From contig JBLKOK010000001.1 in assembly GCA_047602735.1 (NCBI GenBank), forward strand, positions 14,261 through 78,260: DNA of 64,000 nt. The letters are read 5' to 3'. The translations under genes and the position numbers were made by a program. A model generated the notes under the pieces. The model was not told the DNA's origin. It made no database searches and worked only from the letters and a program-made list of their open reading frames with translations. Below, piece by piece: positions 1 to 64,000 of the stretch (positions within the stretch are counted from its first letter, which is position 1; the number at the start of each line of letters is the position of its first letter). This DNA comes from Candidatus Woesearchaeota archaeon (GTDB lineage Archaea > Nanobdellota > Nanobdellia > Woesearchaeales > 21-14-0-10-32-9).

Positions 1-1
1 T

Positions 2-1042
2 CAAGACTCAGGAAGAGTTAGACTTGGACAAATAGTAATAACAGGATCAAGCGATAACACAGTAAACCCAGTTACAAGAGATGTATTCTTAACAACAGAG
101 AATAAACTAGTAATTGAATCCATAGAAGTTACAGTAGATGGAAGAAGAGAAAGACTTGACGAAGAAGGAGCAATAAGAAGAGAGGCAAATTTAGGAGATA
201 GAATAGAACTGACTCTTAGAATAAGAAATGATTTTGACGATTTAGACATCGAAGATATTGAAGCAGAATTATTCAGTTTAGGAATCGATGATGCAGACGG
301 AGAAATTAGTACACTTAGAAGACTAAGACCACAAAGAACAAGTACAGATCTTAGATTTGACTTTGTTTTAGAAGCAAACAGAGTAGATATCGAAGATGCT
401 CCGTTTGAACTAGAAATAGTATTATTTGGAATGGACGAAAATAATGCAAGACATGGAGAAACATGGATCTTAGAGTTAGAACTGGAAAGAAGAAATAGAG
501 ATGTAAGATTGATAAATACAATAGTAAATCCTAGTTTAGTTAACTGTCAAAATACGTTTTTTGCAGTAAATACAGACATATACAACATAGGAACTAGAGA
601 TTTATCGAGCGCAATGGTTCAAGTAAATATACCTGAATTAAACATACAAGAATTTAGAAGAAACCTAGATCTATTTACAGGAGATACAAGAAGAGTTAGT
701 TTCAATCTTAACATACCTTCAACTACAACACCAGGCCAATACATAGTAGAAGTATATGCACATCCAACTCTGACAATAAGCGACTTTACAGACACAGAAG
801 TTTTAACTTTAACAGTAGGTCAATGTCCAACAGACGTAAGTGATGAAGAAGATACAAGCAGTAATGGATTAGTAGTTCAACCAACAAGTAACGAAACGCC
901 TGTAGTTGTAGGAGTTCCTGTAAGTCAAACAACGACTACAAGTAGCATATTTGAAAATCAACAAACATACCTAATAATCTTAGGAGTACTAGTTGTATTG
1001 CTACTAATAACAGTTATAATACTTTTAGCTAAATTATTATAA
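2..1042 (+). CDS. Surface-exposed protein, 5' end outside window; beta-rich CARDB-like modules, T/S-rich stalk, C-terminal transmembrane anchor
   Basis: The frame of the listed 431..1042 ORF stays open back to nt 2 (QDSGRVRLGQIVITGSSDNTV...). The protein ends with a TTTTSS stalk followed by the hydrophobic anchor LIILGVLVVLLLITVIILLAKLL. Confidence 0.6.
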   Translation, partial: QDSGRVRLGQIVITGSSDNTVNPVTRDVFLTTENKLVIESIEVTVDGRRERLDEEGAIRREANLGDRIELTLRIRNDFDDLDIEDIEAELFSLGIDDADGEISTLRRLRPQRTSTDLRFDFVLEANRVDIEDAPFELEIVLFGMDENNARHGETWILELELERRNRDVRLINTIVNPSLVNCQNTFFAVNTDIYNIGTRDLSSAMVQVNIPELNIQEFRRNLDLFTGDTRRVSFNLNIPSTTTPGQYIVEVYAHPTLTISDFTDTEVLTLTVGQCPTDVSDEEDTSSNGLVVQPTSNETPVVVGVPVSQTTTTSSIFENQQTYLIILGVLVVLLLITVIILLAKLL

Positions 1043-1072
1043 TTGTAAAAAAACTTTTTTTCTTTTTTTCTT

Positions 1073-1870
1073 TTATTTTTTTAAGAACTTCTCAATTCTT
1101 TTAACAAAATCATATGCTTCTTTGTAATAATTATCATATTCTTTTCCAGAAACAGATCTTATTTCTTTATGAGTTATCCGTTTACTAAGATCATAAAACT
1201 TCCTCATAGTCCAACTATATTTTTTTTCTATAAGACCAGGTTTTACTAATTTTTCATCCATCAAATCAGCAATATGTTCAGGACTTGGAGGAACGTCGTT
1301 TACAGACATAAGAGCCGCATGTGCAGCATCAGTAACCGCCCAATACAAGTCAATACAAGCTTCCAAGATCTTAACTCTACTCATCCTCAAAGTATTAGGA
1401 GCTCTGTTAAAGTAAGCCCAAAGAGCTTCCGGACTTGGTTTTATTCTACCTTGAATTAATAATAATTGTATAGGTTCAAAGAACCCCGTGTCAAATAATG
1501 CAAAGCCATCTCTTAAAATATTCATAGCAATAGGGTCTCCAGCCCTAACATATTCCCAAAAACTCGTAAATTTCATACTAGTTACATGAATTTTAGGATC
1601 TACTTTATTTGCTTTTTTTTGAACAATTAATCTGTAAGTTTGTGTAAGCTCTTTAGAAAAAACAACACTTATATCATCCACAACTAATAAAATGTCAATA
1701 TCATTAGAATCTTGTTTTTTTCTAGCAGTACTACCAAATAATACAACTGCTTTAACTAAGTCTCCAAGCTCCTCATGAATTTCTTTAGTGAACTTATAAG
1801 CTATTTTAACTAATGAATCAGAATAATTACCCTTATTTTTTGAAAGTTTCTTTTCTATTTTAAAATCCAA
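1073..1870 (-). CDS. Nucleotidyltransferase-fold protein: minimal NTase domain fused to a helical HEPN/KNTase_C-like domain
   Basis: GS-x10-DxD signature FGSTARKKQDSNDIDILLVVDD near the N-terminus; the C-terminal half looks all-helical. Confidence 0.6.
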   Translation of the reverse strand: MDFKIEKKLSKNKGNYSDSLVKIAYKFTKEIHEELGDLVKAVVLFGSTARKKQDSNDIDILLVVDDISVVFSKELTQTYRLIVQKKANKVDPKIHVTSMKFTSFWEYVRAGDPIAMNILRDGFALFDTGFFEPIQLLLIQGRIKPSPEALWAYFNRAPNTLRMSRVKILEACIDLYWAVTDAAHAALMSVNDVPPSPEHIADLMDEKLVKPGLIEKKYSWTMRKFYDLSKRITHKEIRSVSGKEYDNYYKEAYDFVKRIEKFLKK

Positions 1871-1934
1871 CTAGTACACCTCTTTGATTACTTTTTATTT
1901 TTAAGAATTTAAATAATTTGCTACTAAACACAGC

Positions 1935-3932
1935 TTATTCTAAAGGAACATCCGACCAAAATTTCCATTCGTTACTAGGCACATAACTTCCGGCAATAAA
2001 AAAACCAGGAGCATTATAACCAAAATGGCGATCCCTTATCCCATTATGCCTAATACGTCTATTAACCCCAAAAACAGGACTTCCAATATGAGCTAAAGTA
2101 TCTGGTAAAGCCGTTTTAGGATTAAAAGAACCCGTCTCGATAATTAAATCATTAATTCCGTGTTTTTCCATTCTTTTTAAAAACTCTTTCATAGGAATAT
2201 TACCCTGACCCGGAGTTAAATGCTCGTCATCATAACCAAAATTATCACTTAAGTGAATATGACCTACTATTCCATCTTTAACAAGCTTTTCTGCTTCATC
2301 AAGCATCCACTTATTAAAGCGTTTATCAGTTTCCTCAGCACTTTCATTTTCATCTTTTGGCTGAAAATGATACCTGTACATATTCATATGACCAATATCT
2401 AAAGTACCTTTTATGTGCTCTTTTGCAAGCTTCTCTGCTTCCTCTTTAGAATGATTTCTACTCTGAAGCATCTGAATCATTTTTTTTCTAGATTTTTCTA
2501 TGGCTTCCCTATATTCTTTTGGATGACTACCATACATCTTAACATCCCAATTTTCAGGAGCAACATATATAGGATCTTCTAAGCCATATTTGTTTTTATT
2601 TCTTTTATAAACTTCCATTGCATAAAGACCAGCTTTTGCAATTGTGTCAGCTGTTTTATCAAGACCATGCTTTTTAAGACTCGTAATATTTTTATAAGTT
2701 TCTGCAAGATCTCTTGCTTGAACATCAGCACTAGAACTTGATTCATGAATATGCCTTAAACCATTTTTATGCAAATCATATTGCATCTTAATATCCTCTA
2801 TAGACACATCCTTATCACCCATCTTAGTTGCAAGCCAAGCATCAGCTTGAAATTTTCTATCTTCAGATAAACTCTCTTTTAAAGTATTATATTTGTCAAT
2901 TAGATCTTTATACTTAGCAACTTGTTTTTTTTCCAATTCATATTGCCTTGCATGATAAATACTGCTTCCTTTAGCTTGTAATATTTTATTTTCAAACTGA
3001 ATCTTAGCAAACATTTCTTCTGGCTGAATTTGGTCATCAGGAGATCTTCCCTCATTATATTCTTTAGTTATTTTATCTAATTTATCCCAATTAAGTTCTT
3101 CTGTTTCAAAATTAGTTTTTTCTTTATTAAAAACAGGAACCCTATTAAACAATGTTTCAGCATCTGCATTTTTAGGAATTAAATTACCATCAATATCTAC
3201 CCAATCATTTTCTTTTAATACGTTACCTTTAGAATCAGTTTTACCTGCTATACCCATACTACCCGCAGTTTCATATTTTGGTCTAAAAACAACTCTATTT
3301 CTACTTATATTCTCAATTAATCTACCGTCCCTATTATCCACAGCAAATAAAGGAGTTTCTTTATCTTCTTCATCATACATCTTAAATTTCGCATCACCAT
3401 CTTTAATTTCTGATAAAGGACGTTGCCATTCATGTAAATGAAATACTACTGCACCTCCTTTTGTAGCTTCCCCTGCAAAATCAATTGCACGCTTTATTTC
3501 TTTTAAAGCATTGCTCCTCCTAAAATTATCAAAACCTCTTTGATTATCAAAACCTGCAAGACTCTCAGCATGTACAGGAGCATGAGTACTTGTTTTCATT
3601 TCGTTTACTTTTAAAAGTTCCCTTATATCAGTTCGTTCTGCTGTGCCAAAACTTTCAGGATTAGGCGCTTCACTACTACCTTTTCCACCTCTCAAAAAAC
3701 TAAATTCTATCCTGCCTGCACCATCTCTTATTTTTTCTTTTAAACTATCAAGCGTATTCCCAAAAGGCTTAGTAGTAACCCCTATTTCTTTAGTAGTGAA
3801 ATTAACAGCATCATCAGGAGTTATAGGATCTCCTTTCTCATCATAATTCGCAGGCTCTAGAGCATTAAAATGTTCATCTGTGTTTAATTCATCTAAAGCA
3901 CCATAATAATTATTGTTATTGCCAAAAATCAT
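1935..3932 (-). CDS. Xylose-isomerase-like / AP-endonuclease-2-type TIM-barrel protein interrupted by a large (~300 aa) charged insert
   Basis: N-terminal barrel motifs TSTHAPVH and GGAVVFHLHEW. C-terminal motifs GTLDIGHMN and GHIHLSDNFGYDDEHLTPGQGNIP. A long K/E-rich region lies between them. Confidence 0.5.
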   Translation of the reverse strand: MIFGNNNNYYGALDELNTDEHFNALEPANYDEKGDPITPDDAVNFTTKEIGVTTKPFGNTLDSLKEKIRDGAGRIEFSFLRGGKGSSEAPNPESFGTAERTDIRELLKVNEMKTSTHAPVHAESLAGFDNQRGFDNFRRSNALKEIKRAIDFAGEATKGGAVVFHLHEWQRPLSEIKDGDAKFKMYDEEDKETPLFAVDNRDGRLIENISRNRVVFRPKYETAGSMGIAGKTDSKGNVLKENDWVDIDGNLIPKNADAETLFNRVPVFNKEKTNFETEELNWDKLDKITKEYNEGRSPDDQIQPEEMFAKIQFENKILQAKGSSIYHARQYELEKKQVAKYKDLIDKYNTLKESLSEDRKFQADAWLATKMGDKDVSIEDIKMQYDLHKNGLRHIHESSSSADVQARDLAETYKNITSLKKHGLDKTADTIAKAGLYAMEVYKRNKNKYGLEDPIYVAPENWDVKMYGSHPKEYREAIEKSRKKMIQMLQSRNHSKEEAEKLAKEHIKGTLDIGHMNMYRYHFQPKDENESAEETDKRFNKWMLDEAEKLVKDGIVGHIHLSDNFGYDDEHLTPGQGNIPMKEFLKRMEKHGINDLIIETGSFNPKTALPDTLAHIGSPVFGVNRRIRHNGIRDRHFGYNAPGFFIAGSYVPSNEWKFWSDVPLE

Positions 3933-3980
3933 AATAGTTATTTAGAATTCTTCACTAATAAACTTTTCTATAAATAAAAA

Positions 3981-4436
3981 CTAAACTATGTACTTTTTAT
4001 CCTCGTCACTTTTAAGCAAAGAACTAGTTCTTGCCATAACCTCTTGCTCTTGACCACCATAAGATGTTTTTAGCTTATCTATTTGATAAGTAAGGCTTTG
4101 AACAAATTCTTTTTCAGGATCAGCCCATAAATCATAAGGCTTTTCAGTTACAGACTTAACAGACTCATATAAAGTATTATCTAAATCAAAAATAGAAGTA
4201 GATTGATTGTTCTCTGCGTCTTGAGTTTCCAAAAAACTATCTATAGATTCTTTTTTTTGAGATTCTTCAAATTGCTTTTTTTGCTCTAATAATAGTTCTT
4301 TTAATGTATCATTTAATTGTTTTTGAAGATTAGACTTTTCAGATTCTTTTTTTTGCTCTAACTCGTTTAATTCATCAGCTAATTCTTTTTCTTTTTTTTT
4401 AAGCTCTTCAATTTTATTTATTAAAGTTTTTGACAT
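3981..4436 (-). CDS. Coiled-coil protein (K/E/Q-rich), function unknown
   Basis: 151-aa ORF with a heptad-like charged N-terminal half (KKKEKELADELNELEQKKESEKSNLQKQL). It starts 6 nt after the end of the upstream same-strand ORF. Confidence 0.4.
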   Translation of the reverse strand: MSKTLINKIEELKKKEKELADELNELEQKKESEKSNLQKQLNDTLKELLLEQKKQFEESQKKESIDSFLETQDAENNQSTSIFDLDNTLYESVKSVTEKPYDLWADPEKEFVQSLTYQIDKLKTSYGGQEQEVMARTSSLLKSDEDKKYIV

Positions 4437-4442
4437 CTTATT

Positions 4443-5993
4443 CTACCAGGATAACATACCATTTGATTTTTTATAGTTTTTATAAACCATATACATACCT
4501 GTTTTAGCTCCTTTAAATGCCTTACCAGGATCTCCTTTTGGACCTGAAGGTTTAACTTTTTTCTTAAAAGTACTTTTTGGAACAAATGCAAATCCAATAT
4601 CAGCTAATCCCTTAAATACAGATATAAATGGAGATAGAGCAGAGTCACTAGAATCTAATTTTACCAATTTATTTTTGTCAATTTTCTCTTTTGATTGCTT
4701 TTCTTTTTCTTCCTCTTCAGCTAATTTACCCTCTGCTTCTTTTATGTAGTTATCAAGATCATCACCAAGCATCTCCATTGCACTTTTTAATTGGTCATCA
4801 ACAAGACCTAGTAATTCTCTATCTTCATGATCCCTCATTTTTTTATACATCTCTATTTGATGATCAGTCCAACCATAACTTCTCATAGTTACAGTACCCC
4901 GTCCTACGTGTATTGCACCTTGTTGATATTCTTGTCTAAACTGCATTAAAGGACGAGTATTAAATTTGTAAGTCATTAAAACAACACTTTTATAATCACT
5001 TTTTGGAACAGGTTTTATTCCAAGAACCTCTATTTCTGTAACGCTAGATTCAAAACTTGCAACAAGGTCAGGGCTGTCTAGTTGATTTTCGTTCATAGAG
5101 AGTCTTTTAATGTTTCTAAGATAAGGTTTTACCCAACTCATATAAGTTTTAATAGTGGTGTAGTGTTGTCTTAAATATTTTATTTGGAATTTACGTCTAG
5201 CTTTAAGTTCCGCGTGAGTTTTCTCTTTCCAAACAATGAATTGAAATAGTTTTCTTTTAAGAACAGCTTTTACATTTTTATTAAACCCCGGCATACCCTC
5301 AATTACTTTATCAACATCCTCTTTTTTGTAAATAATCGTGTTAAAGAATAAATCTGGAAGAGAAGCATAACCTACTTGATTAGAAAGATGATAAACACTT
5401 CCCGGCTGCATTTGGCCTCCTTTATTTTCTGCAAAATCAGCATAAAGTCCTTTAAGAGTAGCATCAGCACTTTTTGATTTTTCCCATTGTTCATATATTT
5501 CTAATCTTTCATCTAAAATTCTAAGCTCTCTGACTATTTGAAACAAAGTCTTAACCATCTCAGCTATCCCTCTTAAAAAATTAGATGCTCTGTCTTCTTG
5601 AATTGATAACCTTTGAGCAGTTTGACCAAAATAAGCACTATTCTCAGATGCACTAAACATATCAGTTACTTTAATCATCTGCGGAAAACCTGCATCTTGT
5701 CTTAGATGATTTATCATCCAATAATACATTTCCTCTGCAGACATTTGAAATGATTCAGAAATTAATTTATACCTCGTTTTAGTAGAAGGATAACCAGTTT
5801 TGTAATATTGTCTATTCCAAGAAATGTTTGCTTCTTCTGCCATTTCTTCATCAGCATCATCCCCACTATAGCCCTCGTCAGAAGTAGAAACATAGTATCC
5901 TTTTTTTTCATCAAATTTATACTTAGATTTAGCACTACTTTTTATAAATCCAAATTTTACAAGAAGTTGAGAGTTTGTTAAAGATTCTACCAT
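4443..5993 (-). CDS. Hypothetical protein (516 aa), no motif recognised; acidic coiled segment and basic C-terminal tail
   Basis: Long uninterrupted ORF and first gene of a three-gene same-strand cluster. TTTATAAAT-like promoter element just upstream (about 6015..6025). Confidence 0.5.
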   Translation of the reverse strand: MVESLTNSQLLVKFGFIKSSAKSKYKFDEKKGYYVSTSDEGYSGDDADEEMAEEANISWNRQYYKTGYPSTKTRYKLISESFQMSAEEMYYWMINHLRQDAGFPQMIKVTDMFSASENSAYFGQTAQRLSIQEDRASNFLRGIAEMVKTLFQIVRELRILDERLEIYEQWEKSKSADATLKGLYADFAENKGGQMQPGSVYHLSNQVGYASLPDLFFNTIIYKKEDVDKVIEGMPGFNKNVKAVLKRKLFQFIVWKEKTHAELKARRKFQIKYLRQHYTTIKTYMSWVKPYLRNIKRLSMNENQLDSPDLVASFESSVTEIEVLGIKPVPKSDYKSVVLMTYKFNTRPLMQFRQEYQQGAIHVGRGTVTMRSYGWTDHQIEMYKKMRDHEDRELLGLVDDQLKSAMEMLGDDLDNYIKEAEGKLAEEEEKEKQSKEKIDKNKLVKLDSSDSALSPFISVFKGLADIGFAFVPKSTFKKKVKPSGPKGDPGKAFKGAKTGMYMVYKNYKKSNGMLSW

Positions 5994-6028
5994 TATAATT
6001 AGTAATAGACAGATTTATTTATAAATAT

Positions 6029-6244
6029 TTACCTAGAAATCCTAACAACGTTACCAACTAATGTACATTTGTATATAGGAAGTTCTTTTTTTAGAATTTC
6101 TGCTACTTCAAACCTGGATTTTTGAGCTAAAAAACTTTTGAGAATTCTTACTTTAACAGTATATTTAGATCTTATATTTTTTTTAATTTCTTTTATAAAA
6201 TCTTCAGTTATACCTTTTTTTCCAAGTTGCATGACTAATTCCAT
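6029..6244 (-). CDS. CRM-domain RNA-binding protein (YhbY family)
   Basis: LGKKGITEDFIKEIKKNI...VKVRIL...LVGNVVRISR follows the YhbY/CRS1 pattern lGknGlTe..i.ei...vKV...iG..v.l.R. Confidence 0.6.
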   Translation of the reverse strand: MELVMQLGKKGITEDFIKEIKKNIRSKYTVKVRILKSFLAQKSRFEVAEILKKELPIYKCTLVGNVVRISR

Positions 6245-6268
6245 TTTATACCTGGGTAATAATAAGTA

Positions 6269-7069
6269 TTATTTAACTTTAACGAAGTCAAACCTTCCTG
6301 AAGGAAGCAAACTTAGAAGTGCTTCGTTTGTTTGAAGATTTAACGTTTTCATTAATTTCTTTGAGATTTCCCCTTTTTTTAGACTACCTTGTTTTAATAA
6401 TACATAGTTATCTAATTTTTTTATTGTAGATTCGGGTGCTACCATAACTAATTTTTGACCTTCATATTCTTTTATCCCCACGCCTAAATCAAGATTAACA
6501 TTAAAATTTGTTCTCTTGCCATAAATCATAAAGCTACCTTTTCCTACAAATTCTCCTGATTTAGCTTCTTTTGTGACTTGATCAGGATTTACCATGAATA
6601 CATCTGCAGATCTCATACCAGAAGACCATGCTTTACTATGAAGACCTGTAAAAACTGCAGCCTCGGATAACGTAGTGTCTGGAACTTCAGCACCGTTTTT
6701 TTTAATTACAACAAAAGCACTTCCAGGAGCATCTGTGTGAAAAACCAAGTCATTAGACTCAGTATGCTTTTTTACTACTTCTTCATTCGTCGTAGCGTCC
6801 TTTCCAGCAATTACTAAAAAGTTATCTGAAGAAATAAACCATTTATACTTTTCAAACCAGAATTTCTTACGATTCTTTTCTTTTTCTTTAAGCTTACTAG
6901 CTTCTTCTAATTTTATATTTTCTTTGTCTGCTTTTATTTTTTTTAACTTAAATTCTTCAACTGCTTTTAGAGCTCCTTGAAGCTTTTTTTTAGCTTTTTT
7001 TGCTTCATCAAAATAATCTGCGGCGTTTTCTTCTAAGGATTTTTTTAAATCAAGAGATATTTTCAACAT
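6269..7069 (-). CDS. NFACT-R (DUF814) domain protein with N-terminal coiled coil (RqcH/FbpA C-terminal-like)
   Basis: FWFEKYKWFISSDNFLVIAGKDATTNEEVVKKH...DLVFHTDAPGSAFVVIK matches the DUF814 core pattern. Confidence 0.65.
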   Translation of the reverse strand: MLKISLDLKKSLEENAADYFDEAKKAKKKLQGALKAVEEFKLKKIKADKENIKLEEASKLKEKEKNRKKFWFEKYKWFISSDNFLVIAGKDATTNEEVVKKHTESNDLVFHTDAPGSAFVVIKKNGAEVPDTTLSEAAVFTGLHSKAWSSGMRSADVFMVNPDQVTKEAKSGEFVGKGSFMIYGKRTNFNVNLDLGVGIKEYEGQKLVMVAPESTIKKLDNYVLLKQGSLKKGEISKKLMKTLNLQTNEALLSLLPSGRFDFVKVK

Positions 7070-7461
7070 GACACCTCATCTATTATGTAGCTTTTGTCTC
7101 TGCACTCCTTAGCAGCAGCGATTGGTATTATTGCAATCCTATCCACTCTTGATTGAACAGGAAGAGCAAGCTCATACCTTTCATTAGACACAAGATCTGT
7201 TTGAGGTAAAATAAGCTCATCATCAGCTTCTCCCCAAACTATTAATTTTATAGAATCTATATTAGAACCTTTATTTGTTATATCAAGCCTTAAATGAGTT
7301 CCTGTATAACACGCAATATCTACTTGTAAATTAGTATTTTCACAACTTGATCTGGAATCAATTAGTCTTTCAGTAATACTAAAAAAGAAACTGAGTAAGC
7401 TAACAGCTATAGCTATTAATAATAAAAATAAAACTATAGGACTAACATTTGCTTTTTTCAT
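7063..7461 (-). CDS. Archaeal type IV pilin-like protein (DUF1628-type N-terminus)
   Basis: The internal start MKKANVSPIVLFLLLIAIAVSLLSFF resembles the archaeal pilin N-terminal signal plus hydrophobic helix. I do not accept the 40 codons upstream in the listed ORF (to 7581), because they overlap the divergent pilin gene. Confidence 0.55.
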   Translation of the reverse strand: MKKANVSPIVLFLLLIAIAVSLLSFFFSITERLIDSRSSCENTNLQVDIACYTGTHLRLDITNKGSNIDSIKLIVWGEADDELILPQTDLVSNERYELALPVQSRVDRIAIIPIAAAKECRDKSYIIDEVSC

Positions 7462-7546
7462 TAATAAAATGCTGCCCAAGTATTTATATAAAGATTTCGC
7501 TAGACAGAAAATATTTATAAACAAATAGTTATAATACCCATTATAA

Positions 7547-7996
7547 ATGAGTAATTTTAAAAAAAAGGGGCAAAGCAGCATAGAATTTTTAATGATAGTA
7601 GCAGTTGCAACTGCACTTTTATTACCTACAAGCTACTTTTTTTTTAGTTATGCACAAGGAAGTACTACCCAAATAGCTAGTGCACAAATAAATACAGCAG
7701 GAATTGCAATAAAACAAGCAGCTGAAGAAATGTATGGAGTAGGACCTAATAGTTGGAAGACAATAGAAATAAGACTTCCCGATATAATAATAGAAACAGG
7801 CATTAGAAACAATAATGAATTATATTTTACATATAATACTCAAAACGGAATATCTCAAAACGTTTATTTTTTTGACAGATTTAATATTTCCAACCACGAA
7901 GATTGCTCAACAGAATGTTTATTAGATATAGGATCAGGAATTAATAGAATAAGAGTACAAAGTACAGGATCATCAGTATTATTAATATCACCATAA
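7547..7996 (+). CDS. Class III signal-peptide protein (archaeal type IV pilin-like)
   Basis: N-terminus MSNFKKKGQSSIEFLMIVAVATALLL carries the QxSxEF class III signal-peptide motif followed by a hydrophobic helix. Confidence 0.7.
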   Translation: MSNFKKKGQSSIEFLMIVAVATALLLPTSYFFFSYAQGSTTQIASAQINTAGIAIKQAAEEMYGVGPNSWKTIEIRLPDIIIETGIRNNNELYFTYNTQNGISQNVYFFDRFNISNHEDCSTECLLDIGSGINRIRVQSTGSSVLLISP

Positions 7997-7998
7997 CA

Positions 7999-8400
7999 AT
8001 GAAAAAAGCACAAAGTAGCATAGAGTTTATGATTTTAATTGGATTTGCAATGATAGTTGTTAGTGTAACTTTAGCACTTATAAGCTCTGATGCAGAGAGA
8101 AGATTTACAGCACAAAACGAAGCAGCAGTACAAGAACTTTTTGACGTAATAGAAACAGAAATAAATCTTGCAAGAATTAGTCCCGCTATATATACGAGAG
8201 AATTTTTTCTACCTCAAGTCCTTCAAGGTCAAAACTATAGTATATCTTTAGCAGATCAAATAGAGTTAGTAGTAAACTTTAATAATAACACATATGTACA
8301 CTTTTTAAATCAATCAGTAAGTGGAAATTTACAAAAAGGACAAAATACTCTAGTAAAAACATGTTCAACGCAATTTTCATGTGAAATAAGGTTTAATTAA
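7999..8400 (+). CDS. Class III signal-peptide protein (archaeal type IV pilin-like), paralog of the preceding gene
   Basis: N-terminus MKKAQSSIEFMILIGFAMIVVSV; starts 2 nt after the previous pilin gene. Confidence 0.7.
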   Translation: MKKAQSSIEFMILIGFAMIVVSVTLALISSDAERRFTAQNEAAVQELFDVIETEINLARISPAIYTREFFLPQVLQGQNYSISLADQIELVVNFNNNTYVHFLNQSVSGNLQKGQNTLVKTCSTQFSCEIRFN

Positions 8401-8438
8401 GCAAAACATTTATATAATTTAGCGAGGATGAAATAATT

Positions 8439-9071
8439 ATGATAAAAAAGTTGAAAAATTTCTTTAATACGATATTTAAAGGTTTGTTTAAAAAAAAGAA
8501 GCAAATAAAATTAGGACTTTATGGTCCTCCAAATGGAGGTAAAACTACTCTTGCTAATAAGATATGTGAAGATTGGCTAGGTGAAGAAATGGGCTCTGTA
8601 AGCAATGTTGCTCACGAAACAAGAGAAGTTACCATGAAGGAAAGAGTTATAATTAAGAGCGGTAATAAAGAGATTAGCTTTAGCCTAGTAGACACCCCGG
8701 GTATAGCCACTAAGATTGATTATGAAGATTTCTTAAAAGAAGGCATGAAAGAAAAAGAAGCCAAAGCAAGAGCAAAAGAAGCTACAAAAGGAGTTATAGA
8801 TTCAATTAAGTGGTTAGACGATATGGATACAGTCATAGTTGTTTTAGATGCTACAACAGATCCTTATAGCCAGGTTAATATAACAATTATGGGCAATTTA
8901 GAAGCTAGAAAAATACCCGTACTTGTTGTAGCTAATAAAGTAGATCTTAAAAAAGCAGATATGAAAAGAATAGAAGCTGCATTCCCACAATACAAAGTTA
9001 TTGGTATAAGTGCAAAGTACTCAAAGAACATAGATGAGTTTTACGATGAACTCATAAAATTAGCGTCATAA
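8439..9071 (+). CDS. Small GTP-binding protein
   Basis: G1 GPPNGGKT, G3 DTPG, G4 NKVD. SD-like GAGGATGA lies upstream. Confidence 0.75.
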   Translation: MIKKLKNFFNTIFKGLFKKKKQIKLGLYGPPNGGKTTLANKICEDWLGEEMGSVSNVAHETREVTMKERVIIKSGNKEISFSLVDTPGIATKIDYEDFLKEGMKEKEAKARAKEATKGVIDSIKWLDDMDTVIVVLDATTDPYSQVNITIMGNLEARKIPVLVVANKVDLKKADMKRIEAAFPQYKVIGISAKYSKNIDEFYDELIKLAS

Positions 9072-9073
9072 AA

Positions 9074-9457
9074 ATGGTAACATTACAATATATGCCTCAC
9101 AAAGAAATACAAGGACTTGATTCAGACGGCAGAATAAATAAGATCTTAAAAGTAGTAAAAACAAATAAAATAGTTTTACTCGAAGGAAGATTGAAATCTG
9201 AAGAAGAAGCATCACTTATACGTAAGACCATGGAACAAATAGATGAAGACTTTACAGGAGTAGAACTAGTTACAAGTCCTGAATTAAATCCTACATGGAT
9301 TTCTAAGGTTAAAAGCAAAATTGTTAGCATGTTACTTGGCAATCGTTACGGATTTACAATAATAGGGCCTGCAAAAATAATTAAAGAAATAAAACAAGAT
9401 CCTAGTAAAATACAATTATTTGCAGAAGACGCCCCTAAAAAAAATAAAAAAAGGTAA
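9074..9457 (+). CDS. Conserved archaeal protein (DUF2073-like; family assignment from memory)
   Basis: 127-aa ORF starting 2 nt after the GTPase gene. The position matches the archaeal trio GTPase, DUF2073, Zn-ribbon. Confidence 0.45.
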   Translation: MVTLQYMPHKEIQGLDSDGRINKILKVVKTNKIVLLEGRLKSEEEASLIRKTMEQIDEDFTGVELVTSPELNPTWISKVKSKIVSMLLGNRYGFTIIGPAKIIKEIKQDPSKIQLFAEDAPKKNKKR

Positions 9458-9464
9458 ATAAATA

Positions 9465-9848
9465 ATGCCTCATCAATGCGTAAAATGTGGAAATTTGCAT
9501 GGAGATGCTTCTGAAGCTATACTTAAAGGATGTACTAGTTGCGGCGGAAAATTATTTTTCTTTGTAAAAAAAGATGACTTAGAAGCAGTTAAGAATAGAA
9601 CCAGGAATTTAACTGATAAAGAAAAAAAACAAATCGAAAGCGACGTATTAGATATTATTGGAGAGAGACCAAATAAGGATTTGCCTGTCGTTTTAGATAT
9701 TGAGAGTATAAATATATTAAAACCTGGAAAGTATGAGTTAGATCTTGTTAATTTGTTTAAGAAAAAACAACCATTAATCTATAAATTAGACGAAGGCAAA
9801 TACGTTGTTGATATAATTGAGAGCTTTAAAAATTTATCAAAAAAATAA
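9465..9848 (+). CDS. Zn-ribbon protein (DUF2072-like)
   Basis: N-terminal CVKCG...CTSCGG four-cysteine ribbon; third gene of the GTPase trio. Confidence 0.55.
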   Translation: MPHQCVKCGNLHGDASEAILKGCTSCGGKLFFFVKKDDLEAVKNRTRNLTDKEKKQIESDVLDIIGERPNKDLPVVLDIESINILKPGKYELDLVNLFKKKQPLIYKLDEGKYVVDIIESFKNLSKK

Positions 9849-9874
9849 ATAAAGCCTAAACAAATTCTAATACC

Positions 9875-10867
9875 ATGAATTACGTAATTGAAGAATCTGC
9901 AAAGATAAAAGTAGACTTAGAGCCAATAGTTCATAAAAAGATGAATGTTTTTTATAATCCAGATATGAAACTAAACAGAGATCTTAGTATTTACATATTA
10001 CAAGAATATTCTAAAGATAACTGGAGAGTAGGTCTTCCACTTGCAGGTAGCGGTATTAGGGCAATTCGTATAAAGAAAGAAGTGACAAATGAATTAGAAA
10101 TACATGTTAATGATTTAAAACAAGATTTTAAAGAAAGAATAGACGAAACATGCAGATTAAATGAAGTTGAATTGAATGTGCATAATGAAGATGCTAATGT
10201 TTTTTTGAGTAAGCATAAATTTGATTATGTTGATGTTGATCCTTTCGGTAGTCCAAACCCTTTCTTAGATAGTGCAGTTAGAAGTCTTAAAAATAAAGGA
10301 ATACTAGCAGTTACAGCAACAGATACAGGAGCGCTTTGTGGAAGCTTTGTAAACGCTTGCAAAAGAAAATATTGGGCTAAACCTAAAAGAGATGAAAGAA
10401 TGCACGAGAACGGTCTTAGAATACTTATTAGAAAGATTCAACTTGTAGGAGCACAACATTCTCTTGCTTTAATTCCTATTTATTCTATATCACAGCTTCA
10501 TTATATGAAAGTATTCTTTTTTGTAGATAAAGGTAAAAAGAAAGTTGATGAACTATTAAAAAAACATGATTTTAAAGAGGACGTAGGCCCTATGTGGATA
10601 GGAGATTTATGGGATAGCGAGCTTGCAAAAAATATTTGTTTAAAATCAGATGATAAAATAACTAAATTAATTTATGAAGAAAGCTTAATAAAAGGAGAAT
10701 TGTATGATGTACATCAGATGGCTAAGAGAAATAACTTAAAGAGTATACCTAAATTTGAAGATATTTTATCAAATATTAAAGGAAGTAGAAGTCATTTTGA
10801 TGATAAATGTATAAGAACAAAATTAAATGAAAAAGAAATTGTGAAAGTTATCCAACAGCTCTTCTAA
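9875..10867 (+). CDS. trm1: tRNA (guanine26-N2)-dimethyltransferase Trm1
   Basis: FYNPDMKLNRDLSI, PLAGSGIRAIR and VDVDPFGSPNPFLDSA are characteristic Trm1 motifs. Confidence 0.85.
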   Translation: MNYVIEESAKIKVDLEPIVHKKMNVFYNPDMKLNRDLSIYILQEYSKDNWRVGLPLAGSGIRAIRIKKEVTNELEIHVNDLKQDFKERIDETCRLNEVELNVHNEDANVFLSKHKFDYVDVDPFGSPNPFLDSAVRSLKNKGILAVTATDTGALCGSFVNACKRKYWAKPKRDERMHENGLRILIRKIQLVGAQHSLALIPIYSISQLHYMKVFFFVDKGKKKVDELLKKHDFKEDVGPMWIGDLWDSELAKNICLKSDDKITKLIYEESLIKGELYDVHQMAKRNNLKSIPKFEDILSNIKGSRSHFDDKCIRTKLNEKEIVKVIQQLF

Positions 10868-11126
10868 CATCAACTGTTTCAGCGCTATTAACTCCTTCTA
10901 AAGCTTGAAGTTCTTTTTCTAAAGATTCAGGGCTTCCAAGGCTTTCATCAATAACAAATGTTAAATTTAGAGATTTTAATCCAAATGCTACAGGTATTAT
11001 TTCTACTTTTAACTCATCGTTTCCTGAGAAAGCTTTAATCTTTTGTGCTGCTAGTTCTTCTAATGCCTTTAAATCTGTTTCTGGCGAAGAAGGCATTACT
11101 TTTATTGTAACAATTGCTTTTGCCAT
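10848..11126 (-). CDS. Archaeal translation elongation factor aEF-1 beta
   Basis: MAKAIVTIKVMPSSPETDLKALE...PVAFGLKSLNL...VDVRR matches the aEF-1beta pattern over the full 92 aa. Confidence 0.9.
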   Translation of the reverse strand: MAKAIVTIKVMPSSPETDLKALEELAAQKIKAFSGNDELKVEIIPVAFGLKSLNLTFVIDESLGSPESLEKELQALEGVNSAETVDVRRAVG

Positions 11127-11127
11127 T

Positions 11128-11301
11128 TTAGTTAGGACCTACAAAGCCACACTTTGGGCATGTGTATTGTGCTACTATCTCTCTTGCTTTTCTAGAGCGA
11201 ACTATCTCAAAATCATTACATCCAGGGCAATTAAATATAACTGATCCTGAATCATTTGTGATTCTTGTGTTTGTTGATAAGCATTTTTTTTGAGTTTCCA
11301 T
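11128..11301 (-). CDS. Small Zn-ribbon protein (the type usually found next to aEF-1beta in archaea)
   Basis: ORF absent from the supplied track; my own translation is METQKKCLSTNTRITNDSGSVIFNCPGCNDFEIVRSRKAREIVAQYTCPKCGFVGPN, with CPGC...CPKC. It ends 1 nt before the aEF-1beta start. Confidence 0.6.
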   Translation of the reverse strand: METQKKCLSTNTRITNDSGSVIFNCPGCNDFEIVRSRKAREIVAQYTCPKCGFVGPN

Positions 11302-11340
11302 ACTTTTTAGAGAAAATAAAATTGTTTATAAATATATCGT

Positions 11341-12105
11341 TCAAATATGTTTTTTAGCATAATCATAACCCTTATTGATTATCTTTATGTATTCTTCGTC
11401 TTTTTTTAAGAAATTAAGAGCGAAATATTTAGCTAAATCCACTTTAACATAAATAAACTCATCAAACTTGGATTGTTCTAAAAATAATTCTTTTGTTCTT
11501 TGAGCAGCATTTTTTTGAGATATGTATAGGCTTTGTCTTAAAACATCCAATAAATTAGGATTGTCTAACTCTAAAAGCGCACTAACAACATCTATAACTA
11601 TTACTTTTTTAGATTTAGGTATAAAATTTACAGGAGTAGGTATTGTAAAACCTGCATCTACTAAGATCATATCATCCTTATTTACTGGTTTAAAAACACC
11701 CGGTATACTAATTGAAGCTCTTACAGCCTCCCATACTTTGCCAGAATCTAACTTTATTTCTTCTCCGTTTTTTATGTTTAGAGCATTTACTATTAAAGGA
11801 ATCTTTAAGTCTTTAAAGTCTAAGTCTAAATGTTTTTTTAAAAAATCATCTATTTTTTTTCCACCAATTAAAGATTCATTAAATAAAGAAAAGTCTAATA
11901 ACTTTAAAGATCTTGATGTTAATAAAAGTTCTTTTATTTTTTCACTCGAGTAGCCATTACAATATAGTGCACCTACTAAAGCCCCCATAGAGCTTCCAAT
12001 AATTAAATCTGGCGTTTCATTTATTTCTTCTAAATATTTTAATATACCAATATGGGCTAGCCCTTTAATACCTCCACTTCCAAGAACTAAAGTAAAATTT
12101 TTCAT
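11341..12105 (-). CDS. Patatin-like phospholipase
   Basis: GGGIKG oxyanion motif, GSSMG (GxSxG) nucleophile and a DAG motif (LVDAGFT). Confidence 0.8.
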   Translation of the reverse strand: MKNFTLVLGSGGIKGLAHIGILKYLEEINETPDLIIGSSMGALVGALYCNGYSSEKIKELLLTSRSLKLLDFSLFNESLIGGKKIDDFLKKHLDLDFKDLKIPLIVNALNIKNGEEIKLDSGKVWEAVRASISIPGVFKPVNKDDMILVDAGFTIPTPVNFIPKSKKVIVIDVVSALLELDNPNLLDVLRQSLYISQKNAAQRTKELFLEQSKFDEFIYVKVDLAKYFALNFLKKDEEYIKIINKGYDYAKKHI

Positions 12106-12162
12106 ATAAATAGATTAACAATACTAAAAAAATATAAAGTTTTGGTATTTATCTAATGAAAT

Positions 12163-12798
12163 ATGAGAAGCGTAGTATTTCCAATCATAGGTATAAACAT
12201 ATTAGTTTACCTAATACAAATAATGTGGGAACCATTTACAGGTTTGTTTTTGTTAGATCAGAGTAAGGTTTTAATGGAGCCCTATAGGTTATTAACAAGT
12301 ATGTTTATGCATGGTTCAAATAGCCATATAGCCTTTAATATGTTTGGTCTTTTAATCTTTGGACCCATACTTGAACAAATAATCGGACCTAAAAGATTTT
12401 TATATACATATATTGGATCTGGGCTTTTTGCAGGAATTGTAGCTGCCTTCCTTTATCCACTCGCACTTGGAGCTAGCGGAGCTATATTTGGAATGCTTGG
12501 AGTTTTAATTATGCTTTTACCAAATCTTAAGATACTTTTATTTTTTATAATCCCTATGCCTTTGTGGATGGCAGGAGTTTTATGGGTAGGTATTGATGTG
12601 TTCGGATTGTTTAATCCAGGAAGCGTGGCTAATGCAGCACATCTTGCAGGTATAGCAGCAGGCTTTGGATATGGTTATTATCTTAAACATCCTAAGCTTA
12701 GGCCAAGAAGAAAAAAACCTCAGACAAAGATTATGACTGGAGACATAGAATTGTCTGATGAAGACATAGAACAATTTAAAAGAACTGGAAGAATATAA
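12163..12798 (+). CDS. Rhomboid-family intramembrane serine protease
   Basis: HGSNSHIAFN (HxxxN), GASGAIFG (GxSG), AHLAGIAAG, and multiple TM helices. Confidence 0.8.
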   Translation: MRSVVFPIIGINILVYLIQIMWEPFTGLFLLDQSKVLMEPYRLLTSMFMHGSNSHIAFNMFGLLIFGPILEQIIGPKRFLYTYIGSGLFAGIVAAFLYPLALGASGAIFGMLGVLIMLLPNLKILLFFIIPMPLWMAGVLWVGIDVFGLFNPGSVANAAHLAGIAAGFGYGYYLKHPKLRPRRKKPQTKIMTGDIELSDEDIEQFKRTGRI

Positions 12799-12801
12799 AA
12801 T

Positions 12802-13293
12802 TTAAGCTTTTTGCAAGCCCAAATCATATATTGAATAAGACTCAGTGCTCATTATTTCTTTTGTTAAAGCATTTATTTTCATGTTAAGTAAATCAAACGT
12901 GTGAGTCATAATAGTCGTATTCCACATAAGTGTCTTGTCTGATTGCAATATGAATATTTTTTTGCTAACAGAAGTTATTCCTTTTTTCATAAGGTCGCTG
13001 TCTATTAGCGTTATTACTTCATCAAAAGATACTTTTAAATTTGATAAATCAACAGGGTTTAACTCGGAGTCTTCTTTTTTTAGAACTTCATCCTCTTGTC
13101 TTTTTTTAAAAGGATTAGATTCAAATACTAATACTTTTTTAGATTCTTTATTATAAAAGCCAAATTCCCAAGAAGATTCTTTATTTGGTTCTTGAATTAA
13201 GCAAGCATGACTTAAGAAAAATTTGTCATCAGCTAATACTTTTAAAACTTCATCTTCTTTTTTTATACTTTCATATGCTATTAATAAATCCAT
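12802..13293 (-). CDS. Hypothetical protein
   Basis: 163-aa ORF with no recognised motif. Confidence 0.4.
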   Translation of the reverse strand: MDLLIAYESIKKEDEVLKVLADDKFFLSHACLIQEPNKESSWEFGFYNKESKKVLVFESNPFKKRQEDEVLKKEDSELNPVDLSNLKVSFDEVITLIDSDLMKKGITSVSKKIFILQSDKTLMWNTTIMTHTFDLLNMKINALTKEIMSTESYSIYDLGLQKA

Positions 13294-13368
13294 ATTATAA
13301 GATATTATAATGGTTTATATAAGTTTTTTGAAAATCTTTAAATACGTGTGGTTAATAATTATATTGGG

Positions 13369-14004
13369 ATGGTTGAAGTAAAGATAACATATGAGACTCT
13401 TTTTGATCTTTTACGTAGAGAGAGAAGTCGTAATGAAATTCAAGATCTCGAGGATACTTTTTATGATGATGTTAAATCTTATTTGAGAGATAAAGAAATT
13501 ATGATGAATGAAGAGGACAAAAAGTTTACTTCTAGAGCAGAAAAAGAGAAAATTAAGATTCAGATAAAAAATGCTAAGAAGATTGTTAAAGAGCTTTATG
13601 AAACTCGTGAAAAAAAGATTTTGCATTTAGCCTCTAACAAAGTTAAAACAAACAGTGTTTTGATTAAAACTTCTAATCTCCTACCTAAAGAAAAAGAGTT
13701 TTTTGATGAAGCAGTTCTTCTTTTAAGAAAATCAAAGAAAGATATGCTTAAAGAAATAGTTGTTTTAGAAACTGCAGAAATAGATAGCTCTGAAATGAAA
13801 AACACTAAACAAGAAAAAGAAATAAAAGAAGAACCCAAAAAAAATAGTGATGAGCAAATAAAAATAAAACTCAGTTCTAATCTTCCAAAATTTGTAGGTT
13901 TAGATCAAAAAATATACGGACCATATAGTAAAGGAGAGATTGTAGATCTTCCAAGTAACGTAGCCAATTTACTCGTTAATAAAGGAAGAGCAGAAACAAT
14001 TTAA
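13369..14004 (+). CDS. GINS subunit (Gins51/Gins15-like) of the replicative helicase complex
   Basis: N-terminus MVEVKITYETLFDLLRRERSRNEIQDLEDTFYDDVKSYL, and C-terminal B-domain-like LPKFVGLDQKIYGPYSKGEIVDLPSNVANLLVNKGRAE. I prefer the ATG at 13369 to the GTG at 13348, because the TATA-like CTTTAAATAC sits about 25 nt upstream of it, which fits a leaderless mRNA. Confidence 0.6.
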   Translation: MVEVKITYETLFDLLRRERSRNEIQDLEDTFYDDVKSYLRDKEIMMNEEDKKFTSRAEKEKIKIQIKNAKKIVKELYETREKKILHLASNKVKTNSVLIKTSNLLPKEKEFFDEAVLLLRKSKKDMLKEIVVLETAEIDSSEMKNTKQEKEIKEEPKKNSDEQIKIKLSSNLPKFVGLDQKIYGPYSKGEIVDLPSNVANLLVNKGRAETI

Positions 14005-14150
14005 TCTTCATCATCATCAAAAAAAGTATCTAAATTCTGGCTTTTAATTTTTGCTTTATAACTTATACTTGCCATACAATCAATATTAAAACAAGTCTTT
14101 ATAAATTAATCTAAGATGCAATATAACTCTTCTAAACTATAAACTAAATA

Positions 14151-14444
14151 CTATTTTTTGAAATAGTTAGATAGTACATCATCTAATATAAATGCACCCA
14201 CTACTTTAGATAACGACTTCATATTAGGATCTAAGTTTTTAGGAATTATATAATCTAAAACTAAGTCGTATAGTTCTAGTTTTTCTTTATCAGATAAGTC
14301 AAAGGAAGGCTTATCTTTAGGTATTGCTTTGTTTATGTCAAATGGTTTTGGCTTATAAGAAGGAGATTTAAATTTGTTAGATTCAGATACTTTAGACTTC
14401 ATAGAAGAGTCTTTATAAACATTAAAAGATTCTTCATATTCCAT
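14151..14444 (-). CDS. Hypothetical protein (97 aa), overlaps the end of the vWA gene by 11 nt
   Basis: ORF only; the overlap suggests co-transcription with the MoxR/vWA genes. Confidence 0.35.
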   Translation of the reverse strand: MEYEESFNVYKDSSMKSKVSESNKFKSPSYKPKPFDINKAIPKDKPSFDLSDKEKLELYDLVLDYIIPKNLDPNMKSLSKVVGAFILDDVLSNYFKK

Positions 14445-15834
14445 TTGTATTCCTCACTTTATTTAATACCAAACTTGGAAGTTTAGCAGTGTCAGAGATC
14501 TTATAGTAATTTATGTTACCTTTAACTTCAAAGCTGTCTTCAAAACAAATATTAAAGAAATTTACGTTACTGTTTAATTTATTAAAAAAGTTGTAAATAT
14601 TATCTAAATTCCGTATATCCATATCAGATATTAAATAAATATCTTTTTTATCTAATAATTTTTTATCTAATGTCTCAAGTTCAAGTAAGGTACCACTATT
14701 TTGAAATAATAAAATATGCTCTAAGATTTTTTGCTTATTAAGAGTGTGAGGTTGAATTAGAGTTTGATTACTAAAATTCACTATCCCCACCTTTTTTTTG
14801 TTAGACAAATAATGTTTTGCGATACTAAATGCAGAAATGACAGAATCTGATTTTTCTTGACTCGGATCTTGCATACTTAAACTACTATCAATAAATATAG
14901 TGCACTCATTTAACTCAGGAACCTTATACTCACCTCTATTTATTATTTCTTCATATTTAGTTATAGAAGGCAAGTATTTTCCTTTACTTTTAATTTTGTT
15001 TATACTAGAAATATCCATACCCGGTTCCCAATCCTTTATAGAAACCCCAAAATTGTTTGAAGAATAATTTTTTTGTATGTTTAATAAATAGTTATTGGTT
15101 AATGAATCATAAAAATTTAACAAGCTTATATTTGTGTTTAGAGAATTATTTACCGATGTTATCTCGTAAGGTTCTAACTCCTGTACTATTTCATCTAACA
15201 CATTGTTTTTTGATTGTTGTTCAAATATTACTGTGTCATTATTTTGTTCTTGTTTATTTACTTCGTTTACTAATAGTTTTGAGAAGTTAAAGCAATTTTG
15301 TCTTAAGGATTTAATTTCTAAGTTATCATAATTTAGTGAAGATAACTTATATACTAATTCTTGGTTTATTCCTTGAAAGTTACCAAAGTCTAGGCCTGTT
15401 AAAACATTATATAAACATTTTATTGATTTATCTATATAAGAATTAGAATTCATATCTTTATAGACATCAGCTATTTGAACTATACCCCGTTTTATAAGAT
15501 CTAAGTTTATTACAACGTCATTGAAATAATTTGCTAGCTTAGTTCCTTGTTTTTTTGATACTTTTGACGCTTCTAAGTTTAGTAAAATATTTGTTTTTAG
15601 ATCATAAGGTAAAGTTACGTAGTGATTTGCTTCATGAGCTAGCACTCCTTTAAAGAAAGTTCTTAGATCCAGATTAGATCTTTTTATAAAACCATCATAG
15701 ATAAATATTTCTTTTGAATTCATATTAATAAAAGCAGTATCATCACCTGAAATTATTGAAGGATCTTTAAGATTAGGATAACCAAGCTTATTTTTTACAT
15801 CTTCCCATTCATAAAGCATTACCTGATCAATCAT
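14434..15834 (-). CDS. vWA-domain protein with N-terminal putative metallopeptidase domain (DUF2201-type partner of MoxR ATPases)
   Basis: HExxH in VLAHEANHYV; MIDAS-like DxSxS in IFIDSSLSMQD; located downstream of a MoxR-like ATPase gene. Confidence 0.65.
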   Translation of the reverse strand: MIDQVMLYEWEDVKNKLGYPNLKDPSIISGDDTAFINMNSKEIFIYDGFIKRSNLDLRTFFKGVLAHEANHYVTLPYDLKTNILLNLEASKVSKKQGTKLANYFNDVVINLDLIKRGIVQIADVYKDMNSNSYIDKSIKCLYNVLTGLDFGNFQGINQELVYKLSSLNYDNLEIKSLRQNCFNFSKLLVNEVNKQEQNNDTVIFEQQSKNNVLDEIVQELEPYEITSVNNSLNTNISLLNFYDSLTNNYLLNIQKNYSSNNFGVSIKDWEPGMDISSINKIKSKGKYLPSITKYEEIINRGEYKVPELNECTIFIDSSLSMQDPSQEKSDSVISAFSIAKHYLSNKKKVGIVNFSNQTLIQPHTLNKQKILEHILLFQNSGTLLELETLDKKLLDKKDIYLISDMDIRNLDNIYNFFNKLNSNVNFFNICFEDSFEVKGNINYYKISDTAKLPSLVLNKVRNTNGI

Positions 15835-15907
15835 AACATAATTAATTAGTTAAACTATAACTTATATTGAACTGATAAAAAACCAGAAGATATACGGATA
15901 AATACCT

Positions 15908-17194
15908 TTATTTTACGTAGCTTTCAAAAACAGGATGATCCATACTTTTAGCTTTGGTTTTTGCTTTAACATAATCTTTTTTTAATATATAATCTATTAT
16001 TTCTTCTTGATGCCCTTTAAGTTTTGAGAAACGTTTAACTACGTCATTAACTAAGTTAAATGATATCTCTAAAGAAGTAGGATGATCTCTTTTGTCTAAT
16101 TGCTTATTTTGAGAATAAGATTCTTTTATAAAATTTTTATGCCAGACTGCATAAGGTGTTACTTGTACTACATCAGCCATTTTTACTTCGTTATCATTTC
16201 TTAACCAAGCAAGAGCTTTACTATAATTAGCTATAGAAGATTGAGTTCTTATACTTATAGGCGATTTTATTTTACTACAAGAATAAGTATTATAATGACA
16301 CCCAGAAGGACAGCTATCAGTACTTCTTTTAACTCCAAATTGTGAACAACTTGTAAATTCAGATATTAATAAATCTAAAAATAAATTAGTCTCTTTGGTA
16401 AAAGCTATTGATTTTATGTCTTGGTTAATTTTTTTTATTTCTTCTTTTGATAATAGTTCAAGTCCATATTGATCAAATAATTCTTTTTTAAAACTCATAG
16501 ATATATCATTTAAAGTATCATCTAAGTTTGGAGTGTTTAAATTTTTTTTATATTGATTTAGATAATTAGAATAAACTAAAGAAGCAGTTTTTTTAGACCT
16601 TATCATCCTAGCTATGTTTATATTAGGACTTTTAGTTTCTAAACATAAATCAAATCTATCTAGTAATGGAGGAATTATAGAGTAATTTCCTTGATCTTTA
16701 TAGTTTGCTGTCGCAAACCAAGCGCTTGATTTTGATTGATAATTGTCATTTAGAAAATTCCAAGAATTTGTTTGCATACCACTTAAGAGTATATTTTGCT
16801 TACTTTCAGGTATTCTGTTTACTTCATCTATTATCTTAGAAGGAACTTGTACAAAATCACTCCAAAGAACTTTTTCTTCTCCTTTGTTTAATAATCCAAG
16901 ATCAGGTCTTCCCACAATATATTCATAAGATAATTCAGGATGACCTTTTAGGCTTGAAGAAGAAATTATACTTATAGGAAGATTTGTTGTTAGAGAGCTT
17001 ATTGTTTCAGCCAGAGTAGTTTTTCCAAGTCCATACTCACCCACATATAATATTTTGTTGTTTAAAAGGCTTGAAAGTAAACCAAATATTAACTCCGAAT
17101 TATATTTATCAAATCCTATGGTTATATCTGAGCTGCAAAAATAAATATTGTTTTTAATGAAATTATACGTGTCTAATAGTTTAGCTTTTGTCAT
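15908..17194 (-). CDS. MoxR-like AAA+ ATPase with Cys-rich insert
   Basis: Walker A GEYGLGKTT, Walker B plus sensor IIDEVNRIPESKQNILLSGMQ, and ATANYKDQGNYSIIPPLLDRFDL. Cys cluster CSQFGVKRSTDSCPSGCHYNTYSC. Confidence 0.7.
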   Translation of the reverse strand: MTKAKLLDTYNFIKNNIYFCSSDITIGFDKYNSELIFGLLSSLLNNKILYVGEYGLGKTTLAETISSLTTNLPISIISSSSLKGHPELSYEYIVGRPDLGLLNKGEEKVLWSDFVQVPSKIIDEVNRIPESKQNILLSGMQTNSWNFLNDNYQSKSSAWFATANYKDQGNYSIIPPLLDRFDLCLETKSPNINIARMIRSKKTASLVYSNYLNQYKKNLNTPNLDDTLNDISMSFKKELFDQYGLELLSKEEIKKINQDIKSIAFTKETNLFLDLLISEFTSCSQFGVKRSTDSCPSGCHYNTYSCSKIKSPISIRTQSSIANYSKALAWLRNDNEVKMADVVQVTPYAVWHKNFIKESYSQNKQLDKRDHPTSLEISFNLVNDVVKRFSKLKGHQEEIIDYILKKDYVKAKTKAKSMDHPVFESYVK

Positions 17195-17252
17195 TAAACT
17201 ACTAATAAAAAAAATTTAATAAAAGAATATCTTGCTAAAATCCGTAAAATAT

Positions 17253-17375
17253 CTATGATTTCTTAAAAGAATTTTCTTTGCATTCCTCACTGCAAAATGT
17301 TTTTCCTTGAAATAATATAGCTTCATTAAAAGCTACAGCTTTACCACAATTTCCACAATAACTTGAAGTTAACAT
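17253..17375 (-). CDS. Small zinc-finger protein (TRASH-like CxxC...FCSxxC), 40 aa
   Basis: ORF absent from the supplied track; my own translation is MLTSSYCGNCGKAVAFNEAILFQGKTFCSEECKENSFKKS. Confidence 0.4.
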   Translation of the reverse strand: MLTSSYCGNCGKAVAFNEAILFQGKTFCSEECKENSFKKS

Positions 17376-17419
17376 AAGTAATAAAATTAATTAATCATTT
17401 ATAATGATTTTGAAAAATA

Positions 17420-17896
17420 TTAATCAAATAAATATTTTAATCCGTTTTTGGATATAGCTTCAACTTCGTTTAAATTGTAGCCTTGAGAGACTAACTCATC
17501 TTCTGGTTTAAAATAAAAAGATTCTTTATCTTTGGACATATAACATAAGTGGCCTTGAATAGGATCTTTAGAATCTTTTAAAATAAGTGAAACATCATCA
17601 TGTAAAAACCTCGTTATATCAGATCTACTAATATTTTTCTCAAAAGATTTTTTGTTTAATATCAATCTTTCTTTCCCATTAGATTTAATAACCGCACTAT
17701 ATTCTCCATTAATAGTTAATAATTTTTCTTCACCATTTAATTCGACATAAAATTCATTTGTATCAGTGTTTAAGCCCATATAAATAGCATCCACTTCTAA
17801 TAAATTAGGAGCTTTAGGTCGTTTTTGTAATAGAGTTACTTTATCCCCTAACCAAGACGCAGTTTGTTCCAAACTGACAATTGTTGATTTAGTCAT
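17420..17896 (-). CDS. Hypothetical protein
   Basis: 158-aa ORF with no recognised motif. Confidence 0.4.
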   Translation of the reverse strand: MTKSTIVSLEQTASWLGDKVTLLQKRPKAPNLLEVDAIYMGLNTDTNEFYVELNGEEKLLTINGEYSAVIKSNGKERLILNKKSFEKNISRSDITRFLHDDVSLILKDSKDPIQGHLCYMSKDKESFYFKPEDELVSQGYNLNEVEAISKNGLKYLFD

Positions 17897-17935
17897 TTTA
17901 AAGTAGTAAACATTCTTTATTTAAAAAACTTTTTA

Positions 17936-18991
17936 TTAATTTTTAACCAAATCAAAATATAACTCATGAGTTAACTTTTCTTTGTTTGTAACACTATAAT
18001 TTGAAGGAAGCTCGTGTTTATCTAATTCCTCCCAAAACAACTTAGAGTTCTTGTAAGGAATATCATCAATTTTATCTATTTGACTAGAACCAAAATATCT
18101 TATCTCGGCTTTTTTAGGCTTAAATAGTTTTATTAGAGGGTTTAAACTCTTAAATATGATACTTTTAGCACTTCCACTTATAAAAAAAGATACGTAGCTA
18201 CTTTCAGGAGTTATATGATAAGCCGCACTCCCATTGTCTAATTGTCCAACATAACTAAATCCTTTTATTTCACTTCCATCCAAAGCATCAAATTCTTTAG
18301 ACATACGACCAGAAACTTTAAGATTTGAAGCTGCTATTACAGATTCTAATAAAGGAATACCCTTAGAATTATTTAATTTTTTTAAGACCTTTAAATCTAC
18401 GTTGTATAATGAAACCAACATGTTTTTTTCAACAGGACTTTCTTTAGTTTGATTCACTTTTAATAAATCATGTCTATCACTTATTAAGTCACAATATATT
18501 CCTTTGACGTCTTTTTGCTTTGATTTTAACGTGTAGAAGAAAGGTATTTTTTGATCGTCAAATTTTTCCCAAAATAAGTCTTCATCACTCTCTTTTAATT
18601 CTTCTACAGCACTAGATGTAAAATATCTTATTTCTACTTTTACAGGATCAAAAAGATTTATTAGTGGATCTAGTGCTTTTAGAGGATCTGGCTCCCCACA
18701 AGTTGATAAAAAAAATGAAGCATATCTTTGACTTGGAAATATACTCGTTGCAGCCGTGCTCTCAGAGAGCATCGCAATATATCTTTTTCTTCCAACTTCT
18801 CTTGGAAGTTTTATTTCTATATCCCTCATTCCAAGATCCGATAATTTTCCATCTATGTTTGCGCCACTTTCAAATATTATTTTTTCAACATTTGCTACAG
18901 AGAATTGTTTGTTTAAAGTAGAATTTTTTATTACGTTTATTCCATATAATGCTACAAACAAATTTTTTTCAACAGGATTAAACTGAGTCAT
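17936..18991 (-). CDS. Hypothetical protein made of two tandem homologous ~175-aa domains
   Basis: The two halves align: NPVEKNLFVALYGINV with SPVEKNMLVSLYNVDL, and LDPLINLFDPVKVEIRYFTSSA with LNPLIKLFKPKKAEIRYFGSSQ. Confidence 0.45.
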   Translation of the reverse strand: MTQFNPVEKNLFVALYGINVIKNSTLNKQFSVANVEKIIFESGANIDGKLSDLGMRDIEIKLPREVGRKRYIAMLSESTAATSIFPSQRYASFFLSTCGEPDPLKALDPLINLFDPVKVEIRYFTSSAVEELKESDEDLFWEKFDDQKIPFFYTLKSKQKDVKGIYCDLISDRHDLLKVNQTKESPVEKNMLVSLYNVDLKVLKKLNNSKGIPLLESVIAASNLKVSGRMSKEFDALDGSEIKGFSYVGQLDNGSAAYHITPESSYVSFFISGSAKSIIFKSLNPLIKLFKPKKAEIRYFGSSQIDKIDDIPYKNSKLFWEELDKHELPSNYSVTNKEKLTHELYFDLVKN

Positions 18992-19026
18992 AAATCTTAG
19001 AAACCCAGTATTGTTTTTAAAAATAT

Positions 19027-19788
19027 TTATTTTAGATTAAAATCTAATAGAACAGGCAAGTGATCTGAGAAATGAGCTTCTAGTATTTCATAATTTACTA
19101 CTTTTATGTCAGGAGTCACCAATATATTATCTAATCTGTATTTAGGTTTCCAGCTAGGCTCAGTGTATTTTATTTTATGGTTAGGTTTTGAAGAGTAAGC
19201 ATCTACTAAGCGCGTTTTTTTAAGCAAAATATCTAGTTCTTCTTCTTTAAATGTGTTGAAATCCCCCATAACTATTATCGGCCCTTTTTTTGATTTTACT
19301 AATTCGGCTAATTCATTTAGTTGTTTTAGCCTAGTTTTTTTAAATAGCGCTAAGTGTACTATAAATAAAGTGACTTTTTTTTCTAATTCTATTGTTGTTT
19401 CTATTACTACTTTTTTTGTACCTTTTGATAAAAAATGATATTTAACATCAGACATAGGATATTTTGATAATAAAGCATTTTCTTGATATCTTAAAACAGG
19501 AAGTCTTCTAAACAGACCTTTAAAAGAATATTTTATTGTTTGAACAAAGAAATCAAGACCTAGTTTAAAACTAAAATAAGAAGGTTCATTTCTTTTACTA
19601 CTTCTTCTCCCACCACCGTCTATTTCAATTAATGCTAATATGTCTGGGTTAAATCCTTTTAAGAACCCTATTAGTTTGTCATCTAGTTGTTTTCTTGATC
19701 TAAAAAAATGATAGATATCTAAATATTGATATTTATTTTTAGTTGTACCACCACAATATTCAATGTTGTATAGAATTATTCTTTTCAC
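19027..19788 (-). CDS. Endonuclease/exonuclease/phosphatase (EEP) family protein
   Basis: DILALIEIDGG near the N-terminus, GDFNT, and C-terminal SDHLPVLLDF are typical EEP motifs. Confidence 0.75.
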   Translation of the reverse strand: MKRIILYNIEYCGGTTKNKYQYLDIYHFFRSRKQLDDKLIGFLKGFNPDILALIEIDGGGRRSSKRNEPSYFSFKLGLDFFVQTIKYSFKGLFRRLPVLRYQENALLSKYPMSDVKYHFLSKGTKKVVIETTIELEKKVTLFIVHLALFKKTRLKQLNELAELVKSKKGPIIVMGDFNTFKEEELDILLKKTRLVDAYSSKPNHKIKYTEPSWKPKYRLDNILVTPDIKVVNYEILEAHFSDHLPVLLDFNLK

Positions 19789-19853
19789 AAAGATAAAAAA
19801 TAAAAAAAGTGTTTAAAAAACTTGTTAATTATTAAAAAGTAAAAAAAATAAGA

Positions 19854-20309
19854 TTATCCTACGAATAATCTTGCTTTCTTAGAGTCATACTTCCAATCTT
19901 TTGGTAGCCTATTAGATGATTTGTAATATTTAACTAATCTTCTAATCTTTGACTCAGTTAGTTGTAATCCTCTTTTAGCAGTGTAATCATGCTTATTTTC
20001 ATCTAAGTGATCTTTGATTAAGATACTTTTTTTGATTAAAGCTAATAAGTCCTCAGGTATTTGAGGTAAAACACTCTTTTCAGAAAGAGTCTTGGTAATA
20101 CTTTTACCAGTTAATGTTTTAACATCAGGTAAACCATATTCATCTCTAAAAATTATACCAATTTGACTAGCTGTTTTTCCTTCTTTAGAAAATTTAACTA
20201 TTAATAGTTCAACTTCTTTAGGTGTTAATTTAACCCAACTAGGTACTGTTTTGTTTACTGGCTTTGTACTTCCAGATTTTCCCTTTGCTCTACTATGCAT
20301 TCTTGCCAT
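19854..20309 (-). CDS. rps15: Ribosomal protein uS15 (archaeal S15P / S13e type)
   Basis: MARMHSRAKGKSGSTKP...LTESKIRRLVKYYK...LPKDWKY; GGAGG SD lies 7 nt upstream. Confidence 0.92.
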   Translation of the reverse strand: MARMHSRAKGKSGSTKPVNKTVPSWVKLTPKEVELLIVKFSKEGKTASQIGIIFRDEYGLPDVKTLTGKSITKTLSEKSVLPQIPEDLLALIKKSILIKDHLDENKHDYTAKRGLQLTESKIRRLVKYYKSSNRLPKDWKYDSKKARLFVG

Positions 20310-20413
20310 ATTAATTCCTCCATTCTGGAGTAGAAATCTTAGTTCTATCCCAGCATAAGTAAGCTTTCACCGACTTATCTATGTTGTTAGTAAACCCTGT
20401 TTATTTAAAAAGT

Positions 20414-20650
20414 TTATTCCTCATCACTTATTGCTTCAGATCTTGCTATCATTTCATCAAGCATATCTTTGAATTCTTGTTCAGTTATAACTCCTTTTTT
20501 TATTAAGAGTTCTATTAGAACTGCTACTGTGTGCTGAGTCCCATAAGCTACTTCTTCTAAAGCAAGTGTTTCAAAATCTTTTTCTTCATAATCTTTTTCC
20601 ATGTAAAAAACGAAATTGAATAGCTGTTTTAAATATTTTGAATTTAACAT
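20414..20650 (-). CDS. Hypothetical small acidic protein (alternative start at 20602, MEKDYEEK...)
   Basis: ORF only. Confidence 0.35.
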   Translation of the reverse strand: MLNSKYLKQLFNFVFYMEKDYEEKDFETLALEEVAYGTQHTVAVLIELLIKKGVITEQEFKDMLDEMIARSEAISDEE

Positions 20651-20685
20651 AAATATATAAAAAAAACTCGTTTTCTTTTTAGGTT

Positions 20686-21213
20686 ATGATAAAAATAAAA
20701 GGATATGAATTTTCTGAACAAAAAGTTAAGGACTCATTTAATAGAAGAGCAGTTGCATTTAATAATAGTATTATTTCTAATTTGAAAAAAGTTGGAGTCG
20801 AAGAAGAGCAAATAGATGTTAGCTTAGAATCTATGGCAATTGCTAGAAAACCAGCTTTTGTTTCATGGTATCATGACGGACAATACCATTATTATAGTTA
20901 TAACTCAGGGAAATTCGTTGAAAACTTGGCTGTTATAAATAAATTAATACAATTATTTGTTGCAGATGTATTAAACGAAGTTATTAGTTTAGAAGATTTT
21001 TTTGCTAGCTTTAGAGAAAAAGATGATGTTGAAGTTAAAAGAAAGGAAGCTCGCGAATACTTTGGGTTAGAAGAAGATTTTAGTTTAGATGAAGTTAATA
21101 AAGCCTATAAGAAGCTTGCTAAAAATTTGCATCCAGATATGCCTAACGGAGATGTTGAAGGTTTTAAGAAATTAAATGAAGCTCACAAAATTTTAAAAAG
21201 AGAATTTAGTTAA
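20686..21213 (+). CDS. J-domain protein (DnaJ-like domain at C-terminus)
   Basis: AYKKLAKNLHPDMPNGDVEGFKKLNEAHKIL contains the HPD tripeptide in a J-domain helix II/III context. Confidence 0.7.
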   Translation: MIKIKGYEFSEQKVKDSFNRRAVAFNNSIISNLKKVGVEEEQIDVSLESMAIARKPAFVSWYHDGQYHYYSYNSGKFVENLAVINKLIQLFVADVLNEVISLEDFFASFREKDDVEVKRKEAREYFGLEEDFSLDEVNKAYKKLAKNLHPDMPNGDVEGFKKLNEAHKILKREFS

Positions 21214-21221
21214 TATTAATT

Positions 21222-22232
21222 ATGACTTCAAAATTTTTTATTAAAGATTTAGAGCTTAGTAATCCTTTTATTTTAGCACCTATGGAAGCAGTTAATTGCG
21301 CTAGTTTTAGAGTTCTTTGTAAGCGAAGAGGTGCAGGACTTGTTTTTACAGATATGATTGATGCAGATTATTTCATAGAAGCAGTTAATAGTGAGGGCGA
21401 AGAATATGCAGTTAATAAATATATTAATCCTCAAAAAGAAGAAAGACCTTTGTGTGTTCAGATTGGAGGAGGAAAAGTTGAAACATTAGTTTTAGCTTCA
21501 AAGATTATTAGTAAGTATTGTGATATGATTGATTATAATGTCGGGTGCCCTCTTGGATATATGCTTGGAAAGAAAGGAGGTGTTTATTTGATGAAACACC
21601 CAAATATTTTAGAAAAAATTGTTATAGAGCTTAGAAAGAATATTTCTCTTCCTTTTAGCGTTAAAATAAGATCAGGTTGGGATATTGATAATGAGAATGC
21701 TTTAGAGGTTTCTTTAATGCTTGAGAGATTAGGCGTTGATGCTATTACTATTCATGGTAGAACAAGAAAACAGCTTTATAGAAGAAGAGCTAATTGGCCT
21801 CTTGTTAGGAAGATAAAAGAGAGTATTAGAATACCTATTATTTTGAGTGGGGATGTTACAAATAGTTATATGGCACATATGGCATTTTTACATACTAAAT
21901 GCGATTTTATTATGTGTGCTAGAGGCGCTATGAATAATCCCAGTATTTTTAAGAGTTTGAATAAATATTATAATAACTGGGTTAAGTTAGGAATAGAGCC
22001 AGAAAAGCCAGAAAATACTTATTGTAAAAATAAGGAAGAGGTCGTGTTAGATTTTTTAGACTTCTTAGAATTATATAACTCTATAGAACACCGATATAAG
22101 TTTTCTGAGCTTCAAGACCATGCTATTTGGAGTGTTAGAGAAGCAAAAAATAATAGCTTGTTAAAACAAAATATTTTAAATGCTAAAACAGAGAAAGAAT
22201 TAATAAAAATAATAAAAAAAAGTGTTTTTTAA
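21222..22232 (+). CDS. tRNA-dihydrouridine synthase (Dus family)
   Basis: LAPMEAVN..FR, NVGCP (catalytic Cys), VKIRSGWD and ITIHGRTR. Confidence 0.85.
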   Translation: MTSKFFIKDLELSNPFILAPMEAVNCASFRVLCKRRGAGLVFTDMIDADYFIEAVNSEGEEYAVNKYINPQKEERPLCVQIGGGKVETLVLASKIISKYCDMIDYNVGCPLGYMLGKKGGVYLMKHPNILEKIVIELRKNISLPFSVKIRSGWDIDNENALEVSLMLERLGVDAITIHGRTRKQLYRRRANWPLVRKIKESIRIPIILSGDVTNSYMAHMAFLHTKCDFIMCARGAMNNPSIFKSLNKYYNNWVKLGIEPEKPENTYCKNKEEVVLDFLDFLELYNSIEHRYKFSELQDHAIWSVREAKNNSLLKQNILNAKTEKELIKIIKKSVF

Positions 22233-22820
22233 TTAATTTTCTCTAGCAACTTTTAGAGCTTTAGTCCACCAAAGAAGTTGATTTGTCATACTTTCAAAAG
22301 CCTCTTCTTTAGATTTTAAAACTTCTTCCATACTTGTTTGACCAAATAATGCAGGGAAGTATTGCTCACCATTTATGTGAATTGCTTCTCTTATAGGCGC
22401 CATTTGAAGTTCTATTGCTATAAGTCTTAAGTGTTCTATTGCCCTAGCTCCCCCGTTACTTCCATAGCTTATGAATGCTATTGGTTTTCGGTACCATTCT
22501 TCTCCAACCCAATCAAATGCATTTTTTAATACACCTGAAGTGCTATGATTGTATTCAGGAGTTACTACTAAGTATGCATCAGCTTGTGCTATTTTCTTTG
22601 TGAATTTTGCTACAGTTTCATTTTTATAAGGTTCTTGTTTGTACATTGGAGATTGTGCTTCATTAAAAAAAGGCATTTCATAATCTTTTAAATCAATTAT
22701 TTCAACATCTAAATCTTTATTTTCTAATTGATTTTTTGCCCAATCGCCCGCCGTTTTTGCAAATCTTCCTTCTCTTACACTACCTATTATTATCTTTATG
22801 TTAAATTTTTTCGTTTCCAT
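22233..22820 (-). CDS. NADPH-dependent FMN reductase family protein
   Basis: IIIGSVREGRF and VTPEYNHSTSGVLKNAFDW motifs. Confidence 0.75.
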   Translation of the reverse strand: METKKFNIKIIIGSVREGRFAKTAGDWAKNQLENKDLDVEIIDLKDYEMPFFNEAQSPMYKQEPYKNETVAKFTKKIAQADAYLVVTPEYNHSTSGVLKNAFDWVGEEWYRKPIAFISYGSNGGARAIEHLRLIAIELQMAPIREAIHINGEQYFPALFGQTSMEEVLKSKEEAFESMTNQLLWWTKALKVAREN

Positions 22821-22863
22821 TACTATAAAAAATATAGTATTATTTATAAGTTTTACTGAAAAA

Positions 22864-23931
22864 TTAAGAATTTAAAATAAATATTGTCTCAAAATGCTTT
22901 GTGTTTGGAAACATATCTATAAGAATTGTTTTCTTTATTTTATACGCCGAATTCTTTATTTCTTTTAAAGTTTGATCTGAGTTACAAGATACATAGACTA
23001 CATTTTTTGAAGTTATATTATTTAATAAGTCTTCACTTCCACTTCTTGGAGGATCAAGTATTACTGTGTCATAGAGCTCTTGATTATATGTATGGTTGTT
23101 AACATCTAAATTGTATGTTTGACATGCTAAGTTGTTTCTTTCTAAGTTTTCCAAAAGCAAAGCATGACTTAGTCTATCTCCTTCAACAGCAATTACTTCA
23201 AATCCTTTTTTTACTAAAGGCAGAGTAAAATTTCCATTACCACAATATAATTCTAAAACTTTTTTTCCTTTTGTATTTTCTAAAACTTTTTTTATTAACT
23301 CGTTGTTCATTAAAAGATTAGATTGTACAAATCCATTTGGATGATGTTTTATTTCTAAATCTTCAAAATAATAATATGCTTTTTTTGTAGTTACTTCCTT
23401 TTTTTTGTAATCATAAACATATGTTTTTGGAGGCTCTTTGAATACTTCTTTGTTGAATTCATCATTTATTATATGACATTTTTCTATTTTTACTACTTCT
23501 CTTGATTTTCTTTTATAAAATCCTTTTCCTTGAGTTCTTACTTTGTCTCTGTAATGATATTCTTTTTTTGCAGGAATTACTTCTAAGTCTTCTAAATTTA
23601 AACCGTGTTTTTTTGCTTGAAATTCTAATATTATTTGTTTTTGTCTTAGTTGTTCATCATAATTTATGTGTAGTAAATCACAAGCACCACATATAGTGAA
23701 ATGTTTACAAATAGGCTTTCTTCTGTTTTTTGATGGTTTGAGTATTTTATTTATTTTTGCTTCGAAATAAACTTTTTTTTGAGTGGTTATGGTTACTTCT
23801 AATAAGTCTCCTGGAACAGAGTAAGGAACAAATATTGCACGATTTGTGTCTTTTTCTACAAATCCAACACCTAAACCAGTAGAAGCTAAGTTCTTTATTT
23901 CTAATGTTAATTTATCTCCAACTTTAAACAT
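22864..23931 (-). CDS. RNA (uracil-C5)-methyltransferase, TrmA/RumA family, with TRAM domain and Fe-S cysteines
   Basis: N-terminal TRAM-like segment (GLGVGFV...VPGDLLEV), CKHFTICGAC cluster, SAM motif LELYCGNGNF, and DPPRSG. Confidence 0.8.
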   Translation of the reverse strand: MFKVGDKLTLEIKNLASTGLGVGFVEKDTNRAIFVPYSVPGDLLEVTITTQKKVYFEAKINKILKPSKNRRKPICKHFTICGACDLLHINYDEQLRQKQIILEFQAKKHGLNLEDLEVIPAKKEYHYRDKVRTQGKGFYKRKSREVVKIEKCHIINDEFNKEVFKEPPKTYVYDYKKKEVTTKKAYYYFEDLEIKHHPNGFVQSNLLMNNELIKKVLENTKGKKVLELYCGNGNFTLPLVKKGFEVIAVEGDRLSHALLLENLERNNLACQTYNLDVNNHTYNQELYDTVILDPPRSGSEDLLNNITSKNVVYVSCNSDQTLKEIKNSAYKIKKTILIDMFPNTKHFETIFILNS

Positions 23932-23994
23932 AAATTATACTAATCATTAACCTAATATAAAACTATTTATACAAGTTAATATATAAAAAAAGTT

Positions 23995-24168
23995 ATGGCT
24001 AAGAAAAAAAGAGATGACTCAGCAGCATTGTTTATACCTGCAGGAGTACTATTAGGTATGGGATTTGGATTTTTATTTGATAACTTAGTAGCAGGACTCT
24101 TTATAGGTCTTGGAATTGGATTCTTTGCATTTGCACTTCTTTTGACTATTAAGAATTATAATAAATAA
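23995..24168 (+). CDS. Small membrane protein (57 aa, two Gly-rich hydrophobic helices)
   Basis: ORF absent from the supplied track; my own translation is MAKKKRDDSAALFIPAGVLLGMGFGFLFDNLVAGLFIGLGIGFFAFALLLTIKNYNK. Confidence 0.4.
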   Translation: MAKKKRDDSAALFIPAGVLLGMGFGFLFDNLVAGLFIGLGIGFFAFALLLTIKNYNK

Positions 24169-24207
24169 GCCAGTAGTTTTATATAATTATTAGAAGTCCG
24201 TCTTTGT

Positions 24208-26271
24208 ATGAGAGAGGATTATCTTAAGATACTTAAGTTATTTGATGTTTTACCATTTCCTTTAGGCATTAAAAACCTTGTTTGTTTTCTTCAAGGAAAA
24301 GAAAATAAGAGTATGATAAAAAATAGTCTTCATTTAATGCCCGAGTTTGGATGTCTTAGTTACCTGGATGAAAAAAGCATTAAAGACATAGTAGATAATT
24401 TAAAAATTAATGGATTTTTAGAGCTTGTACCTTTAGAACAAAATCATTTTATTAAAGTAATACAAATAACTAGTCTTGGAAAACAAGAGTTAAAAGAACC
24501 AACTCTTATAGATAAATCTTTTAATTATGACGAATACGATACAGTTGTAAGTGATAATGATAAAAAGAAATTTGAAGCTCTCGGAGATTATCTTAATTAT
24601 TATAATGATAAGCAAAAACTTGCAATAATAGAGTCTTCAAATAATATTTTGTGTATTGCAGGAGCAGGAACAGGAAAAACTAGTGTTTTGACTAAAAGAA
24701 TAGAATTTTTGATTAAATATAAATCCGTTAATCCAACTAAGATTTTAGCAATAACTTTTACTAGAAAAGCAAAAGAACATATGACTTTGAAGTTAAGAGA
24801 GTTTGGAATTTTTAATGTTCAAGTAGAGACTTTTAATTCTTTTGCAGAAAAAATACTTAGAAAACACGAAAACAAGATATATGGTAAACAAATTAAAGTC
24901 ATTAGTTATTCAGATAAGCTAAGAATTGTTAATTTAGCTCTTAATTCTATGAACCTTGACAGATACGGAGCTTTGAATAATTATTTTGATTTAAAACAAA
25001 AAAGAGGAAAAACAAACGAGGAATTGTTTAAGATATTTGTTAGCGATTGCTTTTTTGTAGTAGATTATTTTAAATATAAAAACTTAGAGCTTAACCAATC
25101 AAGCTTTTTTATTTCAAAAGAACACAAACACGCAACCAACCTCGTTTTTGGAGTTTGCAAGTTTATCACCGCGTATATGAAGAAAAATGGACTTAGAGAT
25201 TTTACAGATCAAATAGTAGATACTATCTCATTTTTTAAAGAGCACAAAGAACATATTCCTTTATTTGAACACGTGTTAATAGATGAATACCAAGATATTA
25301 ATTCTGCCCAGATAGAACTTATAGATTTACTTGAATCAAAAAACTTGTTTGTTGTTGGAGACCCAAGACAATCTATTTATGGATGGAGAGGATCAGATAT
25401 AAAGTATATTCTTAATTTTCAAACAAAGTATGATGCAGTTAAGATTATTACCTTAACAAAGAATTATAGATCTACTATGTTTATCTTAGATTTGATTAAT
25501 AAGCAGATTAAATCTATGGGGCTTTCAGACTTAGAATACGACAGGGTTGGAAATAATAATATATTGATTAAAAAGTTTACAGGGATTGAGAAAGAATATG
25601 ATTTTGTTTCAAAGAAAATATTGAAATTTATAGGTTCTGTTGATAAGATTTTTGTTATAGCAAGAACAAATTATGAGCTTAGAGAGTTTGAGGTTTATTT
25701 AAAGAAATACGGAATTTTTTATGGTAAGAAAACAGAGTTTGAAGATACTAGTTCTTCTAAGAAAGTTACTATTGCAACAATACACGCAATAAAAGGACTT
25801 GAAGCAGACGTTGTTTTTGTTATTGGTTGCAATAATTCTCATTTTCCATGTATTAGCTCAGAGCACCCTATTATTAGTTTGATTAAGATTAATGAATATG
25901 ATAGAGAAGATGAAGAGAGAAGACTTCTTTATGTAGCCCTTAGCAGAGCTAAAGACCATTTGTTTATTACACATACAGGAAGACTTACTAAGTACTTAGA
26001 CTCAGATGATGGAGCAGATGTTAAAAGAGTTGTTAAAGACGTGTTTAAGAACGCAGATTTAGATGTTGTTAATTCTTTAAAAGAATGGCGTAGCGAGAAA
26101 GCAAAGAAGCTTAAAATACCTGCTTATTTGATTTTGAGTAACGCTACACTTGAAGAGATCGCACTTAACATGCCCATTACTAGTTACGCATTAGAAGAAG
26201 TTAAAGGTATGGGTAAGGTAAAAGTTAGAAGATACGGAGAAGAAATCTTAAAGATTGTTAATCAGTATTAA
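24208..26271 (+). CDS. SF1 UvrD/PcrA-type DNA helicase with N-terminal RQC-like winged helix and C-terminal HRDC-like domain
   Basis: Helicase motifs AGAGTGKTS, DEYQD, GDPRQSIYGWRG, KNYRS, TIHAIKGLE and YVALSRA. The N-terminus follows the RecQ RQC pattern (FPLGIKNLVCFLQGKENKSM...FGCL...IVDNLKINGFLE). The C-terminus is HRDC-like (IPAYLILSNATLEEIALNMP...VKGMGKVKVRRYGEEIL). Confidence 0.8.
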   Translation: MREDYLKILKLFDVLPFPLGIKNLVCFLQGKENKSMIKNSLHLMPEFGCLSYLDEKSIKDIVDNLKINGFLELVPLEQNHFIKVIQITSLGKQELKEPTLIDKSFNYDEYDTVVSDNDKKKFEALGDYLNYYNDKQKLAIIESSNNILCIAGAGTGKTSVLTKRIEFLIKYKSVNPTKILAITFTRKAKEHMTLKLREFGIFNVQVETFNSFAEKILRKHENKIYGKQIKVISYSDKLRIVNLALNSMNLDRYGALNNYFDLKQKRGKTNEELFKIFVSDCFFVVDYFKYKNLELNQSSFFISKEHKHATNLVFGVCKFITAYMKKNGLRDFTDQIVDTISFFKEHKEHIPLFEHVLIDEYQDINSAQIELIDLLESKNLFVVGDPRQSIYGWRGSDIKYILNFQTKYDAVKIITLTKNYRSTMFILDLINKQIKSMGLSDLEYDRVGNNNILIKKFTGIEKEYDFVSKKILKFIGSVDKIFVIARTNYELREFEVYLKKYGIFYGKKTEFEDTSSSKKVTIATIHAIKGLEADVVFVIGCNNSHFPCISSEHPIISLIKINEYDREDEERRLLYVALSRAKDHLFITHTGRLTKYLDSDDGADVKRVVKDVFKNADLDVVNSLKEWRSEKAKKLKIPAYLILSNATLEEIALNMPITSYALEEVKGMGKVKVRRYGEEILKIVNQY

Positions 26272-26276
26272 AAAAA

Positions 26277-26352
26277 TGGTAGCCCTGCTCGGATTTGAAC
26301 CGAGGTCTCCAGATCCAAAGTCTAGAATGATTGGCCGCTACACTACAGGGCT
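26277..26352 (-). tRNA. tRNA-Gln (anticodon UUG), CCA encoded
   Basis: The reverse complement AGCCCTG-TA-...-CTAGA-CTTTGGA-TCTGG-...-CTCGG-TTCAAAT-CCGAG-CAGGGCT-A-CCA folds by eye as a cloverleaf. It is a GC-rich island in AT-rich DNA. Confidence 0.88.
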
Positions 26353-26459
26353 AGTTCATTAAAAGAATAGTAAATAGTTTTTAAATTTATTTATTTGATT
26401 TAAATACTCACTAGACTAATAACACAACTATTAAATACTCTATAATAAAGACAAGGATC

Positions 26460-26825
26460 ATGAAAGACATACTAAAAGAATATATTAATTTTTGGGGCAA
26501 CCCAACAAGAGCCATATATTTTAAGAATGAAAAAGACGAGGACATAAAAGAAGCTTTTCAAGAAGTTTTAGCTCTAAATCCAGGAGAAGAATTTAATGAA
26601 CATTTAAATGAGAGTGACTTAGTTATAATGTTAAATGAAGACTATAAATCATTTAATGGTAATCTTCAAGGAATTAAGATATTAACAAATAACCATGATT
26701 TATTTAACGATTATAAAAACTATCAGTTTTTATGTGCTATAAGCTATGAAAATAACAAAGCAATTGCTAGCCAAATAAGATTTAAAGTGAAAGATAACGA
26801 GTTTTATGTTTTAAAGAAAAGATAA
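26460..26825 (+). CDS. Hypothetical protein
   Basis: 121-aa ORF immediately upstream of rad50; no motif recognised (it is not an Mre11 phosphoesterase). Confidence 0.4.
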   Translation: MKDILKEYINFWGNPTRAIYFKNEKDEDIKEAFQEVLALNPGEEFNEHLNESDLVIMLNEDYKSFNGNLQGIKILTNNHDLFNDYKNYQFLCAISYENNKAIASQIRFKVKDNEFYVLKKR

Positions 26826-26866
26826 AGACTAGAAGAATATTTAAACATAATTTAGTTTCTAAATAT

Positions 26867-28918
26867 ATGAGACTTGTAAGCCTTTTTTTAAAAAATATAA
26901 GAAGCTACAAGGAATTAGAACTTAATTTTAGAGAAGGAATAACGCTTCTAACAGGAGATATAGGAAGCGGAAAGACAACTATTCTTTTAAGCATAGAATT
27001 TGCTCTTTTGGGACTACACACAGATATAACAGGAACAACGCTTCTAAGACACGGAGAAAGTCAAGGAGAGATAAGGCTAACACTTCAAATAAACGAAGAA
27101 CAAATAACTATTTGTAGAAAGCTTAAAAGATCAAATTCAGGAGTAAAACAAGAAGCAGGATACATAGAGACTGGTAAAGGAAGGTTAGATCTTACTGCAA
27201 GAGAGATAAAAACAAAAGTTATAGAACTTTTAGGTTATCCAAAAGAACTTGCAGAAAAAAATAAAGACGTTATTTTTAGATACACAATTTATACTCCTCA
27301 AGAAGAAATGAAGAGTATCTTATACGAAAAATCAGAAGATAGAATTGAGAAGATAAGAAAAATATTTGGAATAGATAAGTATAAGCTAATAAAAGAAAAT
27401 ACAGTGAGTATTGCTAGAGAGATCAGATCAAATAATAAGTACTTGGAAGCGAAGATAGAAGAAGAACCAAAGTTAAAACAAGAAATTACGAGTATAAAAG
27501 AAGAGATTGATGATTATAAAAAAGAACTAGAGCAAGTCATAAAAGAAACATCTAAATTAAAAGAATTAGAAAAAAAACAAAAAGAAGAATTAGAAAAACA
27601 AGAGGAACAGCAAAGAATTATACAACAAAAAATTGCTCAAAAAAAATTATTAGAATCACAACTAGAAAACGAAATAGAAAAACAAGAACTCACCAAGAAA
27701 AGAATTAAAAGACTTGAAGAAGAGATAAAAAAAGAGATAAAAAAACCAGAAGAAATAGATAAGAAAAATTATGAACAATTAATTAAAGAGTTGGATGAAA
27801 AATTAGAAGTTGTAAGCTTAAAAAAACAAAAGGCCAAAGAACAAATAGCTATATTTGAGTCAGAATCAAAGAATGCTAAGAATCGTTTAGATAACATAGA
27901 AGAGTTAGATATGTGTACTCTTTGTCAGCAACCAATAAATGAAACTCATAAAGTACACGTAGAGAAAAAAGAGAATAAAATAATAAAAGATAACAAAGAA
28001 AAAATTAGTAAGTACGAAGAATATGTTTTGAAAGCAAAAAAAATAGAAGATAAATATAAGCTAGAAAAAGACGAGTTGTATAAAAAACAACTAAAACAAA
28101 AAGAATTAGTTTACTTAAATAAGAGGTTTGAAGAAAAATTAAAAGAAAGAGATAAGTTAAAACAAGAAGTAGAAGAACTTAAAAAAGAATCTCACGATAA
28201 AAAAATTAAAGAAATACAGGAAAAAATAAGCCTGATAAAAATTAAAGAAGAAACTACGGAATTTAAAGAGGCTAAACAAAAGTATGACTTTGTGCTAAAT
28301 GAATTAAGAGAAGTTGAGAGAAAAAAACAAAAATATGAGCTTAAAATAGAATATGAGAATAAGAGCTTATCAGAAAAGAAAACAAAGATTGAAGATATAA
28401 AAGTTATAAGACAAAAAATAGCCGAAAACAAAGTAACTGAGAACTGGCTAGATAAACAATTCTTACCATTAATAGATAACATAGAAAAACACGTTTTGAA
28501 TAGTGTTTATAACGAGTTTAATGAAAGATTTAAGACTTGGTTTGAGATATTGCTAGAACAAGAAACAATAACTTCCGAATTAGACGAAGACTTTGCTCCA
28601 AAAATAAACCAAAACGGATTTGATACAGATATAACAAATCTTAGCGGAGGAGAAAAAACAGCAACAGCACTAGCATACAGGCTTGCATTAAACAAAACTA
28701 TTAATGATTATGTTAGCGATATTAACACAAAGGACTTAATAATCTTAGATGAGCCAACAGACGGATTTAGCAGTGATCAACTAGATAAACTAAGAGACGT
28801 CATAGAACAACTAAATAATAAACAAACAATAATTGTAAGTCACGAAGCCAAACTAGAAAGTATGGCAGAACACATAATACAACTTAGAAAACACGAACAC
28901 GAATCAGAGGTCGTATAA
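26867..28918 (+). CDS. rad50: Rad50-type SMC-like ATPase (short coiled coil, zinc hook)
   Basis: Walker A GDIGSGKTT, CxxC hook CTLCQQP in the middle of the coiled coil, signature LSGGEKTA, Walker B LIILDEPTDG, and H-loop VSHE. Confidence 0.8.
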   Translation: MRLVSLFLKNIRSYKELELNFREGITLLTGDIGSGKTTILLSIEFALLGLHTDITGTTLLRHGESQGEIRLTLQINEEQITICRKLKRSNSGVKQEAGYIETGKGRLDLTAREIKTKVIELLGYPKELAEKNKDVIFRYTIYTPQEEMKSILYEKSEDRIEKIRKIFGIDKYKLIKENTVSIAREIRSNNKYLEAKIEEEPKLKQEITSIKEEIDDYKKELEQVIKETSKLKELEKKQKEELEKQEEQQRIIQQKIAQKKLLESQLENEIEKQELTKKRIKRLEEEIKKEIKKPEEIDKKNYEQLIKELDEKLEVVSLKKQKAKEQIAIFESESKNAKNRLDNIEELDMCTLCQQPINETHKVHVEKKENKIIKDNKEKISKYEEYVLKAKKIEDKYKLEKDELYKKQLKQKELVYLNKRFEEKLKERDKLKQEVEELKKESHDKKIKEIQEKISLIKIKEETTEFKEAKQKYDFVLNELREVERKKQKYELKIEYENKSLSEKKTKIEDIKVIRQKIAENKVTENWLDKQFLPLIDNIEKHVLNSVYNEFNERFKTWFEILLEQETITSELDEDFAPKINQNGFDTDITNLSGGEKTATALAYRLALNKTINDYVSDINTKDLIILDEPTDGFSSDQLDKLRDVIEQLNNKQTIIVSHEAKLESMAEHIIQLRKHEHESEVV

Positions 28919-30394
28919 CTTCTTATACTTGTCATTTAGGTAATTAACATAATCTTTTGGAGTTAAACCACTACCACAAGCATATTCTATTAAGTCTTCA
29001 GGCAAAAGTGTTGCCCCATGACTATGAATGTTGTGCTTTAGCCAAGTTCTAATAAAAGAGAAATCTTTATTTTTTATTTCTTCTTGTAAGTTAGAATTCT
29101 TCTTTTTAATCGTGTTAAAAATAGTTGCTGAATAAATACTTCCAATTAAATAAGTAGGAAAATAACCAATGTAACCTGAACTCCAATGAACATCTTGTAA
29201 AACCCCTAAGGAGTCATTTGGAACATCTAAGCCTAAGTATTCTTTGTATTTATTATTCCAAGCTTTTTGTAAATCCTTAACCTCTAATTTTTGATTCATC
29301 AAATCACGTTCTAACTCATACCTTATAATTATGTGAAGCCCATAAGTTAACTCATCAGCTTCAACCCTTATAAGATTAGGCTTTACTTTGTTTAAATGTA
29401 AAAAGAAATCCTCTTTAGATAGATCTAAACCAGTTTGATCTTTGTATTCTTCATAAAAACCATTCCAGAAATCTTCACTTTTAAAAACTTGATTCTCCCA
29501 AAGCCTAGACTGTGATTCATGAACTCCTAAACCAGCAGCATGAGCTAAAAAAGTTCCTTTAATATTTTTTCCAAAATTTAACTCATATAATGCATGACCC
29601 GACTCATGAGCTGTGCTTGTAAAAGAGCTTAAAGGATTATCTTCTAACACCTTAGTTGTTATCCTAACATCACTTGGACTAATAGTAGTTGTGAAAGGAT
29701 GTATACTTTGAGCAAAAGCCCAATTTTGCTTTTTTTCTAAAACTAGCTCAGCTATTTTTTTGTTAATAGCCATTTGGTTTTCAAAAGAAACATTTTTTAG
29801 AACTGTTTCTTTATTGTAATTTTTAGATTTCTTTATTTTTTCAAGTAAACTAATTATTTCTTTTTTTAGAGGAATAAATACTTCGTCAACCTTTTTAGTG
29901 GTTAACTCCTTTTCATAATCATACATTAATACATCATAAGGATTTTTTGTACTATCAATCAACTTAGCTTTTTGTCTTGACATTTCAACAATTTTTTCCA
30001 AGTAAGGTTTGAATAGCTCAAAATCATTTTTTTGTTTAGCTTCTTCCCAAACCATGTGAGCATTACTAGTCAGCCTTGAAAATTCTTCAACGAACTCTTC
30101 AGGTAACTTTCTTATTCTTTTTACTTCTTTTAAGAACTTATCAACATAAGCCTTGTTTAAAATACTAAGTTTTCTGTAAGACTTTTTTTCTTTTAATGCC
30201 TGCAAAGTTTCAAATAACTCATCACCAGTCATTAATTTATGTATCTCAACACTTAAAAGAGCTATTTGTTCAGCTCTTTCCTTAGCAGCTTTTTTAGGCA
30301 TTAATGTTTGTTGGTCAAAAGATAAAAGGCTTACAATCCCTTTTAAGTTTAATATTTTAGAATCAATTTGCTTTAGTTTTTTTATATCTGTCAT
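28904..30394 (-). CDS. M32 carboxypeptidase (Taq-type metallocarboxypeptidase)
   Basis: HESGHALYE (HExxH), GVHESQSRLWEN and DVHWS motifs. Confidence 0.85.
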   Translation of the reverse strand: MTDIKKLKQIDSKILNLKGIVSLLSFDQQTLMPKKAAKERAEQIALLSVEIHKLMTGDELFETLQALKEKKSYRKLSILNKAYVDKFLKEVKRIRKLPEEFVEEFSRLTSNAHMVWEEAKQKNDFELFKPYLEKIVEMSRQKAKLIDSTKNPYDVLMYDYEKELTTKKVDEVFIPLKKEIISLLEKIKKSKNYNKETVLKNVSFENQMAINKKIAELVLEKKQNWAFAQSIHPFTTTISPSDVRITTKVLEDNPLSSFTSTAHESGHALYELNFGKNIKGTFLAHAAGLGVHESQSRLWENQVFKSEDFWNGFYEEYKDQTGLDLSKEDFFLHLNKVKPNLIRVEADELTYGLHIIIRYELERDLMNQKLEVKDLQKAWNNKYKEYLGLDVPNDSLGVLQDVHWSSGYIGYFPTYLIGSIYSATIFNTIKKKNSNLQEEIKNKDFSFIRTWLKHNIHSHGATLLPEDLIEYACGSGLTPKDYVNYLNDKYKKLYDL

Positions 30395-30475
30395 ATTATA
30401 ATATTAATAGAGCTTATTTTATAAATGTTAGTTATTACCGAAATAATTAATTTCCATATAGAAAATAAATATTTG

Positions 30476-30494
30476 TTTCGGAAAACATCCGAAA
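30476..30494. promoter_or_regulatory. Inverted repeat TTTCGGA-AAACA-TCCGAAA in the divergent promoter region between the M32 peptidase and ABC transporter genes
   Basis: Read directly from the sequence. Also a direct repeat CCGAAATAAT at 30438..30447 and 30489..30498. Confidence 0.45.
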
Positions 30495-30539
30495 TAATAT
30501 GGATTAATTTTAAAAAGACAACTTTTTTCTTATAAAAAA

Positions 30540-32279
30540 ATGGAAGAAAGCAGTATAAAGTCTTTTATAAAAACAATAATAAAACTACTGCCAGACTTCA
30601 AGAAATTATTCATATTCTTCTTAATATTTACAATAATATACGAAGCAATAAAATTTATCCCACCATACTTAGTAAAACTAATAATAGATAACTTAATAGA
30701 AAGTCCAGATCAAAACTACTTATTTTTACTCGTAGGACTTATACTTTTAACATTAGTAATAATGACTGTTATGCACGTATTTGTTTTGACAAGAGTTGTA
30801 AAAGGAGCAACAACGCAACAAAAAAGCTTACTTTATAGAAGCTTCAAAAAACTTCTAAGACTACCTTTAAACTGGCACGAAAAACAAAATACAGGAAGTT
30901 TGATTAGTAAATTACAAAAAGCATCAAAATATGTACAAGAGCTAGTCTGGTTTGTAAATAACGATATACTCCCGAGCATAGTACAACTAGTGCTTACAGG
31001 AGCAATATTGTTTTGGGTGGACTGGAGGTTAGGACTTATATTCTTAATTTTCACACCGATAATACTCTACACTGTAGATAGACAATTTAGAAAAGTGCAG
31101 CCATTAAGAGAGTCTTATCATCAAGCATACGAGAGTGCAACAAATACTTTTGCGCAAAGTCTTTACAATATTAAAACAGTAAAAGATTATGTTCAAGAAG
31201 AAAAAGAAGAAAGAGAACACTTAAAAGACTTAGAGAGATATCAAGAGAGCGTATATAAAAGAATAGATTATGAATTCTGGCAAATCTCATTTAGGGATAC
31301 ACTCACAAATATAGTTAGAGCAATTACTATGGCAATTTCCATAAAGTTAGTGTTAGATGGAGTTATAACCCCTGGAGATCTAGTGTTTGTATTTACAATA
31401 GTAGAAAAAGCATATATTAACTTACATAGACTAGGAAGAGTATATTCATTTATGGGAGACACATATGAATCATTGAATAGAGCAAAGAAGATACAAGAAA
31501 CAGAAAATGAGTTGCTTGATAACGGAAATAAAAAACCAAAACAACCAATAATTAAATTTGAAGATGTTAGTTTTTCATATGGAAACGAGGCAGTAATAAA
31601 TAAAATAAGCTTGTTAATTCCAAATAATAAAACAACTGCCTTGGTAGGCCCTAGTGGATCTGGAAAAACAACTATTGTTAAATTAATAATGAGGCACTAC
31701 GATGTAGACTCAGGAAGTATTAAGATAGACGGACTAGATATACGAGATGTTTCTTTAAATGAACTTAGAAGAAACATAGCATTTGTAAGTCAACATACAG
31801 AGATGTTTGATAGAACAATAAAAGAAAACATAGGATATAGTAAGAAAAAAGCAAATAAGCGTGAAATAATAGCTGCTGCAAAGAAAGCAAATGCACATAA
31901 ATTCATAATGAGTTTTAAAGACGGATATGATACAATTGTAGGTGAGAGAGGTGTGCGCTTGTCAGGAGGTCAACAGCAACGTATAAGTATTGCTAGAGCA
32001 CTTTTAAGTAATGCAAAAATAATTGTGTTTGATGAAGCAACAAGCAGCCTTGATTCGGAGAGTGAAAAAGAAATTCAATCTGCTCTTTTAAAAATAAAGA
32101 ATAAGACAGTTATTATAATTGCACATAGATTCTCAACGATAGAACATTCAGATAATATTATTGTGTTAAAAGATGGAAAAGTAGTAGAGCAAGGAAGTCA
32201 CGAAAACTTAAGTAAGAAGAAAGGAGGACTCTATAAAAAGATGAGAGAACTTCAAAAACTAGGAGAGATAAGAGATTAA
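30540..32279 (+). CDS. ABC transporter, fused permease/ATPase (MsbA/exporter type)
   Basis: N-terminal six-TM region, Walker A GPSGSGKTT, signature LSGGQQQR, and Walker B IIVFDEATS. Confidence 0.9.
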   Translation: MEESSIKSFIKTIIKLLPDFKKLFIFFLIFTIIYEAIKFIPPYLVKLIIDNLIESPDQNYLFLLVGLILLTLVIMTVMHVFVLTRVVKGATTQQKSLLYRSFKKLLRLPLNWHEKQNTGSLISKLQKASKYVQELVWFVNNDILPSIVQLVLTGAILFWVDWRLGLIFLIFTPIILYTVDRQFRKVQPLRESYHQAYESATNTFAQSLYNIKTVKDYVQEEKEEREHLKDLERYQESVYKRIDYEFWQISFRDTLTNIVRAITMAISIKLVLDGVITPGDLVFVFTIVEKAYINLHRLGRVYSFMGDTYESLNRAKKIQETENELLDNGNKKPKQPIIKFEDVSFSYGNEAVINKISLLIPNNKTTALVGPSGSGKTTIVKLIMRHYDVDSGSIKIDGLDIRDVSLNELRRNIAFVSQHTEMFDRTIKENIGYSKKKANKREIIAAAKKANAHKFIMSFKDGYDTIVGERGVRLSGGQQQRISIARALLSNAKIIVFDEATSSLDSESEKEIQSALLKIKNKTVIIIAHRFSTIEHSDNIIVLKDGKVVEQGSHENLSKKKGGLYKKMRELQKLGEIRD

Positions 32280-32876
32280 ATCATCTAAGAAATCTTTATC
32301 ATCATCTAAAAACCTGAGATTATACGCCCTTTTACCAATATGACCTTCAGGGAGTAAATCGTTTATTTCCTTGTAAGAATAAGGAGGATTTTTATGATCT
32401 ACAACTAATTCATTATAAGATAGCCAAAGAACTTGTTTGTATAACTCTTGCTTAGAATGTTTTCCCTCGATGAACGCAGGTAAAAAAACTTCTTTTAAAA
32501 ATTTTTTATGATCTTTATATGTATCTTCAAAGCTTTTACTTGGAAAGTTTTTATGTAAAACAGAAGTTCCTTGTAATAACTTGTAATGTTTTACTAAGTT
32601 CATAAAAGTTTTAGGGCTTTGAGAATCACCTATTTTTTTTCCAGATTTTAATTCATCTAAAGAATAACCAGATATAGATACAGGTCCTAATACTTCATGT
32701 CCTTTTATTTTATTAAAAGTCGGTCTTAGAGATTCTTTAAATATTACAACTAAGTCAATATCGCTTTTAGGAAGCATTTCTTTCATAAGATATGAACCTT
32801 TTAAATAAATAGCAAAAACTCCTTCACCTAAGTGCTCATTTATGTATTCTATGGCATTATCAATAAAATGTTGCAT
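32259..32876 (-). CDS. Nucleotidyltransferase-domain protein (ANT/KNTase-like)
   Basis: GS...DxD pattern: KGSYLMKEMLPKSDIDLVVIF. Confidence 0.55.
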   Translation of the reverse strand: MQHFIDNAIEYINEHLGEGVFAIYLKGSYLMKEMLPKSDIDLVVIFKESLRPTFNKIKGHEVLGPVSISGYSLDELKSGKKIGDSQSPKTFMNLVKHYKLLQGTSVLHKNFPSKSFEDTYKDHKKFLKEVFLPAFIEGKHSKQELYKQVLWLSYNELVVDHKNPPYSYKEINDLLPEGHIGKRAYNLRFLDDDKDFLDDLISYLS

Positions 32877-32885
32877 TATATCTTA

Positions 32886-33575
32886 TTATTTTTGAATAAT
32901 ATAAATATTGTCTAATAAATCAGGCTTTAAGTTCAATATATCTATGACTTTGAAAGTGTCTGATAAATGTATTAAGAAACAATCATAAACCTCAATACCA
33001 TATTCTTCTTTTAAAATAAGACTGTAAAAAGATAGCTGCATTGAGTAGAGATAAAATTTGTTGTTTGGAAATTCACTAAAAGGATGTTTTGCCATTTCAA
33101 AAACTTCCTTTTTATCTATGTTTTTTTTATTTGTTTTCCAATCAAAAATAAGTATGTTACCTTTACTATCTTTTACTAATAAATCAATTGTTCCTGCAAC
33201 TTTAAACTTTGATGAAAATACTCTTATCTCAGAAGCAAGTATTTCATAGTTATTCTCTTTTAAAAAATCAATTGCAGGTTTAATCTTAATTAATTCATCA
33301 GAAGATAATTCTTTGTTTTTTAAATACCCATCAATTAAGTCATGAACTAATGAACCATTGTCTTTTACTTCATCCCAAGATCTTAATATTTCTTTTTTTG
33401 AGACTGAGTTTCTTTTAGCAAGTTCATCTGCTATTTTTTCTCTTTCAAAAGGAAAATATTTAGAGAGAGTTTTTGTGACACTCTTAAACTCAACTCCGTT
33501 AACAAAGTATTTATGATGTTTAGCATCGAATGATAAATTATTTTTTTTATTATGAGTTTTTATTTTGTTAATCAT
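32886..33575 (-). CDS. PD-(D/E)XK nuclease (RecB/Cas4-like exonuclease fold, no Cys cluster)
   Basis: HHKYFVNGVEFKSVTKTL N-terminal pattern, GTIDLL (D), IFDWKT (D-x-K) and QLSFY. Shares a 4-nt overlap with the ligase gene. Confidence 0.55.
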   Translation of the reverse strand: MINKIKTHNKKNNLSFDAKHHKYFVNGVEFKSVTKTLSKYFPFEREKIADELAKRNSVSKKEILRSWDEVKDNGSLVHDLIDGYLKNKELSSDELIKIKPAIDFLKENNYEILASEIRVFSSKFKVAGTIDLLVKDSKGNILIFDWKTNKKNIDKKEVFEMAKHPFSEFPNNKFYLYSMQLSFYSLILKEEYGIEVYDCFLIHLSDTFKVIDILNLKPDLLDNIYIIQK

Positions 33576-35299
33576 TGTGAACTGAAAGCTTCCTCAATTT
33601 CAGATAAAAAAGCTATTTCTTCTAAAGGTTTATCTTCACGCAAAGCAATTATTCTTGGAAATCTTAGGGCAAACCCAGAATTGTAACTTGGACTTTTTTG
33701 TATTTCTTCAAATCTTATACTTACAACAATGCTTGGAGTTACTTCTACTTCTCTTCCTGCTTGTTTTGTAATGATTGGTTTTAATAAGTTAGTTAGTTCT
33801 TCAAAAGATAATCCTTCTTCTTTTTTTTCTTTAAGACCAGTACCTACTTTTCCAATTTCTAAAACCTCTCCGTCATCATAACACCCAACTGTGAATGATG
33901 TTAGCCACCCACTTCTTTTTCCTGTTCCCCATTCTGCCTTAACTATTACGAGGTCAAGTTCATCCATGTGAGGTTTTATTTTAACCATACTTCCAACTCT
34001 AGAACCTGGCTTGTATGGGCTGTCTAAGCTTTTTGCCATGAGGCCTTCGTTACCTAAAGATATTGATTCGTCAAAGAATCTTGCAGCAACCTCGTCTTCA
34101 TCAGTTACTATTTGTTTTATTAAGATTATTTTTTTAGGCTCTTGAACTATTATTTTTTCTAATTCTTCTCTTCTTTTAACAAAAGGTTTTTCTAAGTATT
34201 CCTCGCCATTTAAGTAAAGTAAGTCAAACACGTTTATTTCAACAGGTAATTGTTTTACTAATTTTTCAACGTCGTACTTTCTTTTTATTCTTTGACTTAT
34301 GTTTTGAAAAGGAGTGTATTTTAGAGTTTTAGGATTGTATCCTGCAGCTTCACAATCTATTATGAAAGAGTCCGCTTTAACATGTTCTTTTATGCATTTA
34401 ACTACGTCAGGAAACTGAGCTGTTACTTCTTCAAGTCTTCTTGTAAAAATTCTTATAGTATCATCTTGCTTTTGTATTTGCATCCTAAACCCATCCATTT
34501 TGTATTCAAAAGCAGCAGGTCTTCCAACATCATCAAACGAGTCTTTTAGAGAAGATCTTTGTGCAAGCATAACTTTTATAGGCTTACCAATAGTTATTTT
34601 GAGCTCTTTTAATTTATGTATTCCTTGCTTTGATAGTTTAGCAATTAAAGAATAATCATTTGTTTTATTTATAGCAGATTGTAATACTTCTATTATTTCA
34701 TTATACTTTTCTCTATCAGGATTTATAGAATCTGTTTCATCATCATAATTTGGATTAGTTAAATAAGTCCAAGCAATAGCATCTCTTAGAGTTCCTTCAG
34801 CCACTCCAACTCTTAAGTCTTGAAGCACAGTTCTTATTATGTATTTTGCTTCTATAGCAGATGCACTACTTAAAAGATTTGAAACAAGTTTAACTTTTTG
34901 ATCAGTACTACCAATACCTTCAGTTAAAGCCAATTTTCTAAGTGTTAAAAAAACTTTTTGTATAGAAAGAGTTTCTTGGAATAGTGTGTTTTGTTTTTTT
35001 GATTTGAATAATTCCTGAGTTACAACTCCTAAGTCTCCAACTTCTCTCCATTTGTCTTCCAATTCTTTTACGTTAAACCCAGTTACTATACTTATAGATT
35101 TCAATATGAGTCTATTTGACATTCCAAGTTCAGAAGAATTAGACATCGGAAATACCTGCCCTTTTAGAAGTAATACTACTTTTTCTATGTCTTCATCAGA
35201 TACATTTTTTATTAAATCAGATATAATCTTTGTTTTTTTTAATCTTTTAGTGTTTAATTCTAATTCTTGATAAGCATTTGCTAGAACTTTATACTCCAT
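33572..35299 (-). CDS. lig: ATP-dependent DNA ligase
   Basis: Adenylation motif EYKMDGFR (KxDG), EGLMAK, and an OB-domain C-terminus RFPRIIALREDK. Confidence 0.92.
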   Translation of the reverse strand: MEYKVLANAYQELELNTKRLKKTKIISDLIKNVSDEDIEKVVLLLKGQVFPMSNSSELGMSNRLILKSISIVTGFNVKELEDKWREVGDLGVVTQELFKSKKQNTLFQETLSIQKVFLTLRKLALTEGIGSTDQKVKLVSNLLSSASAIEAKYIIRTVLQDLRVGVAEGTLRDAIAWTYLTNPNYDDETDSINPDREKYNEIIEVLQSAINKTNDYSLIAKLSKQGIHKLKELKITIGKPIKVMLAQRSSLKDSFDDVGRPAAFEYKMDGFRMQIQKQDDTIRIFTRRLEEVTAQFPDVVKCIKEHVKADSFIIDCEAAGYNPKTLKYTPFQNISQRIKRKYDVEKLVKQLPVEINVFDLLYLNGEEYLEKPFVKRREELEKIIVQEPKKIILIKQIVTDEDEVAARFFDESISLGNEGLMAKSLDSPYKPGSRVGSMVKIKPHMDELDLVIVKAEWGTGKRSGWLTSFTVGCYDDGEVLEIGKVGTGLKEKKEEGLSFEELTNLLKPIITKQAGREVEVTPSIVVSIRFEEIQKSPSYNSGFALRFPRIIALREDKPLEEIAFLSEIEEAFSSQ

Positions 35300-35337
35300 A
35301 ATACTCGTATTATAATTACTAATTTAAATGCTTTGAT

Positions 35338-36318
35338 TTAATAATTAATTAAAGGCCCGTCCCTTTGTTTGTTTCTCAAAGAATTATCTACTCCAAATGT
35401 TTTTATTAGTCTTGATAGTAAAATGCTTTTTTCAGCTCTGTATAAATGTCTGTAATTATCTGATGTTTCATCATATACTAATAAGTTATTATTTAATTTA
35501 TCATGAAACTTTTTTGCTTCTTTTGAAAAAGTTAAAAATGGAGATGAGCGAGTAGGAATAAGAGTTGTTTTAGCAAAATGATTACATACAGCTAAGTAAG
35601 CTGCAACTTCGTGAAAATCAGTCATATAAACATCTTTTATATCAGTAAATGGAAATCTTAATTCATCATAGTTAGTGATTTCAGGATTGTTTGAAATGAA
35701 ATCTGTTTTTAAACTAAATGGTAAGTGCTTGTGAGCTTTCTTTGATATTGGTATTTTTGAGAAATTTATTGTGTATCTTGATTTGTTTTTTGTTGTACTT
35801 GGAACTTTTACTATTACAGAAGCACCATTTTTATCTGTATTGACTAAAGAGTATTCTTTTACTACGTGTATTCCTTGTGTTTTTTTAAATTCTTCCTCAC
35901 TAAATTTGGATTTTAATAATTGACTATACTTAAATAAGTCTATGCCTTCAAGTAAGGTGTTAAAAGAAGTTAGTCTAGGGGTTTTGTCTTTTCCTTTAAT
36001 AGGAGTTATTTTGTATCCTAACCAAAATATTTCATCTTCATCTAACTTGGATAATTCATTTAGCTTATTAGTTATTAGCTCTAAAGGTAATTCATCTTTT
36101 GGTTTGTCTAAAGGTAAATAAAAACCATATTTATATGATTGACTTGGAGAGTTGTTTACTAAAGGAGGAATTATTAAAGAATTTAGTTCTTCGTCTAAAT
36201 CAAGTATTTTTTTAACAAGACCTTGTTTTGGGAATTGTAAATACTTAGATTTTATTTGAGCTACAGATTCGTTTTTAAAATAGTTTTTTTTACCCATATT
36301 TTCTTTAATAACCAACAC
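35338..36318 (-). CDS. Hypothetical protein
   Basis: 326-aa ORF with no motif recognised. Confidence 0.4.
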   Translation of the reverse strand: MLVIKENMGKKNYFKNESVAQIKSKYLQFPKQGLVKKILDLDEELNSLIIPPLVNNSPSQSYKYGFYLPLDKPKDELPLELITNKLNELSKLDEDEIFWLGYKITPIKGKDKTPRLTSFNTLLEGIDLFKYSQLLKSKFSEEEFKKTQGIHVVKEYSLVNTDKNGASVIVKVPSTTKNKSRYTINFSKIPISKKAHKHLPFSLKTDFISNNPEITNYDELRFPFTDIKDVYMTDFHEVAAYLAVCNHFAKTTLIPTRSSPFLTFSKEAKKFHDKLNNNLLVYDETSDNYRHLYRAEKSILLSRLIKTFGVDNSLRNKQRDGPLINY

Positions 36319-36384
36319 ACAAATATAAATGTTTTTACTTATAAGTGAATAATATTTATAAATAGATGTGTTTTCTTAATTTTT

Positions 36385-37587
36385 ATGATCAAAATAGGAG
36401 TTATGGGAAATAGTTATGAAAAACTTAACGATTTAGAACAAAAAGTCTTAAATAAGTATTCAACCGAAAACATTATCCAAAGAAGAGAGTATCCTGGAGC
36501 TTATTTTTGGAGAGGAGAAAACGAATGGGAGAAGTTTTGTAAATCTAACTTTGTTTTAGATGATGTTCCGATAAATCTTAGAGGAATGATAAGCCTTATA
36601 AAATCAAATAAAGAAAGAATATATGTTATAGGAAACGATGAAACTAAAGATATATTTTCTTTAGTAAAAAGACAATTCGAGAGTTATTTAAAACAAGAAG
36701 GTAAAAGCATAGAATTTGTTCATGAAGGAACAGGAAGCTTTCCATTACATAATACTTTAATAAAAGCAAGAAATGCTATTGGAAAAGACAGCCAAATATT
36801 CTTTTTATCAGGAGACACCCCCTTATTTGATGTGAATAGCTATAAATTTGAAGACGTAGAAGATTATGATGTAGTTATAGATGTTAATTCAAGAGAAAAT
36901 ATTAACGGAAGATTTTTGGAAAAATACCCAGAACTAGGTGTTTATCCAAGATATTACCCCGTCGTCATACAAAATAACGGCAAAGAACATTTTTCTAAAG
37001 AATCTAATGGATATATTCTTACTTTAAATGATAAAACCATTAGTACTTCACAAAAATTTTATGGAATGAGAAAAGGAGGAATTTTAGAAATAGGAAGCTA
37101 TGTAGCAAAAAACATCTTAAAAGAAGACATAAGTAATGACGCATCAAAATTAATAAAACAATATGTTAATGGAGAAGGATGGAAAGTTAACAGCGAATTA
37201 ATAACAAGACTAGCAAATAACTTAGAAAAATTAAATGTTTTAGCAATACCAAATCATAATAGTCCCGGTAACTTAGAAGATATAGACTCACATATAGACT
37301 ATGCTTTTTTGAGAGCAGCGTTCGAAAATGATCCTACTATTTATAAATATCATGAAGATGTTGAAGAGTTTAAAGAAGAGCATATGAAAACGCTTAGCGA
37401 GATAAATTCCTTCTTTAAAAAAGATAAGTTTGCTCAATACTTTAATAAGTTCTTTGATAGACTAAATATCGAGTCTCCAATTACAAATAAAGGAGAGTTT
37501 AAATTAGAAATACTAGATAAGTACAATATTTCTGAAGAAAGATTAAAAGACCATAATACTTTACATAAAGAATATCTTGAAAGATAA
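36385..37587 (+). CDS. Hypothetical protein, possibly with an N-terminal GT-A/MobA-like NTP-transferase fold
   Basis: Weak resemblance only (IGVMGNS...K, FFLSGDTPLFD). Confidence 0.35.
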   Translation: MIKIGVMGNSYEKLNDLEQKVLNKYSTENIIQRREYPGAYFWRGENEWEKFCKSNFVLDDVPINLRGMISLIKSNKERIYVIGNDETKDIFSLVKRQFESYLKQEGKSIEFVHEGTGSFPLHNTLIKARNAIGKDSQIFFLSGDTPLFDVNSYKFEDVEDYDVVIDVNSRENINGRFLEKYPELGVYPRYYPVVIQNNGKEHFSKESNGYILTLNDKTISTSQKFYGMRKGGILEIGSYVAKNILKEDISNDASKLIKQYVNGEGWKVNSELITRLANNLEKLNVLAIPNHNSPGNLEDIDSHIDYAFLRAAFENDPTIYKYHEDVEEFKEEHMKTLSEINSFFKKDKFAQYFNKFFDRLNIESPITNKGEFKLEILDKYNISEERLKDHNTLHKEYLER

Positions 37588-38754
37588 TTATTTCTTGTAA
37601 AAGTAAATTAATAATGTTAAACAAATAAATATTAATGCACTTAAAAAAAACAAGGAAAAGCTAAAACTTATCTCTTCTCCTAAAAATCCTATGGCTGGAA
37701 ATATTAAAAACACACCTATGTTACTAAACATATTATTTACAGATAGCATCGTTGCCCTAGTAGATGTTGTTACATGCTTGTTTACATAATCACCTATTAA
37801 CACATGATAAAATCCACTTACAAAAGCCACAATAAACAAAAATATTACCCCTATATAATAAAATAAGAATGCAGATAGTAACACAGCTAAGAATAATAAC
37901 GAAGCACTATAAATTATTGAGTTCTTTTCGCCTAAAAACACTTCCATATCATGTGCTTTTTTTGAAGAGTAGGCAGTTGTTAAGCTCATAAAAAAAGATA
38001 TTAAACCTATTGAAGCTACAGGTATTAATATTAACTCAAAATATTTAGAAGATAAATTAAGCATCATAGCTATGGTAGATCCCATTATGAATGTAAACAA
38101 AGCCAAGTATTTCAAGTAATAATTGTTTTTAAAATATTTTAAACCTTTAGCCATTTGAAGAACCGAATTCTTAACAGTTATCTTAGTTTTAGAATTATAA
38201 GGTTCTGTTATGAAAAAAGTTAAAATAAACCCGATGAATACTAAAGGTAAAGAAGCTAGAGCAGGCAATTTGTAATAAATAGTAAAAAGATAACTTCCCG
38301 TTATAAATACTACCACCATAGAAATATTAGATATAGTATTTGCAAGACCAGCCACTTTTTTGTAATCCTTTTCACGCTTTAATCTCTTTAAAGAATCGTA
38401 AACTAAAGATTCAGAGGCTCCAGATGTAAAACTCACCGCTACCCCACTAATTATCTTTGCTATTAAAAATATTAAAAAGCCATCAAAAAAAGCAATTAAA
38501 GCTATTTCTACTAAATATAAAAACCGAGATAATAATAAAATATTTTTTTTACCTAAAAGATCAGTTACAGCTCCTGACGGAATTTCAAATAAAAGAGTAG
38601 CTAGTGCAAAAACAGACATTATTATTGTGAATTGCTCTAAAGAAACTTGCGAAGCAATAAAGAACAGAGCTATAACAGGGATAAAGAATCTTCCCCACAT
38701 AAGACTTGATATTACGTAATGAAGCTTTATGTTTCTTTCAAAGTACATCTTCAT
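37588..38754 (-). CDS. MFS transporter
   Basis: About 10-12 hydrophobic helices and MFS motif A-like GAVTDLLGKKN. Confidence 0.7.
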   Translation of the reverse strand: MKMYFERNIKLHYVISSLMWGRFFIPVIALFFIASQVSLEQFTIIMSVFALATLLFEIPSGAVTDLLGKKNILLLSRFLYLVEIALIAFFDGFLIFLIAKIISGVAVSFTSGASESLVYDSLKRLKREKDYKKVAGLANTISNISMVVVFITGSYLFTIYYKLPALASLPLVFIGFILTFFITEPYNSKTKITVKNSVLQMAKGLKYFKNNYYLKYLALFTFIMGSTIAMMLNLSSKYFELILIPVASIGLISFFMSLTTAYSSKKAHDMEVFLGEKNSIIYSASLLFLAVLLSAFLFYYIGVIFLFIVAFVSGFYHVLIGDYVNKHVTTSTRATMLSVNNMFSNIGVFLIFPAIGFLGEEISFSFSLFFLSALIFICLTLLIYFYKK

Positions 38755-38782
38755 AGAATTCTAATTAAATGTAATGTTTTAT

Positions 38783-38798
38783 TAAATTATCTAAAAAT
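38783..38798 (+). repeat. 16-bp direct repeat TAAATTATCTAAAAAT, copy 1 (upstream of the NTase gene)
   Basis: Exact second copy at 39461..39476. Confidence 0.8.
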
Positions 38799-38827
38799 AT
38801 ATAAATTTAAGACTGATAAAAATTAAT

Positions 38828-39463
38828 ATGACTAGCTCAAAAAAAACAATACAATATATTAAGGATAATACTAATAAAGAAAACTACGTAACTATGTTTG
38901 TAGCAGGATCTATACCTCAAGAATTAATAAAAGGTTCAGATTTAGATATATTTTTTATTGTTAAAGAAGAAAAAAAAAATGAATTCTTTGAAAATATTAC
39001 TAATATTATGAACAAATATCTTAAAAACAAACAAGATATTAAATACACATTTTTTAGAGGCCCTATAAAATATAAAAATAAAGGATTAATACATTTTGTT
39101 ATATATTTAAAATCTAAAAAACCAGATTTTGAAGACAGAGCACAATTCATAGGAGAATCAAGACCAGTTCTAAAAAGCTTATTAGCAAAACATGAAATAA
39201 TAAATGGTGAAAGAATAGAGCAGTTACTAAAAAACGTGGATTTTTCAAATACAAATATAACTAAAAAAGACATAAGTAAAATGAGAACTAAACATGAACG
39301 TCTAATTAAAGAAGATAAAATTTGTTATTCTGAATGGAAAAAAACAAAGAATGGATGGCAATTCATAAGAACAAATAAAAAAGTGAGTAAATATCTTAAA
39401 AATTATTTGAATAACTATTATACAAAACATATAAACAATGCTTTAAAAAAGTTAAAAAAATAA
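38828..39463 (+). CDS. Nucleotidyltransferase-domain protein
   Basis: AGSIPQELIKGSDLDIFFIV (GS...DxD). Confidence 0.55.
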   Translation: MTSSKKTIQYIKDNTNKENYVTMFVAGSIPQELIKGSDLDIFFIVKEEKKNEFFENITNIMNKYLKNKQDIKYTFFRGPIKYKNKGLIHFVIYLKSKKPDFEDRAQFIGESRPVLKSLLAKHEIINGERIEQLLKNVDFSNTNITKKDISKMRTKHERLIKEDKICYSEWKKTKNGWQFIRTNKKVSKYLKNYLNNYYTKHINNALKKLKK

Positions 39464-39476
39464 ATTATCTAAAAAT
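39461..39476 (+). repeat. 16-bp direct repeat TAAATTATCTAAAAAT, copy 2 (starts at the NTase stop codon, upstream of orc1/cdc6)
   Basis: Exact copy of 38783..38798. Confidence 0.8.
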
Positions 39477-39519
39477 TTAGGAATAAAGTATATAAATAAC
39501 AGACCATAAACAAAGAATT

Positions 39520-40575
39520 ATGGGAGTTTTTGACGACGTACTTAAAGCAAATCAAACATTAATAAAAAACGATGCAGCACTAGATTACGAATTCTTACCA
39601 AAAATTTTACCGTACAGAGAAAACGAACAAAAGTATCTGGCTACTTGCATAAAACCATTATTTCAAGAAAGAAGCGGAAGAAACTTATTTATTCACGGAG
39701 CACCAGGTATTGGAAAAACAGCAGCCACGAGACACGTTCTTAGAGATTTAGAAGAACAAACAGATGAAATAGAACCATTATACATTAACTGTTGGCAAAA
39801 AAATACTACTTACAAAGTTCTTTTAGAAATATGTGATTTGTTAGGTTATAAATTTACACAAAACAAAAAAACAACCGAGCTATACAAAGTTATAACAACT
39901 ATACTAAATAAAAAAAGCGCAGTATTTGTGTTTGATGAAATAGATAAAGCAGAAGATCTGGATTTTTTATATTTTGTTTTAGAAGAAGTACACAGAAAAT
40001 GTGTGTTTTTGATAACTAATTATAAGTCATGGTTAGTAGAACTTGATGAGAGAATAAAAAGCAGACTTATACCCGAGATGAATGAGTTTAAACAATATAG
40101 CCTAGAAGAAACTAAAGGAATTCTTAAAGACAGACTAGACTACGCGTTTTATCCAGGAGTTTGGAGAGATGAATGTTTTAGTTTAGTAGCTCAAAAAGCC
40201 GCTAGCCTAAAAGATATTAGGAGCGGATTATTTTTATTAAAAGAAAGTGCTCTTCAAGCAGAAGATAATTCAAGAAAAAAAATAGAGCTAGAAGATGTCA
40301 AATCAGCAATAAAAAAACTTGAAGATTTTACCATAAAAAATAGTACTGAGCTAGAAAAAGAAAGCCAATTAATCTATGAATTAGTTAAACAGCATTCAGG
40401 TAAAAAAATAGGAGATTTATTTGAAATTTACCAACAAAGAGGAGGAGGAAGTAGCTATAAGACTTTTCAAAGAAAAATATCTAAACTCGAAGAAGGTAAG
40501 TTCATAAAAACAAAAAAACAAACAGGTGCAGGCGGAAATACAACGATAGTTGAAAAAAAACTTAGCGATTATTAG
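39520..40575 (+). CDS. cdc6: Orc1/Cdc6 replication initiator
   Basis: LPYRENEQKYL, Walker A GAPGIGKTA, Walker B VFVFDEIDK, and a C-terminal winged helix. Confidence 0.9.
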   Translation: MGVFDDVLKANQTLIKNDAALDYEFLPKILPYRENEQKYLATCIKPLFQERSGRNLFIHGAPGIGKTAATRHVLRDLEEQTDEIEPLYINCWQKNTTYKVLLEICDLLGYKFTQNKKTTELYKVITTILNKKSAVFVFDEIDKAEDLDFLYFVLEEVHRKCVFLITNYKSWLVELDERIKSRLIPEMNEFKQYSLEETKGILKDRLDYAFYPGVWRDECFSLVAQKAASLKDIRSGLFLLKESALQAEDNSRKKIELEDVKSAIKKLEDFTIKNSTELEKESQLIYELVKQHSGKKIGDLFEIYQQRGGGSSYKTFQRKISKLEEGKFIKTKKQTGAGGNTTIVEKKLSDY

Positions 40576-41197
40576 CAAATAAATCTAAAACAGGCTCAGA
40601 ATAAAGCATGTTCTCAGTAATTCCTACTAAAAAAAGGTCAGAATCATATTTTTTATATAAATTAAATTTATGATAATCTGCCTTTAATACAAGATTTTTA
40701 ACATGATTAAATGAAAGATCTTTATCAAAAACTAAGTGTGTGTCTAAAATATTAACAAAATCGTCATCAAAATAAAATTTAGCCGCACTTCCTAAACCAA
40801 GCGATAAGAATTTATCCCTCACAACTTTTTTACAATTAACAGAATTTAAAGACATTTCAACAACATAATCGTAATCTTTTAAACTTAAATCCGCAGCTAC
40901 ATTAAAATAAGTACTGCTTAAAAGATCTGCAGTATCAGTAAAATAAGATAAATCACCTTGCTCTATATCAGGATATAACTTTATTAATTTATTTAATAAC
41001 CCCATATTAGAATTTATTTGCTCAGTAGACTTATTTTTAAAAAAAGGATCTAATAATGAATGTAAAAATTCCTTTTTTTCACTTACTACGAATCTATTAA
41101 TACCCTCACTTAAATATAATTCCTTATCACGAACTTTATTTGAATGAATCTTCTTAATCAATTTACTATCAGAAAGGTTTGAATTATTTTGATACAT
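40562..41197 (-). CDS. Hypothetical protein
   Basis: 211-aa ORF; its 3' end overlaps orc1/cdc6 convergently. Confidence 0.4.
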   Translation of the reverse strand: MYQNNSNLSDSKLIKKIHSNKVRDKELYLSEGINRFVVSEKKEFLHSLLDPFFKNKSTEQINSNMGLLNKLIKLYPDIEQGDLSYFTDTADLLSSTYFNVAADLSLKDYDYVVEMSLNSVNCKKVVRDKFLSLGLGSAAKFYFDDDFVNILDTHLVFDKDLSFNHVKNLVLKADYHKFNLYKKYDSDLFLVGITENMLYSEPVLDLFANNR

Positions 41198-41278
41198 TAA
41201 AAAAATAATAGTCTATAACAATATAAAAATATTTCTATTTACCACTATATAATGGTTTCTTGTTTTTCACTGGACAAG

Positions 41279-41290
41279 TCCGCGCGCGGA
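41279..41290. other. Perfect 12-bp GC palindrome TCCGCGCGCGGA in an AT-rich intergenic region
   Basis: Read directly from the sequence. It contains alternating (CG)4. Confidence 0.9.
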
Positions 41291-41334
41291 GTATATAAAC
41301 CAAATAAACAAAATAGTGTATGAGGTGATAAAAA

Positions 41335-41433
41335 ATGAATCACATAAAAAAAAATCCAAGATGTCATAGTAACGGACTTGAAATACAAAACATATTTTTT
41401 GAACAAATAAAAAAAATAAGCATTACGGCATGA
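41335..41433 (+). CDS. Tiny ORF 1 (32 aa) with strong Shine-Dalgarno
   Basis: GAGGTGA lies 6 nt before the ATG. Translation: MNHIKKNPRCHSNGLEIQNIFFEQIKKISITA. Not in the supplied track (<60 aa). Confidence 0.35.
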   Translation: MNHIKKNPRCHSNGLEIQNIFFEQIKKISITA

Positions 41434-41444
41434 GGTGAACAAAA

Positions 41445-41558
41445 ATGATTAGATACGGAGACAAAATCTTACCAGTTATGATGAGTCATAACTTAATAAC
41501 ACCAGAAGAAAGCGAAGAATACAGAACATATTTAGAAGGTGACTTTGAAAATGCATAA
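41445..41558 (+). CDS. Tiny ORF 2 (37 aa) with strong Shine-Dalgarno
   Basis: A second GAGGTGA lies 6 nt before the ATG. Translation: MIRYGDKILPVMMSHNLITPEESEEYRTYLEGDFENA. Confidence 0.35.
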   Translation: MIRYGDKILPVMMSHNLITPEESEEYRTYLEGDFENA

Positions 41559-41685
41559 GATATTAGACAAACTATTCGGAAAAACAAATTACATGGACTG
41601 GCAAGAGTATGAAAAAAGAGTTAATTTCATAGACCAATTTTACTGGCAACAAAGCGTTAGACAAAAGTCTTTAAAAAACACATAA
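41551..41685 (+). CDS. Tiny ORF 3 (44 aa), start overlaps the ORF 2 stop (ATGCATAA)
   Basis: AGGTGA lies 8 nt before the ATG. Translation: MHKILDKLFGKTNYMDWQEYEKRVNFIDQFYWQQSVRQKSLKNT. Confidence 0.35.
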   Translation: MHKILDKLFGKTNYMDWQEYEKRVNFIDQFYWQQSVRQKSLKNT

Positions 41686-41737
41686 TTTTTATTATTTTTC
41701 AATTAAATATATAAAAACAAGCATCTTCCCCTAAACT

Positions 41738-42325
41738 ATGGAAATAATAACTCAAGACGAATTATACAATTCCAAAAAAAAATATTTCGAATTCTTAAAA
41801 AACGATATATTTATTCATCCAACAGAATGGGGTTATGCCCTTAGCTGTGATGCAACAAACCATAAACTAATAGAAAAGGTTAGAGAAACAAAAAAAACAC
41901 TTCTACAACCATTCTCAATAATACCTCCAAGTAAAGACTGGGTTTTACAAAACTGTGAATTAAATGAAGCGCAAAAAAAATACTTAAATACACTCGGAAA
42001 AAGAGTTAAAATAGATGAAAAAGAACATATAGTAACACTTGTTTTAAAACTAAAAAATAAAGACGCAATAGCAAAAAACGTCGCTCCAGGATTTGACACA
42101 ATAGGAATAAAAATACCTAGTCACTGGTTTTCTGAAATAGTTAGAGAAATAGAAAAACCCCTAATTAGCACAAGTGCAAACACTATCGGAGATAACTTTG
42201 TTTCATCACTAGATGATTTATCAAGTAAAATAAAAAACATATGTAGCTTTGCAATAAATGAAGGAGAAAAGAAAGGAATACCCACAATAGTCATACAACC
42301 ACACGACTATAAAGACAGATCTTAA
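41738..42325 (+). CDS. tsaC: L-threonylcarbamoyladenylate synthase (YrdC/TsaC-type, single domain)
   Basis: YrdC-domain pattern IHPTEWGYALSCDATNHKLIEKVRETKK...PFSII and ISTSAN. Confidence 0.7.
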   Translation: MEIITQDELYNSKKKYFEFLKNDIFIHPTEWGYALSCDATNHKLIEKVRETKKTLLQPFSIIPPSKDWVLQNCELNEAQKKYLNTLGKRVKIDEKEHIVTLVLKLKNKDAIAKNVAPGFDTIGIKIPSHWFSEIVREIEKPLISTSANTIGDNFVSSLDDLSSKIKNICSFAINEGEKKGIPTIVIQPHDYKDRS

Positions 42326-43740
42326 CCTTTTATAACACCCATAGGAAATACTTTTGCAACAAGTAAACCAATACCTGCTTTATGACTAACTTTTACTACT
42401 TCATCTACATCTTTATATGCACCAGGAGCTTCTTCACTTATACCTCTAAGAGTTGAAGCCTTGACAAGAATTTTTCTTTTTTCTAAAGAATCTTTAATCT
42501 CTTGACCAGTCCAAGACTTAGTTGCTTTAAAACGAGATAATAAACGTCCAGCACCATGAGCAGTACTGCCAAAACTTTCATCCATAGCTTTTTGAGTGCC
42601 TGCAAGAACATAACTGCTTGTACCCATACTCCCAGGAATAAAAATAGGCTGACCCGTTTTTTTATACCTTTTAGGAATCTCAGGATTGTTTGGACCAAAA
42701 GCCCTAGTAGCTCCTTTTCTATGAACCCACACTTTTTGTTTTTTATCATCTATTATGTGTTCTTCTAACTTAGCAATGTTATGCGCAACATCATACACAG
42801 TTTCAAGTTTAGACTCGGGAAATATTTCCTTAAAAGCCTCACGAGTTTGATGACCAATTAAATGACGATTAGTCCAAGCAAAATTAGCAGCACTACACAT
42901 AGCAGCATAATACTCTTTTGCTAAATCTGACTCAGCAGGCGCATAAGCTAAGTTTTTATCAGGTAAATCCTTAATTAAATCAGGAAAAGTATCTTCTATT
43001 TTTCTAAGATAATCACTACAAACCTGATGACCTAACCCACGGCTTCCTGTGTGAATTAAAACAACTACTTGATCTTTTTTAGTTATTCCAAAAACATCAG
43101 CGATTTCTTTATCAAAAATTTCTCCAACATATTGTATTTCTAAGAAATGATTACCAGAACCAAGAGTTCCAAGCTGGGCTCTGCCTCTTTTTTTAGCTTT
43201 ATCACTAACTTTTGAAGGATCAGCACCAATAAGCTTACCGTTACTTTCACAATTTTCAATATCTTCTTTTAATCCAAGACCTCTTTTAATCATAACAGAA
43301 GGTCCTTCAATCATTACTTCATCTAATTCCTCATTTGTTAATCTAAAAATTGATTTTTCGCCAACACCAGGAGGAACTTTTTTGTATAATAAATCTAATA
43401 ACTCTCTTAATCTAGGTTCAACTTCTGATCTTGTAAGATTAGTTGTTAATAAACGCACGCCGCAATTCACATCGAATCCTACTCCACCAGGACTCAAACA
43501 ACCATCTTTGTGATCTGTTGCAGCAACTCCTCCAATACTAAACCCATAACCTTGATGAGCATCAGGCATCATTATACTAAAACCCTTGATACCTGGAAGA
43601 TGAGCTACGTTTATTCCTTGTTTTAAAGAATCGTCTTGCTTCATCTTATCCATAAGCTTTTGTGAAGCAAATATTTTTACAGGAACATTCATCTTACCTG
43701 TTTTTTCTATTAAGTAAGAATAATCATTTAATTTTTTCAT
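42322..43740 (-). CDS. rtcB: RNA 3'-phosphate ligase RtcB
   Basis: GGVGFDVNCGVR, GSGNHFLE, HTGSRGLGHQV and HGAGR. Confidence 0.95.
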   Translation of the reverse strand: MKKLNDYSYLIEKTGKMNVPVKIFASQKLMDKMKQDDSLKQGINVAHLPGIKGFSIMMPDAHQGYGFSIGGVAATDHKDGCLSPGGVGFDVNCGVRLLTTNLTRSEVEPRLRELLDLLYKKVPPGVGEKSIFRLTNEELDEVMIEGPSVMIKRGLGLKEDIENCESNGKLIGADPSKVSDKAKKRGRAQLGTLGSGNHFLEIQYVGEIFDKEIADVFGITKKDQVVVLIHTGSRGLGHQVCSDYLRKIEDTFPDLIKDLPDKNLAYAPAESDLAKEYYAAMCSAANFAWTNRHLIGHQTREAFKEIFPESKLETVYDVAHNIAKLEEHIIDDKKQKVWVHRKGATRAFGPNNPEIPKRYKKTGQPIFIPGSMGTSSYVLAGTQKAMDESFGSTAHGAGRLLSRFKATKSWTGQEIKDSLEKRKILVKASTLRGISEEAPGAYKDVDEVVKVSHKAGIGLLVAKVFPMGVIKG

Positions 43741-43774
43741 GATAAATAAAATGAGTATATGTTTTTAATAGTTA

Positions 43775-44179
43775 CTATAAATCTAAAACTAGCTGAACCC
43801 AAACAGGATCTTTATTTATTTGCATCTCATTATAAGTCGGAGCTTTAACATAAGTATGGACATCATAATTGTCAGCATTATCTCCTGATATTATTGCATG
43901 TAATTCACCATTTTTTATAGATAATTTGTTTACTTTTGATAATAAAAAACCTTCTGTGTCTAATAAGAATATTAATTCATCAATAAAATCAAATAATAAA
44001 GCCTCGTTAGATGATGACTTTACAAATATCTCTTTTTCTTCTAAATCTTTAACTTTAGATACCTCAGTCATTACTTGAAAAGTTGCAAGTGCAGCATTAC
44101 TAAAAGCTTCCTCTAAATCCTTTCCGTAAGCCCTAAATTTAACGTCAGCTGTATGATCAAAGAATTCAAAATTTACCAT
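43775..44179 (-). CDS. Archease (RtcB activator)
   Basis: FEFFDHTADVKFRAYGKDLEEAFSNAALA N-terminal signature; adjacent to rtcB. Confidence 0.85.
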   Translation of the reverse strand: MVNFEFFDHTADVKFRAYGKDLEEAFSNAALATFQVMTEVSKVKDLEEKEIFVKSSSNEALLFDFIDELIFLLDTEGFLLSKVNKLSIKNGELHAIISGDNADNYDVHTYVKAPTYNEMQINKDPVWVQLVLDL

Positions 44180-44406
44180 TCTACTATTTCTACTCTAGGA
44201 GTTTTTTTAGGCTCTTCTTTTTTTACTTCATCATCTTTGTCATCATCAAATAAACCAAACACGGACTCGTCTGAAGATGTAGTAGAACTAAAATCTGATG
44301 AACCATAACTAGAATTACTATTTTTATCTAAAAAACCTTCAAGAAAAACAATAGCCCTTTTTATGTCCTCTTTAGAATCTCTTAAAGTATCAATTTTTAT
44401 TTCCAT
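44173..44406 (-). CDS. Small acidic hypothetical protein, overlaps the archease start by 7 nt
   Basis: ORF only. Confidence 0.4.
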   Translation of the reverse strand: MEIKIDTLRDSKEDIKRAIVFLEGFLDKNSNSSYGSSDFSSTTSSDESVFGLFDDDKDDEVKKEEPKKTPRVEIVEW

Positions 44407-44438
44407 AAAACAAAAAATAACATTTGAGATATAAAAAA

Positions 44439-45203
44439 TTATTTATTTTTAAAAAGACTCAGATAATTCATAAATATCATGTTTGAAGCTTCTAATTCAT
44501 CAATTTCTTTAATCTTAGCAATTTCTTGTATAGCCACACTTACATAGTGAGGTTTACTATAACCATCAAAAGGAGACATGTAAGGTCCGTCTGTTTCAGT
44601 TAATAATTGTTTTAATTTAACATATCTTACTAAGTCTTGAAGTTGCTGACTTTTATTTACAATTGGTAACACAGAGAAAAAATAGCCATTATCAGCAGCT
44701 CTCATCATCAACTTCTTCTTACCCATAAAACAATGAAGTATAGGATTTTTAAGCTTACTCTCCTCTAATAATTCTATTATTTGTTGTTCTGCTTTTCTTG
44801 AATGAATTATTAGCGGAATCTTTGTTTTTTTGCTTAACTCAATGAATTTTTTAAAGGTGTAGAGCTGTTTTTGTTTTTGTTCTTCTTCTAAACCTTTATC
44901 AAGTTCCTTGTTATCAAGACCAACTTCGCCGTATGCTATGCAATTAGAATTTTTTATGAATTCTATTTCTTCATCTATTTCTTCATAAGATAAATCATGA
45001 ACATCAGTAGGATATAAACCCAAAGCAGGTTTTACTACGTCATATTTTTTTGAAAGTTCTAATACTTTTCTATTACTTTGTTTATTAACACCATTTGCAA
45101 TTATTACTTTAACTCCTTTATCAATACATTCTTTGATTAAATTATCTATGTCTTTTTCATAGGTATTAAAATCTAAATGTATGTGTACATCAACTAGCTT
45201 CAT
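44439..45203 (-). CDS. TatD-family metal-dependent hydrolase/DNase
   Basis: VDVHIHLD, GEVGLD, IIHSR and TETDGPYM motifs. Confidence 0.85.
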   Translation of the reverse strand: MKLVDVHIHLDFNTYEKDIDNLIKECIDKGVKVIIANGVNKQSNRKVLELSKKYDVVKPALGLYPTDVHDLSYEEIDEEIEFIKNSNCIAYGEVGLDNKELDKGLEEEQKQKQLYTFKKFIELSKKTKIPLIIHSRKAEQQIIELLEESKLKNPILHCFMGKKKLMMRAADNGYFFSVLPIVNKSQQLQDLVRYVKLKQLLTETDGPYMSPFDGYSKPHYVSVAIQEIAKIKEIDELEASNMIFMNYLSLFKNK

Positions 45204-45823
45204 TTTAACTTTTTTAAGATATCTTCAAACACAGAATCTATATCACTAGAAGCGTCAACATGAATTATATCTACTTTTTTATCTTTAAACACTTTTAATA
45301 CTAAGTCATTTTCTTTGTGATAAAGACTTAAACGGTTCAAAACATTTTCTGGTTTGTCATCATCTCTTTTAACAATTTCACCACCAGAAGCAGTACAATC
45401 ATGTATGTCTTTTGCAGTTATTTTATCTTCAATGAACACTTTGTGATTACTTGTACAAATAAGTCTTTTACTTATTCTATTTATTGCAACTTCATCAGAT
45501 ATGTTTAAAGCAATAACTTTATCTACGTCTGTTAAATTTAATAAAAAAGTTGCTTGTCTTTCATTTCTAGGATAACCATCAAGTATGAAGTTATCAGGAT
45601 ATCTTTTTAATACATTTTCTAATATTTTATTATTGATTTCTCTTGGAACAAGTTTTCCTTCATCCATTGCTTTTTTTACGATGTCAGCATAAGGACCATG
45701 CCTTTTTACCTCATCTCTCAAGACATCTCCAAGTGAGATATGAATTAAACCTTTTTTTTGAGCAAGTAAGTCTGCTTGTGTTCCTTTTCCCGAACCTTGG
45801 GGTCCTAGTATTACTATTTTCAT
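45200..45823 (-). CDS. adk: Adenylate kinase
   Basis: MKIVILGPQGSGKGTQ P-loop, ILDGYPRN, and a lid region. Confidence 0.9.
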   Translation of the reverse strand: MKIVILGPQGSGKGTQADLLAQKKGLIHISLGDVLRDEVKRHGPYADIVKKAMDEGKLVPREINNKILENVLKRYPDNFILDGYPRNERQATFLLNLTDVDKVIALNISDEVAINRISKRLICTSNHKVFIEDKITAKDIHDCTASGGEIVKRDDDKPENVLNRLSLYHKENDLVLKVFKDKKVDIIHVDASSDIDSVFEDILKKLK

Positions 45824-46245
45824 CCAAAATAACCTCCGTCTTGTTTGTGAATAACTGTTTTATTCCAACTATCACGCATTTCTTTGACTAAAATTATTAA
45901 ATCAGGTTTTATTTTAGTCCAACTAATTAAGAATTGGTTAATTAGATTTAAAACATTTTCTTTAGAATAATCTAATTTTACTAATAGTATATCTCTGTTT
46001 AGTTTCATTAATTCTTTGTATAGCTCTTGTATCTTAGAAAATTTGTGTGTTCTTAAAAAATTAGCTTCGTGCATAGTAGAAATGGAATCTGGCTGCATTA
46101 TGTCTTCTAATAAACCAATATAACTACTTGTTTTTGAAAACATTTTGTCTAATAAATCTCTTAAACTGCTTATTTGTTCTAAATCAAATTCTTTGTCTAA
46201 AATATCATAATCAAGTCCTAACTTTTTAAAATCTGCTTGCTTCAT
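45820..46245 (-). CDS. Hypothetical protein wedged between xpd and adk with 4-nt overlaps on both sides
   Basis: ORF only. Confidence 0.4.
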   Translation of the reverse strand: MKQADFKKLGLDYDILDKEFDLEQISSLRDLLDKMFSKTSSYIGLLEDIMQPDSISTMHEANFLRTHKFSKIQELYKELMKLNRDILLVKLDYSKENVLNLINQFLISWTKIKPDLIILVKEMRDSWNKTVIHKQDGGYFG

Positions 46246-48101
46246 TTTTGTTCACTAAAAAAATTTTTAATTAAACTAGAATATAAAACTGTTGTTCTTA
46301 CATTCCAAGTGTCAGGAAAACATCTTTGATAGTTAGGCCAAGCATAACGCTCATCTAAAAACACTATTACTCCTCTATCAGTTTCACTTCTTATACATCT
46401 ACCCGCGCTTTGAAGAGTTCTGTTAAATGCAGGAAATACATAACCATAATCCCAGCCTTTTTTGAATTTAGAATCATAATAATTTATTAGTGCTTTTGTT
46501 TCAAGATCAGGTACTTGAAGAGGAAGACCTACAACAACCACGCATTTTAAAAGATCGCCTGGAAGATCAACTCCTTCAGCAAAGCTACCACTACTTATCC
46601 CTAAAAGTACAGCCCCAGTATTTTTATAAGATTTGAATCTGTTTAAGAGGTCTTCTTTTTCTGATTTAGCAATACCTTGTCTTTCTAAAAATACAGTTTT
46701 ATCTAAATTAGTTAAGTACTTATATACTTCATCTCTTAGATAATAACTTGGAAAGAATACCGCGCTATTACCCGGAACATTATTTACAACTTCTGCTACG
46801 TGCTTAGCTATTTCTTTGTATTGAGCATCATTTCTTGAAGAATACTTCGTGCTTGTTTTTGGAATTATTATGTTTAACCTATTGTTATCTGGAAACGGGC
46901 TTTTAAGCATTAATTCCTCTGTATTAGTCATACCAAGTATTTCCCTATACATAGAAGGAGGCGTTAGTGTTCCACTCATAACAATTGTGCTGTGAGCCTT
47001 TGCTATAACATCTCTTGTTACAACACCAGGATCTAAACAAAGATACGAAAGTGTGTGTATTTCTTCTTTAAACCCTTGTTTTTTAGAAAAAACTCTAACA
47101 AAACCTTCTTCGTCTTGAATCCAAGCTTCAATAAAAGATGCTAAGCTTCCAAGATAACTACTTTTTTGCTGCTCTCTTACAATATCTGCTTTGTCATGCA
47201 AAAGTTCAACGAATTTGTTTAAAGGATAAATCATATTAATTGTGTCCATTAAGTCATTTATGTTTATGTAAGCCTCATCTTTTACCCCACGAGCATATTC
47301 TTTCATAGAATCAATTATAGCATTTATAACCCTAGGTATTATTTCATTTTCAAAATTAGCAGCTTCACTTAAAGCTCTTCTAAGACCAATATTGGTTAGA
47401 CGATCACTCGCTAAATCTTTAACTCTTGAAGGAAGATTGTGAGCTTCATCAACAATTATTATACAATCTTGTAAATCTTTGTTTAATTTTGCTAAAAAAC
47501 TATCTCTTATACTTGGATTAAATAAATAAAAGTAATCAGTTACAATGACCTTAGATTCTTTTCCAACAATTAAACTTATTTCATAAGGACAAACACCTTG
47601 TTCTTGTCCAGCTAATAGCGCATCATTTGTAGAAGCAGGGCTTTTATCTTTTAGTTTATCAACAGCAAGCTTTGCATTAAAACTCATACTATCTCCTTTT
47701 TTTAGATTAGAATAAAAACTACACTTACCATCTTCTCTTAACGTTTTACAATACTCTATGAAGTCCCTGTTAGATATTTCTTGGACACCTGGCTGTAAGC
47801 ATAAATGTTTTTTTCCAATTATATCAACACCTACAACTTTTACTTTATGCTTTTTTTTTATATCCCTTAGAGTGTCTAAGGCTAAGTCGTGTTGAGTGTG
47901 CATACTTGTTAAGAAAAATATTGTTTTTTTAGTGTCAATGACATTACTTAAAGTAGCAGCAAGGCTCGCACTTGTTTTTCCAAGACCTGTAGGAGCGTGA
48001 ACTACTAGGTTAGAAGAGTTTTTTACAGCCTTGTCAATAGCCTCAATTAATAAGTCTTGCATCGGACGAACAGAGTCATATGGAAATAAAGAAACCATCA
48101 T
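46242..48101 (-). CDS. xpd: XPD/Rad3-family 5'-3' DNA helicase (Fe-S cluster domain)
   Basis: HAPTGLGKT, four cysteines (KHLCLQPG, YCKTL, GKCSFY, GVCPYE), DEAHN, and QSAGRCIR. Confidence 0.85.
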   Translation of the reverse strand: MMVSLFPYDSVRPMQDLLIEAIDKAVKNSSNLVVHAPTGLGKTSASLAATLSNVIDTKKTIFFLTSMHTQHDLALDTLRDIKKKHKVKVVGVDIIGKKHLCLQPGVQEISNRDFIEYCKTLREDGKCSFYSNLKKGDSMSFNAKLAVDKLKDKSPASTNDALLAGQEQGVCPYEISLIVGKESKVIVTDYFYLFNPSIRDSFLAKLNKDLQDCIIIVDEAHNLPSRVKDLASDRLTNIGLRRALSEAANFENEIIPRVINAIIDSMKEYARGVKDEAYININDLMDTINMIYPLNKFVELLHDKADIVREQQKSSYLGSLASFIEAWIQDEEGFVRVFSKKQGFKEEIHTLSYLCLDPGVVTRDVIAKAHSTIVMSGTLTPPSMYREILGMTNTEELMLKSPFPDNNRLNIIIPKTSTKYSSRNDAQYKEIAKHVAEVVNNVPGNSAVFFPSYYLRDEVYKYLTNLDKTVFLERQGIAKSEKEDLLNRFKSYKNTGAVLLGISSGSFAEGVDLPGDLLKCVVVVGLPLQVPDLETKALINYYDSKFKKGWDYGYVFPAFNRTLQSAGRCIRSETDRGVIVFLDERYAWPNYQRCFPDTWNVRTTVLYSSLIKNFFSEQK

Positions 48102-48152
48102 AAAAATAAAAAATTAATACTTGTTTAAAATGATTTGTATAGTAAAACCCCT

Positions 48153-48800
48153 TTATTTTTTAAAAAAAGAATTAATTTTTTCAGTTAGCTTATCAAAAAA
48201 TCCTTGAGTATCCCCTGATACCTTTTCAATTTCTTTACTATACTCTCTTAATAATATATTCATATTTTTGACTTTAGAACCATAACCATTAAAATAAACC
48301 ATTGTTTGAAGATTTGGTTCTTTGTCCATTTGAGGATTCTCATCACTGTAACCAATAGGTATTATTGCTTGAGGTCTCACATTATCAGGTATACCCAATA
48401 ATACTTTTATCTTGTTTTCATCAAAACTTCCAACCCAACAAGAAGACAAACCCATACTATGAGCAGATAATAATATGTTTTGAATTGCAGCAGCACTATT
48501 TTGAACAGAATATAATCTTTCACCTCTTTCTTTATAAAGCTCTTTTGTTTGACCAAAATCACTAAGAACCATTATGAACATAGGAGCCTTAGCCATCCAA
48601 TATTGATGCTGTGAATTTTCAGCAATTTGCTTAATTAAAGCTTTATCAGTTACTACCAAGAATTTAAAATCTTTAAGATCTCCTGCACTAGGAGCATGAG
48701 CTGCAGCTTCTAAGATCATTGTTAGCTTTTCAAATTCAACAGGTTTTGAGTTAAAATCCCTAACACTCCTCCTGTTTAATATCGCGTTTTGAACATCCAT
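48153..48800 (-). CDS. Nitroreductase-family protein
   Basis: ILNRRSVRDF, HAPSAGD, and overall length/pattern. Confidence 0.8.
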   Translation of the reverse strand: MDVQNAILNRRSVRDFNSKPVEFEKLTMILEAAAHAPSAGDLKDFKFLVVTDKALIKQIAENSQHQYWMAKAPMFIMVLSDFGQTKELYKERGERLYSVQNSAAAIQNILLSAHSMGLSSCWVGSFDENKIKVLLGIPDNVRPQAIIPIGYSDENPQMDKEPNLQTMVYFNGYGSKVKNMNILLREYSKEIEKVSGDTQGFFDKLTEKINSFFKK

Positions 48801-48837
48801 AATTATTATTAGTTACAAAGAACTATTATATATTTTA

Positions 48838-49143
48838 TTATTTTAATAACTTAGTTCCACAAAGATGACAAAAATTACTATTAGAGTAATGTTTAGCTCC
48901 ACATACATGACATCTTATAATAGTTTTATCTTGAACAACTTTAGGTTTTTCTTGTTTTATTGGTTCCTCTTTATCTTTTAAAACAAATTTTAAGATTAAT
49001 TTAAACACACCATATATTATAAACCCAATACCTATGTAAAAAAATAAGATTATACCATTATTTTCAGTTCTTTGATTGACAAAACTAGAAAAAAAACTAA
49101 TAGCACCCCCTAAAATTATGTATACTAAGCTTGGAATCTTCAT
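48838..49143 (-). CDS. Membrane protein with C-terminal zinc ribbon
   Basis: Two TM helices followed by CHVCG...CHLCG. Confidence 0.5.
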   Translation of the reverse strand: MKIPSLVYIILGGAISFFSSFVNQRTENNGIILFFYIGIGFIIYGVFKLILKFVLKDKEEPIKQEKPKVVQDKTIIRCHVCGAKHYSNSNFCHLCGTKLLK

Positions 49144-50408
49144 ATTTTTTTCATACCATACATATAAGGCCTTAAAACTTTAGGTATAGTTAAAGACCCA
49201 TCTTCGTTTTGATAATTCTCTAAAATAGCCACCATTATCCTACTTGTCGCAATAGCAGTACTGTTTAATGTGTGAACTAATAAATTTTTATCTTTATCTT
49301 TAAACTTAATATTTGCTCTTCTAGCTTGATAATCAGTATAGTTTGAATTACTACATGTTTCTTTGTATTGCTGTTGTCTTGGCATCCAAGTTTCAATATC
49401 ATATTTTTTTGCCGCGAAATTTCCAAGATCCCCCGTACAAATATTTACAACCCTGTAAGGCAATCCTAATTTTTTATGAAGCTCCTCAGCGTTCTTTTGA
49501 AGTTCTTCATGCAACTTATATGATTCTTCAGGTTTACATAATATTACTTGTTCTACTTTGTTAAACTGATGAGTTCTAAAAAGACCTTTAGTATCAATCC
49601 CATGACTCCCTATCTCTCTTCTAAAACACATAGAATAACTACAAATCTTTATTGGAAGTTGATCTGCCTCAAATAATTCGTCTTTGAACTGAGCAAGTAA
49701 AGGATGCTCAGAGGTAGCTATTAAATATTTATCTTCACCTTCGATCTTATACATTACGTCCTCAAAATCTTCAAGACTGACACCAGTTTCATACGCATCT
49801 TTATTTAACATATAAGGAACCTCAGTGTAATTATATCCTTTTGATACTAATGAATCTACTGCAAGCCTTATAAGTGCTTGATTTAGTAAAGCTAGCTTTC
49901 CTTTTAATATATAAAAACCTGATCCAGATATTTTAGCTGATCTTTCAAAATCTGCTACATTCAAACTTTCAGCTAACTCACTATGCGGTTTTAATTCAAA
50001 ATCTTTTTTTACAGGTTCACCCCAAGTTCTTATAGATACATTTTCAGAATCATCCTTACCATAAGGAACAGACTCGTGCATTAAGTTTGGAAGTGATTTT
50101 AATATTAAATCTATTTCTTGCTCTAATTGTTTTCTTTTTTCTTCAGATTCTTTTATTTTAACAGGAATATTTTTTACTTGAGCTAATACTTTAGAAGCAT
50201 CCTTTTTTTGTTTTTTTAACTCAGCTACTTGTTTACTTAGAGTGTTTCTTTGACTTCTTAGCTGATCTTCTTCATGCTTTAATTTTCTCCAATCAAGATC
50301 TAATTTTACTACTTTTTTTACAGATTTAATTTTTTCAGTATCTTTTCTTTTTTCTAAATCTTTTATTAGTACATCCGGATTTTCCCTTATTAATTTAATG
50401 TCTTGCAT
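49140..50408 (-). CDS. serS: Seryl-tRNA synthetase
   Basis: MQDIKLIRENPD start, N-terminal coiled-coil arm, class II motifs FRREIG and GDLG..AAKKYDIE.W. The start is trimmed to 50408 from the listed 50453. Confidence 0.92.
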   Translation of the reverse strand: MQDIKLIRENPDVLIKDLEKRKDTEKIKSVKKVVKLDLDWRKLKHEEDQLRSQRNTLSKQVAELKKQKKDASKVLAQVKNIPVKIKESEEKRKQLEQEIDLILKSLPNLMHESVPYGKDDSENVSIRTWGEPVKKDFELKPHSELAESLNVADFERSAKISGSGFYILKGKLALLNQALIRLAVDSLVSKGYNYTEVPYMLNKDAYETGVSLEDFEDVMYKIEGEDKYLIATSEHPLLAQFKDELFEADQLPIKICSYSMCFRREIGSHGIDTKGLFRTHQFNKVEQVILCKPEESYKLHEELQKNAEELHKKLGLPYRVVNICTGDLGNFAAKKYDIETWMPRQQQYKETCSNSNYTDYQARRANIKFKDKDKNLLVHTLNSTAIATSRIMVAILENYQNEDGSLTIPKVLRPYMYGMKKI

Positions 50409-50721
50409 GAAGTTTATTAAACATATCTTTAATAAAAAGGTTTTGGTGAGCAAATTAATTACAATATAGAAAATAAATAAGGGTGTCTCGACTCAAAAAT
50501 TAGAAATATTTATATAGTAGTTATACTTTATTAATATATTAGTCGTTTTGGTGAGTTAAGCTGAGAAATTATATATATACAAACAAACTTTTTTCTAGAA
50601 CCCAATCAAACAGGTTCAACAACTTTAGGCTTAAGACGCAAACAAAAACGCAACCAACATCTTTTCAATGCAAAAGTAATTACGTTGCAGCCTAAAAAAA
50701 CTATTTTTTTTATTTCTTTTT

Positions 50722-52659
50722 TTAAACTAATTTTATGAAACTAGAATTTATGCTATTTATTAGCAATTTCAATCTATCAAACAAAGATAAGTTAACATAA
50801 GAAAAATCTAAAGACTTAGAAACCTCATAAGTTTCCCCATGTATATCTTGATAAGTAATAATTATTTGCATGTCCTTATTTGATAGCTTAAAATATTCTT
50901 TAGGTATTACTATGTTTGATTCAGACTTCGTGCTTAAAGTTTCTATATAATAAGATTTTCTAAACAAATCATTTCTAATAACTACATCCACATTTAACGG
51001 ATTAGAAGAACTATCTTTAATTAATATCATGTTAAACCCTTGATCTTTGTACTCAGACACATAGTTAAAACCTTCAAGCACAATTGATAAAGAAGGCCTA
51101 TCTATTATGTTTACAGGAATGAAATTAACAAAAGAACCCTCCGCGCCATTATAAGATACAACTAAGGTAGTGTAACCAACAGATAAATTTATAGGTATTT
51201 CAATAGTAGAACTACCACTAGCTAACTCATAATTTTGACAATTGTTTTCAATACAAATATTTGCTAAATCTTCAAAATCTAAATGTACTTCACAAATAAT
51301 TTTACTTTCATAACCAACATAACCAGTTGATAATAACTCACAGCTAAAATCAACAACTTCAGATTCTTGTTGTTCTAAGTCAAGAGTTCTTATATAAGCA
51401 TTTGAAATAGTTTTACCTGTACTAGAAACTGTGAATACTTCTCTTTTTTGCTCACCCATATTAGAATAAACAACAACAGGAAAACTATACAAAAAATTAG
51501 AATCTAGCCTACTTACATAAACAACCCACTGAATCTGTTTTGATTCATAAGGACCCAATAATAAATCAAATCTTTCTTCAGACAAAATACTTAACTCATC
51601 AACCGTAGCAATATTATAAGACCTCGCGACATAATAATTATTTAGATTAGTTATATTAGCCCTTACAACATTATAAGAATCAAAACTTATACTGTCTTCT
51701 TCAAATACTACGTTAATTAAAACATCATCTTGCTTATCTTCACCAATTTGTAATAGTTCACTTGAAATAGATAGTGCTCCAGGATTAACCTCAACATTTC
51801 TAGCAGACCAAGTAAAAGTATTTGGATACTTACTACTGTCAACCCCATGATTGAACTTTATGTGAGTAGCATCAACAAAACCTAACTGATTATACGTAGG
51901 ATCAAAAGGAATCCAACCATAACCCGGGAAATACACTTCAGCCCAACCATGCGCACCCCAATTTTCATCAAATAAAACAGAATCAGTATAAGCCATACCA
52001 GAAACAAACCTTGCAGGAATACCAAGACTTCTAAGCATAGATATAAACAAATTACTAAGCTCTACACAAACACCTTCCCTATTTTCAAATACCCAGCTAC
52101 TAGGAAGAGAAGCCTCAGCTGTTAAGGTGCTGAGATTATATTCAATATTTTTATTAACCCACACACCGATATCAAAAACTACTTGATACAAATCATCTTG
52201 ACCCTCAGCTAGCATAAAAGCCTTGTTTCTTATATCATCATTTATGTCAATTAACTCAGTTTGATCAAGATAGGTAACTAAGCTTTGATTTAAGTTTCTT
52301 ATAGGAAACTCAACTTTTCTATCAACCCTTACAGGCTCAAGCGTAGAATTAGTTATAGTTACAACTTCAATCGTAAAATCTTCTGGTTCATTTATTCTTA
52401 TTGTGTATTTGTCTTCACTTAAAATTCCTTGCTGACTTAAAAATAATTCATTTACTTCTTGCCTATAATCACTCTTAGGTATCCAAGAAAATTCAACCTC
52501 TAAATAATCAAATCTGTAGTTTTGTCTTAGATCAAACTCAACAGGATTTGTTATAGTCGTCTCAACAACTGCCCACTGCTTTGTTTGAAGAGGCTGAGCA
52601 GATACAAAACCTATAGCTAAAACGACTATTAATAATACTAATAACCTCTTCATACACAT
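50722..52659 (-). CDS. Secreted transglutaminase-like (papain-fold) domain protein with beta-rich C-terminal modules
   Basis: Signal peptide MKRLLVLLIVVLAIGFVSA. Core EGVCVELSNLFISMLRSLGIPARFVSG...HGWAEVYFPGYGWIPFDPT gives a Cys-His-Asp arrangement. Confidence 0.75.
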   Translation of the reverse strand: MCMKRLLVLLIVVLAIGFVSAQPLQTKQWAVVETTITNPVEFDLRQNYRFDYLEVEFSWIPKSDYRQEVNELFLSQQGILSEDKYTIRINEPEDFTIEVVTITNSTLEPVRVDRKVEFPIRNLNQSLVTYLDQTELIDINDDIRNKAFMLAEGQDDLYQVVFDIGVWVNKNIEYNLSTLTAEASLPSSWVFENREGVCVELSNLFISMLRSLGIPARFVSGMAYTDSVLFDENWGAHGWAEVYFPGYGWIPFDPTYNQLGFVDATHIKFNHGVDSSKYPNTFTWSARNVEVNPGALSISSELLQIGEDKQDDVLINVVFEEDSISFDSYNVVRANITNLNNYYVARSYNIATVDELSILSEERFDLLLGPYESKQIQWVVYVSRLDSNFLYSFPVVVYSNMGEQKREVFTVSSTGKTISNAYIRTLDLEQQESEVVDFSCELLSTGYVGYESKIICEVHLDFEDLANICIENNCQNYELASGSSTIEIPINLSVGYTTLVVSYNGAEGSFVNFIPVNIIDRPSLSIVLEGFNYVSEYKDQGFNMILIKDSSSNPLNVDVVIRNDLFRKSYYIETLSTKSESNIVIPKEYFKLSNKDMQIIITYQDIHGETYEVSKSLDFSYVNLSLFDRLKLLINSINSSFIKLV

Positions 52660-52730
52660 AAAAATGCACTAACCTATATAAAACATTTTTGAAAACCTTT
52701 ATAAAAAAAATATGTATCCCTATAATATAT

Positions 52731-52854
52731 GCCCAGGTCGCATAGTCTGGTATTGCGCAGGATTGCTAAGAACTACATAGTCCTTATGAAAACCTACAAT
52801 ACCCGCAAACATCCTGTCCCTTTGGGATCGTGGGTTCAAATCCCACCCTGGGCG
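52731..52854 (+). tRNA. tRNA-Ser (anticodon GCU) with a ~42-nt intron at the canonical 37/38 position
   Basis: Acceptor GCCCAGG/CCTGGGC. Anticodon stem CAGGA/TCCTG (52758-62 / 52812-16) with loop TTGCTA. Anticodon at 52765-67, intron about 52769..52810. Long variable arm TCCCTTTGGGATC (class II), T-arm GTGGG-TTCAAAT-CCCAC, discriminator G, no encoded CCA. Confidence 0.85.
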
Positions 52855-52856
52855 TC
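52844..52856 (+). repeat. Direct repeat copy 1: CACCCTGGGCGTC (last 11 nt of tRNA-Ser plus 2 nt)
   Basis: Identical 13-mer recurs at 57719..57731. Confidence 0.8.
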
Positions 52857-52863
52857 TTTTTTT
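52857..52863 (+). terminator. Oligo-T tract directly after tRNA-Ser
   Basis: A run of seven T starts 3 nt after the discriminator base. Archaeal RNA polymerase terminates at oligo-T. Confidence 0.4.
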
Positions 52864-52874
52864 CTATAATGTTT

Positions 52875-52885
52875 TGGGCGTCTTT
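52875..52885 (+). repeat. Partial extra copy TGGGCGTCTTT of the tRNA-Ser 3' end/trailer
   Basis: Identical 11-mer at 52849..52859, 26 nt upstream. Confidence 0.6.
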
Positions 52886-53279
52886 ACCTAGACAAATACT
52901 TCGTCATCATATCTTTTATATCTTCAAATTCTAGTCTTGATAAGAAATCTTCTTTGTTTAGCCAAACATAATCTATATGTTCATCAGATATATTCATATT
53001 GGAACCATGAACTTTGACGTGATAATAGTGAATAGTCCTTGTTTTTTGCTTATTTGTTTTTTTACTAATAAAACTAAATGTAATTTCCCCAATTTTTTTA
53101 TGAATAGAACTTTTATCAATACCTGTTTCTTCCAACAACTCTCTATTAATAGTTTGATCATGAGTTTCGCCAGGCTCTATATGTCCTTTACAAGGTTCCC
53201 ATACCCCTGTATCTTTTCTTTTAAGCAACAAAAACTTATTTTCACTCTCAACTAAAAGCCCTACTCCATCTTCTCCCAT
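52884..53279 (-). CDS. Nudix hydrolase
   Basis: Nudix box GHIEPGETHDQTINRELLEETGI. Confidence 0.8.
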   Translation of the reverse strand: MGEDGVGLLVESENKFLLLKRKDTGVWEPCKGHIEPGETHDQTINRELLEETGIDKSSIHKKIGEITFSFISKKTNKQKTRTIHYYHVKVHGSNMNISDEHIDYVWLNKEDFLSRLEFEDIKDMMTKYLSR

Positions 53280-54001
53280 TCTTTTAACCTCTTATATACA
53301 TACTTAACTTCTAAAAAAATATGTTCAGTGTTATTAAAATTTTCTTCGATTGTAATTATAAAATCTTTTTTTCTTGGAAATTTTTCGAGCATTTCAGTCA
53401 AAGCAATACCATTTTTTTGCTCTAAAAAAAATTGCAGGTGATGAACCCCATCAATAATATTACTAAGATGTATATGATTTATATGGTTTTTTAATTTTGA
53501 AGTGAGTAAATTAAATTCATCTCTACCAAAATGATAAGCATGACTTGTGTCTAAAGTCATATTTAACAAATTATTTTTTTTAAAAACGTCGATTATTTTT
53601 TCTCCATTCCAATCCCCAGTTAAAGTATTCTCAATTGTAAAAGGATAATTAAATTTTTTTAACAACTCAACACTTTCAACGTTATATAAATGCCAAACAA
53701 CATGTTTAGCTTTCACAAGTTCAGCAAAAGAAATTATTCTTTTAAATAATAATTCATAGTTTTCTTTTGTGACAAAAAATTTTTTGAACGGAGCATGAAC
53801 AATATTAGATCTGAAAGATTGTAAAAAATTTATGTGATCTTTATCTTCTTCTATTTCAGTCATTTCACTTTGATTTGCCATACATAGTTCAAGACCATCA
53901 AGATATTTACGAAGTCCTGAATTATCAATAAGAATTCTTTGATCTTTTAATGTCATTCTTAATTTGTAAAACGTACCAGTTCCTAAAAATAATTTATTCA
54001 T
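53261..54001 (-). CDS. Xylose-isomerase-like TIM-barrel protein (sugar phosphate isomerase/epimerase or AP-endonuclease-2 superfamily)
   Basis: HVVWHLYN, TLDTSHAYHFG and INHIHLSN are spaced as in this fold. Confidence 0.55.
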   Translation of the reverse strand: MNKLFLGTGTFYKLRMTLKDQRILIDNSGLRKYLDGLELCMANQSEMTEIEEDKDHINFLQSFRSNIVHAPFKKFFVTKENYELLFKRIISFAELVKAKHVVWHLYNVESVELLKKFNYPFTIENTLTGDWNGEKIIDVFKKNNLLNMTLDTSHAYHFGRDEFNLLTSKLKNHINHIHLSNIIDGVHHLQFFLEQKNGIALTEMLEKFPRKKDFIITIEENFNNTEHIFLEVKYVYKRLKEWEKME

Positions 54002-54795
54002 CTAACTAACCTCTCAAATCTTTTTGCTTCTTCTTTGTAAAGACACTTTTTAATATCAGGTCTTATTTTTTCTAATCTAACTAATGTATTCATCACAGAC
54101 GCCTTTTTTTGATTAAAATCTTTTCCATGTTCGTAAAGCAATCTTTTTGCTAAATCTACTCCTAATCTATCAATAGAAGGTTCGATAAACCCATCCTTGT
54201 CAAAAAGTATTACTGGTTTACTCATTAATTTATTATGAGGAGAACCCGAATAATAAGTATCATTTATAATTCTACAAGTTTCCATAGGTACTTTAAAACC
54301 CCCTTCAATTATTTCATTTTCAACGTGAACCGCCATAGAACTTCCTTCAAAATTCTTAAAGCGATAAATATATTCTTTTGGAACCTTTCTAAATGAATAT
54401 AGAGTTTGAGGTGTTATTCCATTAGCAAATTTATCAACAAAAATATCTGGAGTCATAAAATGAACAGTAATCAAATTATGTTCACCATCAACTGTTTCAT
54501 GTCTAGTGCTCATAAGATTTGTTTGATCAGTCATCATGTAGTTTATTGCTTTTTTTGCATCAACATTATATCCTTCAAAAATAGGACTTTCTAAAACAGA
54601 CTTAATGTCTTCTGGTTGACAAAAAACCATAGTATCAAGGTCTGTTCCCTCTCTAATAGCATAATTCATACTATGAGCTGTTGTACCTACAATTATTGAT
54701 GCTCTTGAATGTGGCTCAACACTTTTAATAAATTTTTCTGTTAATTTTTCTAAACTTTTTTGTCTTTTGTCATTATTTACAAATTTTTTTATCAT
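53998..54795 (-). CDS. Hypothetical protein, probable nucleotidyltransferase fold
   Basis: IIVGTTAHSMNYAIREGTDLDTMVF resembles G[ST]-x(9-12)-DxD. This is weak evidence. Confidence 0.4.
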   Translation of the reverse strand: MIKKFVNNDKRQKSLEKLTEKFIKSVEPHSRASIIVGTTAHSMNYAIREGTDLDTMVFCQPEDIKSVLESPIFEGYNVDAKKAINYMMTDQTNLMSTRHETVDGEHNLITVHFMTPDIFVDKFANGITPQTLYSFRKVPKEYIYRFKNFEGSSMAVHVENEIIEGGFKVPMETCRIINDTYYSGSPHNKLMSKPVILFDKDGFIEPSIDRLGVDLAKRLLYEHGKDFNQKKASVMNTLVRLEKIRPDIKKCLYKEEAKRFERLVR

Positions 54796-55667
54796 CTTAT
54801 CGTATCCCTCACTTTATACCCTGCTATATATCTTTTAACTCCAAAATCTTCAACAATTGATTCAAGAACAGGTTTTTCACCAGTCCATTGTTTAACTCTT
54901 TTTTCGTTGATAGGATCAAAAGGAGTATTATGCCATGAACCATAAGGAACAGAAATAACAATTATATCCTTTGAAAGACTTTTTAGTTTTGAATAAAATT
55001 TTTTTGGATCGTCAACATGTTCTAATACTTGTTGACATAAGACTATATCGTACTTTCCTTCTGGTTTATAATCGAATATATCCATTTCAATACAATTTAT
55101 ATCCTTAGGATATACAAAGTCATTTGGAAATTCATTATCAATAGCAAATTTTTGATAAGTATTAGGAAACATGTCGAGCGTGACTGTAGAATCTTTAATA
55201 CCAACATCCAGTATTTTTCCATGTTTTGTTACACTCATTTTAGATGCAAAGTTAAATGCTTCACGATAATATTTGAAATTTTTTCTAAATTCTCCATAAT
55301 TTTGAATCATCTGCCAATATTGCCAGTTTTCATCAGAAAATTTTCCTTTTAATATTGAAAATACTTCAGGTAATTTTTTTAATATTTTTGTATGAAATTC
55401 ATCTAATTTTCTCTCATTAAGATAGTATATTATCTTATTATCTTTTATATTAGGATCGTGTGATTCTAATGAGACTAAGGAAGTAATATTATTATTTAAT
55501 TTAATATTTGTATTACTAAAATCAACAATGTATTCAATTATATTAAAATCATTATTATCTTTGTGGTTATAATTTCTTTTTGTGATAAGAGGAATATTTT
55601 TTCCTTTACTTAATTTTTTAATATACCTTTCAAGTTTGGGTTCGTTGTTTTTAAGTAAAAATTTCAT
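54792..55667 (-). CDS. Class I SAM-dependent methyltransferase (C-terminal domain) with unknown N-terminal domain
   Basis: KILDVGIKDS (motif I-like), YDIVLCQQVLEHVDDP (motif II/III), and IVISVP. Confidence 0.6.
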   Translation of the reverse strand: MKFLLKNNEPKLERYIKKLSKGKNIPLITKRNYNHKDNNDFNIIEYIVDFSNTNIKLNNNITSLVSLESHDPNIKDNKIIYYLNERKLDEFHTKILKKLPEVFSILKGKFSDENWQYWQMIQNYGEFRKNFKYYREAFNFASKMSVTKHGKILDVGIKDSTVTLDMFPNTYQKFAIDNEFPNDFVYPKDINCIEMDIFDYKPEGKYDIVLCQQVLEHVDDPKKFYSKLKSLSKDIIVISVPYGSWHNTPFDPINEKRVKQWTGEKPVLESIVEDFGVKRYIAGYKVRDTIR

Positions 55668-56551
55668 AATATTTCACGCTCTACAAAATCAACTATATCA
55701 CTTAATTTTCCCGATGTTGCGTATGAAGGAGTACTATCTGTCAGTTGTTTCATTTTATGTAATATTTTTTGTCTTTCTTTATATGCAACTGGAGTGGTTA
55801 AAGGCATAAGATTGCTTACTAGCAAACGAGGGAATTCCTCTAAGAAATAATAGCCTTGATTTACAAACCTTGTGAGTTTGGGCGTGCCATTTAACTCAAT
55901 TCCCATAAAATTTCCTGAATGTTTTTGTGGATAAACAATAGCATCTATCCCAGTAGGTTCAAAATGGTAGTTAAAAGGACTTTGTTCAGGTGAAAAAGTC
56001 ACTCTGTTTTCAAATTTATAATTTCTTAATATTTCTGAAAAATAAGGAAACTCTTCGGCTAAAGACGCTGCATTAAAATTCAAAATTTTGGTACCTGCAA
56101 CTATCATTTCATTATCAATTAAAGTTCTATCTCCAGAGATTATCTTTGTATCAGGTCTTCTTTTAATTAATTCCATCATAAAAGTTGTTTTCCCAGCACC
56201 AGAACGACCAGGTATAAGAATTGTTTTATCATCTATTCTTACAGCAGATGAATGAATTGAATAAATTCCTTTTTTTGACCAAAGATACTCAGAAATCTTA
56301 GAAGTAATAGCCATAATGTCTTCACTAATTATTTTTTGAGTACTATAAATTGCTTCTTCATTCGAGATATTGAAAATAGGTTTTCCTTCTTGTATCTTAA
56401 TAAGAAAATCTTTTGTTGGCTCAATAATTATTTTATCTATAGATTCTTCTATTTTTACATCAGGAATATATTGTCTGATAAGCTTTTTTGTTTTATCATT
56501 GGGAGAAAAATCATTAAAAATAATATTTTGTAGATACATCTCTAATTTCAT
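55664..56551 (-). CDS. HPr-kinase-like P-loop protein (HprK-related kinase family)
   Basis: HSSAVRIDDKTILIPGRSGAGKTTFMMELIKR parallels the HprK C-terminal-domain pattern H..a......g.l..G.SG.GKS..a.eL. Confidence 0.5.
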   Translation of the reverse strand: MKLEMYLQNIIFNDFSPNDKTKKLIRQYIPDVKIEESIDKIIIEPTKDFLIKIQEGKPIFNISNEEAIYSTQKIISEDIMAITSKISEYLWSKKGIYSIHSSAVRIDDKTILIPGRSGAGKTTFMMELIKRRPDTKIISGDRTLIDNEMIVAGTKILNFNAASLAEEFPYFSEILRNYKFENRVTFSPEQSPFNYHFEPTGIDAIVYPQKHSGNFMGIELNGTPKLTRFVNQGYYFLEEFPRLLVSNLMPLTTPVAYKERQKILHKMKQLTDSTPSYATSGKLSDIVDFVEREIL

Positions 56552-57633
56552 TTACTTACCTCCTTCAAGAGAAACTCATTTATAATTGCTTCCTCAACAC
56601 CTATGAGTTTATATTTACCAATTTCAGTTAAAAGAACAAATTTCATCTTTCCATTAGACGATATTTTATCTGTTTTAAATGAATATATCATACTTTTTAT
56701 TTGTTTTGAAGTGATTTTAAGTTCAGGTAAATTTTTTGATAAAAGACTAGTCATATTAGTATGATGTTTATAGTTTATTTCATCTAACATACCTAGTTTG
56801 TAAGATAATTTTGCTGCTAATTCCATCCCTTTTAGAACAGCTTCCCCATGATTTATTGTTTGATCTATACTTTCAATCGCATTGGCAAAAGTATGACCAT
56901 AACTTAACGCTTTGTGAACTCCTGTTTTATCATAAGGATCCTGTTTAACAAAAAAAGCTTTGATATTATGAGAAATTTGTATTACGTTTTTTCTATCAGT
57001 TAAAGATTCTTCATTATTAGCAATTTTTATTATAATGTCTTTAAAATACTTTTTATCAATTAGTTTAGAATGTTCTTTATAATTTGTTATAAAATAATGT
57101 TTTAATACTTCAACAAGTCCTTGCATCATTAATTTTCTAGGCATAGATGAAATAAATATATCTTCTATAATTATATACTTTGGACTATAAAACGAACCAA
57201 ATACGTTTTTCTTTTCATTAGATATAGCAACTTTCCCAATAATGTGGTCACTCATTGACATAAAAGATGTTGGAATTTGTATAAAATCTATTCCTCTCAT
57301 ATAAATTGATGCACAAAAACCTGTAATATCTCCAGTAACACCTCCACCCACCCCTATAATACAAGAATCTCTATCAAGATTCTTATTTGTCAATTGTTTT
57401 AATATCGGCACAACATTATTCAAATTTTTAGTCTTTTCATAAGGAGATATGAGAATTATATCTTTGAAATTGTTATCCACATAATTTTTGTGCAACCTAT
57501 AAATATTTTCATCAACTAAAGCAATAATTTTGGAATAATCAGATAGATCGATATCATCGATGGAATATAATAAAACAGGAAGCTCATTCTTAGTAATATA
57601 TTCTTCTCTGTTAAAGTAAAAGTTACTAATCAT
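56548..57633 (-). CDS. 3-dehydroquinate-synthase-like sugar phosphate cyclase
   Basis: IGVGGGVTGDITGFCASIYMRGIDFIQIPTSFMSMSDHIIGKVAISN, ALSYGHTFANAIE and NHGEAVLKGM align motif-for-motif with the DHQS/EEVS/DOIS superfamily. Confidence 0.8.
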   Translation of the reverse strand: MISNFYFNREEYITKNELPVLLYSIDDIDLSDYSKIIALVDENIYRLHKNYVDNNFKDIILISPYEKTKNLNNVVPILKQLTNKNLDRDSCIIGVGGGVTGDITGFCASIYMRGIDFIQIPTSFMSMSDHIIGKVAISNEKKNVFGSFYSPKYIIIEDIFISSMPRKLMMQGLVEVLKHYFITNYKEHSKLIDKKYFKDIIIKIANNEESLTDRKNVIQISHNIKAFFVKQDPYDKTGVHKALSYGHTFANAIESIDQTINHGEAVLKGMELAAKLSYKLGMLDEINYKHHTNMTSLLSKNLPELKITSKQIKSMIYSFKTDKISSNGKMKFVLLTEIGKYKLIGVEEAIINEFLLKEVSK

Positions 57634-57676
57634 AAGTAGTATACTTGCAAAATAATTTATAAATTTTATTTCTTAT

Positions 57677-57697
57677 TTTTCGGAAAATATACGAAAA
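57677..57697. promoter_or_regulatory. Inverted repeat TTTTCG-N9-CGAAAA upstream of the cyclase operon; shares TTTCGGAAAA with the 30476 site
   Basis: Read directly from the sequence. Lies 44-64 nt upstream of the 57633 start codon. Confidence 0.35.
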
Positions 57698-57718
57698 AGA
57701 GCAAATAAACTAATTGTT

Positions 57719-57731
57719 CACCCTGGGCGTC
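57719..57731 (+). repeat. Direct repeat copy 2: CACCCTGGGCGTC
   Basis: Exact match to the tRNA-Ser 3' end (52844..52856). Lies in the intergenic gap between the cyclase operon and the dehydrogenase gene. Confidence 0.8.
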
Positions 57732-57752
57732 CTTATTTTTAAAGAAACAAAT

Positions 57753-58877
57753 TTAACTTATTTTTATTAGCTTACCACTATCAGTTATTACATATAAATA
57801 ATCATCAGGACTTTGAGATACATCTCTAATTCGCTCCCCTAAGTTTTTTAGTAGCGGCTCTGCTTGTTTTACTTCACCATCTTCTTGTATTATAAATCTT
57901 CCAAGGTATTGACCTGCCAAGTTACCCACAAATAAATCTCCGTTAAACTTTTCTAATCGTTCACCTTGATAAAAAATCATACCTGCAGGAGGAAATCCAC
58001 CAGTACCACATTCCCAAACATAAACAGGGTTTTCAACGTCTTCATTCTCAAATTCCGATTCTGCTACAGGCGTGCTTGTCCCATACCTACAACCAGAGTG
58101 AGCAATTGGCCAACCATAATTACTTCCTGATCTTATGATATTTATTTTATCTCCGTCTCGCTCACCGTGTTCGCTTGCCCATAACTCATTTGTAACAGGG
58201 TTTAATGCTAAACCTTGAACATTTCTATGACCATAAGTATATATCTCATCTAAAACAGATTCATCATCAATAAATGGATTATCTAAAGGAACCGTTCCAT
58301 TTTTATATAATCTTATTATTGTTCCTAAATAATTTTGGGTGTCTTGAGAAACGTGTTGAGGACCAAAATTTTTTTGTCCCCTATCACCCGTACTATAATA
58401 TACATATTCTCCTTGAGTTATAACTCTAGATCCAAAATGCGCACCTCCTTGCATAAAAGGTGTTGCTATGTGAATTACTTCAAATTCTTTAAGAGCTAAT
58501 TTTTCTAAATCTAATATTGCTTTACCTAAATGCGTTGCATATCCTTGATCGTTTGAAGCACTATAAGTCAAATAAACATAACCTTCATTAAAATGAACAT
58601 CTAACAAACCCCCTTGACCAATATTTGATATTTGAGGTAAACCAGACAATTTTACTTTATGAAAGTTTTCTAAATTTAAATAAATTAAATCCCCTTGCTT
58701 TTCAGTTATTAAAATTTGATTTTCAGATATAAATTCTAATCCCCAAGGATTATTTAACTTTTCATAAACTACTTCATATGTATAATTTAATTCATCATTA
58801 AATACTTCTAACTGAGAAGTAGAGCACCCCATTAAAAAAATCGATGCTGTTATTAATATAAAAAAAACTTTTTTCAT
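57753..58877 (-). CDS. PQQ-dependent soluble sugar (glucose/sorbosone) dehydrogenase-like beta-propeller lipoprotein
   Basis: Lipobox-like signal MKKVFFILITASIFLMGCS; NNPWGLEF, GHRNVQGLALNP and SNYGWP. Confidence 0.8.
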   Translation of the reverse strand: MKKVFFILITASIFLMGCSTSQLEVFNDELNYTYEVVYEKLNNPWGLEFISENQILITEKQGDLIYLNLENFHKVKLSGLPQISNIGQGGLLDVHFNEGYVYLTYSASNDQGYATHLGKAILDLEKLALKEFEVIHIATPFMQGGAHFGSRVITQGEYVYYSTGDRGQKNFGPQHVSQDTQNYLGTIIRLYKNGTVPLDNPFIDDESVLDEIYTYGHRNVQGLALNPVTNELWASEHGERDGDKINIIRSGSNYGWPIAHSGCRYGTSTPVAESEFENEDVENPVYVWECGTGGFPPAGMIFYQGERLEKFNGDLFVGNLAGQYLGRFIIQEDGEVKQAEPLLKNLGERIRDVSQSPDDYLYVITDSGKLIKIS

Positions 58878-58925
58878 AAAATAAAAAAAAATAACTAGCT
58901 AATATAAATTTTATTGAAATAACTT

Positions 58926-59879
58926 TTAATAAATTATAGCCACTAATAATCTGTCTATATCTTCAAATCTTACTATTTTAGAATCTGGTAAATTAACATT
59001 ATCCCCTTTAGTTATAGCAAACCACCCCTCTTCATCTTGACCTATTTCTATAACTCTATGTATTATATCCCCTTCCCCTTTGTTAAAGCTTATTATGTCT
59101 CCAACAAATATTTCTTCAGGCGATAGAGGACGTATTTGTATTGCTTTTGAATCAGAATTTAGAGTAGGATGCATAGACTCCGTATCTGTAAATTTAGCAA
59201 ATAAAGGATTTTGAACAGTTATAGTAACAGTATTTCTAAAAACAGTTATATCTTGTTCAGATATTCGTTGAATAGGACCCCTTAGGTTTTGAACAGCTAG
59301 CTGAGCTAATAGTTCTTCATTTATAGATTCTAAGTACAAAACTCTATCTTTAGATTCTTCAATTAAATACTCTTTATTTATAATTTGTAATTCTAACATA
59401 AGATTTTTTGAGTTAAGATCATAGATATCATCTAATAATAAAGTGTTGTAAGATCTTAGAGAGTTTATACTTGATTCAAAATAAGTTTGTTGACCTAAAA
59501 TGATTATTAAGAATACTAAACAAACAATTATCCAAATATTATGTATTATGTTTAGTTTTTTTTGCTTGATTAAATTTCTTTCGTATAATAAATCATTCAT
59601 ACTATAACTTGATTTTTTTAAGAATTTTTCTAGGGTTTTAATGTATGCTTTTCTAGAGTCAGATTTTCTTAGATTTTCTATTAGCTTTTTATCTTCATAA
59701 TTTTCTAAAATCCAACTTATGAAAAAGTCTTTATCTTGTTCTAAGTATTTTTTGAATTCTTTATCAGATAATAGTTTTAGTTCATTTATTAATTCCTTAT
59801 AACTATGAACGAATGTTCCATCCTCTAACTTTAAGGATTTATCATAATTAACGTTTTTAAAAAAAGTTTTTTTTGACAT
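58926..59879 (-). CDS. Sec11/SPase I-type signal peptidase with a ~200-aa N-terminal extension (cytosolic domain, TM helix, coiled coil)
   Basis: C-terminal TESMHPTLN (Ser), GDIISF, IIHRVIEI (His) and ITKGDNVNLPD. TM helix IWIIVCLVFLIIILG. Confidence 0.65.
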   Translation of the reverse strand: MSKKTFFKNVNYDKSLKLEDGTFVHSYKELINELKLLSDKEFKKYLEQDKDFFISWILENYEDKKLIENLRKSDSRKAYIKTLEKFLKKSSYSMNDLLYERNLIKQKKLNIIHNIWIIVCLVFLIIILGQQTYFESSINSLRSYNTLLLDDIYDLNSKNLMLELQIINKEYLIEESKDRVLYLESINEELLAQLAVQNLRGPIQRISEQDITVFRNTVTITVQNPLFAKFTDTESMHPTLNSDSKAIQIRPLSPEEIFVGDIISFNKGEGDIIHRVIEIGQDEEGWFAITKGDNVNLPDSKIVRFEDIDRLLVAIIY

Positions 59880-59935
59880 ACTTACTTTAATCTAATTACA
59901 AAACTATATATATTTAATTATTCACAATATACGTC

Positions 59936-60211
59936 ATGGATCCTAAAATACTTTTTGATTGTAGACCAGAAGAATGTTTTTGGACTTGTAACGGCAGAGT
60001 TCTTAGAAACGTATATGAATTAGTTAGTTATGTTAAGACTTCTGATGATTATTCTTTTAAGTATCATAAAAATAATGAAAAAGATGATTTTGGTAAATGG
60101 ATTAGAGATGTTTTTGATGATTATATTTTATCAGATAGACTAAACAATGTTTTTGATAAACTAAGATATGCAGATATAATAGAGCAAAGAGTTAAAGAAC
60201 TTGAAGACTAA
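59936..60211 (+). CDS. Small protein homologous to the N-terminal domain of the divergent signal peptidase gene
   Basis: GRVLRNVYELVSYVK...FKYH...DDFGKWIRDVFDD aligns with GTFVHSYKELINELK...FKKY...KDFFISWILENYED. Confidence 0.45.
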   Translation: MDPKILFDCRPEECFWTCNGRVLRNVYELVSYVKTSDDYSFKYHKNNEKDDFGKWIRDVFDDYILSDRLNNVFDKLRYADIIEQRVKELED

Positions 60212-60263
60212 AGTTAATTCATTCAAGCAATAGTTTAAATAAACATACATAATACTTCTTTTT

Positions 60264-61010
60264 ATGGTAAACTTTTGGAATGTTGTAAATAAGGTAATTA
60301 AAGAATCAGATATATTACTCTTAGTTATGGATTCAAGGATGAGCTTTGAAACAAAAAATAAAGAGATAGAAGATAAAATAAAGAGAACAAATAAGCCATT
60401 CATATATGTTTTAACAAAATGTGATCTTATAAGTCAAGAAGACTCTGAAAAGTTAAAAAAGATAATTAAGCCTTCAGTGTTTGTTTCATCAAAAGAATAT
60501 CATGGACTTAACATTTTAAGGGAAAAACTCATAATCATAGGTAAGCAAAATTATCCTAAGAAAAGTGATTATGTTATAGGTATATTAGGTTATCCTAATG
60601 TAGGTAAGTCTTCTTTGATTAATGCTATGAGTGGAAGAAGTGCAGCAGGCGTTAGCAGTGTTAGTGGATTTACAAAAGGAGTTCAAAAAATAAGAATAGA
60701 TAATAAATTAGTTTTTTTAGATACACCCGGAGTTATTCCATATAGTGAAAAAGATGAAGAGAAACATTCAGTTATTGGTACAATAGATTATAATAAAGCT
60801 AAGGATCCAGATCTTGTTGTTATGAAATTATTTGAAGAGTTTCCAAAAATGTTAGAAAACTATTACGAAATACCCTTTAACTTAGATAGTGAAGAAAAGC
60901 TTGAACAAATAGCTAAAAATTTGAACATGGTAAAAAAAGGAAACCACCCAGATATTGACCGCGTTAGCAAAAAAATTCTTAAAGATTGGCAAGAAGGAAG
61001 GATAAAATGA
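60264..61010 (+). CDS. Circularly permuted GTPase (YlqF/RbgA/MJ1464-like ribosome-biogenesis GTPase)
   Basis: G4 TKCD precedes G1 GYPNVGKSS and G3 DTPG, which is the permuted order. Confidence 0.8.
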   Translation: MVNFWNVVNKVIKESDILLLVMDSRMSFETKNKEIEDKIKRTNKPFIYVLTKCDLISQEDSEKLKKIIKPSVFVSSKEYHGLNILREKLIIIGKQNYPKKSDYVIGILGYPNVGKSSLINAMSGRSAAGVSSVSGFTKGVQKIRIDNKLVFLDTPGVIPYSEKDEEKHSVIGTIDYNKAKDPDLVVMKLFEEFPKMLENYYEIPFNLDSEEKLEQIAKNLNMVKKGNHPDIDRVSKKILKDWQEGRIK

Positions 61011-61119
61011 GCTTTATTTTTAAAATTAATACTTAAAAAAGGCTTTTTGAAGCTTCAGGAAGATAATAAAAACTAATTGAGTTGAAAAAGAAACATTTTT
61101 ATATATCAATATACTTATT

Positions 61120-61908
61120 ATGTATAAAATGAATGGAAAAGTTAAACTGGAGGATAAAAAGAGGATTGATAAAACACAAGAAATTATTCTAGAACTTATG
61201 AAATACGATTATCAAAATGAAAGAAAACTAGCTTTTGATGTAACAAAAAAAGACGAAGAAAAATTTAAAGAATACTCCAGACAGGAATTAAATGAATTAA
61301 ACATAACAAATCCTAATAAATATTTAGACGAATTATTAACATATAGCTGTGGAGAAAATAAATTACTTAACACCTTAAAATCAAATTTGATGTTAGGATA
61401 CACAAATCAAAATAAACATAATGTGGCATCAGATATAGAATGGGACTTAAAATTATTTTACGGTGCAGACCTTGAAAATCTTAACGAGTTAGAAAACTTT
61501 GTTTATGAAACTATTATGAATACAGAGAACATAGATTTAGAAGACAAAGATCAAAGAAACGACGTATTGTTAAATTCTTTTAATAATACAAAACATACAA
61601 ATTATTCCTTTGAAGAAATACTAGATAGTTACATACAAACTAAAGAAAACTCCTTAGACATCTATAAATCTATGAGAATATACTTTGAAGAACTAAAAGA
61701 TAGTTATGTTCCAACATTTAGCGAGAAAATATTCGGCAATAAAAAATTAAAGAAAATAAATGAATTCATAAGAGAAATGCCAACTTTTGAACAAGTAGAT
61801 GAATACAAATCAAAATTAAGAGACAAATATGAATTTTCAAAAGATAATATACTACAAAAACATGAGATTATAAAAGACAACTATGAATTAATTGCCTATA
61901 GTGCATAA
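61120..61908 (+). CDS. Hypothetical protein
   Basis: 262-aa ORF with no motif recognised. Confidence 0.4.
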   Translation: MYKMNGKVKLEDKKRIDKTQEIILELMKYDYQNERKLAFDVTKKDEEKFKEYSRQELNELNITNPNKYLDELLTYSCGENKLLNTLKSNLMLGYTNQNKHNVASDIEWDLKLFYGADLENLNELENFVYETIMNTENIDLEDKDQRNDVLLNSFNNTKHTNYSFEEILDSYIQTKENSLDIYKSMRIYFEELKDSYVPTFSEKIFGNKKLKKINEFIREMPTFEQVDEYKSKLRDKYEFSKDNILQKHEIIKDNYELIAYSA

Positions 61909-61910
61909 CT

Positions 61911-63104
61911 TTACTTGTCGGCAATTATTTCTACGACGTCACCACGTTTTAAAATATGATCTTTTCCAACAGTTCTTTTGGTTTTTACATCAACTGCTCT
62001 AATAAAATTATCTCCTAAATCAGAATGTACTTTGTAAGCAAAGTCTAACGCAGTACTTTTTTCAGGAAGTAAGAAACAATCAGGAAGTCTGTTTCCATCT
62101 TTATCTTCAAGTTTAGAAACCCCCCCTGGAAATATAGGCATATATTTTAAAAGTTCTAATACAGCACTATCTAATACTTTTTGAACACCACTACTACCAA
62201 CTTTATCTAATACACCAGATTTTATGAATTCTAAGGCATTCTTTTGTTTTTCATTAACACCACCTGTTATTTCAAAGTCATCTGAGCCAGGAATATAGTT
62301 TATTAATTTATGTTTTGAAGCTTCTTTTAAAGCAAGTTCACTCTCAGCACTACAAGGAACTATTATATAATCAGGAAATTCTTTTTTTATTCTTTCAAAA
62401 TTTTCTAAAGCGCCATCAACATCTGCTTTGTTTGCTGCAATCATTATAGGTTTTGTTTTAATTCTGAGAGCTCTTGCAAAGCTAAATAATTCTTCTTCAT
62501 TCCAAAGACTTAATTTTTTTTCTACTAAACCCAGATTTTTAAGTATGGATTTTATCATATCTTCATTACTTCCAAGACCACTAAATTGTTTGTGAAGTGC
62601 TTTTTCTATGTCTTGGTTTGTTTGAGATACACTCCTACTAAACTTATCCCAACTCTTTTTTAGTATAGCAAGATACCAATGATCGAGTTCATCTTCTAAG
62701 AATTTTATGTCATTTGAAGGATTATAACTACCTTTATCAACAGGCTCTCCTTTTTCATTTGTACTCCCAGAAACATCTATTACGTGAATTAGAGCATCTG
62801 CTTGATTTAAATCATTTAAGAACTCAAGACCCATACCTTTTCCTTCATGAGCACCAGGAACAAGACCCGCTACATCTATTAAGTCTACAGGAACAAATCT
62901 GTTGTGATTTATACAATAACCAACTCTTGGATTACATTTTGTATTAAAAAATTTGTCTGCGCACTCAACTTTTATGAAACCAATACCTTTATTTGGTTTT
63001 ATTGTAGCAAACGGATAATTAGCTATCTCAACGTTAGCAAGCGTACTTGCCTTAAAAAAAGTACTTTTACCACAATTTGGTTTTCCAACAATTCCAATTA
63101 ACAT
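61911..63104 (-). CDS. Obg-family P-loop GTPase/ATPase of the YchF/OLA1 type with C-terminal TGS domain
   Basis: GIVGKPNCGKSTFF, DVAGLVPGAHEGKG, NKAD, and TGS-like LKRGDVVEII. Confidence 0.8.
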   Translation of the reverse strand: MLIGIVGKPNCGKSTFFKASTLANVEIANYPFATIKPNKGIGFIKVECADKFFNTKCNPRVGYCINHNRFVPVDLIDVAGLVPGAHEGKGMGLEFLNDLNQADALIHVIDVSGSTNEKGEPVDKGSYNPSNDIKFLEDELDHWYLAILKKSWDKFSRSVSQTNQDIEKALHKQFSGLGSNEDMIKSILKNLGLVEKKLSLWNEEELFSFARALRIKTKPIMIAANKADVDGALENFERIKKEFPDYIIVPCSAESELALKEASKHKLINYIPGSDDFEITGGVNEKQKNALEFIKSGVLDKVGSSGVQKVLDSAVLELLKYMPIFPGGVSKLEDKDGNRLPDCFLLPEKSTALDFAYKVHSDLGDNFIRAVDVKTKRTVGKDHILKRGDVVEIIADK

Positions 63105-63213
63105 ATAATAATAGAAAACGCTCTATTTTAAAAAATTATTCAAAATCATTATAAATAAGAACTATTCTTTTTATAGTATAAAAAAAAAAAACATTAATGG
63201 GGGTAGATAATTA

Positions 63214-63624
63214 ATGGCAAAAACAAATACGCTAAAAAATTTGTCCGGAGTATTTTATTTAAGAATAGCACTGGGACTTATGTTTTTAGTACACGGATTT
63301 TATAAACTTGTAGGACTTACAAGCGGAGCAGCACAACCAATGGGTATGTTTCAAGGATTTTTTGGAGCATCAATAGGACCACTTGTGGCATGGCTAGTAG
63401 CACTAATAGAGTTTTTAGGAGGAGCATTTTTAATACTAGGATTCTTAAGTTGGACAAGTAGTTTTTTATTAGCAGCAATTATGGCCGGTTCAATAGTTCT
63501 AGTACATCTAGGAAATTGGTCAGCTATAACACAACACCTAGTATTTATTGCAGGACTTGTAGCAGTTATGAAGTCAAGCAATAGAGAATGTAGCTTAGAT
63601 GAAAAATTCAAATTAAAATTCTGA
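63214..63624 (+). CDS. DoxX-family membrane protein
   Basis: Four TM helices, with LGLMFLVHGFYKL typical of DoxX. Confidence 0.7.
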   Translation: MAKTNTLKNLSGVFYLRIALGLMFLVHGFYKLVGLTSGAAQPMGMFQGFFGASIGPLVAWLVALIEFLGGAFLILGFLSWTSSFLLAAIMAGSIVLVHLGNWSAITQHLVFIAGLVAVMKSSNRECSLDEKFKLKF

Positions 63625-63643
63625 TTTGAATAAATTTATTTTT

Positions 63644-64000
63644 TTATTTTTTTAACCAGTCAATTTCTTCGTTGTTTAACTCTAATAATTCAGCTATAGA
63701 ACTACCTTTGCCGTGTTTAAACATTGCTTTGTAATAAGGTATTTGGGCAAGAGCAACCTTGTTGCTTGTATGAGTAATATTTGCAAGCTTGCTCGCAATA
63801 CTTTTTTTCTTCATGTTAGCTCTGTTAGCAATCCATATTTTTAGTATCCTAGATCCTTGAGAATAATCTACGTTATGAGAATATTTATTTTGTTTAGAAA
63901 GACTTATACCTGCTGTTAGTAAAGCATAACAATAAACATAAAATCTATAATACTGCCATCTTCTTATCCTACCATAAAACTTATCAGCATCTGCTATGTT
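63644..64000 (-). CDS. Hypothetical protein, N-terminus outside window
   Basis: Frame open from nt 64000 to the TAA at 63644-46 (118 codons: NIADADKFYGRIRRWQYY...EEIDWLKK). Missing from the supplied track because its first in-window ATG leaves fewer than 60 aa. Confidence 0.4.
   Translation of the reverse strand, partial: NIADADKFYGRIRRWQYYRFYVYCYALLTAGISLSKQNKYSHNVDYSQGSRILKIWIANRANMKKKSIASKLANITHTSNKVALAQIPYYKAMFKHGKGSSIAELLELNNEEIDWLKK

Follow-up and report, generated by a model that had tools for sequence, protein, structure and literature searches.

A six-gene operon between direct repeats of a tRNA-Ser(GCU) 3′ end in a woesearchaeal genome: a probable integrated islet without an integrase

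In the genome of a Woesearchaeota archaeon, a 4.9-kb segment holding a single six-gene operon lies between two exact copies of the 3′ end of a tRNA-Ser(GCU) gene. We consider it rather likely that this segment is an integrated islet without an integrase, either decayed or mobilised in trans, for which we infer both the recombination event and the integrase family involved. An earlier note on this DNA had proposed such an integrated element. The repeat, the tRNA trailer, the patchy occurrence of the gene cassette and a comparable element in a relative give that proposal circumstantial support, while host-like codon usage and the failure to find an empty site or a cognate integrase speak against it.

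The repeats and the operon between them

The window, that is, the whole 64-kb stretch of DNA analysed here, contains an intact tRNA-Ser(GCU) gene at 52731..52854 on the + strand (Rfam RF00005, 45.8 bits), the proposed attB, with an anticodon-loop intron of ~42 nt. ARAGORN misses the gene because of this intron; intron-less orthologues are called tRNA-Ser(gct), and with the intron removed the window's tRNA adopts a class II cloverleaf fold that has a long variable arm and the anticodon GCU (z = -4.0). A TATA-like TTTATAAAA can be read in the sequence ~30 nt upstream. On the left lie the genes for a transglutaminase-like protein (TGase; 50722..52659, - strand) and SerRS (49140-50453), which together form the conserved chromosomal neighbourhood of the tRNA.

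A pattern search places CACCCTGGGCGTC exactly and in the same orientation at 52844..52856 and 57719..57731, both on the + strand, as the earlier note had described, and there is no third copy in the window, even at 2 mismatches. The proximal repeat, the proposed attL core, starts with the last 3 nt of the T-stem, runs through the acceptor 3′ strand and the discriminator G, and takes in 2 trailer nt. Positions 52844-52854 are the final 11 nt of the tRNA and 52855-52856 belong to the trailer, a division already given in that note and in agreement with the Rfam tRNA end at 52854. The distal repeat, the proposed attR core, is followed by the native-type tRNA trailer CTTATTTT and lies, as also noted earlier, in the gap between the operon and the next gene, here 119 nt from the cyclase start (57633) to the stop of a GSDH-type (PQQ-dependent) sugar dehydrogenase (57753..58877, - strand; PF07995, 5e-102). 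This dehydrogenase is a chromosomal gene beyond the island, and the right flank includes housekeeping genes (a YchF-like GTPase, RFC and DoxX).

The earlier expectation that so GC-rich a 13-mer would be rare by chance was borne out: at the window GC of 28.9%, the iid expectation for the exact sequence is 1.3e-5 per strand of the window. Dinucleotide shuffles (n=100) gave a mean of 0.10 matches, and at least 2 matches in 0/100. The GC-rich 3′ end of tRNA-Gln, the other tRNA in the window, served as a control and gave no repeat of at least 10 nt. No tRNA-like fold was found around the distal repeat. Against the integration reading, the repeat is short and there is no similarity 5′ of the 13-mer.

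These numbers bear on the suggestion that the repeat is no recombination scar at all, but a chance match or a functional motif, for example a regulator-binding site upstream of the operon promoter. The distal copy does stand at a plausible operator position, 85 nt before the cyclase ATG, and a partial copy described below shows that its octamer can recur. However, the chance expectation is only ~1e-5, no motif like the distal repeat occurs upstream of the cyclase gene in three contigs carrying the same cassette (L088, L090 and L092), and a regulatory role would leave the continuity of the trailer with the tRNAs of relatives unexplained; we hold this explanation to be very improbable. Across the cassettes, the regions upstream of the cyclase genes show no significant similarity to one another.

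The span between the two 13-mers measures 4,862 bp (52857-57718) and is occupied by six co-directional, overlapping ORFs on the - strand (52884-57633), with spacers of 27 nt from the NUDIX stop to the proximal repeat and 85 nt from the cyclase start to the distal repeat, and nothing else between. The first gene (56548..57633) encodes a 3-dehydroquinate-synthase-like sugar phosphate cyclase of 361 aa with DHQ_synthase and DHQS_C domains; its top PDB matches are DHQS (1.6e-38), and it scores 245 bits against the aroB model, under the cutoff of 305. A TATA-like TTTATAAAT, read from the sequence, lies ~27 nt upstream of its ATG and within the island; a bacterial promoter and terminator scan was discarded as not applicable to an archaeon. 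It is followed by a P-loop kinase-like protein (55664..56551, 295 aa) with an HprK/PEPCK-like nucleotide-binding region, for which PEPCK_ATP, Hpr_kinase_C and HprK_rel_B matches are weak and a PDB profile search returned weak P-loop matches only, and whose GxxGxGKT motif is invariant among orthologues. Next come a SAM-dependent methyltransferase (54792..55667, 291 aa; Methyltransf_23, 1.3e-6) and a conserved protein of 265 aa without functional assignment (53998..54795). The latter has no match in Pfam, NCBIfam, PHROGs or PDB (profile search included), nor in plasmid or phage collections, and shares 56-70% identity with its positional counterparts in the L088, L090 and L092 operons; its AlphaFold single-sequence model was unusable (pLDDT 36.6). 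The last two genes encode a probable xylose-isomerase-like TIM-barrel protein (53261..54001, 246 aa), with a weak AP_endonuc_2 match (8e-4) that recurs among the precomputed Pfam matches of the L090 and L092 orthologues, and a NUDIX hydrolase (52884..53279, 131 aa; PF00293, 2.8e-19). The predicted product of this pathway is probably a modified cyclitol or carbasugar.

A partial third copy, TGGGCGTCTTT, at 52875..52885 on the + strand overlaps the NUDIX stop codon and lies 26 nt beyond its twin in the proximal repeat, where the earlier note had placed it; the 8-mer TGGGCGTC has only 3 sites in the window, the two 13-mers and this copy. When the window's GACGCCCA-N18-GACGCCCA is aligned with GACACCCA-N18-TACGTCCA, which directly follows the NUDIX stop in L088, 24/34 positions are identical, a score reached in 8/500 shuffles. 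Because L088, the closest other cassette, has this similar octamer pair after its NUDIX stop, the partial copy is probably, judging from the alignment, part of the cassette's own 3′ flank, and the earlier idea that it is the scar of a second event finds no support. It may possibly be a recombinase-binding or attP-arm sequence.

The tRNA-Ser locus in relatives

The adjacency of TGase and tRNA-Ser is kept in six relatives (L008, L009, L015, L016, L321 and L322), and the DNA downstream of the tRNA is different in each of them. After the tRNA, the closest relatives read GCG, then TCC, continuing as ...GTCCTTATTTTATG in L008, ...GTCCTTTTTTCT in L009 and ...GTCCCTTTTTT in L010. The distal copy in the window reads ...GTCCTTATTTTT and shares 21 identical nt with the tRNA end and trailer of L008, the closest relative, while the proximal copy diverges immediately past the core (GTCTTTTTTTC). 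This is a modest indication that the displaced copy keeps native-type downstream sequence, the match being short and T-rich, and the 8-nt T-rich trailer portion could partly reflect shared terminator function.

None of the collections searched (GTDB genomes, JGI metagenomes and the protein collection) yielded an empty site, with the tRNA directly followed by the right flank, since even the closest relatives in them are too divergent: these reach 77% identity for SerRS and 72% for GSDH, and both flanks are rearranged there. In the nearest genome, GCA_007116295 (SerRS 77%), the GSDH gene is on a separate contig with other neighbours and the tRNA-Ser contig stops 95 nt past the tRNA. Two contigs from a metagenome scan with the tRNA 3′ half, L321 and L322, were rejected as empty sites; TGase adjoins the tRNA in both, and the downstream genes are unrelated. 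Within the population itself, all Logan contigs that reach the site show the occupied form. Of the Logan contigs that end at the site and might have revealed an empty one, L005 agrees with the occupied sequence, and L001, L002 and L003 break inside the tRNA and not at the repeat boundary.

The orthologous tRNA of one relative offers a close comparison. In the Woesearchaeota MAG JBAZVO01 (L015/L325), a 5.58-kb segment comes after tRNA-Ser(GCU) and has a 23-nt tRNA-end repeat at its borders (20/23 matching; 0/200 shuffles), and here as in the window the repeat ends 2-3 nt beyond the discriminator. By an exhaustive HMMER search, the first gene of the segment corresponds to the N-terminal 170-190 aa of a 410-445-aa family whose full-length members carry PF00589, and on these sequence grounds it is a truncated tyrosine integrase. 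A full-length family member (48% identical) stands ~80 nt after tRNA-Ser(GCU) in another contig; a word-index homology search with the fragment recovered only itself. A gene pair encoding a membrane protein and a wHTH protein lies 0.3 kb after the tRNA in L016 and 7.6 kb after it in L325. The element and the islet have the same target tRNA and orientation, a similar size (5.6 kb in the relative) and no functional integrase. Unlike the islet, the element retains its truncated integrase together with small ORFs of the kind usual in mobile elements; its repeat, which starts in the T-loop, is imperfect and, at 23 nt, longer, and the two have no gene in common. This locus and the decaying element in a relative together point to tRNA-Ser(GCU) as a hot spot of recombination in Woesearchaeota.

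The same comparison bears on an insertion independent of any integrase, in which a circular or linear operon fragment entered through a chance 13-bp identity with the tRNA end, by microhomology or by a homologous single crossover, and left direct repeats of the same structure with no site-specific system involved. In favour of this are the absence of a recombinase, the shortness of the repeat and the lack of recognisable arm-type repeats, except for the one partial copy. Yet the position of the repeat and its right boundary match those of the integrase-associated element at the orthologous tRNA, and an identity of 13 bp is very short for RadA-type recombination. Also against it, a passage in PMC9897764, citing Williams 2002 and Reiter 1989, presents tRNA 3′ ends as classic tyrosine integrase targets. 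We therefore regard this route as improbable.

Under the integration reading that we favour, the six-gene cyclase operon would have arrived on a circular molecule that also bore a tRNA-Ser(GCU) 3′ end as its attP, and a tyrosine integrase would most likely have joined this attP to the chromosomal tRNA 3′ end (attB). Rebuilding of the tRNA would have drawn on the element's copy, giving an attL now followed by the element-derived TCTTTTTTTC, and the original tRNA 3′ end with its native trailer would have been displaced 4.9 kb downstream as attR, CACCCTGGGCGTC-CTTATTTT, adjoining the old neighbour GSDH. The islet would keep its own TATA-type promoter before the cyclase gene, without a recombinase. 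The integrase may have been lost by deletion, as is visibly under way in the related genome, or the cassette may have been moved in trans by the tRNA-Ser-specific integrase of another element.

Mobility genes, composition and the cassette elsewhere

No recombinase was found among the six islet genes with Pfam, NCBIfam or PHROGs, and neither an integrase nor a relic of one appears in the window by Pfam for the islet, precomputed Pfam for the flanks, or tblastn and six-frame HMM searches with the tRNA-Ser-associated integrase family as query; the earlier remark that the segment contains no recognisable integrase or other mobility gene thus holds. One weak integrase-HMM match, at 48847-48963, is explained by no more than a CxxC...CxxC zinc ribbon that a conserved membrane protein has in common with the integrases. 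An IMG/VR scan with the att-core 17-mer returned nothing, 14-mer scans gave only random matches in GC-rich phage contigs and were uninformative, and an integrase-profile search hit one unrelated contig of 58% GC. An integrase-bearing element with the same att core, for which the earlier note had proposed a search, was found neither in the window nor in the relatives nor in IMG/VR.

The compositional comparison that the note had suggested gave a divided answer: tetranucleotide composition places the islet in the top 1% of equal-sized windows (z ~2.2), whereas the six genes do not stand apart from the other 58 ORFs in codon usage (Mann-Whitney p = 0.68) or in GC3 (p = 0.45).

The order of the six genes is shared by L088 (cyclase 67% identical), L090/L091 (55%) and L092 (57%), where the cassette's surroundings are unrelated, rich in toxin-antitoxin genes and without a tRNA. 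The cassette is absent from NCBI relatives, and the window's own protein is the only one from an NCBI genome among cyclase homologues at least 47% identical. The six-gene pathway is conserved, accessory and portable. A gene labelled 'Phage_integrase' 1.3 kb past the cassette in L090 was not counted, having 271 aa, a XerA-like size, and no tRNA or att nearby. Looser clusters of cyclase, NUDIX, NDK and methyltransferase genes also occur in CPR bacteria.

The host-like codon usage and GC3 and the missing mobility gene would also suit a history in which a different element, since lost, left the distal 13-mer behind as an old att scar or a piece of tRNA end, and the operon is chromosomal DNA that arrived otherwise, by rearrangement or by replacement inside the old element. 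Since elements decay in place at this tRNA in a relative, successive events are plausible. But the operon is tightly bracketed by spacers of 27 nt and 85 nt, the cassette occurs as a unit at other loci, and the NUDIX-side flank, att-core-like octamer included, seems to accompany it in L088, so that we find this history unlikely. A bolder form of the integration reading would make the cassette a self-contained, recombinase-less mobile metabolic module of ultra-small DPANN archaea, bearing a tRNA-Ser 3′-end mimic by its NUDIX gene and inserted in trans by zinc-ribbon tRNA-Ser(GCU) tyrosine integrases; this too seems to us doubtful.

Known integrated elements and meaning for Woesearchaeota

CIMEs and mobilisable genomic islands of streptococci and vibrios are att-flanked elements that lack an integrase and rely on a related ICE or provirus for mobilisation in trans. 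The islet resembles them in its flanking att copies, its cargo-only content and its lack of a recombinase, and the parallel extends to the existence of a tRNA-Ser(GCU)-associated integrase family in related DPANN archaea. It differs in that the window, the relatives and IMG/VR yielded no cognate element bearing both an integrase and this core, and its mobilisation in trans is conjecture. We know of no description of this class in DPANN.

Proviruses of the SSV type, with a split ('suicidal') integrase, are likewise archaeal, tRNA-targeted and att-flanked; in those, each att site borders on an integrase fragment, int(N) or int(C) (PMC7253208), whereas the islet has complete NUDIX and cyclase genes at its ends and no split gene. 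Elements inserted at tRNA 3′ ends by tyrosine recombinases, such as the thaumarchaeal cryptic integrated elements and PYG1 of Pyrococcus yayanosii, share with the islet the insertion point, a direct repeat of which one copy completes the tRNA and the other is a displaced fragment (attR), cargo unrelated to core functions and an att length within whose range 13 bp falls (PMC6563490; PMC9897764). In mesophilic archaea this length has a median of 17 bp and a minimum of 8, with a verified 13-bp case (PMC6563490). Unlike these elements, the islet has no integrase or replication gene, is very small (4.9 kb), consists entirely of a single metabolic operon and is largely host-like in composition.

As a probable integrated element, the islet belongs to a familiar kind of genomic island, and it leaves the general picture of tRNA-linked islands unchanged while extending it to the little-studied Woesearchaeota (DPANN). 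The locus also draws attention to a conserved six-gene pathway, so far uncharacterised, around a DHQS-like sugar phosphate cyclase. If the cassette were indeed a mobile module, archaea would have in it a counterpart to bacterial CIMEs or to integron-like cassettes. DPANN archaea have tiny genomes and depend on hosts, which makes the gain of metabolic genes a practical question; the locus suggests that complete operons can be delivered at tRNA-Ser(GCU) and then fixed through loss of the integrase.

The repeat at the tRNA-Ser(GCU) gene

The six genes that follow the tRNA-Ser(GCU) gene probably form a small integrated islet (52857–57718) that has lost its integrase, or that lacked one from the start and was moved by mobilisation in trans. 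The 13-mer CACCCTGGGCGTC occurs at 52844–52856, where it completes the tRNA, and again on the same strand at 57719–57731; there is no further copy with up to two mismatches in the whole window, and the 3' end of the window's other tRNA, used as a control, has no comparable repeat. A pattern search of the window thus found the earlier note's description of this repeat right in all details, coordinates included. A chance match or a regulatory motif is a very improbable explanation of the pair: two matches arose in none of 100 shuffles, and the expectation under an iid model is 1.3e-5. The octamer TGGGCGTC has one additional copy, at 52875 (longer form TGGGCGTCTTT). Thaumarchaeal att sites have a median length of 17 bp and a minimum of 8 bp, with one verified 13-bp case, and 13 bp is an ordinary att length among mesophilic archaea (PMC6563490). 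In addition, attR scars made of tRNA-end fragments are well documented for archaea (PMC9897764).

Site-specific integration would leave the native 3' end and trailer at attR and element DNA at attL, and the trailers agree with this. In the three closest relatives sharing the acceptor stem, TCC and then T-rich sequence follow the tRNA, as CACCCTGGGCGTCCTTATTTTATG in the closest (L008), ...GTCCTTTTTTCT in L009, and ...GTCCCTTTTTTTT in L010. The distal copy runs on as CACCCTGGGCGTCCTTATTTTT, with a 21-nt identity to L008, and the sequence after the tRNA-completing copy is TCTTTTTTTC. This polarity appears to fit integration, and the match, being short and T-rich, is directional rather than strong. 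On such a reconstruction, the pre-insertion site would have read ...GGTTCAAATCCCACCCTGGGCGTCCTTATTTTTAAAGAAAC, the circle junction of the islet (attP) would be ...AAACTAATTGTTCACCCTGGGCGTCTTTTTTTCTATAATG, and the crossover would lie inside CACCCTGGGCGTC.

In this AT-rich window (28.9% GC), the tRNA gene (52731–52854, + strand, 45.8 bits with Rfam) was missed by ARAGORN because of a ~42-nt intron in the anticodon loop; with the intron removed, it folds as a class II cloverleaf with the anticodon GCU, and orthologues without an intron are annotated as tRNA-Ser(gct). Intron number differs between relatives, with none in L010 and L322 and one in the window, L008, and L016; the L009 copy (6864–7031) has a longer or additional insert, and that of contig L330 (about 60–221) has two introns, one apparently in the T-loop. 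ARAGORN found none of the intron-bearing copies, and Rfam also missed those of L009 and L330. Across Woesearchaeota (L008, L009, L015, L016, L026, L031), tRNA-Ser(GCU) belongs to a conserved cluster with SerRS and a transglutaminase-like gene (window 49140–52854), in which SerRS is linked to one cognate tRNA. The window itself comes from a Woesearchaeota (DPANN) archaeon: the best match to its SerRS is 77% identical, from MAG CSBr16_71, and NCBI lists its cyclase and GSDH-type dehydrogenase proteins under 'Candidatus Woesearchaeota archaeon'. Downstream of SerRS, 48838–49143 (− strand) encodes a small conserved protein that has a membrane segment at its N-terminus and a CxxC...CxxC zinc ribbon at its C-terminus.

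An integrated element at the orthologous tRNA

The adjacency of the transglutaminase-like gene and tRNA-Ser is kept in six relatives' contigs (L008, L009, L015, L016, L321, L322), the DNA 3' of the tRNA is different in each, and, judged by gene order, this site is a synteny breakpoint. In MAG JBAZVO01 (L015; also Logan contig L325), a related Woesearchaeote, the end of the orthologous tRNA-Ser(GCU), TTCAAATCTCACCCCGAGCGCTT, has a second copy, TTCAAATCTCGCATCGAGCGCTT, 5,576 nt downstream (20/23 identical, 0/200 shuffles). The 5.58-kb segment so bounded (L325 124–5722, equal to L015 about 1–3659, − strand) is an integrated element in decay, or possibly a tandem of two, and in both it and the window's islet the repeat ends 2–3 nt past the discriminator base. 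A Bro-N protein gene lies outside the L325 repeat, beyond the segment.

The ORF nearest the tRNA in L015/L325 (170–190 aa) aligns with residues ~25–180 of a 410–445-aa family (P0242–P0355; L330 309–1643) in an exhaustive HMMER search with 115 matches. In each of seven full-length members, the PF00589 catalytic domain spans about residues 155–330 and precedes an invariant zinc ribbon of four cysteines at the C-terminal end (C360, C362, C373, and C376 in P0242); this identifies the ORF as a truncated tyrosine integrase, retaining the N-terminal part only. Another tRNA-Ser(GCU) (L330/L331) is followed, after about 80 nt, by the full-length member P0242 (48% identical), and at least two family members lie directly 3' of this tRNA in AT-rich archaeal contigs. 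A gene pair encoding a membrane protein and an HTH_45 protein is found 0.3 kb 3' of tRNA-Ser in L016 and, as a homologous pair, at 7.6 kb in L325, giving a comparison of a near-empty with an occupied site. Taken together, the truncated integrase, P0242, and this comparison show that the lineage has tyrosine integrases using tRNA-Ser(GCU), and that its elements lose the integrase in place.

The six islet genes include nothing similar to a recombinase, transposase, or replication protein, the window holds no relic of the integrase family, and IMG/VR yielded no integrase-bearing element with the CACCCTGGGCGTC core. A weak integrase match in the window was rejected, as it reflected only the zinc ribbon shared with the small membrane protein at 48838–49143. 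An integrase-independent crossover at microhomology would need no such gene; we consider it quite improbable.

The site, its occupancy, and its composition

The islet is flanked by housekeeping genes, with a transglutaminase-like protein, SerRS, XPD-type helicase, adenylate kinase, and RtcB on the left, and a GSDH-type (PQQ-type sugar) dehydrogenase, signal-peptidase-like protein, GTPases, and RFC on the right. An empty site, with tRNA-Ser abutting the dehydrogenase gene, was not found in the relatives, and the site is occupied in every contig of the window population that extends to it. In the nearest genome (GCA_007116295), the dehydrogenase (72% identical) is on a separate contig with other neighbours, and the tRNA contig ends 95 nt past the tRNA, its short downstream reading frame not being the dehydrogenase. 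Three independent Logan assemblies of the window population break inside tRNA-Ser (L001 at 52845, L002 at 52759, L003 at 52816) and not at the repeat boundary, likely from tRNA k-mers common to co-occurring relatives.

The compositional difference from the flanks that the earlier note had looked to was seen in tetranucleotides (z about 2.2, the most deviant 4.9-kb window bar one region near 37.5 kb) and not in codon use, as the six genes are like the other 58 ORFs in synonymous codon choice (p = 0.68) and GC3 (p = 0.45). Such host-like codon use reflects either a similar donor, such as other AT-rich DPANN, or an old insertion. The second region, at about 37000–42400, is as atypical in tetranucleotides as the islet (distance 0.0185, window starting 37501) and includes an ORF of unusual codon usage (37588–38754) and a very AT-rich one (38828–39463, 21.9% GC). 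It is unlikely that the scar stems from an event of which the operon was not the cargo; the codon data would suit that reading. All three rivals have lower support than an integrated islet.

The six-gene cassette

The six overlapping ORFs run on the − strand from 57633 to 52884. The first encodes a sugar phosphate cyclase that resembles 3-dehydroquinate synthase; in the PDB it matches true DHQS best (1.6e-38), ahead of DOIS, DDGS, or EEVS. Then come, in order, a P-loop protein weakly similar to the HprK/PEPCK type, a SAM methyltransferase, a 265-aa protein for which no relative of known function was detected, a protein weakly similar to xylose-isomerase-like TIM barrels, and a NUDIX hydrolase. 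A TATA-like box, TTTATAAAT, read from the sequence ~27 nt upstream of the cyclase ATG, lies within the bracketed segment, and with it the islet could be expressed autonomously from its own promoter.

The identical gene order recurs in L088 (cyclase 67% identical), L092 (57%), and L090/L091 (55%, with a seventh, FAD-dependent gene), in mutually different neighbourhoods where toxin-antitoxin genes (ParE, PIN, Fic) abound and no tRNA is nearby. As read from these contigs, the cassette is a portable unit; cassette genes lie near SerRS in none of the GTDB relatives. Among cyclase matches of at least 47% identity, only the window's own protein comes from an NCBI genome, and past these cassettes identity falls to about 40%. 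The L088 region is highly mosaic, with a second NUDIX paralogue, 80% identical, 8.4 kb upstream (2126–2442 vs 10504–10820) and a 230–280-nt non-coding repeat present three times (3056–3332, 3912–4195, 11473–11702; about 80% identical) adjoining toxin-antitoxin and HTH genes.

L088 also bears on the partial third copy of the repeat, which the earlier note suggested might be the scar of a second event. Directly 3' of its NUDIX stop is GACACCCA-N18-TACGTCCA, at a position identical to the window's GACGCCCA-N18-GACGCCCA; the two align gap-free at 24/34, a score of modest significance reached in 8/500 shuffles. A second event is not borne out; given the identical position, the comparison suggests that both octamers are the cassette's own NUDIX-side flank, i.e. 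what was once the attP region. The octamers may bind a recombinase, and their arrangement would fit an element carrying its att beside NUDIX.

CPR bacteria (Paceibacterota/Parcubacteria; L327 3956–9107, L329 4837–9113) have cyclase homologues of about 40% identity adjoining NUDIX (sometimes glycosyltransferase-fused), NDK-like, nucleotidyltransferase, and methyltransferase genes, and NDK, NUDIX, and radical SAM genes are also found near the L090 cassette, which hints at a nucleotide-linked cyclitol pathway common to ultra-small archaea and bacteria. Structures of this kind are very well known, and this one is of interest mainly for its host lineage and for the uncharacterised cyclase cassette that it carries.

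Follow-up and report, generated by a model that had tools for sequence, protein, structure and literature searches.

A conserved six-gene operon around a non-AroB sugar-phosphate cyclase in a woesearchaeal genome: a candidate mobile pathway to a nucleotide-linked cyclitol

Why does a small symbiotic archaeon (Candidatus Woesearchaeota) carry a sugar-phosphate cyclase resembling 3-dehydroquinate synthase (DHQS, AroB) in a tightly packed operon, and what might that operon make? We addressed these questions by computational analysis of the window, i.e. the whole 64,000-nt stretch of DNA around the locus, starting from a first-pass annotation of its sequence.

Operon layout, conservation and genomic setting

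Six minus-strand ORFs run from 57633 to 52884, and ORF calling gives the same set, with the same lengths, as the first-pass annotation. Its overlaps are also seen on the coding strand, which reads ATGA at each of the first four junctions; the last, between the TIM-barrel and Nudix genes, is a 19-nt overlap (ATGGGAGAAGATGGAGTAG).

57656..57663, minus strand: TATA-box-like TTTATAAA, centred ~27 nt upstream of the cyclase ATG (read from sequence)
56548..57633, minus strand: DHQS-like sugar-phosphate cyclase of the 'His-Ser-Asn' clade, 361 aa (Pfam, TIGR01357, alignment)
55664..56551, minus strand: P-loop phosphotransferase (kinase) of mini-PEPCK/HprK-like fold, 295 aa (AF2 and Foldseek)
54792..55667, minus strand: class I SAM-methyltransferase-fold protein (MTase), 291 aa (Pfam, PDB profile)
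53998..54795, minus strand: divergent Pol-beta-fold nucleotidyltransferase (NTase), 265 aa (AF2 and Foldseek)
53261..54001, minus strand: TIM-barrel protein with endonuclease IV-type metal ligands, 246 aa (profile, hhalign)
52884..53279, minus strand: minimal Nudix hydrolase, 131 aa (Pfam NUDIX, 2.8e-19)

The operon mRNA would be leaderless, with the TATA-box-like TTTATAAA as its probable promoter.

The six-gene set occurs in identical order in three other Woese/Nanoarchaeota contigs (L001, L002 and L010), with orthologues of all six proteins (47-78% identity) and overlapping or near-abutting junctions. Because orthologues, order and junctions are kept in three independent contigs, the arrangement is not due to chance, and the conserved order bears out the earlier view of the operon as a functional unit. 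Synteny of the cyclase with its five partners is thus kept in four genomes, the window's included, while the surrounding neighbourhood differs in every one. At the operon loci of a further subgroup, C (L008, L009, L012 and L013), the kinase, MTase, NTase, TIM-barrel and Nudix genes are kept, and a DUF362 protein gene takes the place of the missing cyclase gene. The cyclase is therefore dispensable in subgroup C, and the five-gene core is not strictly dependent on it.

On either side of the operon lies a copy of a direct repeat derived from the 3' end of a tRNA with an intron.

52731..52854, plus strand: intron-containing tRNA, probably Ser(GCU) (Rfam RF00005, 45.8 bits, E 1.1e-8, full-length model)
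52844..52866, no strand: downstream direct-repeat copy, which opens with the tRNA gene's 3' end (11 nt)
57719..57741, no strand: upstream, att-like direct-repeat copy CACCCTGGGCGTCCTTATTTTTA (repeat search)

The tRNA, which has a 44-nt intron and a long variable arm, was missed by ARAGORN and found by Rfam. The 23-nt repeat copies are 87% identical and lie 4875 nt apart, and their 13-nt core (GACGCCCAGGGTG) has just two occurrences across the window (0.02 expected). With the tRNA 3' end repeated on both sides, the operon looks like a 4.9-kb integrated island, of which the tRNA gene is the apparent integration target. The first-pass annotation had called such a pathway unexpected in a biosynthesis-poor small archaeal genome; the operon is no oddity of native metabolism but appears to be an insertion. 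The only intergenic gaps inside the island measure 119 nt and ~30 nt.

The six predicted enzymes and their bacterial counterparts

The analyses below establish folds and intact catalytic motifs for all six proteins, and enzymatic assignments stop at that level. The cyclase matches the Pfam families DHQ_synthase (PF01761, 2.8e-31) and DHQS_C (PF24621, 2.8e-21), both above cutoff, and scores 245 bits against the aroB model TIGR01357, under its 305-bit cutoff. The motifs claimed earlier (GGGxxGD, GHTFxxAIE and HGEAV) are all present, as GGGVTGD, GHTFANAIE and HGEAV. An alignment shows that GGGxxGD, D, K, N, E, K, K and the two His metal ligands are conserved in the cyclase, but that it departs from true AroB at the Arg/Asn/His triad (R to H, N to S, H to N), in a one-residue deletion in the GGK loop, and in FYSP for FYQP. 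According to structural work on Aspergillus nidulans DHQS, the Arg binds the DAHP carboxylate, and the Asn and His contact phosphate. Among the 120 best matches, the His/Ser/Asn signature is found in 97 and the canonical triad in 20, being constant in all 20 of these AroB sequences. In an NJ tree rooted on AroB-type sequences, the His/Ser/Asn sequences fall on one side; the cyclase belongs to a clade of its own, composed mostly of bacteria from the candidate phyla radiation (CPR), and archaeal cyclases nest among CPR sequences. Its best scores against solved relatives are for DHQS (136 bits) and then DOIS (93), with DDGS (67) and ValA (61) behind; the suggested analogy with DDGS/EEVS enzymes paired with methyltransferases finds no support. 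Judged from its sequence, with its sub-cutoff aroB score, altered triad and separation from AroB-type sequences in the tree, the cyclase is a member of the DHQS/sugar-phosphate-cyclase superfamily with intact catalytic residues, predicted to be active, and no bona fide AroB.

For the partners, the fold labels given earlier were broadly right, except that the kinase is nearer PEPCK than HprK and the barrel nearer endonuclease IV/MJ1311 than sugar isomerases. The kinase weakly matches PEPCK_ATP and Hpr_kinase_C in Pfam and NCBIfam (Pfam scores below both cutoffs), and its AF2 model (pLDDT 84.8) finds ATP-PEPCK on top in Foldseek (E 2e-9, TMq 0.56-0.59), with HprK/P at TMq ~0.3. It belongs to a family of only 13 clusters among 5.8 billion proteins, with the invariants H100-S-S, GRSGAGKTT (115-123) and SGDRT (139-143). 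Common to this protein, ATP-PEPCK and HPr kinase/phosphorylase are the P-loop fold, an upstream His-x-Ser-Ala, a GxSGxGKT loop and, after it, an Asp motif; it is much shorter than PEPCK (295 aa versus about 530), and SGDRT stands in place of GDDEH (PEPCK) or ADD (HprK). The MTase scores just over the 27-bit cutoff of Methyltransf_23 (28.7 bits, 1.3e-6), matches Methyltransf_11 (5.8e-5) and, as a four-orthologue profile, the PDB methyltransferases 3mgg, 3dtn and 3cc8. Its motif I is atypical (LDVGIKDS), and a 130-aa N-terminal extension has no assigned fold. Sequence searches with the NTase gave no match in Pfam, NCBIfam or PDB. Its AF2 model (pLDDT 86.4) is closest in Foldseek to ANT(4'), Tam41 CDP-DAG synthase, CdnE, LinB and AAD(9) (E 2e-3, TM 0.32-0.37), followed at lower rank by terminal uridylyltransferases, CCA-adding enzymes and Pol X family members; its invariants are G37..AHS..D52-x-D54 and YYSGSPHNKLMS.

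The TIM barrel itself matches AP_endonuc_2 weakly, but 53 of the 60 members of its family match this domain, and the profile reaches MJ1311, itself an uncharacterised TIM barrel (2e-12), endonuclease IV (1.3e-5) and tagatose epimerase (0.015). Residues H69, H104, D151, H154, H178 and H188 are invariant, and E124 and E219 nearly so. In hhalign, the ligands H109, E145, D179, H182, H216, H231 and E261 of Escherichia coli Nfo are aligned, so that His, His, Glu, Asp-x-x-His, His, His and Glu follow the order of the trinuclear site. With these ligands kept, the isomerase role proposed earlier is unlikely in any simple form. The barrel differs from Nfo in being ~40 residues shorter, in an N-terminal third that is unaligned (hhalign, probability 78%), in a D-x-H motif whose Asp is not conserved across its family, and in its metabolic operon context. 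The Nudix box (G32-x5-E-x7-REllEEtGI) is intact, and among solved structures Ap4A hydrolases come nearest (1e-10 to 2e-8), with MTH1 and CTP pyrophosphohydrolase next.

Six CPR loci carrying the cyclase clade were sampled.

L004 and L007: MTase, NDK-kinase fusion, Nudix-GT2 fusion, NTase, cyclase
L006: cyclase overlapped by a Nudix-NTase fusion
L074: cyclase, Nudix, NTase fused to an APH/choline-kinase-like domain, Nudix, NDK
L075: Nudix, NTase, carbamoyltransferase, cyclase, Nudix, double nucleotide-kinase-like protein
L076: adenosine deaminase, two Nudix genes, NTase, cyclase

The cyclase adjoins Nudix genes in all six and a Pol-beta NTase in five, kinases recur, and fusions include Nudix-NTase and NTase-kinase. 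This lends support to the earlier idea of a cyclitol that is phosphorylated and nucleotidylated under Nudix control. Homology of the partners is not significant: the archaeal kinase, NTase and MTase reach their CPR counterparts only at hhalign E 0.003-0.03 and hmmsearch E 0.09-1.4 (243 ORFs), so the module apparently shared by archaea and CPR is partly analogy.

A candidate cyclitol pathway and its competitors

We hold with moderate confidence the overall reading of a mobile pathway that would make, phosphorylate, nucleotidylate and methylate a carbocyclic sugar. Our preferred explanation, rated at slightly less than an even chance, is that the operon is a horizontally acquired 4.9-kb island whose pathway builds such a sugar (cyclitol) and attaches a nucleotide. 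The cyclase would catalyze NAD+/metal-dependent cyclisation of a sugar phosphate other than DAHP, a substrate proposed because the carboxylate-binding Arg and the two phosphate-binding residues are altered. Methylation of the ring by the MTase-fold protein would come next. The PEPCK/HprK-like P-loop enzyme would then phosphorylate the cyclitol, and the Pol-beta NTase would couple an NMP to give NDP-cyclitol or cyclitol-O-NMP. Comparable enzymes are Tam41, which makes CDP-diacylglycerol, and ANT enzymes, which adenylylate aminocyclitols. In the last two steps, the endonuclease IV-type metallo-barrel may cleave or rearrange a phosphoester intermediate, and the Ap4A-hydrolase-like Nudix enzyme could hydrolyse a pyrophosphate-linked product or side product, for release, control or proofreading. 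Substrate, step order, type of nucleotide link, product and its use are what we only infer; a surface glycoconjugate, a solute or a signal are possible uses.

Besides the conserved operon, the non-AroB cyclase, the CPR loci and the lack of shikimate genes among the ORFs scanned, two structural findings favour this reading: the kinase fold is matched better by the small-molecule kinase PEPCK than by the protein kinase HprK, and the nearest structures to the NTase (ANT(4'), Tam41, LinB and AAD(9)) act on small molecules. The cyclitol reading is weakened by the cyclase-less loci of subgroup C, by the non-significant homology to the CPR partners, by the absence from the archaeal operon of a glycosyltransferase or other transferase using an activated cyclitol, by the atypical motif I of the MTase, by the DNA-repair-phosphodiesterase metal site of the barrel, and by the Nudix protein being nearest to enzymes acting on dinucleoside polyphosphates or RNA 5' ends. 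The first-pass annotation could match the six-gene combination to no pathway, and it likewise matches none described in the Pfam/NCBIfam libraries or the literature searched; if our reading is true, the pathway has not been described before.

The barrel metal site and the Nudix relatives also fit a nucleic-acid substrate, and hence a cassette for end processing or modification. Here, the P-loop enzyme would phosphorylate 5'-OH ends, the NTase add nucleotides, the MTase methylate a terminal ribose (cf. Hen1), the barrel remove 3' blocks or cut lesions, and the Nudix enzyme, viewed as Ap4A-hydrolase/RppH-like, trim 5' polyphosphates or caps, with the cyclase or DUF362 protein in an accessory role, to provide or take away a small ligand. 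The cyclase-less five-gene core and the lower-ranking polymerase-like NTase matches are consistent with such a cassette. We nevertheless consider it unlikely, because the kinase has a PEPCK-like and not a polynucleotide-kinase fold, small-molecule enzymes lead the NTase matches, and the variable partners (DHQS-like and LarA-clan DUF362) belong to small-molecule enzyme families. In addition, the cassettes in CPR also include GT2, carbamoyltransferase, NDK and nucleotide-kinase-like proteins typical of metabolite pathways, and the operon has no nucleic-acid-binding domain or ligase.

An island that modifies or detoxifies an exogenous aminocyclitol-like compound through its ANT-like NTase, kinase and MTase appears improbable. 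In structure the NTase comes closest to neomycin-bound ANT(4') (LinB, AAD(9) and ANT(6) are also listed), and att-like repeats at a tRNA gene and changing neighbourhoods suit such an island, but these structural matches are weak, the cyclase is a biosynthetic and not a resistance enzyme, translation of all six enzymes coupled through overlaps points to consecutive steps on a single metabolite, and no efflux or target-protection gene is present. Still more doubtful is RiPP-like peptide tailoring by an HprK-like kinase (cf. phosphorylated lasso peptides), NTase, MTase and a multinuclear-metal barrel related to MbnB/TglH oxidases. Although the kinase weakly matches NCBIfam HprK-related kinases A and B, two of the 60 TIM-family members match PF05114 (MbnB_TglH_ChrH) and a 48-aa ORF overlaps the kinase start in L008, the island gaps leave no room for a precursor gene, no conserved small ORF recurs across loci, the typical protease, cyclase or transporter is missing, and the DHQS-like and Nudix enzymes would have no role. 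Finally, an ordinary AroB beside unrelated genes, suggested by the database annotation ('3-dehydroquinate synthase family protein') and the DHQS enzymes as nearest solved relatives, is largely refuted by the sub-cutoff score, the altered triad and the conserved non-shikimate synteny, shikimate genes being absent from the 55 other window ORFs scanned (Pfam, E <= 1e-5), as claimed earlier for the window, and from within ~8 kb in related loci.

Comparison with known systems

With AroB and the DOIS/EEVS/DDGS/EVS superfamily, the cyclase shares the two-domain DHQS fold, the GGGxxGD NAD-binding motif, Glu/His/His metal ligands and Asp/Lys/Asn/Lys around the ring. It differs from AroB in its triad, GGK loop and score, and its linked genes are those for Nudix, NTase and kinase proteins, not for shikimate, aminoglycoside or mycosporine pathways.

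The cyclitol pathway proposed here would follow a known logic. In C7-cyclitol activation for validamycin/acarbose, and in di-myo-inositol-phosphate synthesis via CDP-inositol, a cyclitol is converted to cyclitol phosphate and then to an NDP-cyclitol donor. The likeness is by analogy only: the kinase and NTase folds are unrelated (PEPCK/HprK-like and Pol-beta-like here, ROK/GHMP-like and GlgC/GT-A-like there) and the transferase is absent from the archaeal operon.

Bacteria and eustigmatophyte plastids carry the ebo operon (EboA-F), whose presumed product is a cyclitol-derived compound (PMC5133447). Both operons have a non-AroB sugar-phosphate cyclase (EboD), a xylose-isomerase-like TIM barrel (EboE) and a hydrolase for phosphate- or nucleotide-linked substrates (EboF), the last being a Nudix enzyme here and an alkaline-phosphatase-fold enzyme there. 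The archaeal operon lacks the UbiA prenyltransferase, the TatD-like hydrolase and EboA, whereas its kinase, NTase and MTase are additional. The two cyclases also differ in placement, EboD having been put on the sedoheptulose-7-phosphate cyclase side of the tree and the archaeal enzyme grouping with DHQS.

Organization and apparent mobility of the six-gene operon

The operon reported by the first-pass annotation is present as six consecutive minus-strand ORFs with the described overlaps. On the coding strand, four of the junctions are ATGA and the last is a 19-nt overlap. The cyclase motifs that had been read from the sequence are likewise all found (GGGVTGD, GHTFANAIE, and HGEAV). The G+C content of the window is ∼29% throughout, and its other ORFs are typical archaeal information-processing genes (Gins51, Trm1, Cdc6, XPD-like helicase, ATP-dependent DNA ligase, RtcB with archease).

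Features of the operon and its borders
57719-57731: upstream 13-mer copy, 12 nt past the stop of the upstream gene and 85 nt ahead of the cyclase start
56548-57633, minus: cyclase, 361 aa
55664-56551, minus: kinase, 295 aa
54792-55667, minus: methyltransferase, 291 aa
53998-54795, minus: nucleotidyltransferase (NTase), 265 aa
53261-54001, minus: TIM barrel, 246 aa
52884-53279, minus: Nudix, 131 aa
52844-52856: downstream 13-mer copy, the 3' end of the tRNA gene
52731-52854, plus: tRNA, probably Ser(GCU), with a 44-nt intron and a long variable arm (Rfam tRNA, 45.8 bits)

Conservation of the neighbors in related genomes, a check that the first-pass annotation had called for, is borne out by orthologs of all six proteins, in the same order and with mostly overlapping junctions, on three independent contigs. 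Because the flanking genes are different at every locus, the six genes travel together. In L001, the operon has an extra seventh overlapping gene, encoding an FAD-dependent oxidoreductase.

Archaeal loci with all six genes
L001: JGI metagenome, cyclase identity 55%
L002: ENA metagenome, cyclase identity 67%
L010: Nanoarchaeota MAG RS_10_27, cyclase identity 57%

The set is rare. It was found at one locus in a scan of 185,579 species genomes, and the metagenome scan yielded three full-length relatives, its remaining 55 loci being P-loop-only matches, none of which has any other operon component. Among 5.8 billion proteins, the kinase and NTase families comprise 13 and 8 clusters, respectively. 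A known defense system was considered and set aside, as PADLOC matches to the operon are weak and uninformative. The six-gene operon is real and uncharacterized.

Four related loci (L008, L009, L012, and L013) carry a version with no cyclase, in which the kinase comes first and is followed by the methyltransferase, NTase, TIM barrel, a 337-aa DUF362 protein, and Nudix. This variant indicates that the stable core consists of five genes and that the first enzyme is exchangeable. LarA-type racemases, like 3-dehydroquinate synthase (DHQS), act via transient hydride abstraction. DUF362 and the N-terminal domain of LarA 2-hydroxy-acid racemases belong to one Pfam clan (PMC11770544). Downstream of the cyclase-less operon in L008 (14108-18774) lie a His_Phos_1 phosphatase gene and then a convergent glycan-type cluster encoding two GT4 glycosyltransferases, a radical SAM/SPASM enzyme, and a GFO_IDH_MocA oxidoreductase.

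Other arrangements were seen around these loci. L002 encodes a second, shorter Nudix paralog (2117-2449; 110 aa, 68% identity to the operon Nudix) 4 kb upstream of the operon. In L001 (908-2546) and on the 140-kb JGI contig, genes for Nudix, radical SAM, NDK, and radical SAM/SPASM proteins are packed together on the opposite strand a few kb upstream of the operon, forming another Nudix-NDK pairing. An ENA contig of 1316 nt (P0122) has a 311-aa ORF in which 46 cyclase-N-terminus-like residues are fused in frame to an NTase with 88% identity to that of the window; this ORF may represent a deletion variant, with the kinase, the methyltransferase, and most of the cyclase lost, or else an assembly chimera. 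Elsewhere in the window, an NTP_transf_2 nucleotidyltransferase (205 aa), a PD-(D/E)XK nuclease (229 aa), and an ATP-dependent DNA ligase (575 aa) are encoded on the minus strand (32259-35299) with two overlapping or near-abutting junctions, and may form a repair module.

The 13-mer GACGCCCAGGGTG occurs twice in the window, against 0.02 occurrences expected. The repeat extends to 23 nt (52844-52866 and 57719-57741) with 87% identity and a spacing of 4875 nt, and brackets the operon exactly; a third partial copy, AAAGACGCCCAAAAC, lies just past the Nudix stop (∼52870-52884). The tRNA gene contains an intron and was missed by ARAGORN. The operon is flanked by a direct repeat of a tRNA 3' end, the footprint classically left by site-specific integration at tRNA genes, and appears to be a mobile island that could be transferred as a unit to a heterologous host. 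No integrase Pfam family was found among the scanned window ORFs; L001 carries a Phage_integrase gene 1.3 kb past the seventh (FAD) gene of its operon. No empty integration site was found, as the contigs with the upstream GSDH gene all run on into the operon, and no tRNA or other RNA genes were found next to the operon in L001, L002, L008, or L010. A TATA-like TTTATAAA ∼27 nt upstream of the cyclase ATG suggests a leaderless transcript starting inside the island. The operon appears to be a rare mobile cassette of DPANN archaea.

Directly adjoining the island on its upstream side, and on the same strand (57753-58877, minus), is a lipoprotein-like GSDH gene (soluble glucose/sorbosone dehydrogenase family), which is outside the repeat and whose adjacency to the operon is not conserved in other genomes. 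Close to the borders of the operon, breaks occur in two independent Logan assemblies of the same strain. L071 stops 13 nt short of the cyclase start codon, having run ∼70 nt beyond the upstream repeat into the island, and L069 stops within the tRNA gene, having just passed the downstream repeat. These breaks could reflect the repeats or strain heterogeneity.

The cyclase and its relation to AroB

The cyclase matches PF01761 (108 bits) and PF24621 (76 bits), both above cutoff, and residues G96-G98, D102, E175, H247, and H262, which correspond to the NAD Gly-rich motif and the Glu/His/His metal ligands, are invariant in the cyclase alignment. With both domains, the NAD motif, and the metal ligands, it belongs to the sugar-phosphate-cyclase (DHQS-like) superfamily. 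Its nearest solved structures are DHQS (best 136 bits), followed by DOIS (93), DDGS (67.4), and ValA (60.6). Against TIGR01357, the aroB equivalog model, it scores 245 bits (cutoff, 305), which places it outside AroB; a relative from the candidate phyla radiation (CPR) locus L004 is likewise under the cutoff, at 285.8 bits.

When the cyclase was aligned with its CPR relatives and with AroB of Ignavibacteria and E. coli (the latter an approximate sequence), the ring-contacting Asp, Lys, Asn, Lys, and Lys were found to be kept. The AroB motif G-L-R-x-x-L-N-x-G-H-T-F-x-H is replaced by G-V-H-K-A-L-S-Y-G-H-T-F-A-N, i.e. the Arg/Asn/His triad becomes His-Ser-Asn, the GGK loop is one residue shorter, and FYQP becomes FYSP. 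We take the Arg, Asn, and His of this motif to be Arg264, Asn268, and His275 of A. nidulans DHQS, where the Arg presumably binds the carboxylate of DAHP, and the Asn and His the phosphate. The 120 best hits in the database include 97 with the altered pattern and 20 with the canonical one; no intermediate patterns occur, and all 20 canonical AroB sequences keep Arg/Asn/His. For EEVS, DDGS, and EVS, which are sedoheptulose-7-phosphate cyclases, a 14-residue active-site fingerprint is available (Kean et al. 2014, as cited in PMC4426668).

Clustering with genuine AroB, combined with a shikimate pathway elsewhere in the genome, had been named beforehand as an outcome that would count against a separate pathway. 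In a neighbor-joining tree built without bootstrap and rooted on AroB-type sequences, the cyclase falls outside the AroB-type group, the sequences with the altered signature are on one side, and the five archaeal cyclases form one group nested beside 39 CPR sequences. Judged by sequence, the cyclase is a member of a large CPR-centered clade that constitutes a subfamily separate from AroB. None of the shikimate Pfam families was detected in the 55 other ORFs of the window, and no shikimate genes were found in the ∼8-kb flanks of the related loci. On the basis of its score, the changed signature of its active site, and this context in the window and the flanks, we reject a genuine AroB, the reading to which we leave the least chance of all.

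The NCBI protein identical to the window cyclase comes from a "Candidatus Woesearchaeota archaeon" MAG. The clade is annotated everywhere as "3-dehydroquinate synthase", which is misleading and would wrongly credit a shikimate step to CPR and DPANN genomes; metabolic reconstructions of these lineages are corrected once the change in the active site is recognized.

Partner enzymes in archaea and CPR bacteria

The kinase scores 19.5 bits against PF07475 (HPr kinase/phosphorylase; cutoff, 33.3) and 19.8 bits against PF01293 (PEPCK; cutoff, 26.5). Its AlphaFold model, obtained from 13 homologs (pLDDT 84.8), matches ATP-dependent PEPCK (Foldseek E 2e-9, TMq 0.56-0.59) and, much more poorly, HprK/P (TMq 0.26-0.32). 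The earlier label of HprK-like P-loop protein thus holds for the P-loop kinase fold and fails for HprK as nearest relative, and with a score below the gathering cutoff and a fold nearer to PEPCK the protein is not an HprK. Nor is it an ATP-dependent PEPCK, since, although the fold is alike, it is only 295 aa long and has SGDRT instead of GDDEH. Its invariant motifs (H-S-S, GRSGAGKTT, and SGDRT) are consistent with an active P-loop phosphotransferase.

The methyltransferase has a class I fold, as seen from marginal Pfam matches and profile matches to PDB methyltransferases, with an atypical motif I (LDVGIKDS) and a 130-residue N-terminal region with no assigned family. The NTase has no sequence-level match in Pfam (including PF01909), NCBIfam, or PDB. 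Residues G37, S42, D52, and D54, forming a G...S...D-x-D catalytic motif, are invariant in the NTase alignment, and the top Foldseek ranks for its AF2 model (pLDDT 86.4) are mainly Pol-beta-fold NTases, with a probability of up to 1.0 and weak scores (E 2e-3, TM 0.32-0.37), led by ANT(4') with neomycin, Tam41 (CDP-diacylglycerol synthase), CdnE, LinB, and AAD(9). Catalytic motif and modeled fold together identify it as a Pol-beta superfamily nucleotidyltransferase. The Nudix protein is a Nudix hydrolase, with 69.9 bits against PF00293 (cutoff, 21.1) and an intact Gx5Ex7REUxEExGU box at residues 32-54; its closest solved relatives are Ap4A hydrolases (1e-10).

The TIM barrel had been described as xylose-isomerase-like. 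PDB searches with the single sequence or its four-sequence profile gave nothing useful, and an exhaustive search recovered 128 representative relatives of ∼235 aa. In an alignment of 60 of these, H69, P71, H104, D151, H154, H178, and H188 are invariant, and E124, N125, and E219 nearly so. The family profile matches MJ1311 (2e-12), an uncharacterized protein (4kw2), and endonuclease IV (1.3e-5 and weaker), ahead of D-tagatose epimerase (0.015). Comparison by hhalign with E. coli Nfo, in an approximate sequence, aligned seven of nine ligands (H109, E145, D179, H182, H216, H231, and E261; E 1.8e-5, probability 78%). H69, in an HAPF motif, is plausible as an Nfo-type ligand but outside the aligned region, and the Asp of the Nfo D-x-H motif is variable across the family. 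Given the ligand pattern and the profile matches, the protein resembles a phosphoesterase-type barrel with a multinuclear metal site more than it does a plain sugar isomerase, so the fold of the original description stands and a simple isomerase is unlikely. A few family members also resemble MbnB/TglH-type oxidases. The window encodes a second xylose-isomerase-like barrel, unrelated to that of the operon: a 665-aa protein (1935-3932, minus) in which 490 N-terminal residues that match no Pfam family precede a C-terminal AP_endonuc_2 TIM barrel (2.6e-13).

The same cyclase clade was sampled at six Paceibacterota-type CPR loci.

Gene content of the CPR loci
L004, L007: methyltransferase; NDK fused to a P-loop nucleotide-kinase-like domain (4828-5808 in L004); Nudix fused to a GT2 glycosyltransferase (5884-7284 in L004); 257-aa NTP_transf_2 protein; cyclase; convergent 315-aa protein
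L006: Nudix-NTase fusion (6830-8038) overlapping the cyclase
L074: cyclase; Nudix; 660-aa protein (7631-9613) with an N-terminal NTase motif and a weak choline-kinase/APH-like C terminus; second Nudix; NDK
L075: Nudix; 343-aa protein; NTase; carbamoyltransferase; cyclase; Nudix; double nucleotide-kinase-like protein
L076: adenosine deaminase; Nudix; 385-aa protein; Nudix; 347-aa protein; NTase; cyclase

The contents of the CPR and archaeal loci show that cyclase and Nudix occur together at every one of these loci that bears the cyclase, in two domains of life, accompanied by an NTase at 9/10 loci and often by a kinase; the fusions tie the cassette partners together functionally. When archaeal and CPR kinases, NTases, and methyltransferases were compared by hhalign and hmmsearch, only sub-significant matches were found, and the correspondence is therefore partly analogy. 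The CPR 315-aa protein shows by eye an HprK-like LHGS...GDDGSSxxKT...ADEF pattern (hhalign E 0.005, 7% probability), which we treat as a lead. PDB sequence searches gave nothing useful for this protein, the kinase, the NTase, or DUF362.

Proposed pathway and known systems

The reading we favor, at a little short of an even chance, is that of a mobile operon for a nucleotide-linked, methylated carbocyclic sugar. The synteny, the motifs and folds, the signature of the clade, and the repeated association of the partners are observations. In the pathway that we infer, including its substrate, step order, linkage type, and product, the cyclase would first cyclize a sugar phosphate other than DAHP, after which the methyltransferase would methylate the product, the PEPCK-like kinase would phosphorylate it, the Pol-beta NTase would transfer an NMP, the endonuclease IV-type barrel would process a phosphoester, and the Nudix would finally hydrolyze a pyrophosphate. 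The general idea of a cyclitol pathway in the first-pass annotation survives here in modified form, with the role of the barrel and the mobile-cassette setting changed.

The main alternative, a nucleic-acid end-processing set, is favored by the endonuclease IV-like site of the TIM barrel, the Ap4A/RppH-like Nudix, and the existence of a cyclase-less variant. Speaking against it are the resemblance of the kinase to PEPCK and of the NTase to small-molecule enzymes, and the metabolic character of the partners in CPR; we consider it improbable. A detoxification island has a slim chance at best, and peptide tailoring is slimmer still.

Within the carbocyclic-sugar reading, a more specific proposal is a doubtful possibility: the His-Ser-Asn clade would define an undescribed CPR and DPANN pathway, in which a carbocyclic pseudo-sugar is made from a sugar phosphate, or possibly from a nucleotide-linked sugar, and is then phosphorylated and nucleotidylated. 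In CPR, the Nudix-fused glycosyltransferase would transfer this product, and in archaea the pathway would be encoded by a tRNA-targeted mobile cassette. Travel as such a cassette in archaea suggests a role in surface decoration or host interaction. If this is true, the pseudo-sugar pathway would be one of the few biosynthetic abilities kept by these reduced episymbionts. If a nucleotide-activated carbasugar is made, it would represent a new branch of sugar-phosphate-cyclase chemistry and a concrete, testable clue to what ultra-small symbionts still synthesize themselves, and the mini-PEPCK-like kinase (cyclitol phosphorylation) and the divergent Pol-beta NTase (nucleotidylation) would be new enzyme types.

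We found no description of this module in the family libraries or in the literature searched (sugar phosphate cyclase with Nudix, DHQS in CPR/DPANN, and MJ1311). In validamycin and CDP-inositol chemistry, a kinase and then an NTase lead to an NDP-cyclitol. The logic of the operon would be analogous, whereas the enzyme folds are unrelated. Among described systems, the ebo operon comes closest in logic: its cyclase is not an AroB, and it also encodes a xylose-isomerase-like barrel and a hydrolase of the nucleotide pyrophosphatase type (PMC5133447). EboC (UbiA prenyltransferase), EboB (TatD-like), and EboF (PF01663) are absent from the operon and its flanks, which sets it apart from ebo.
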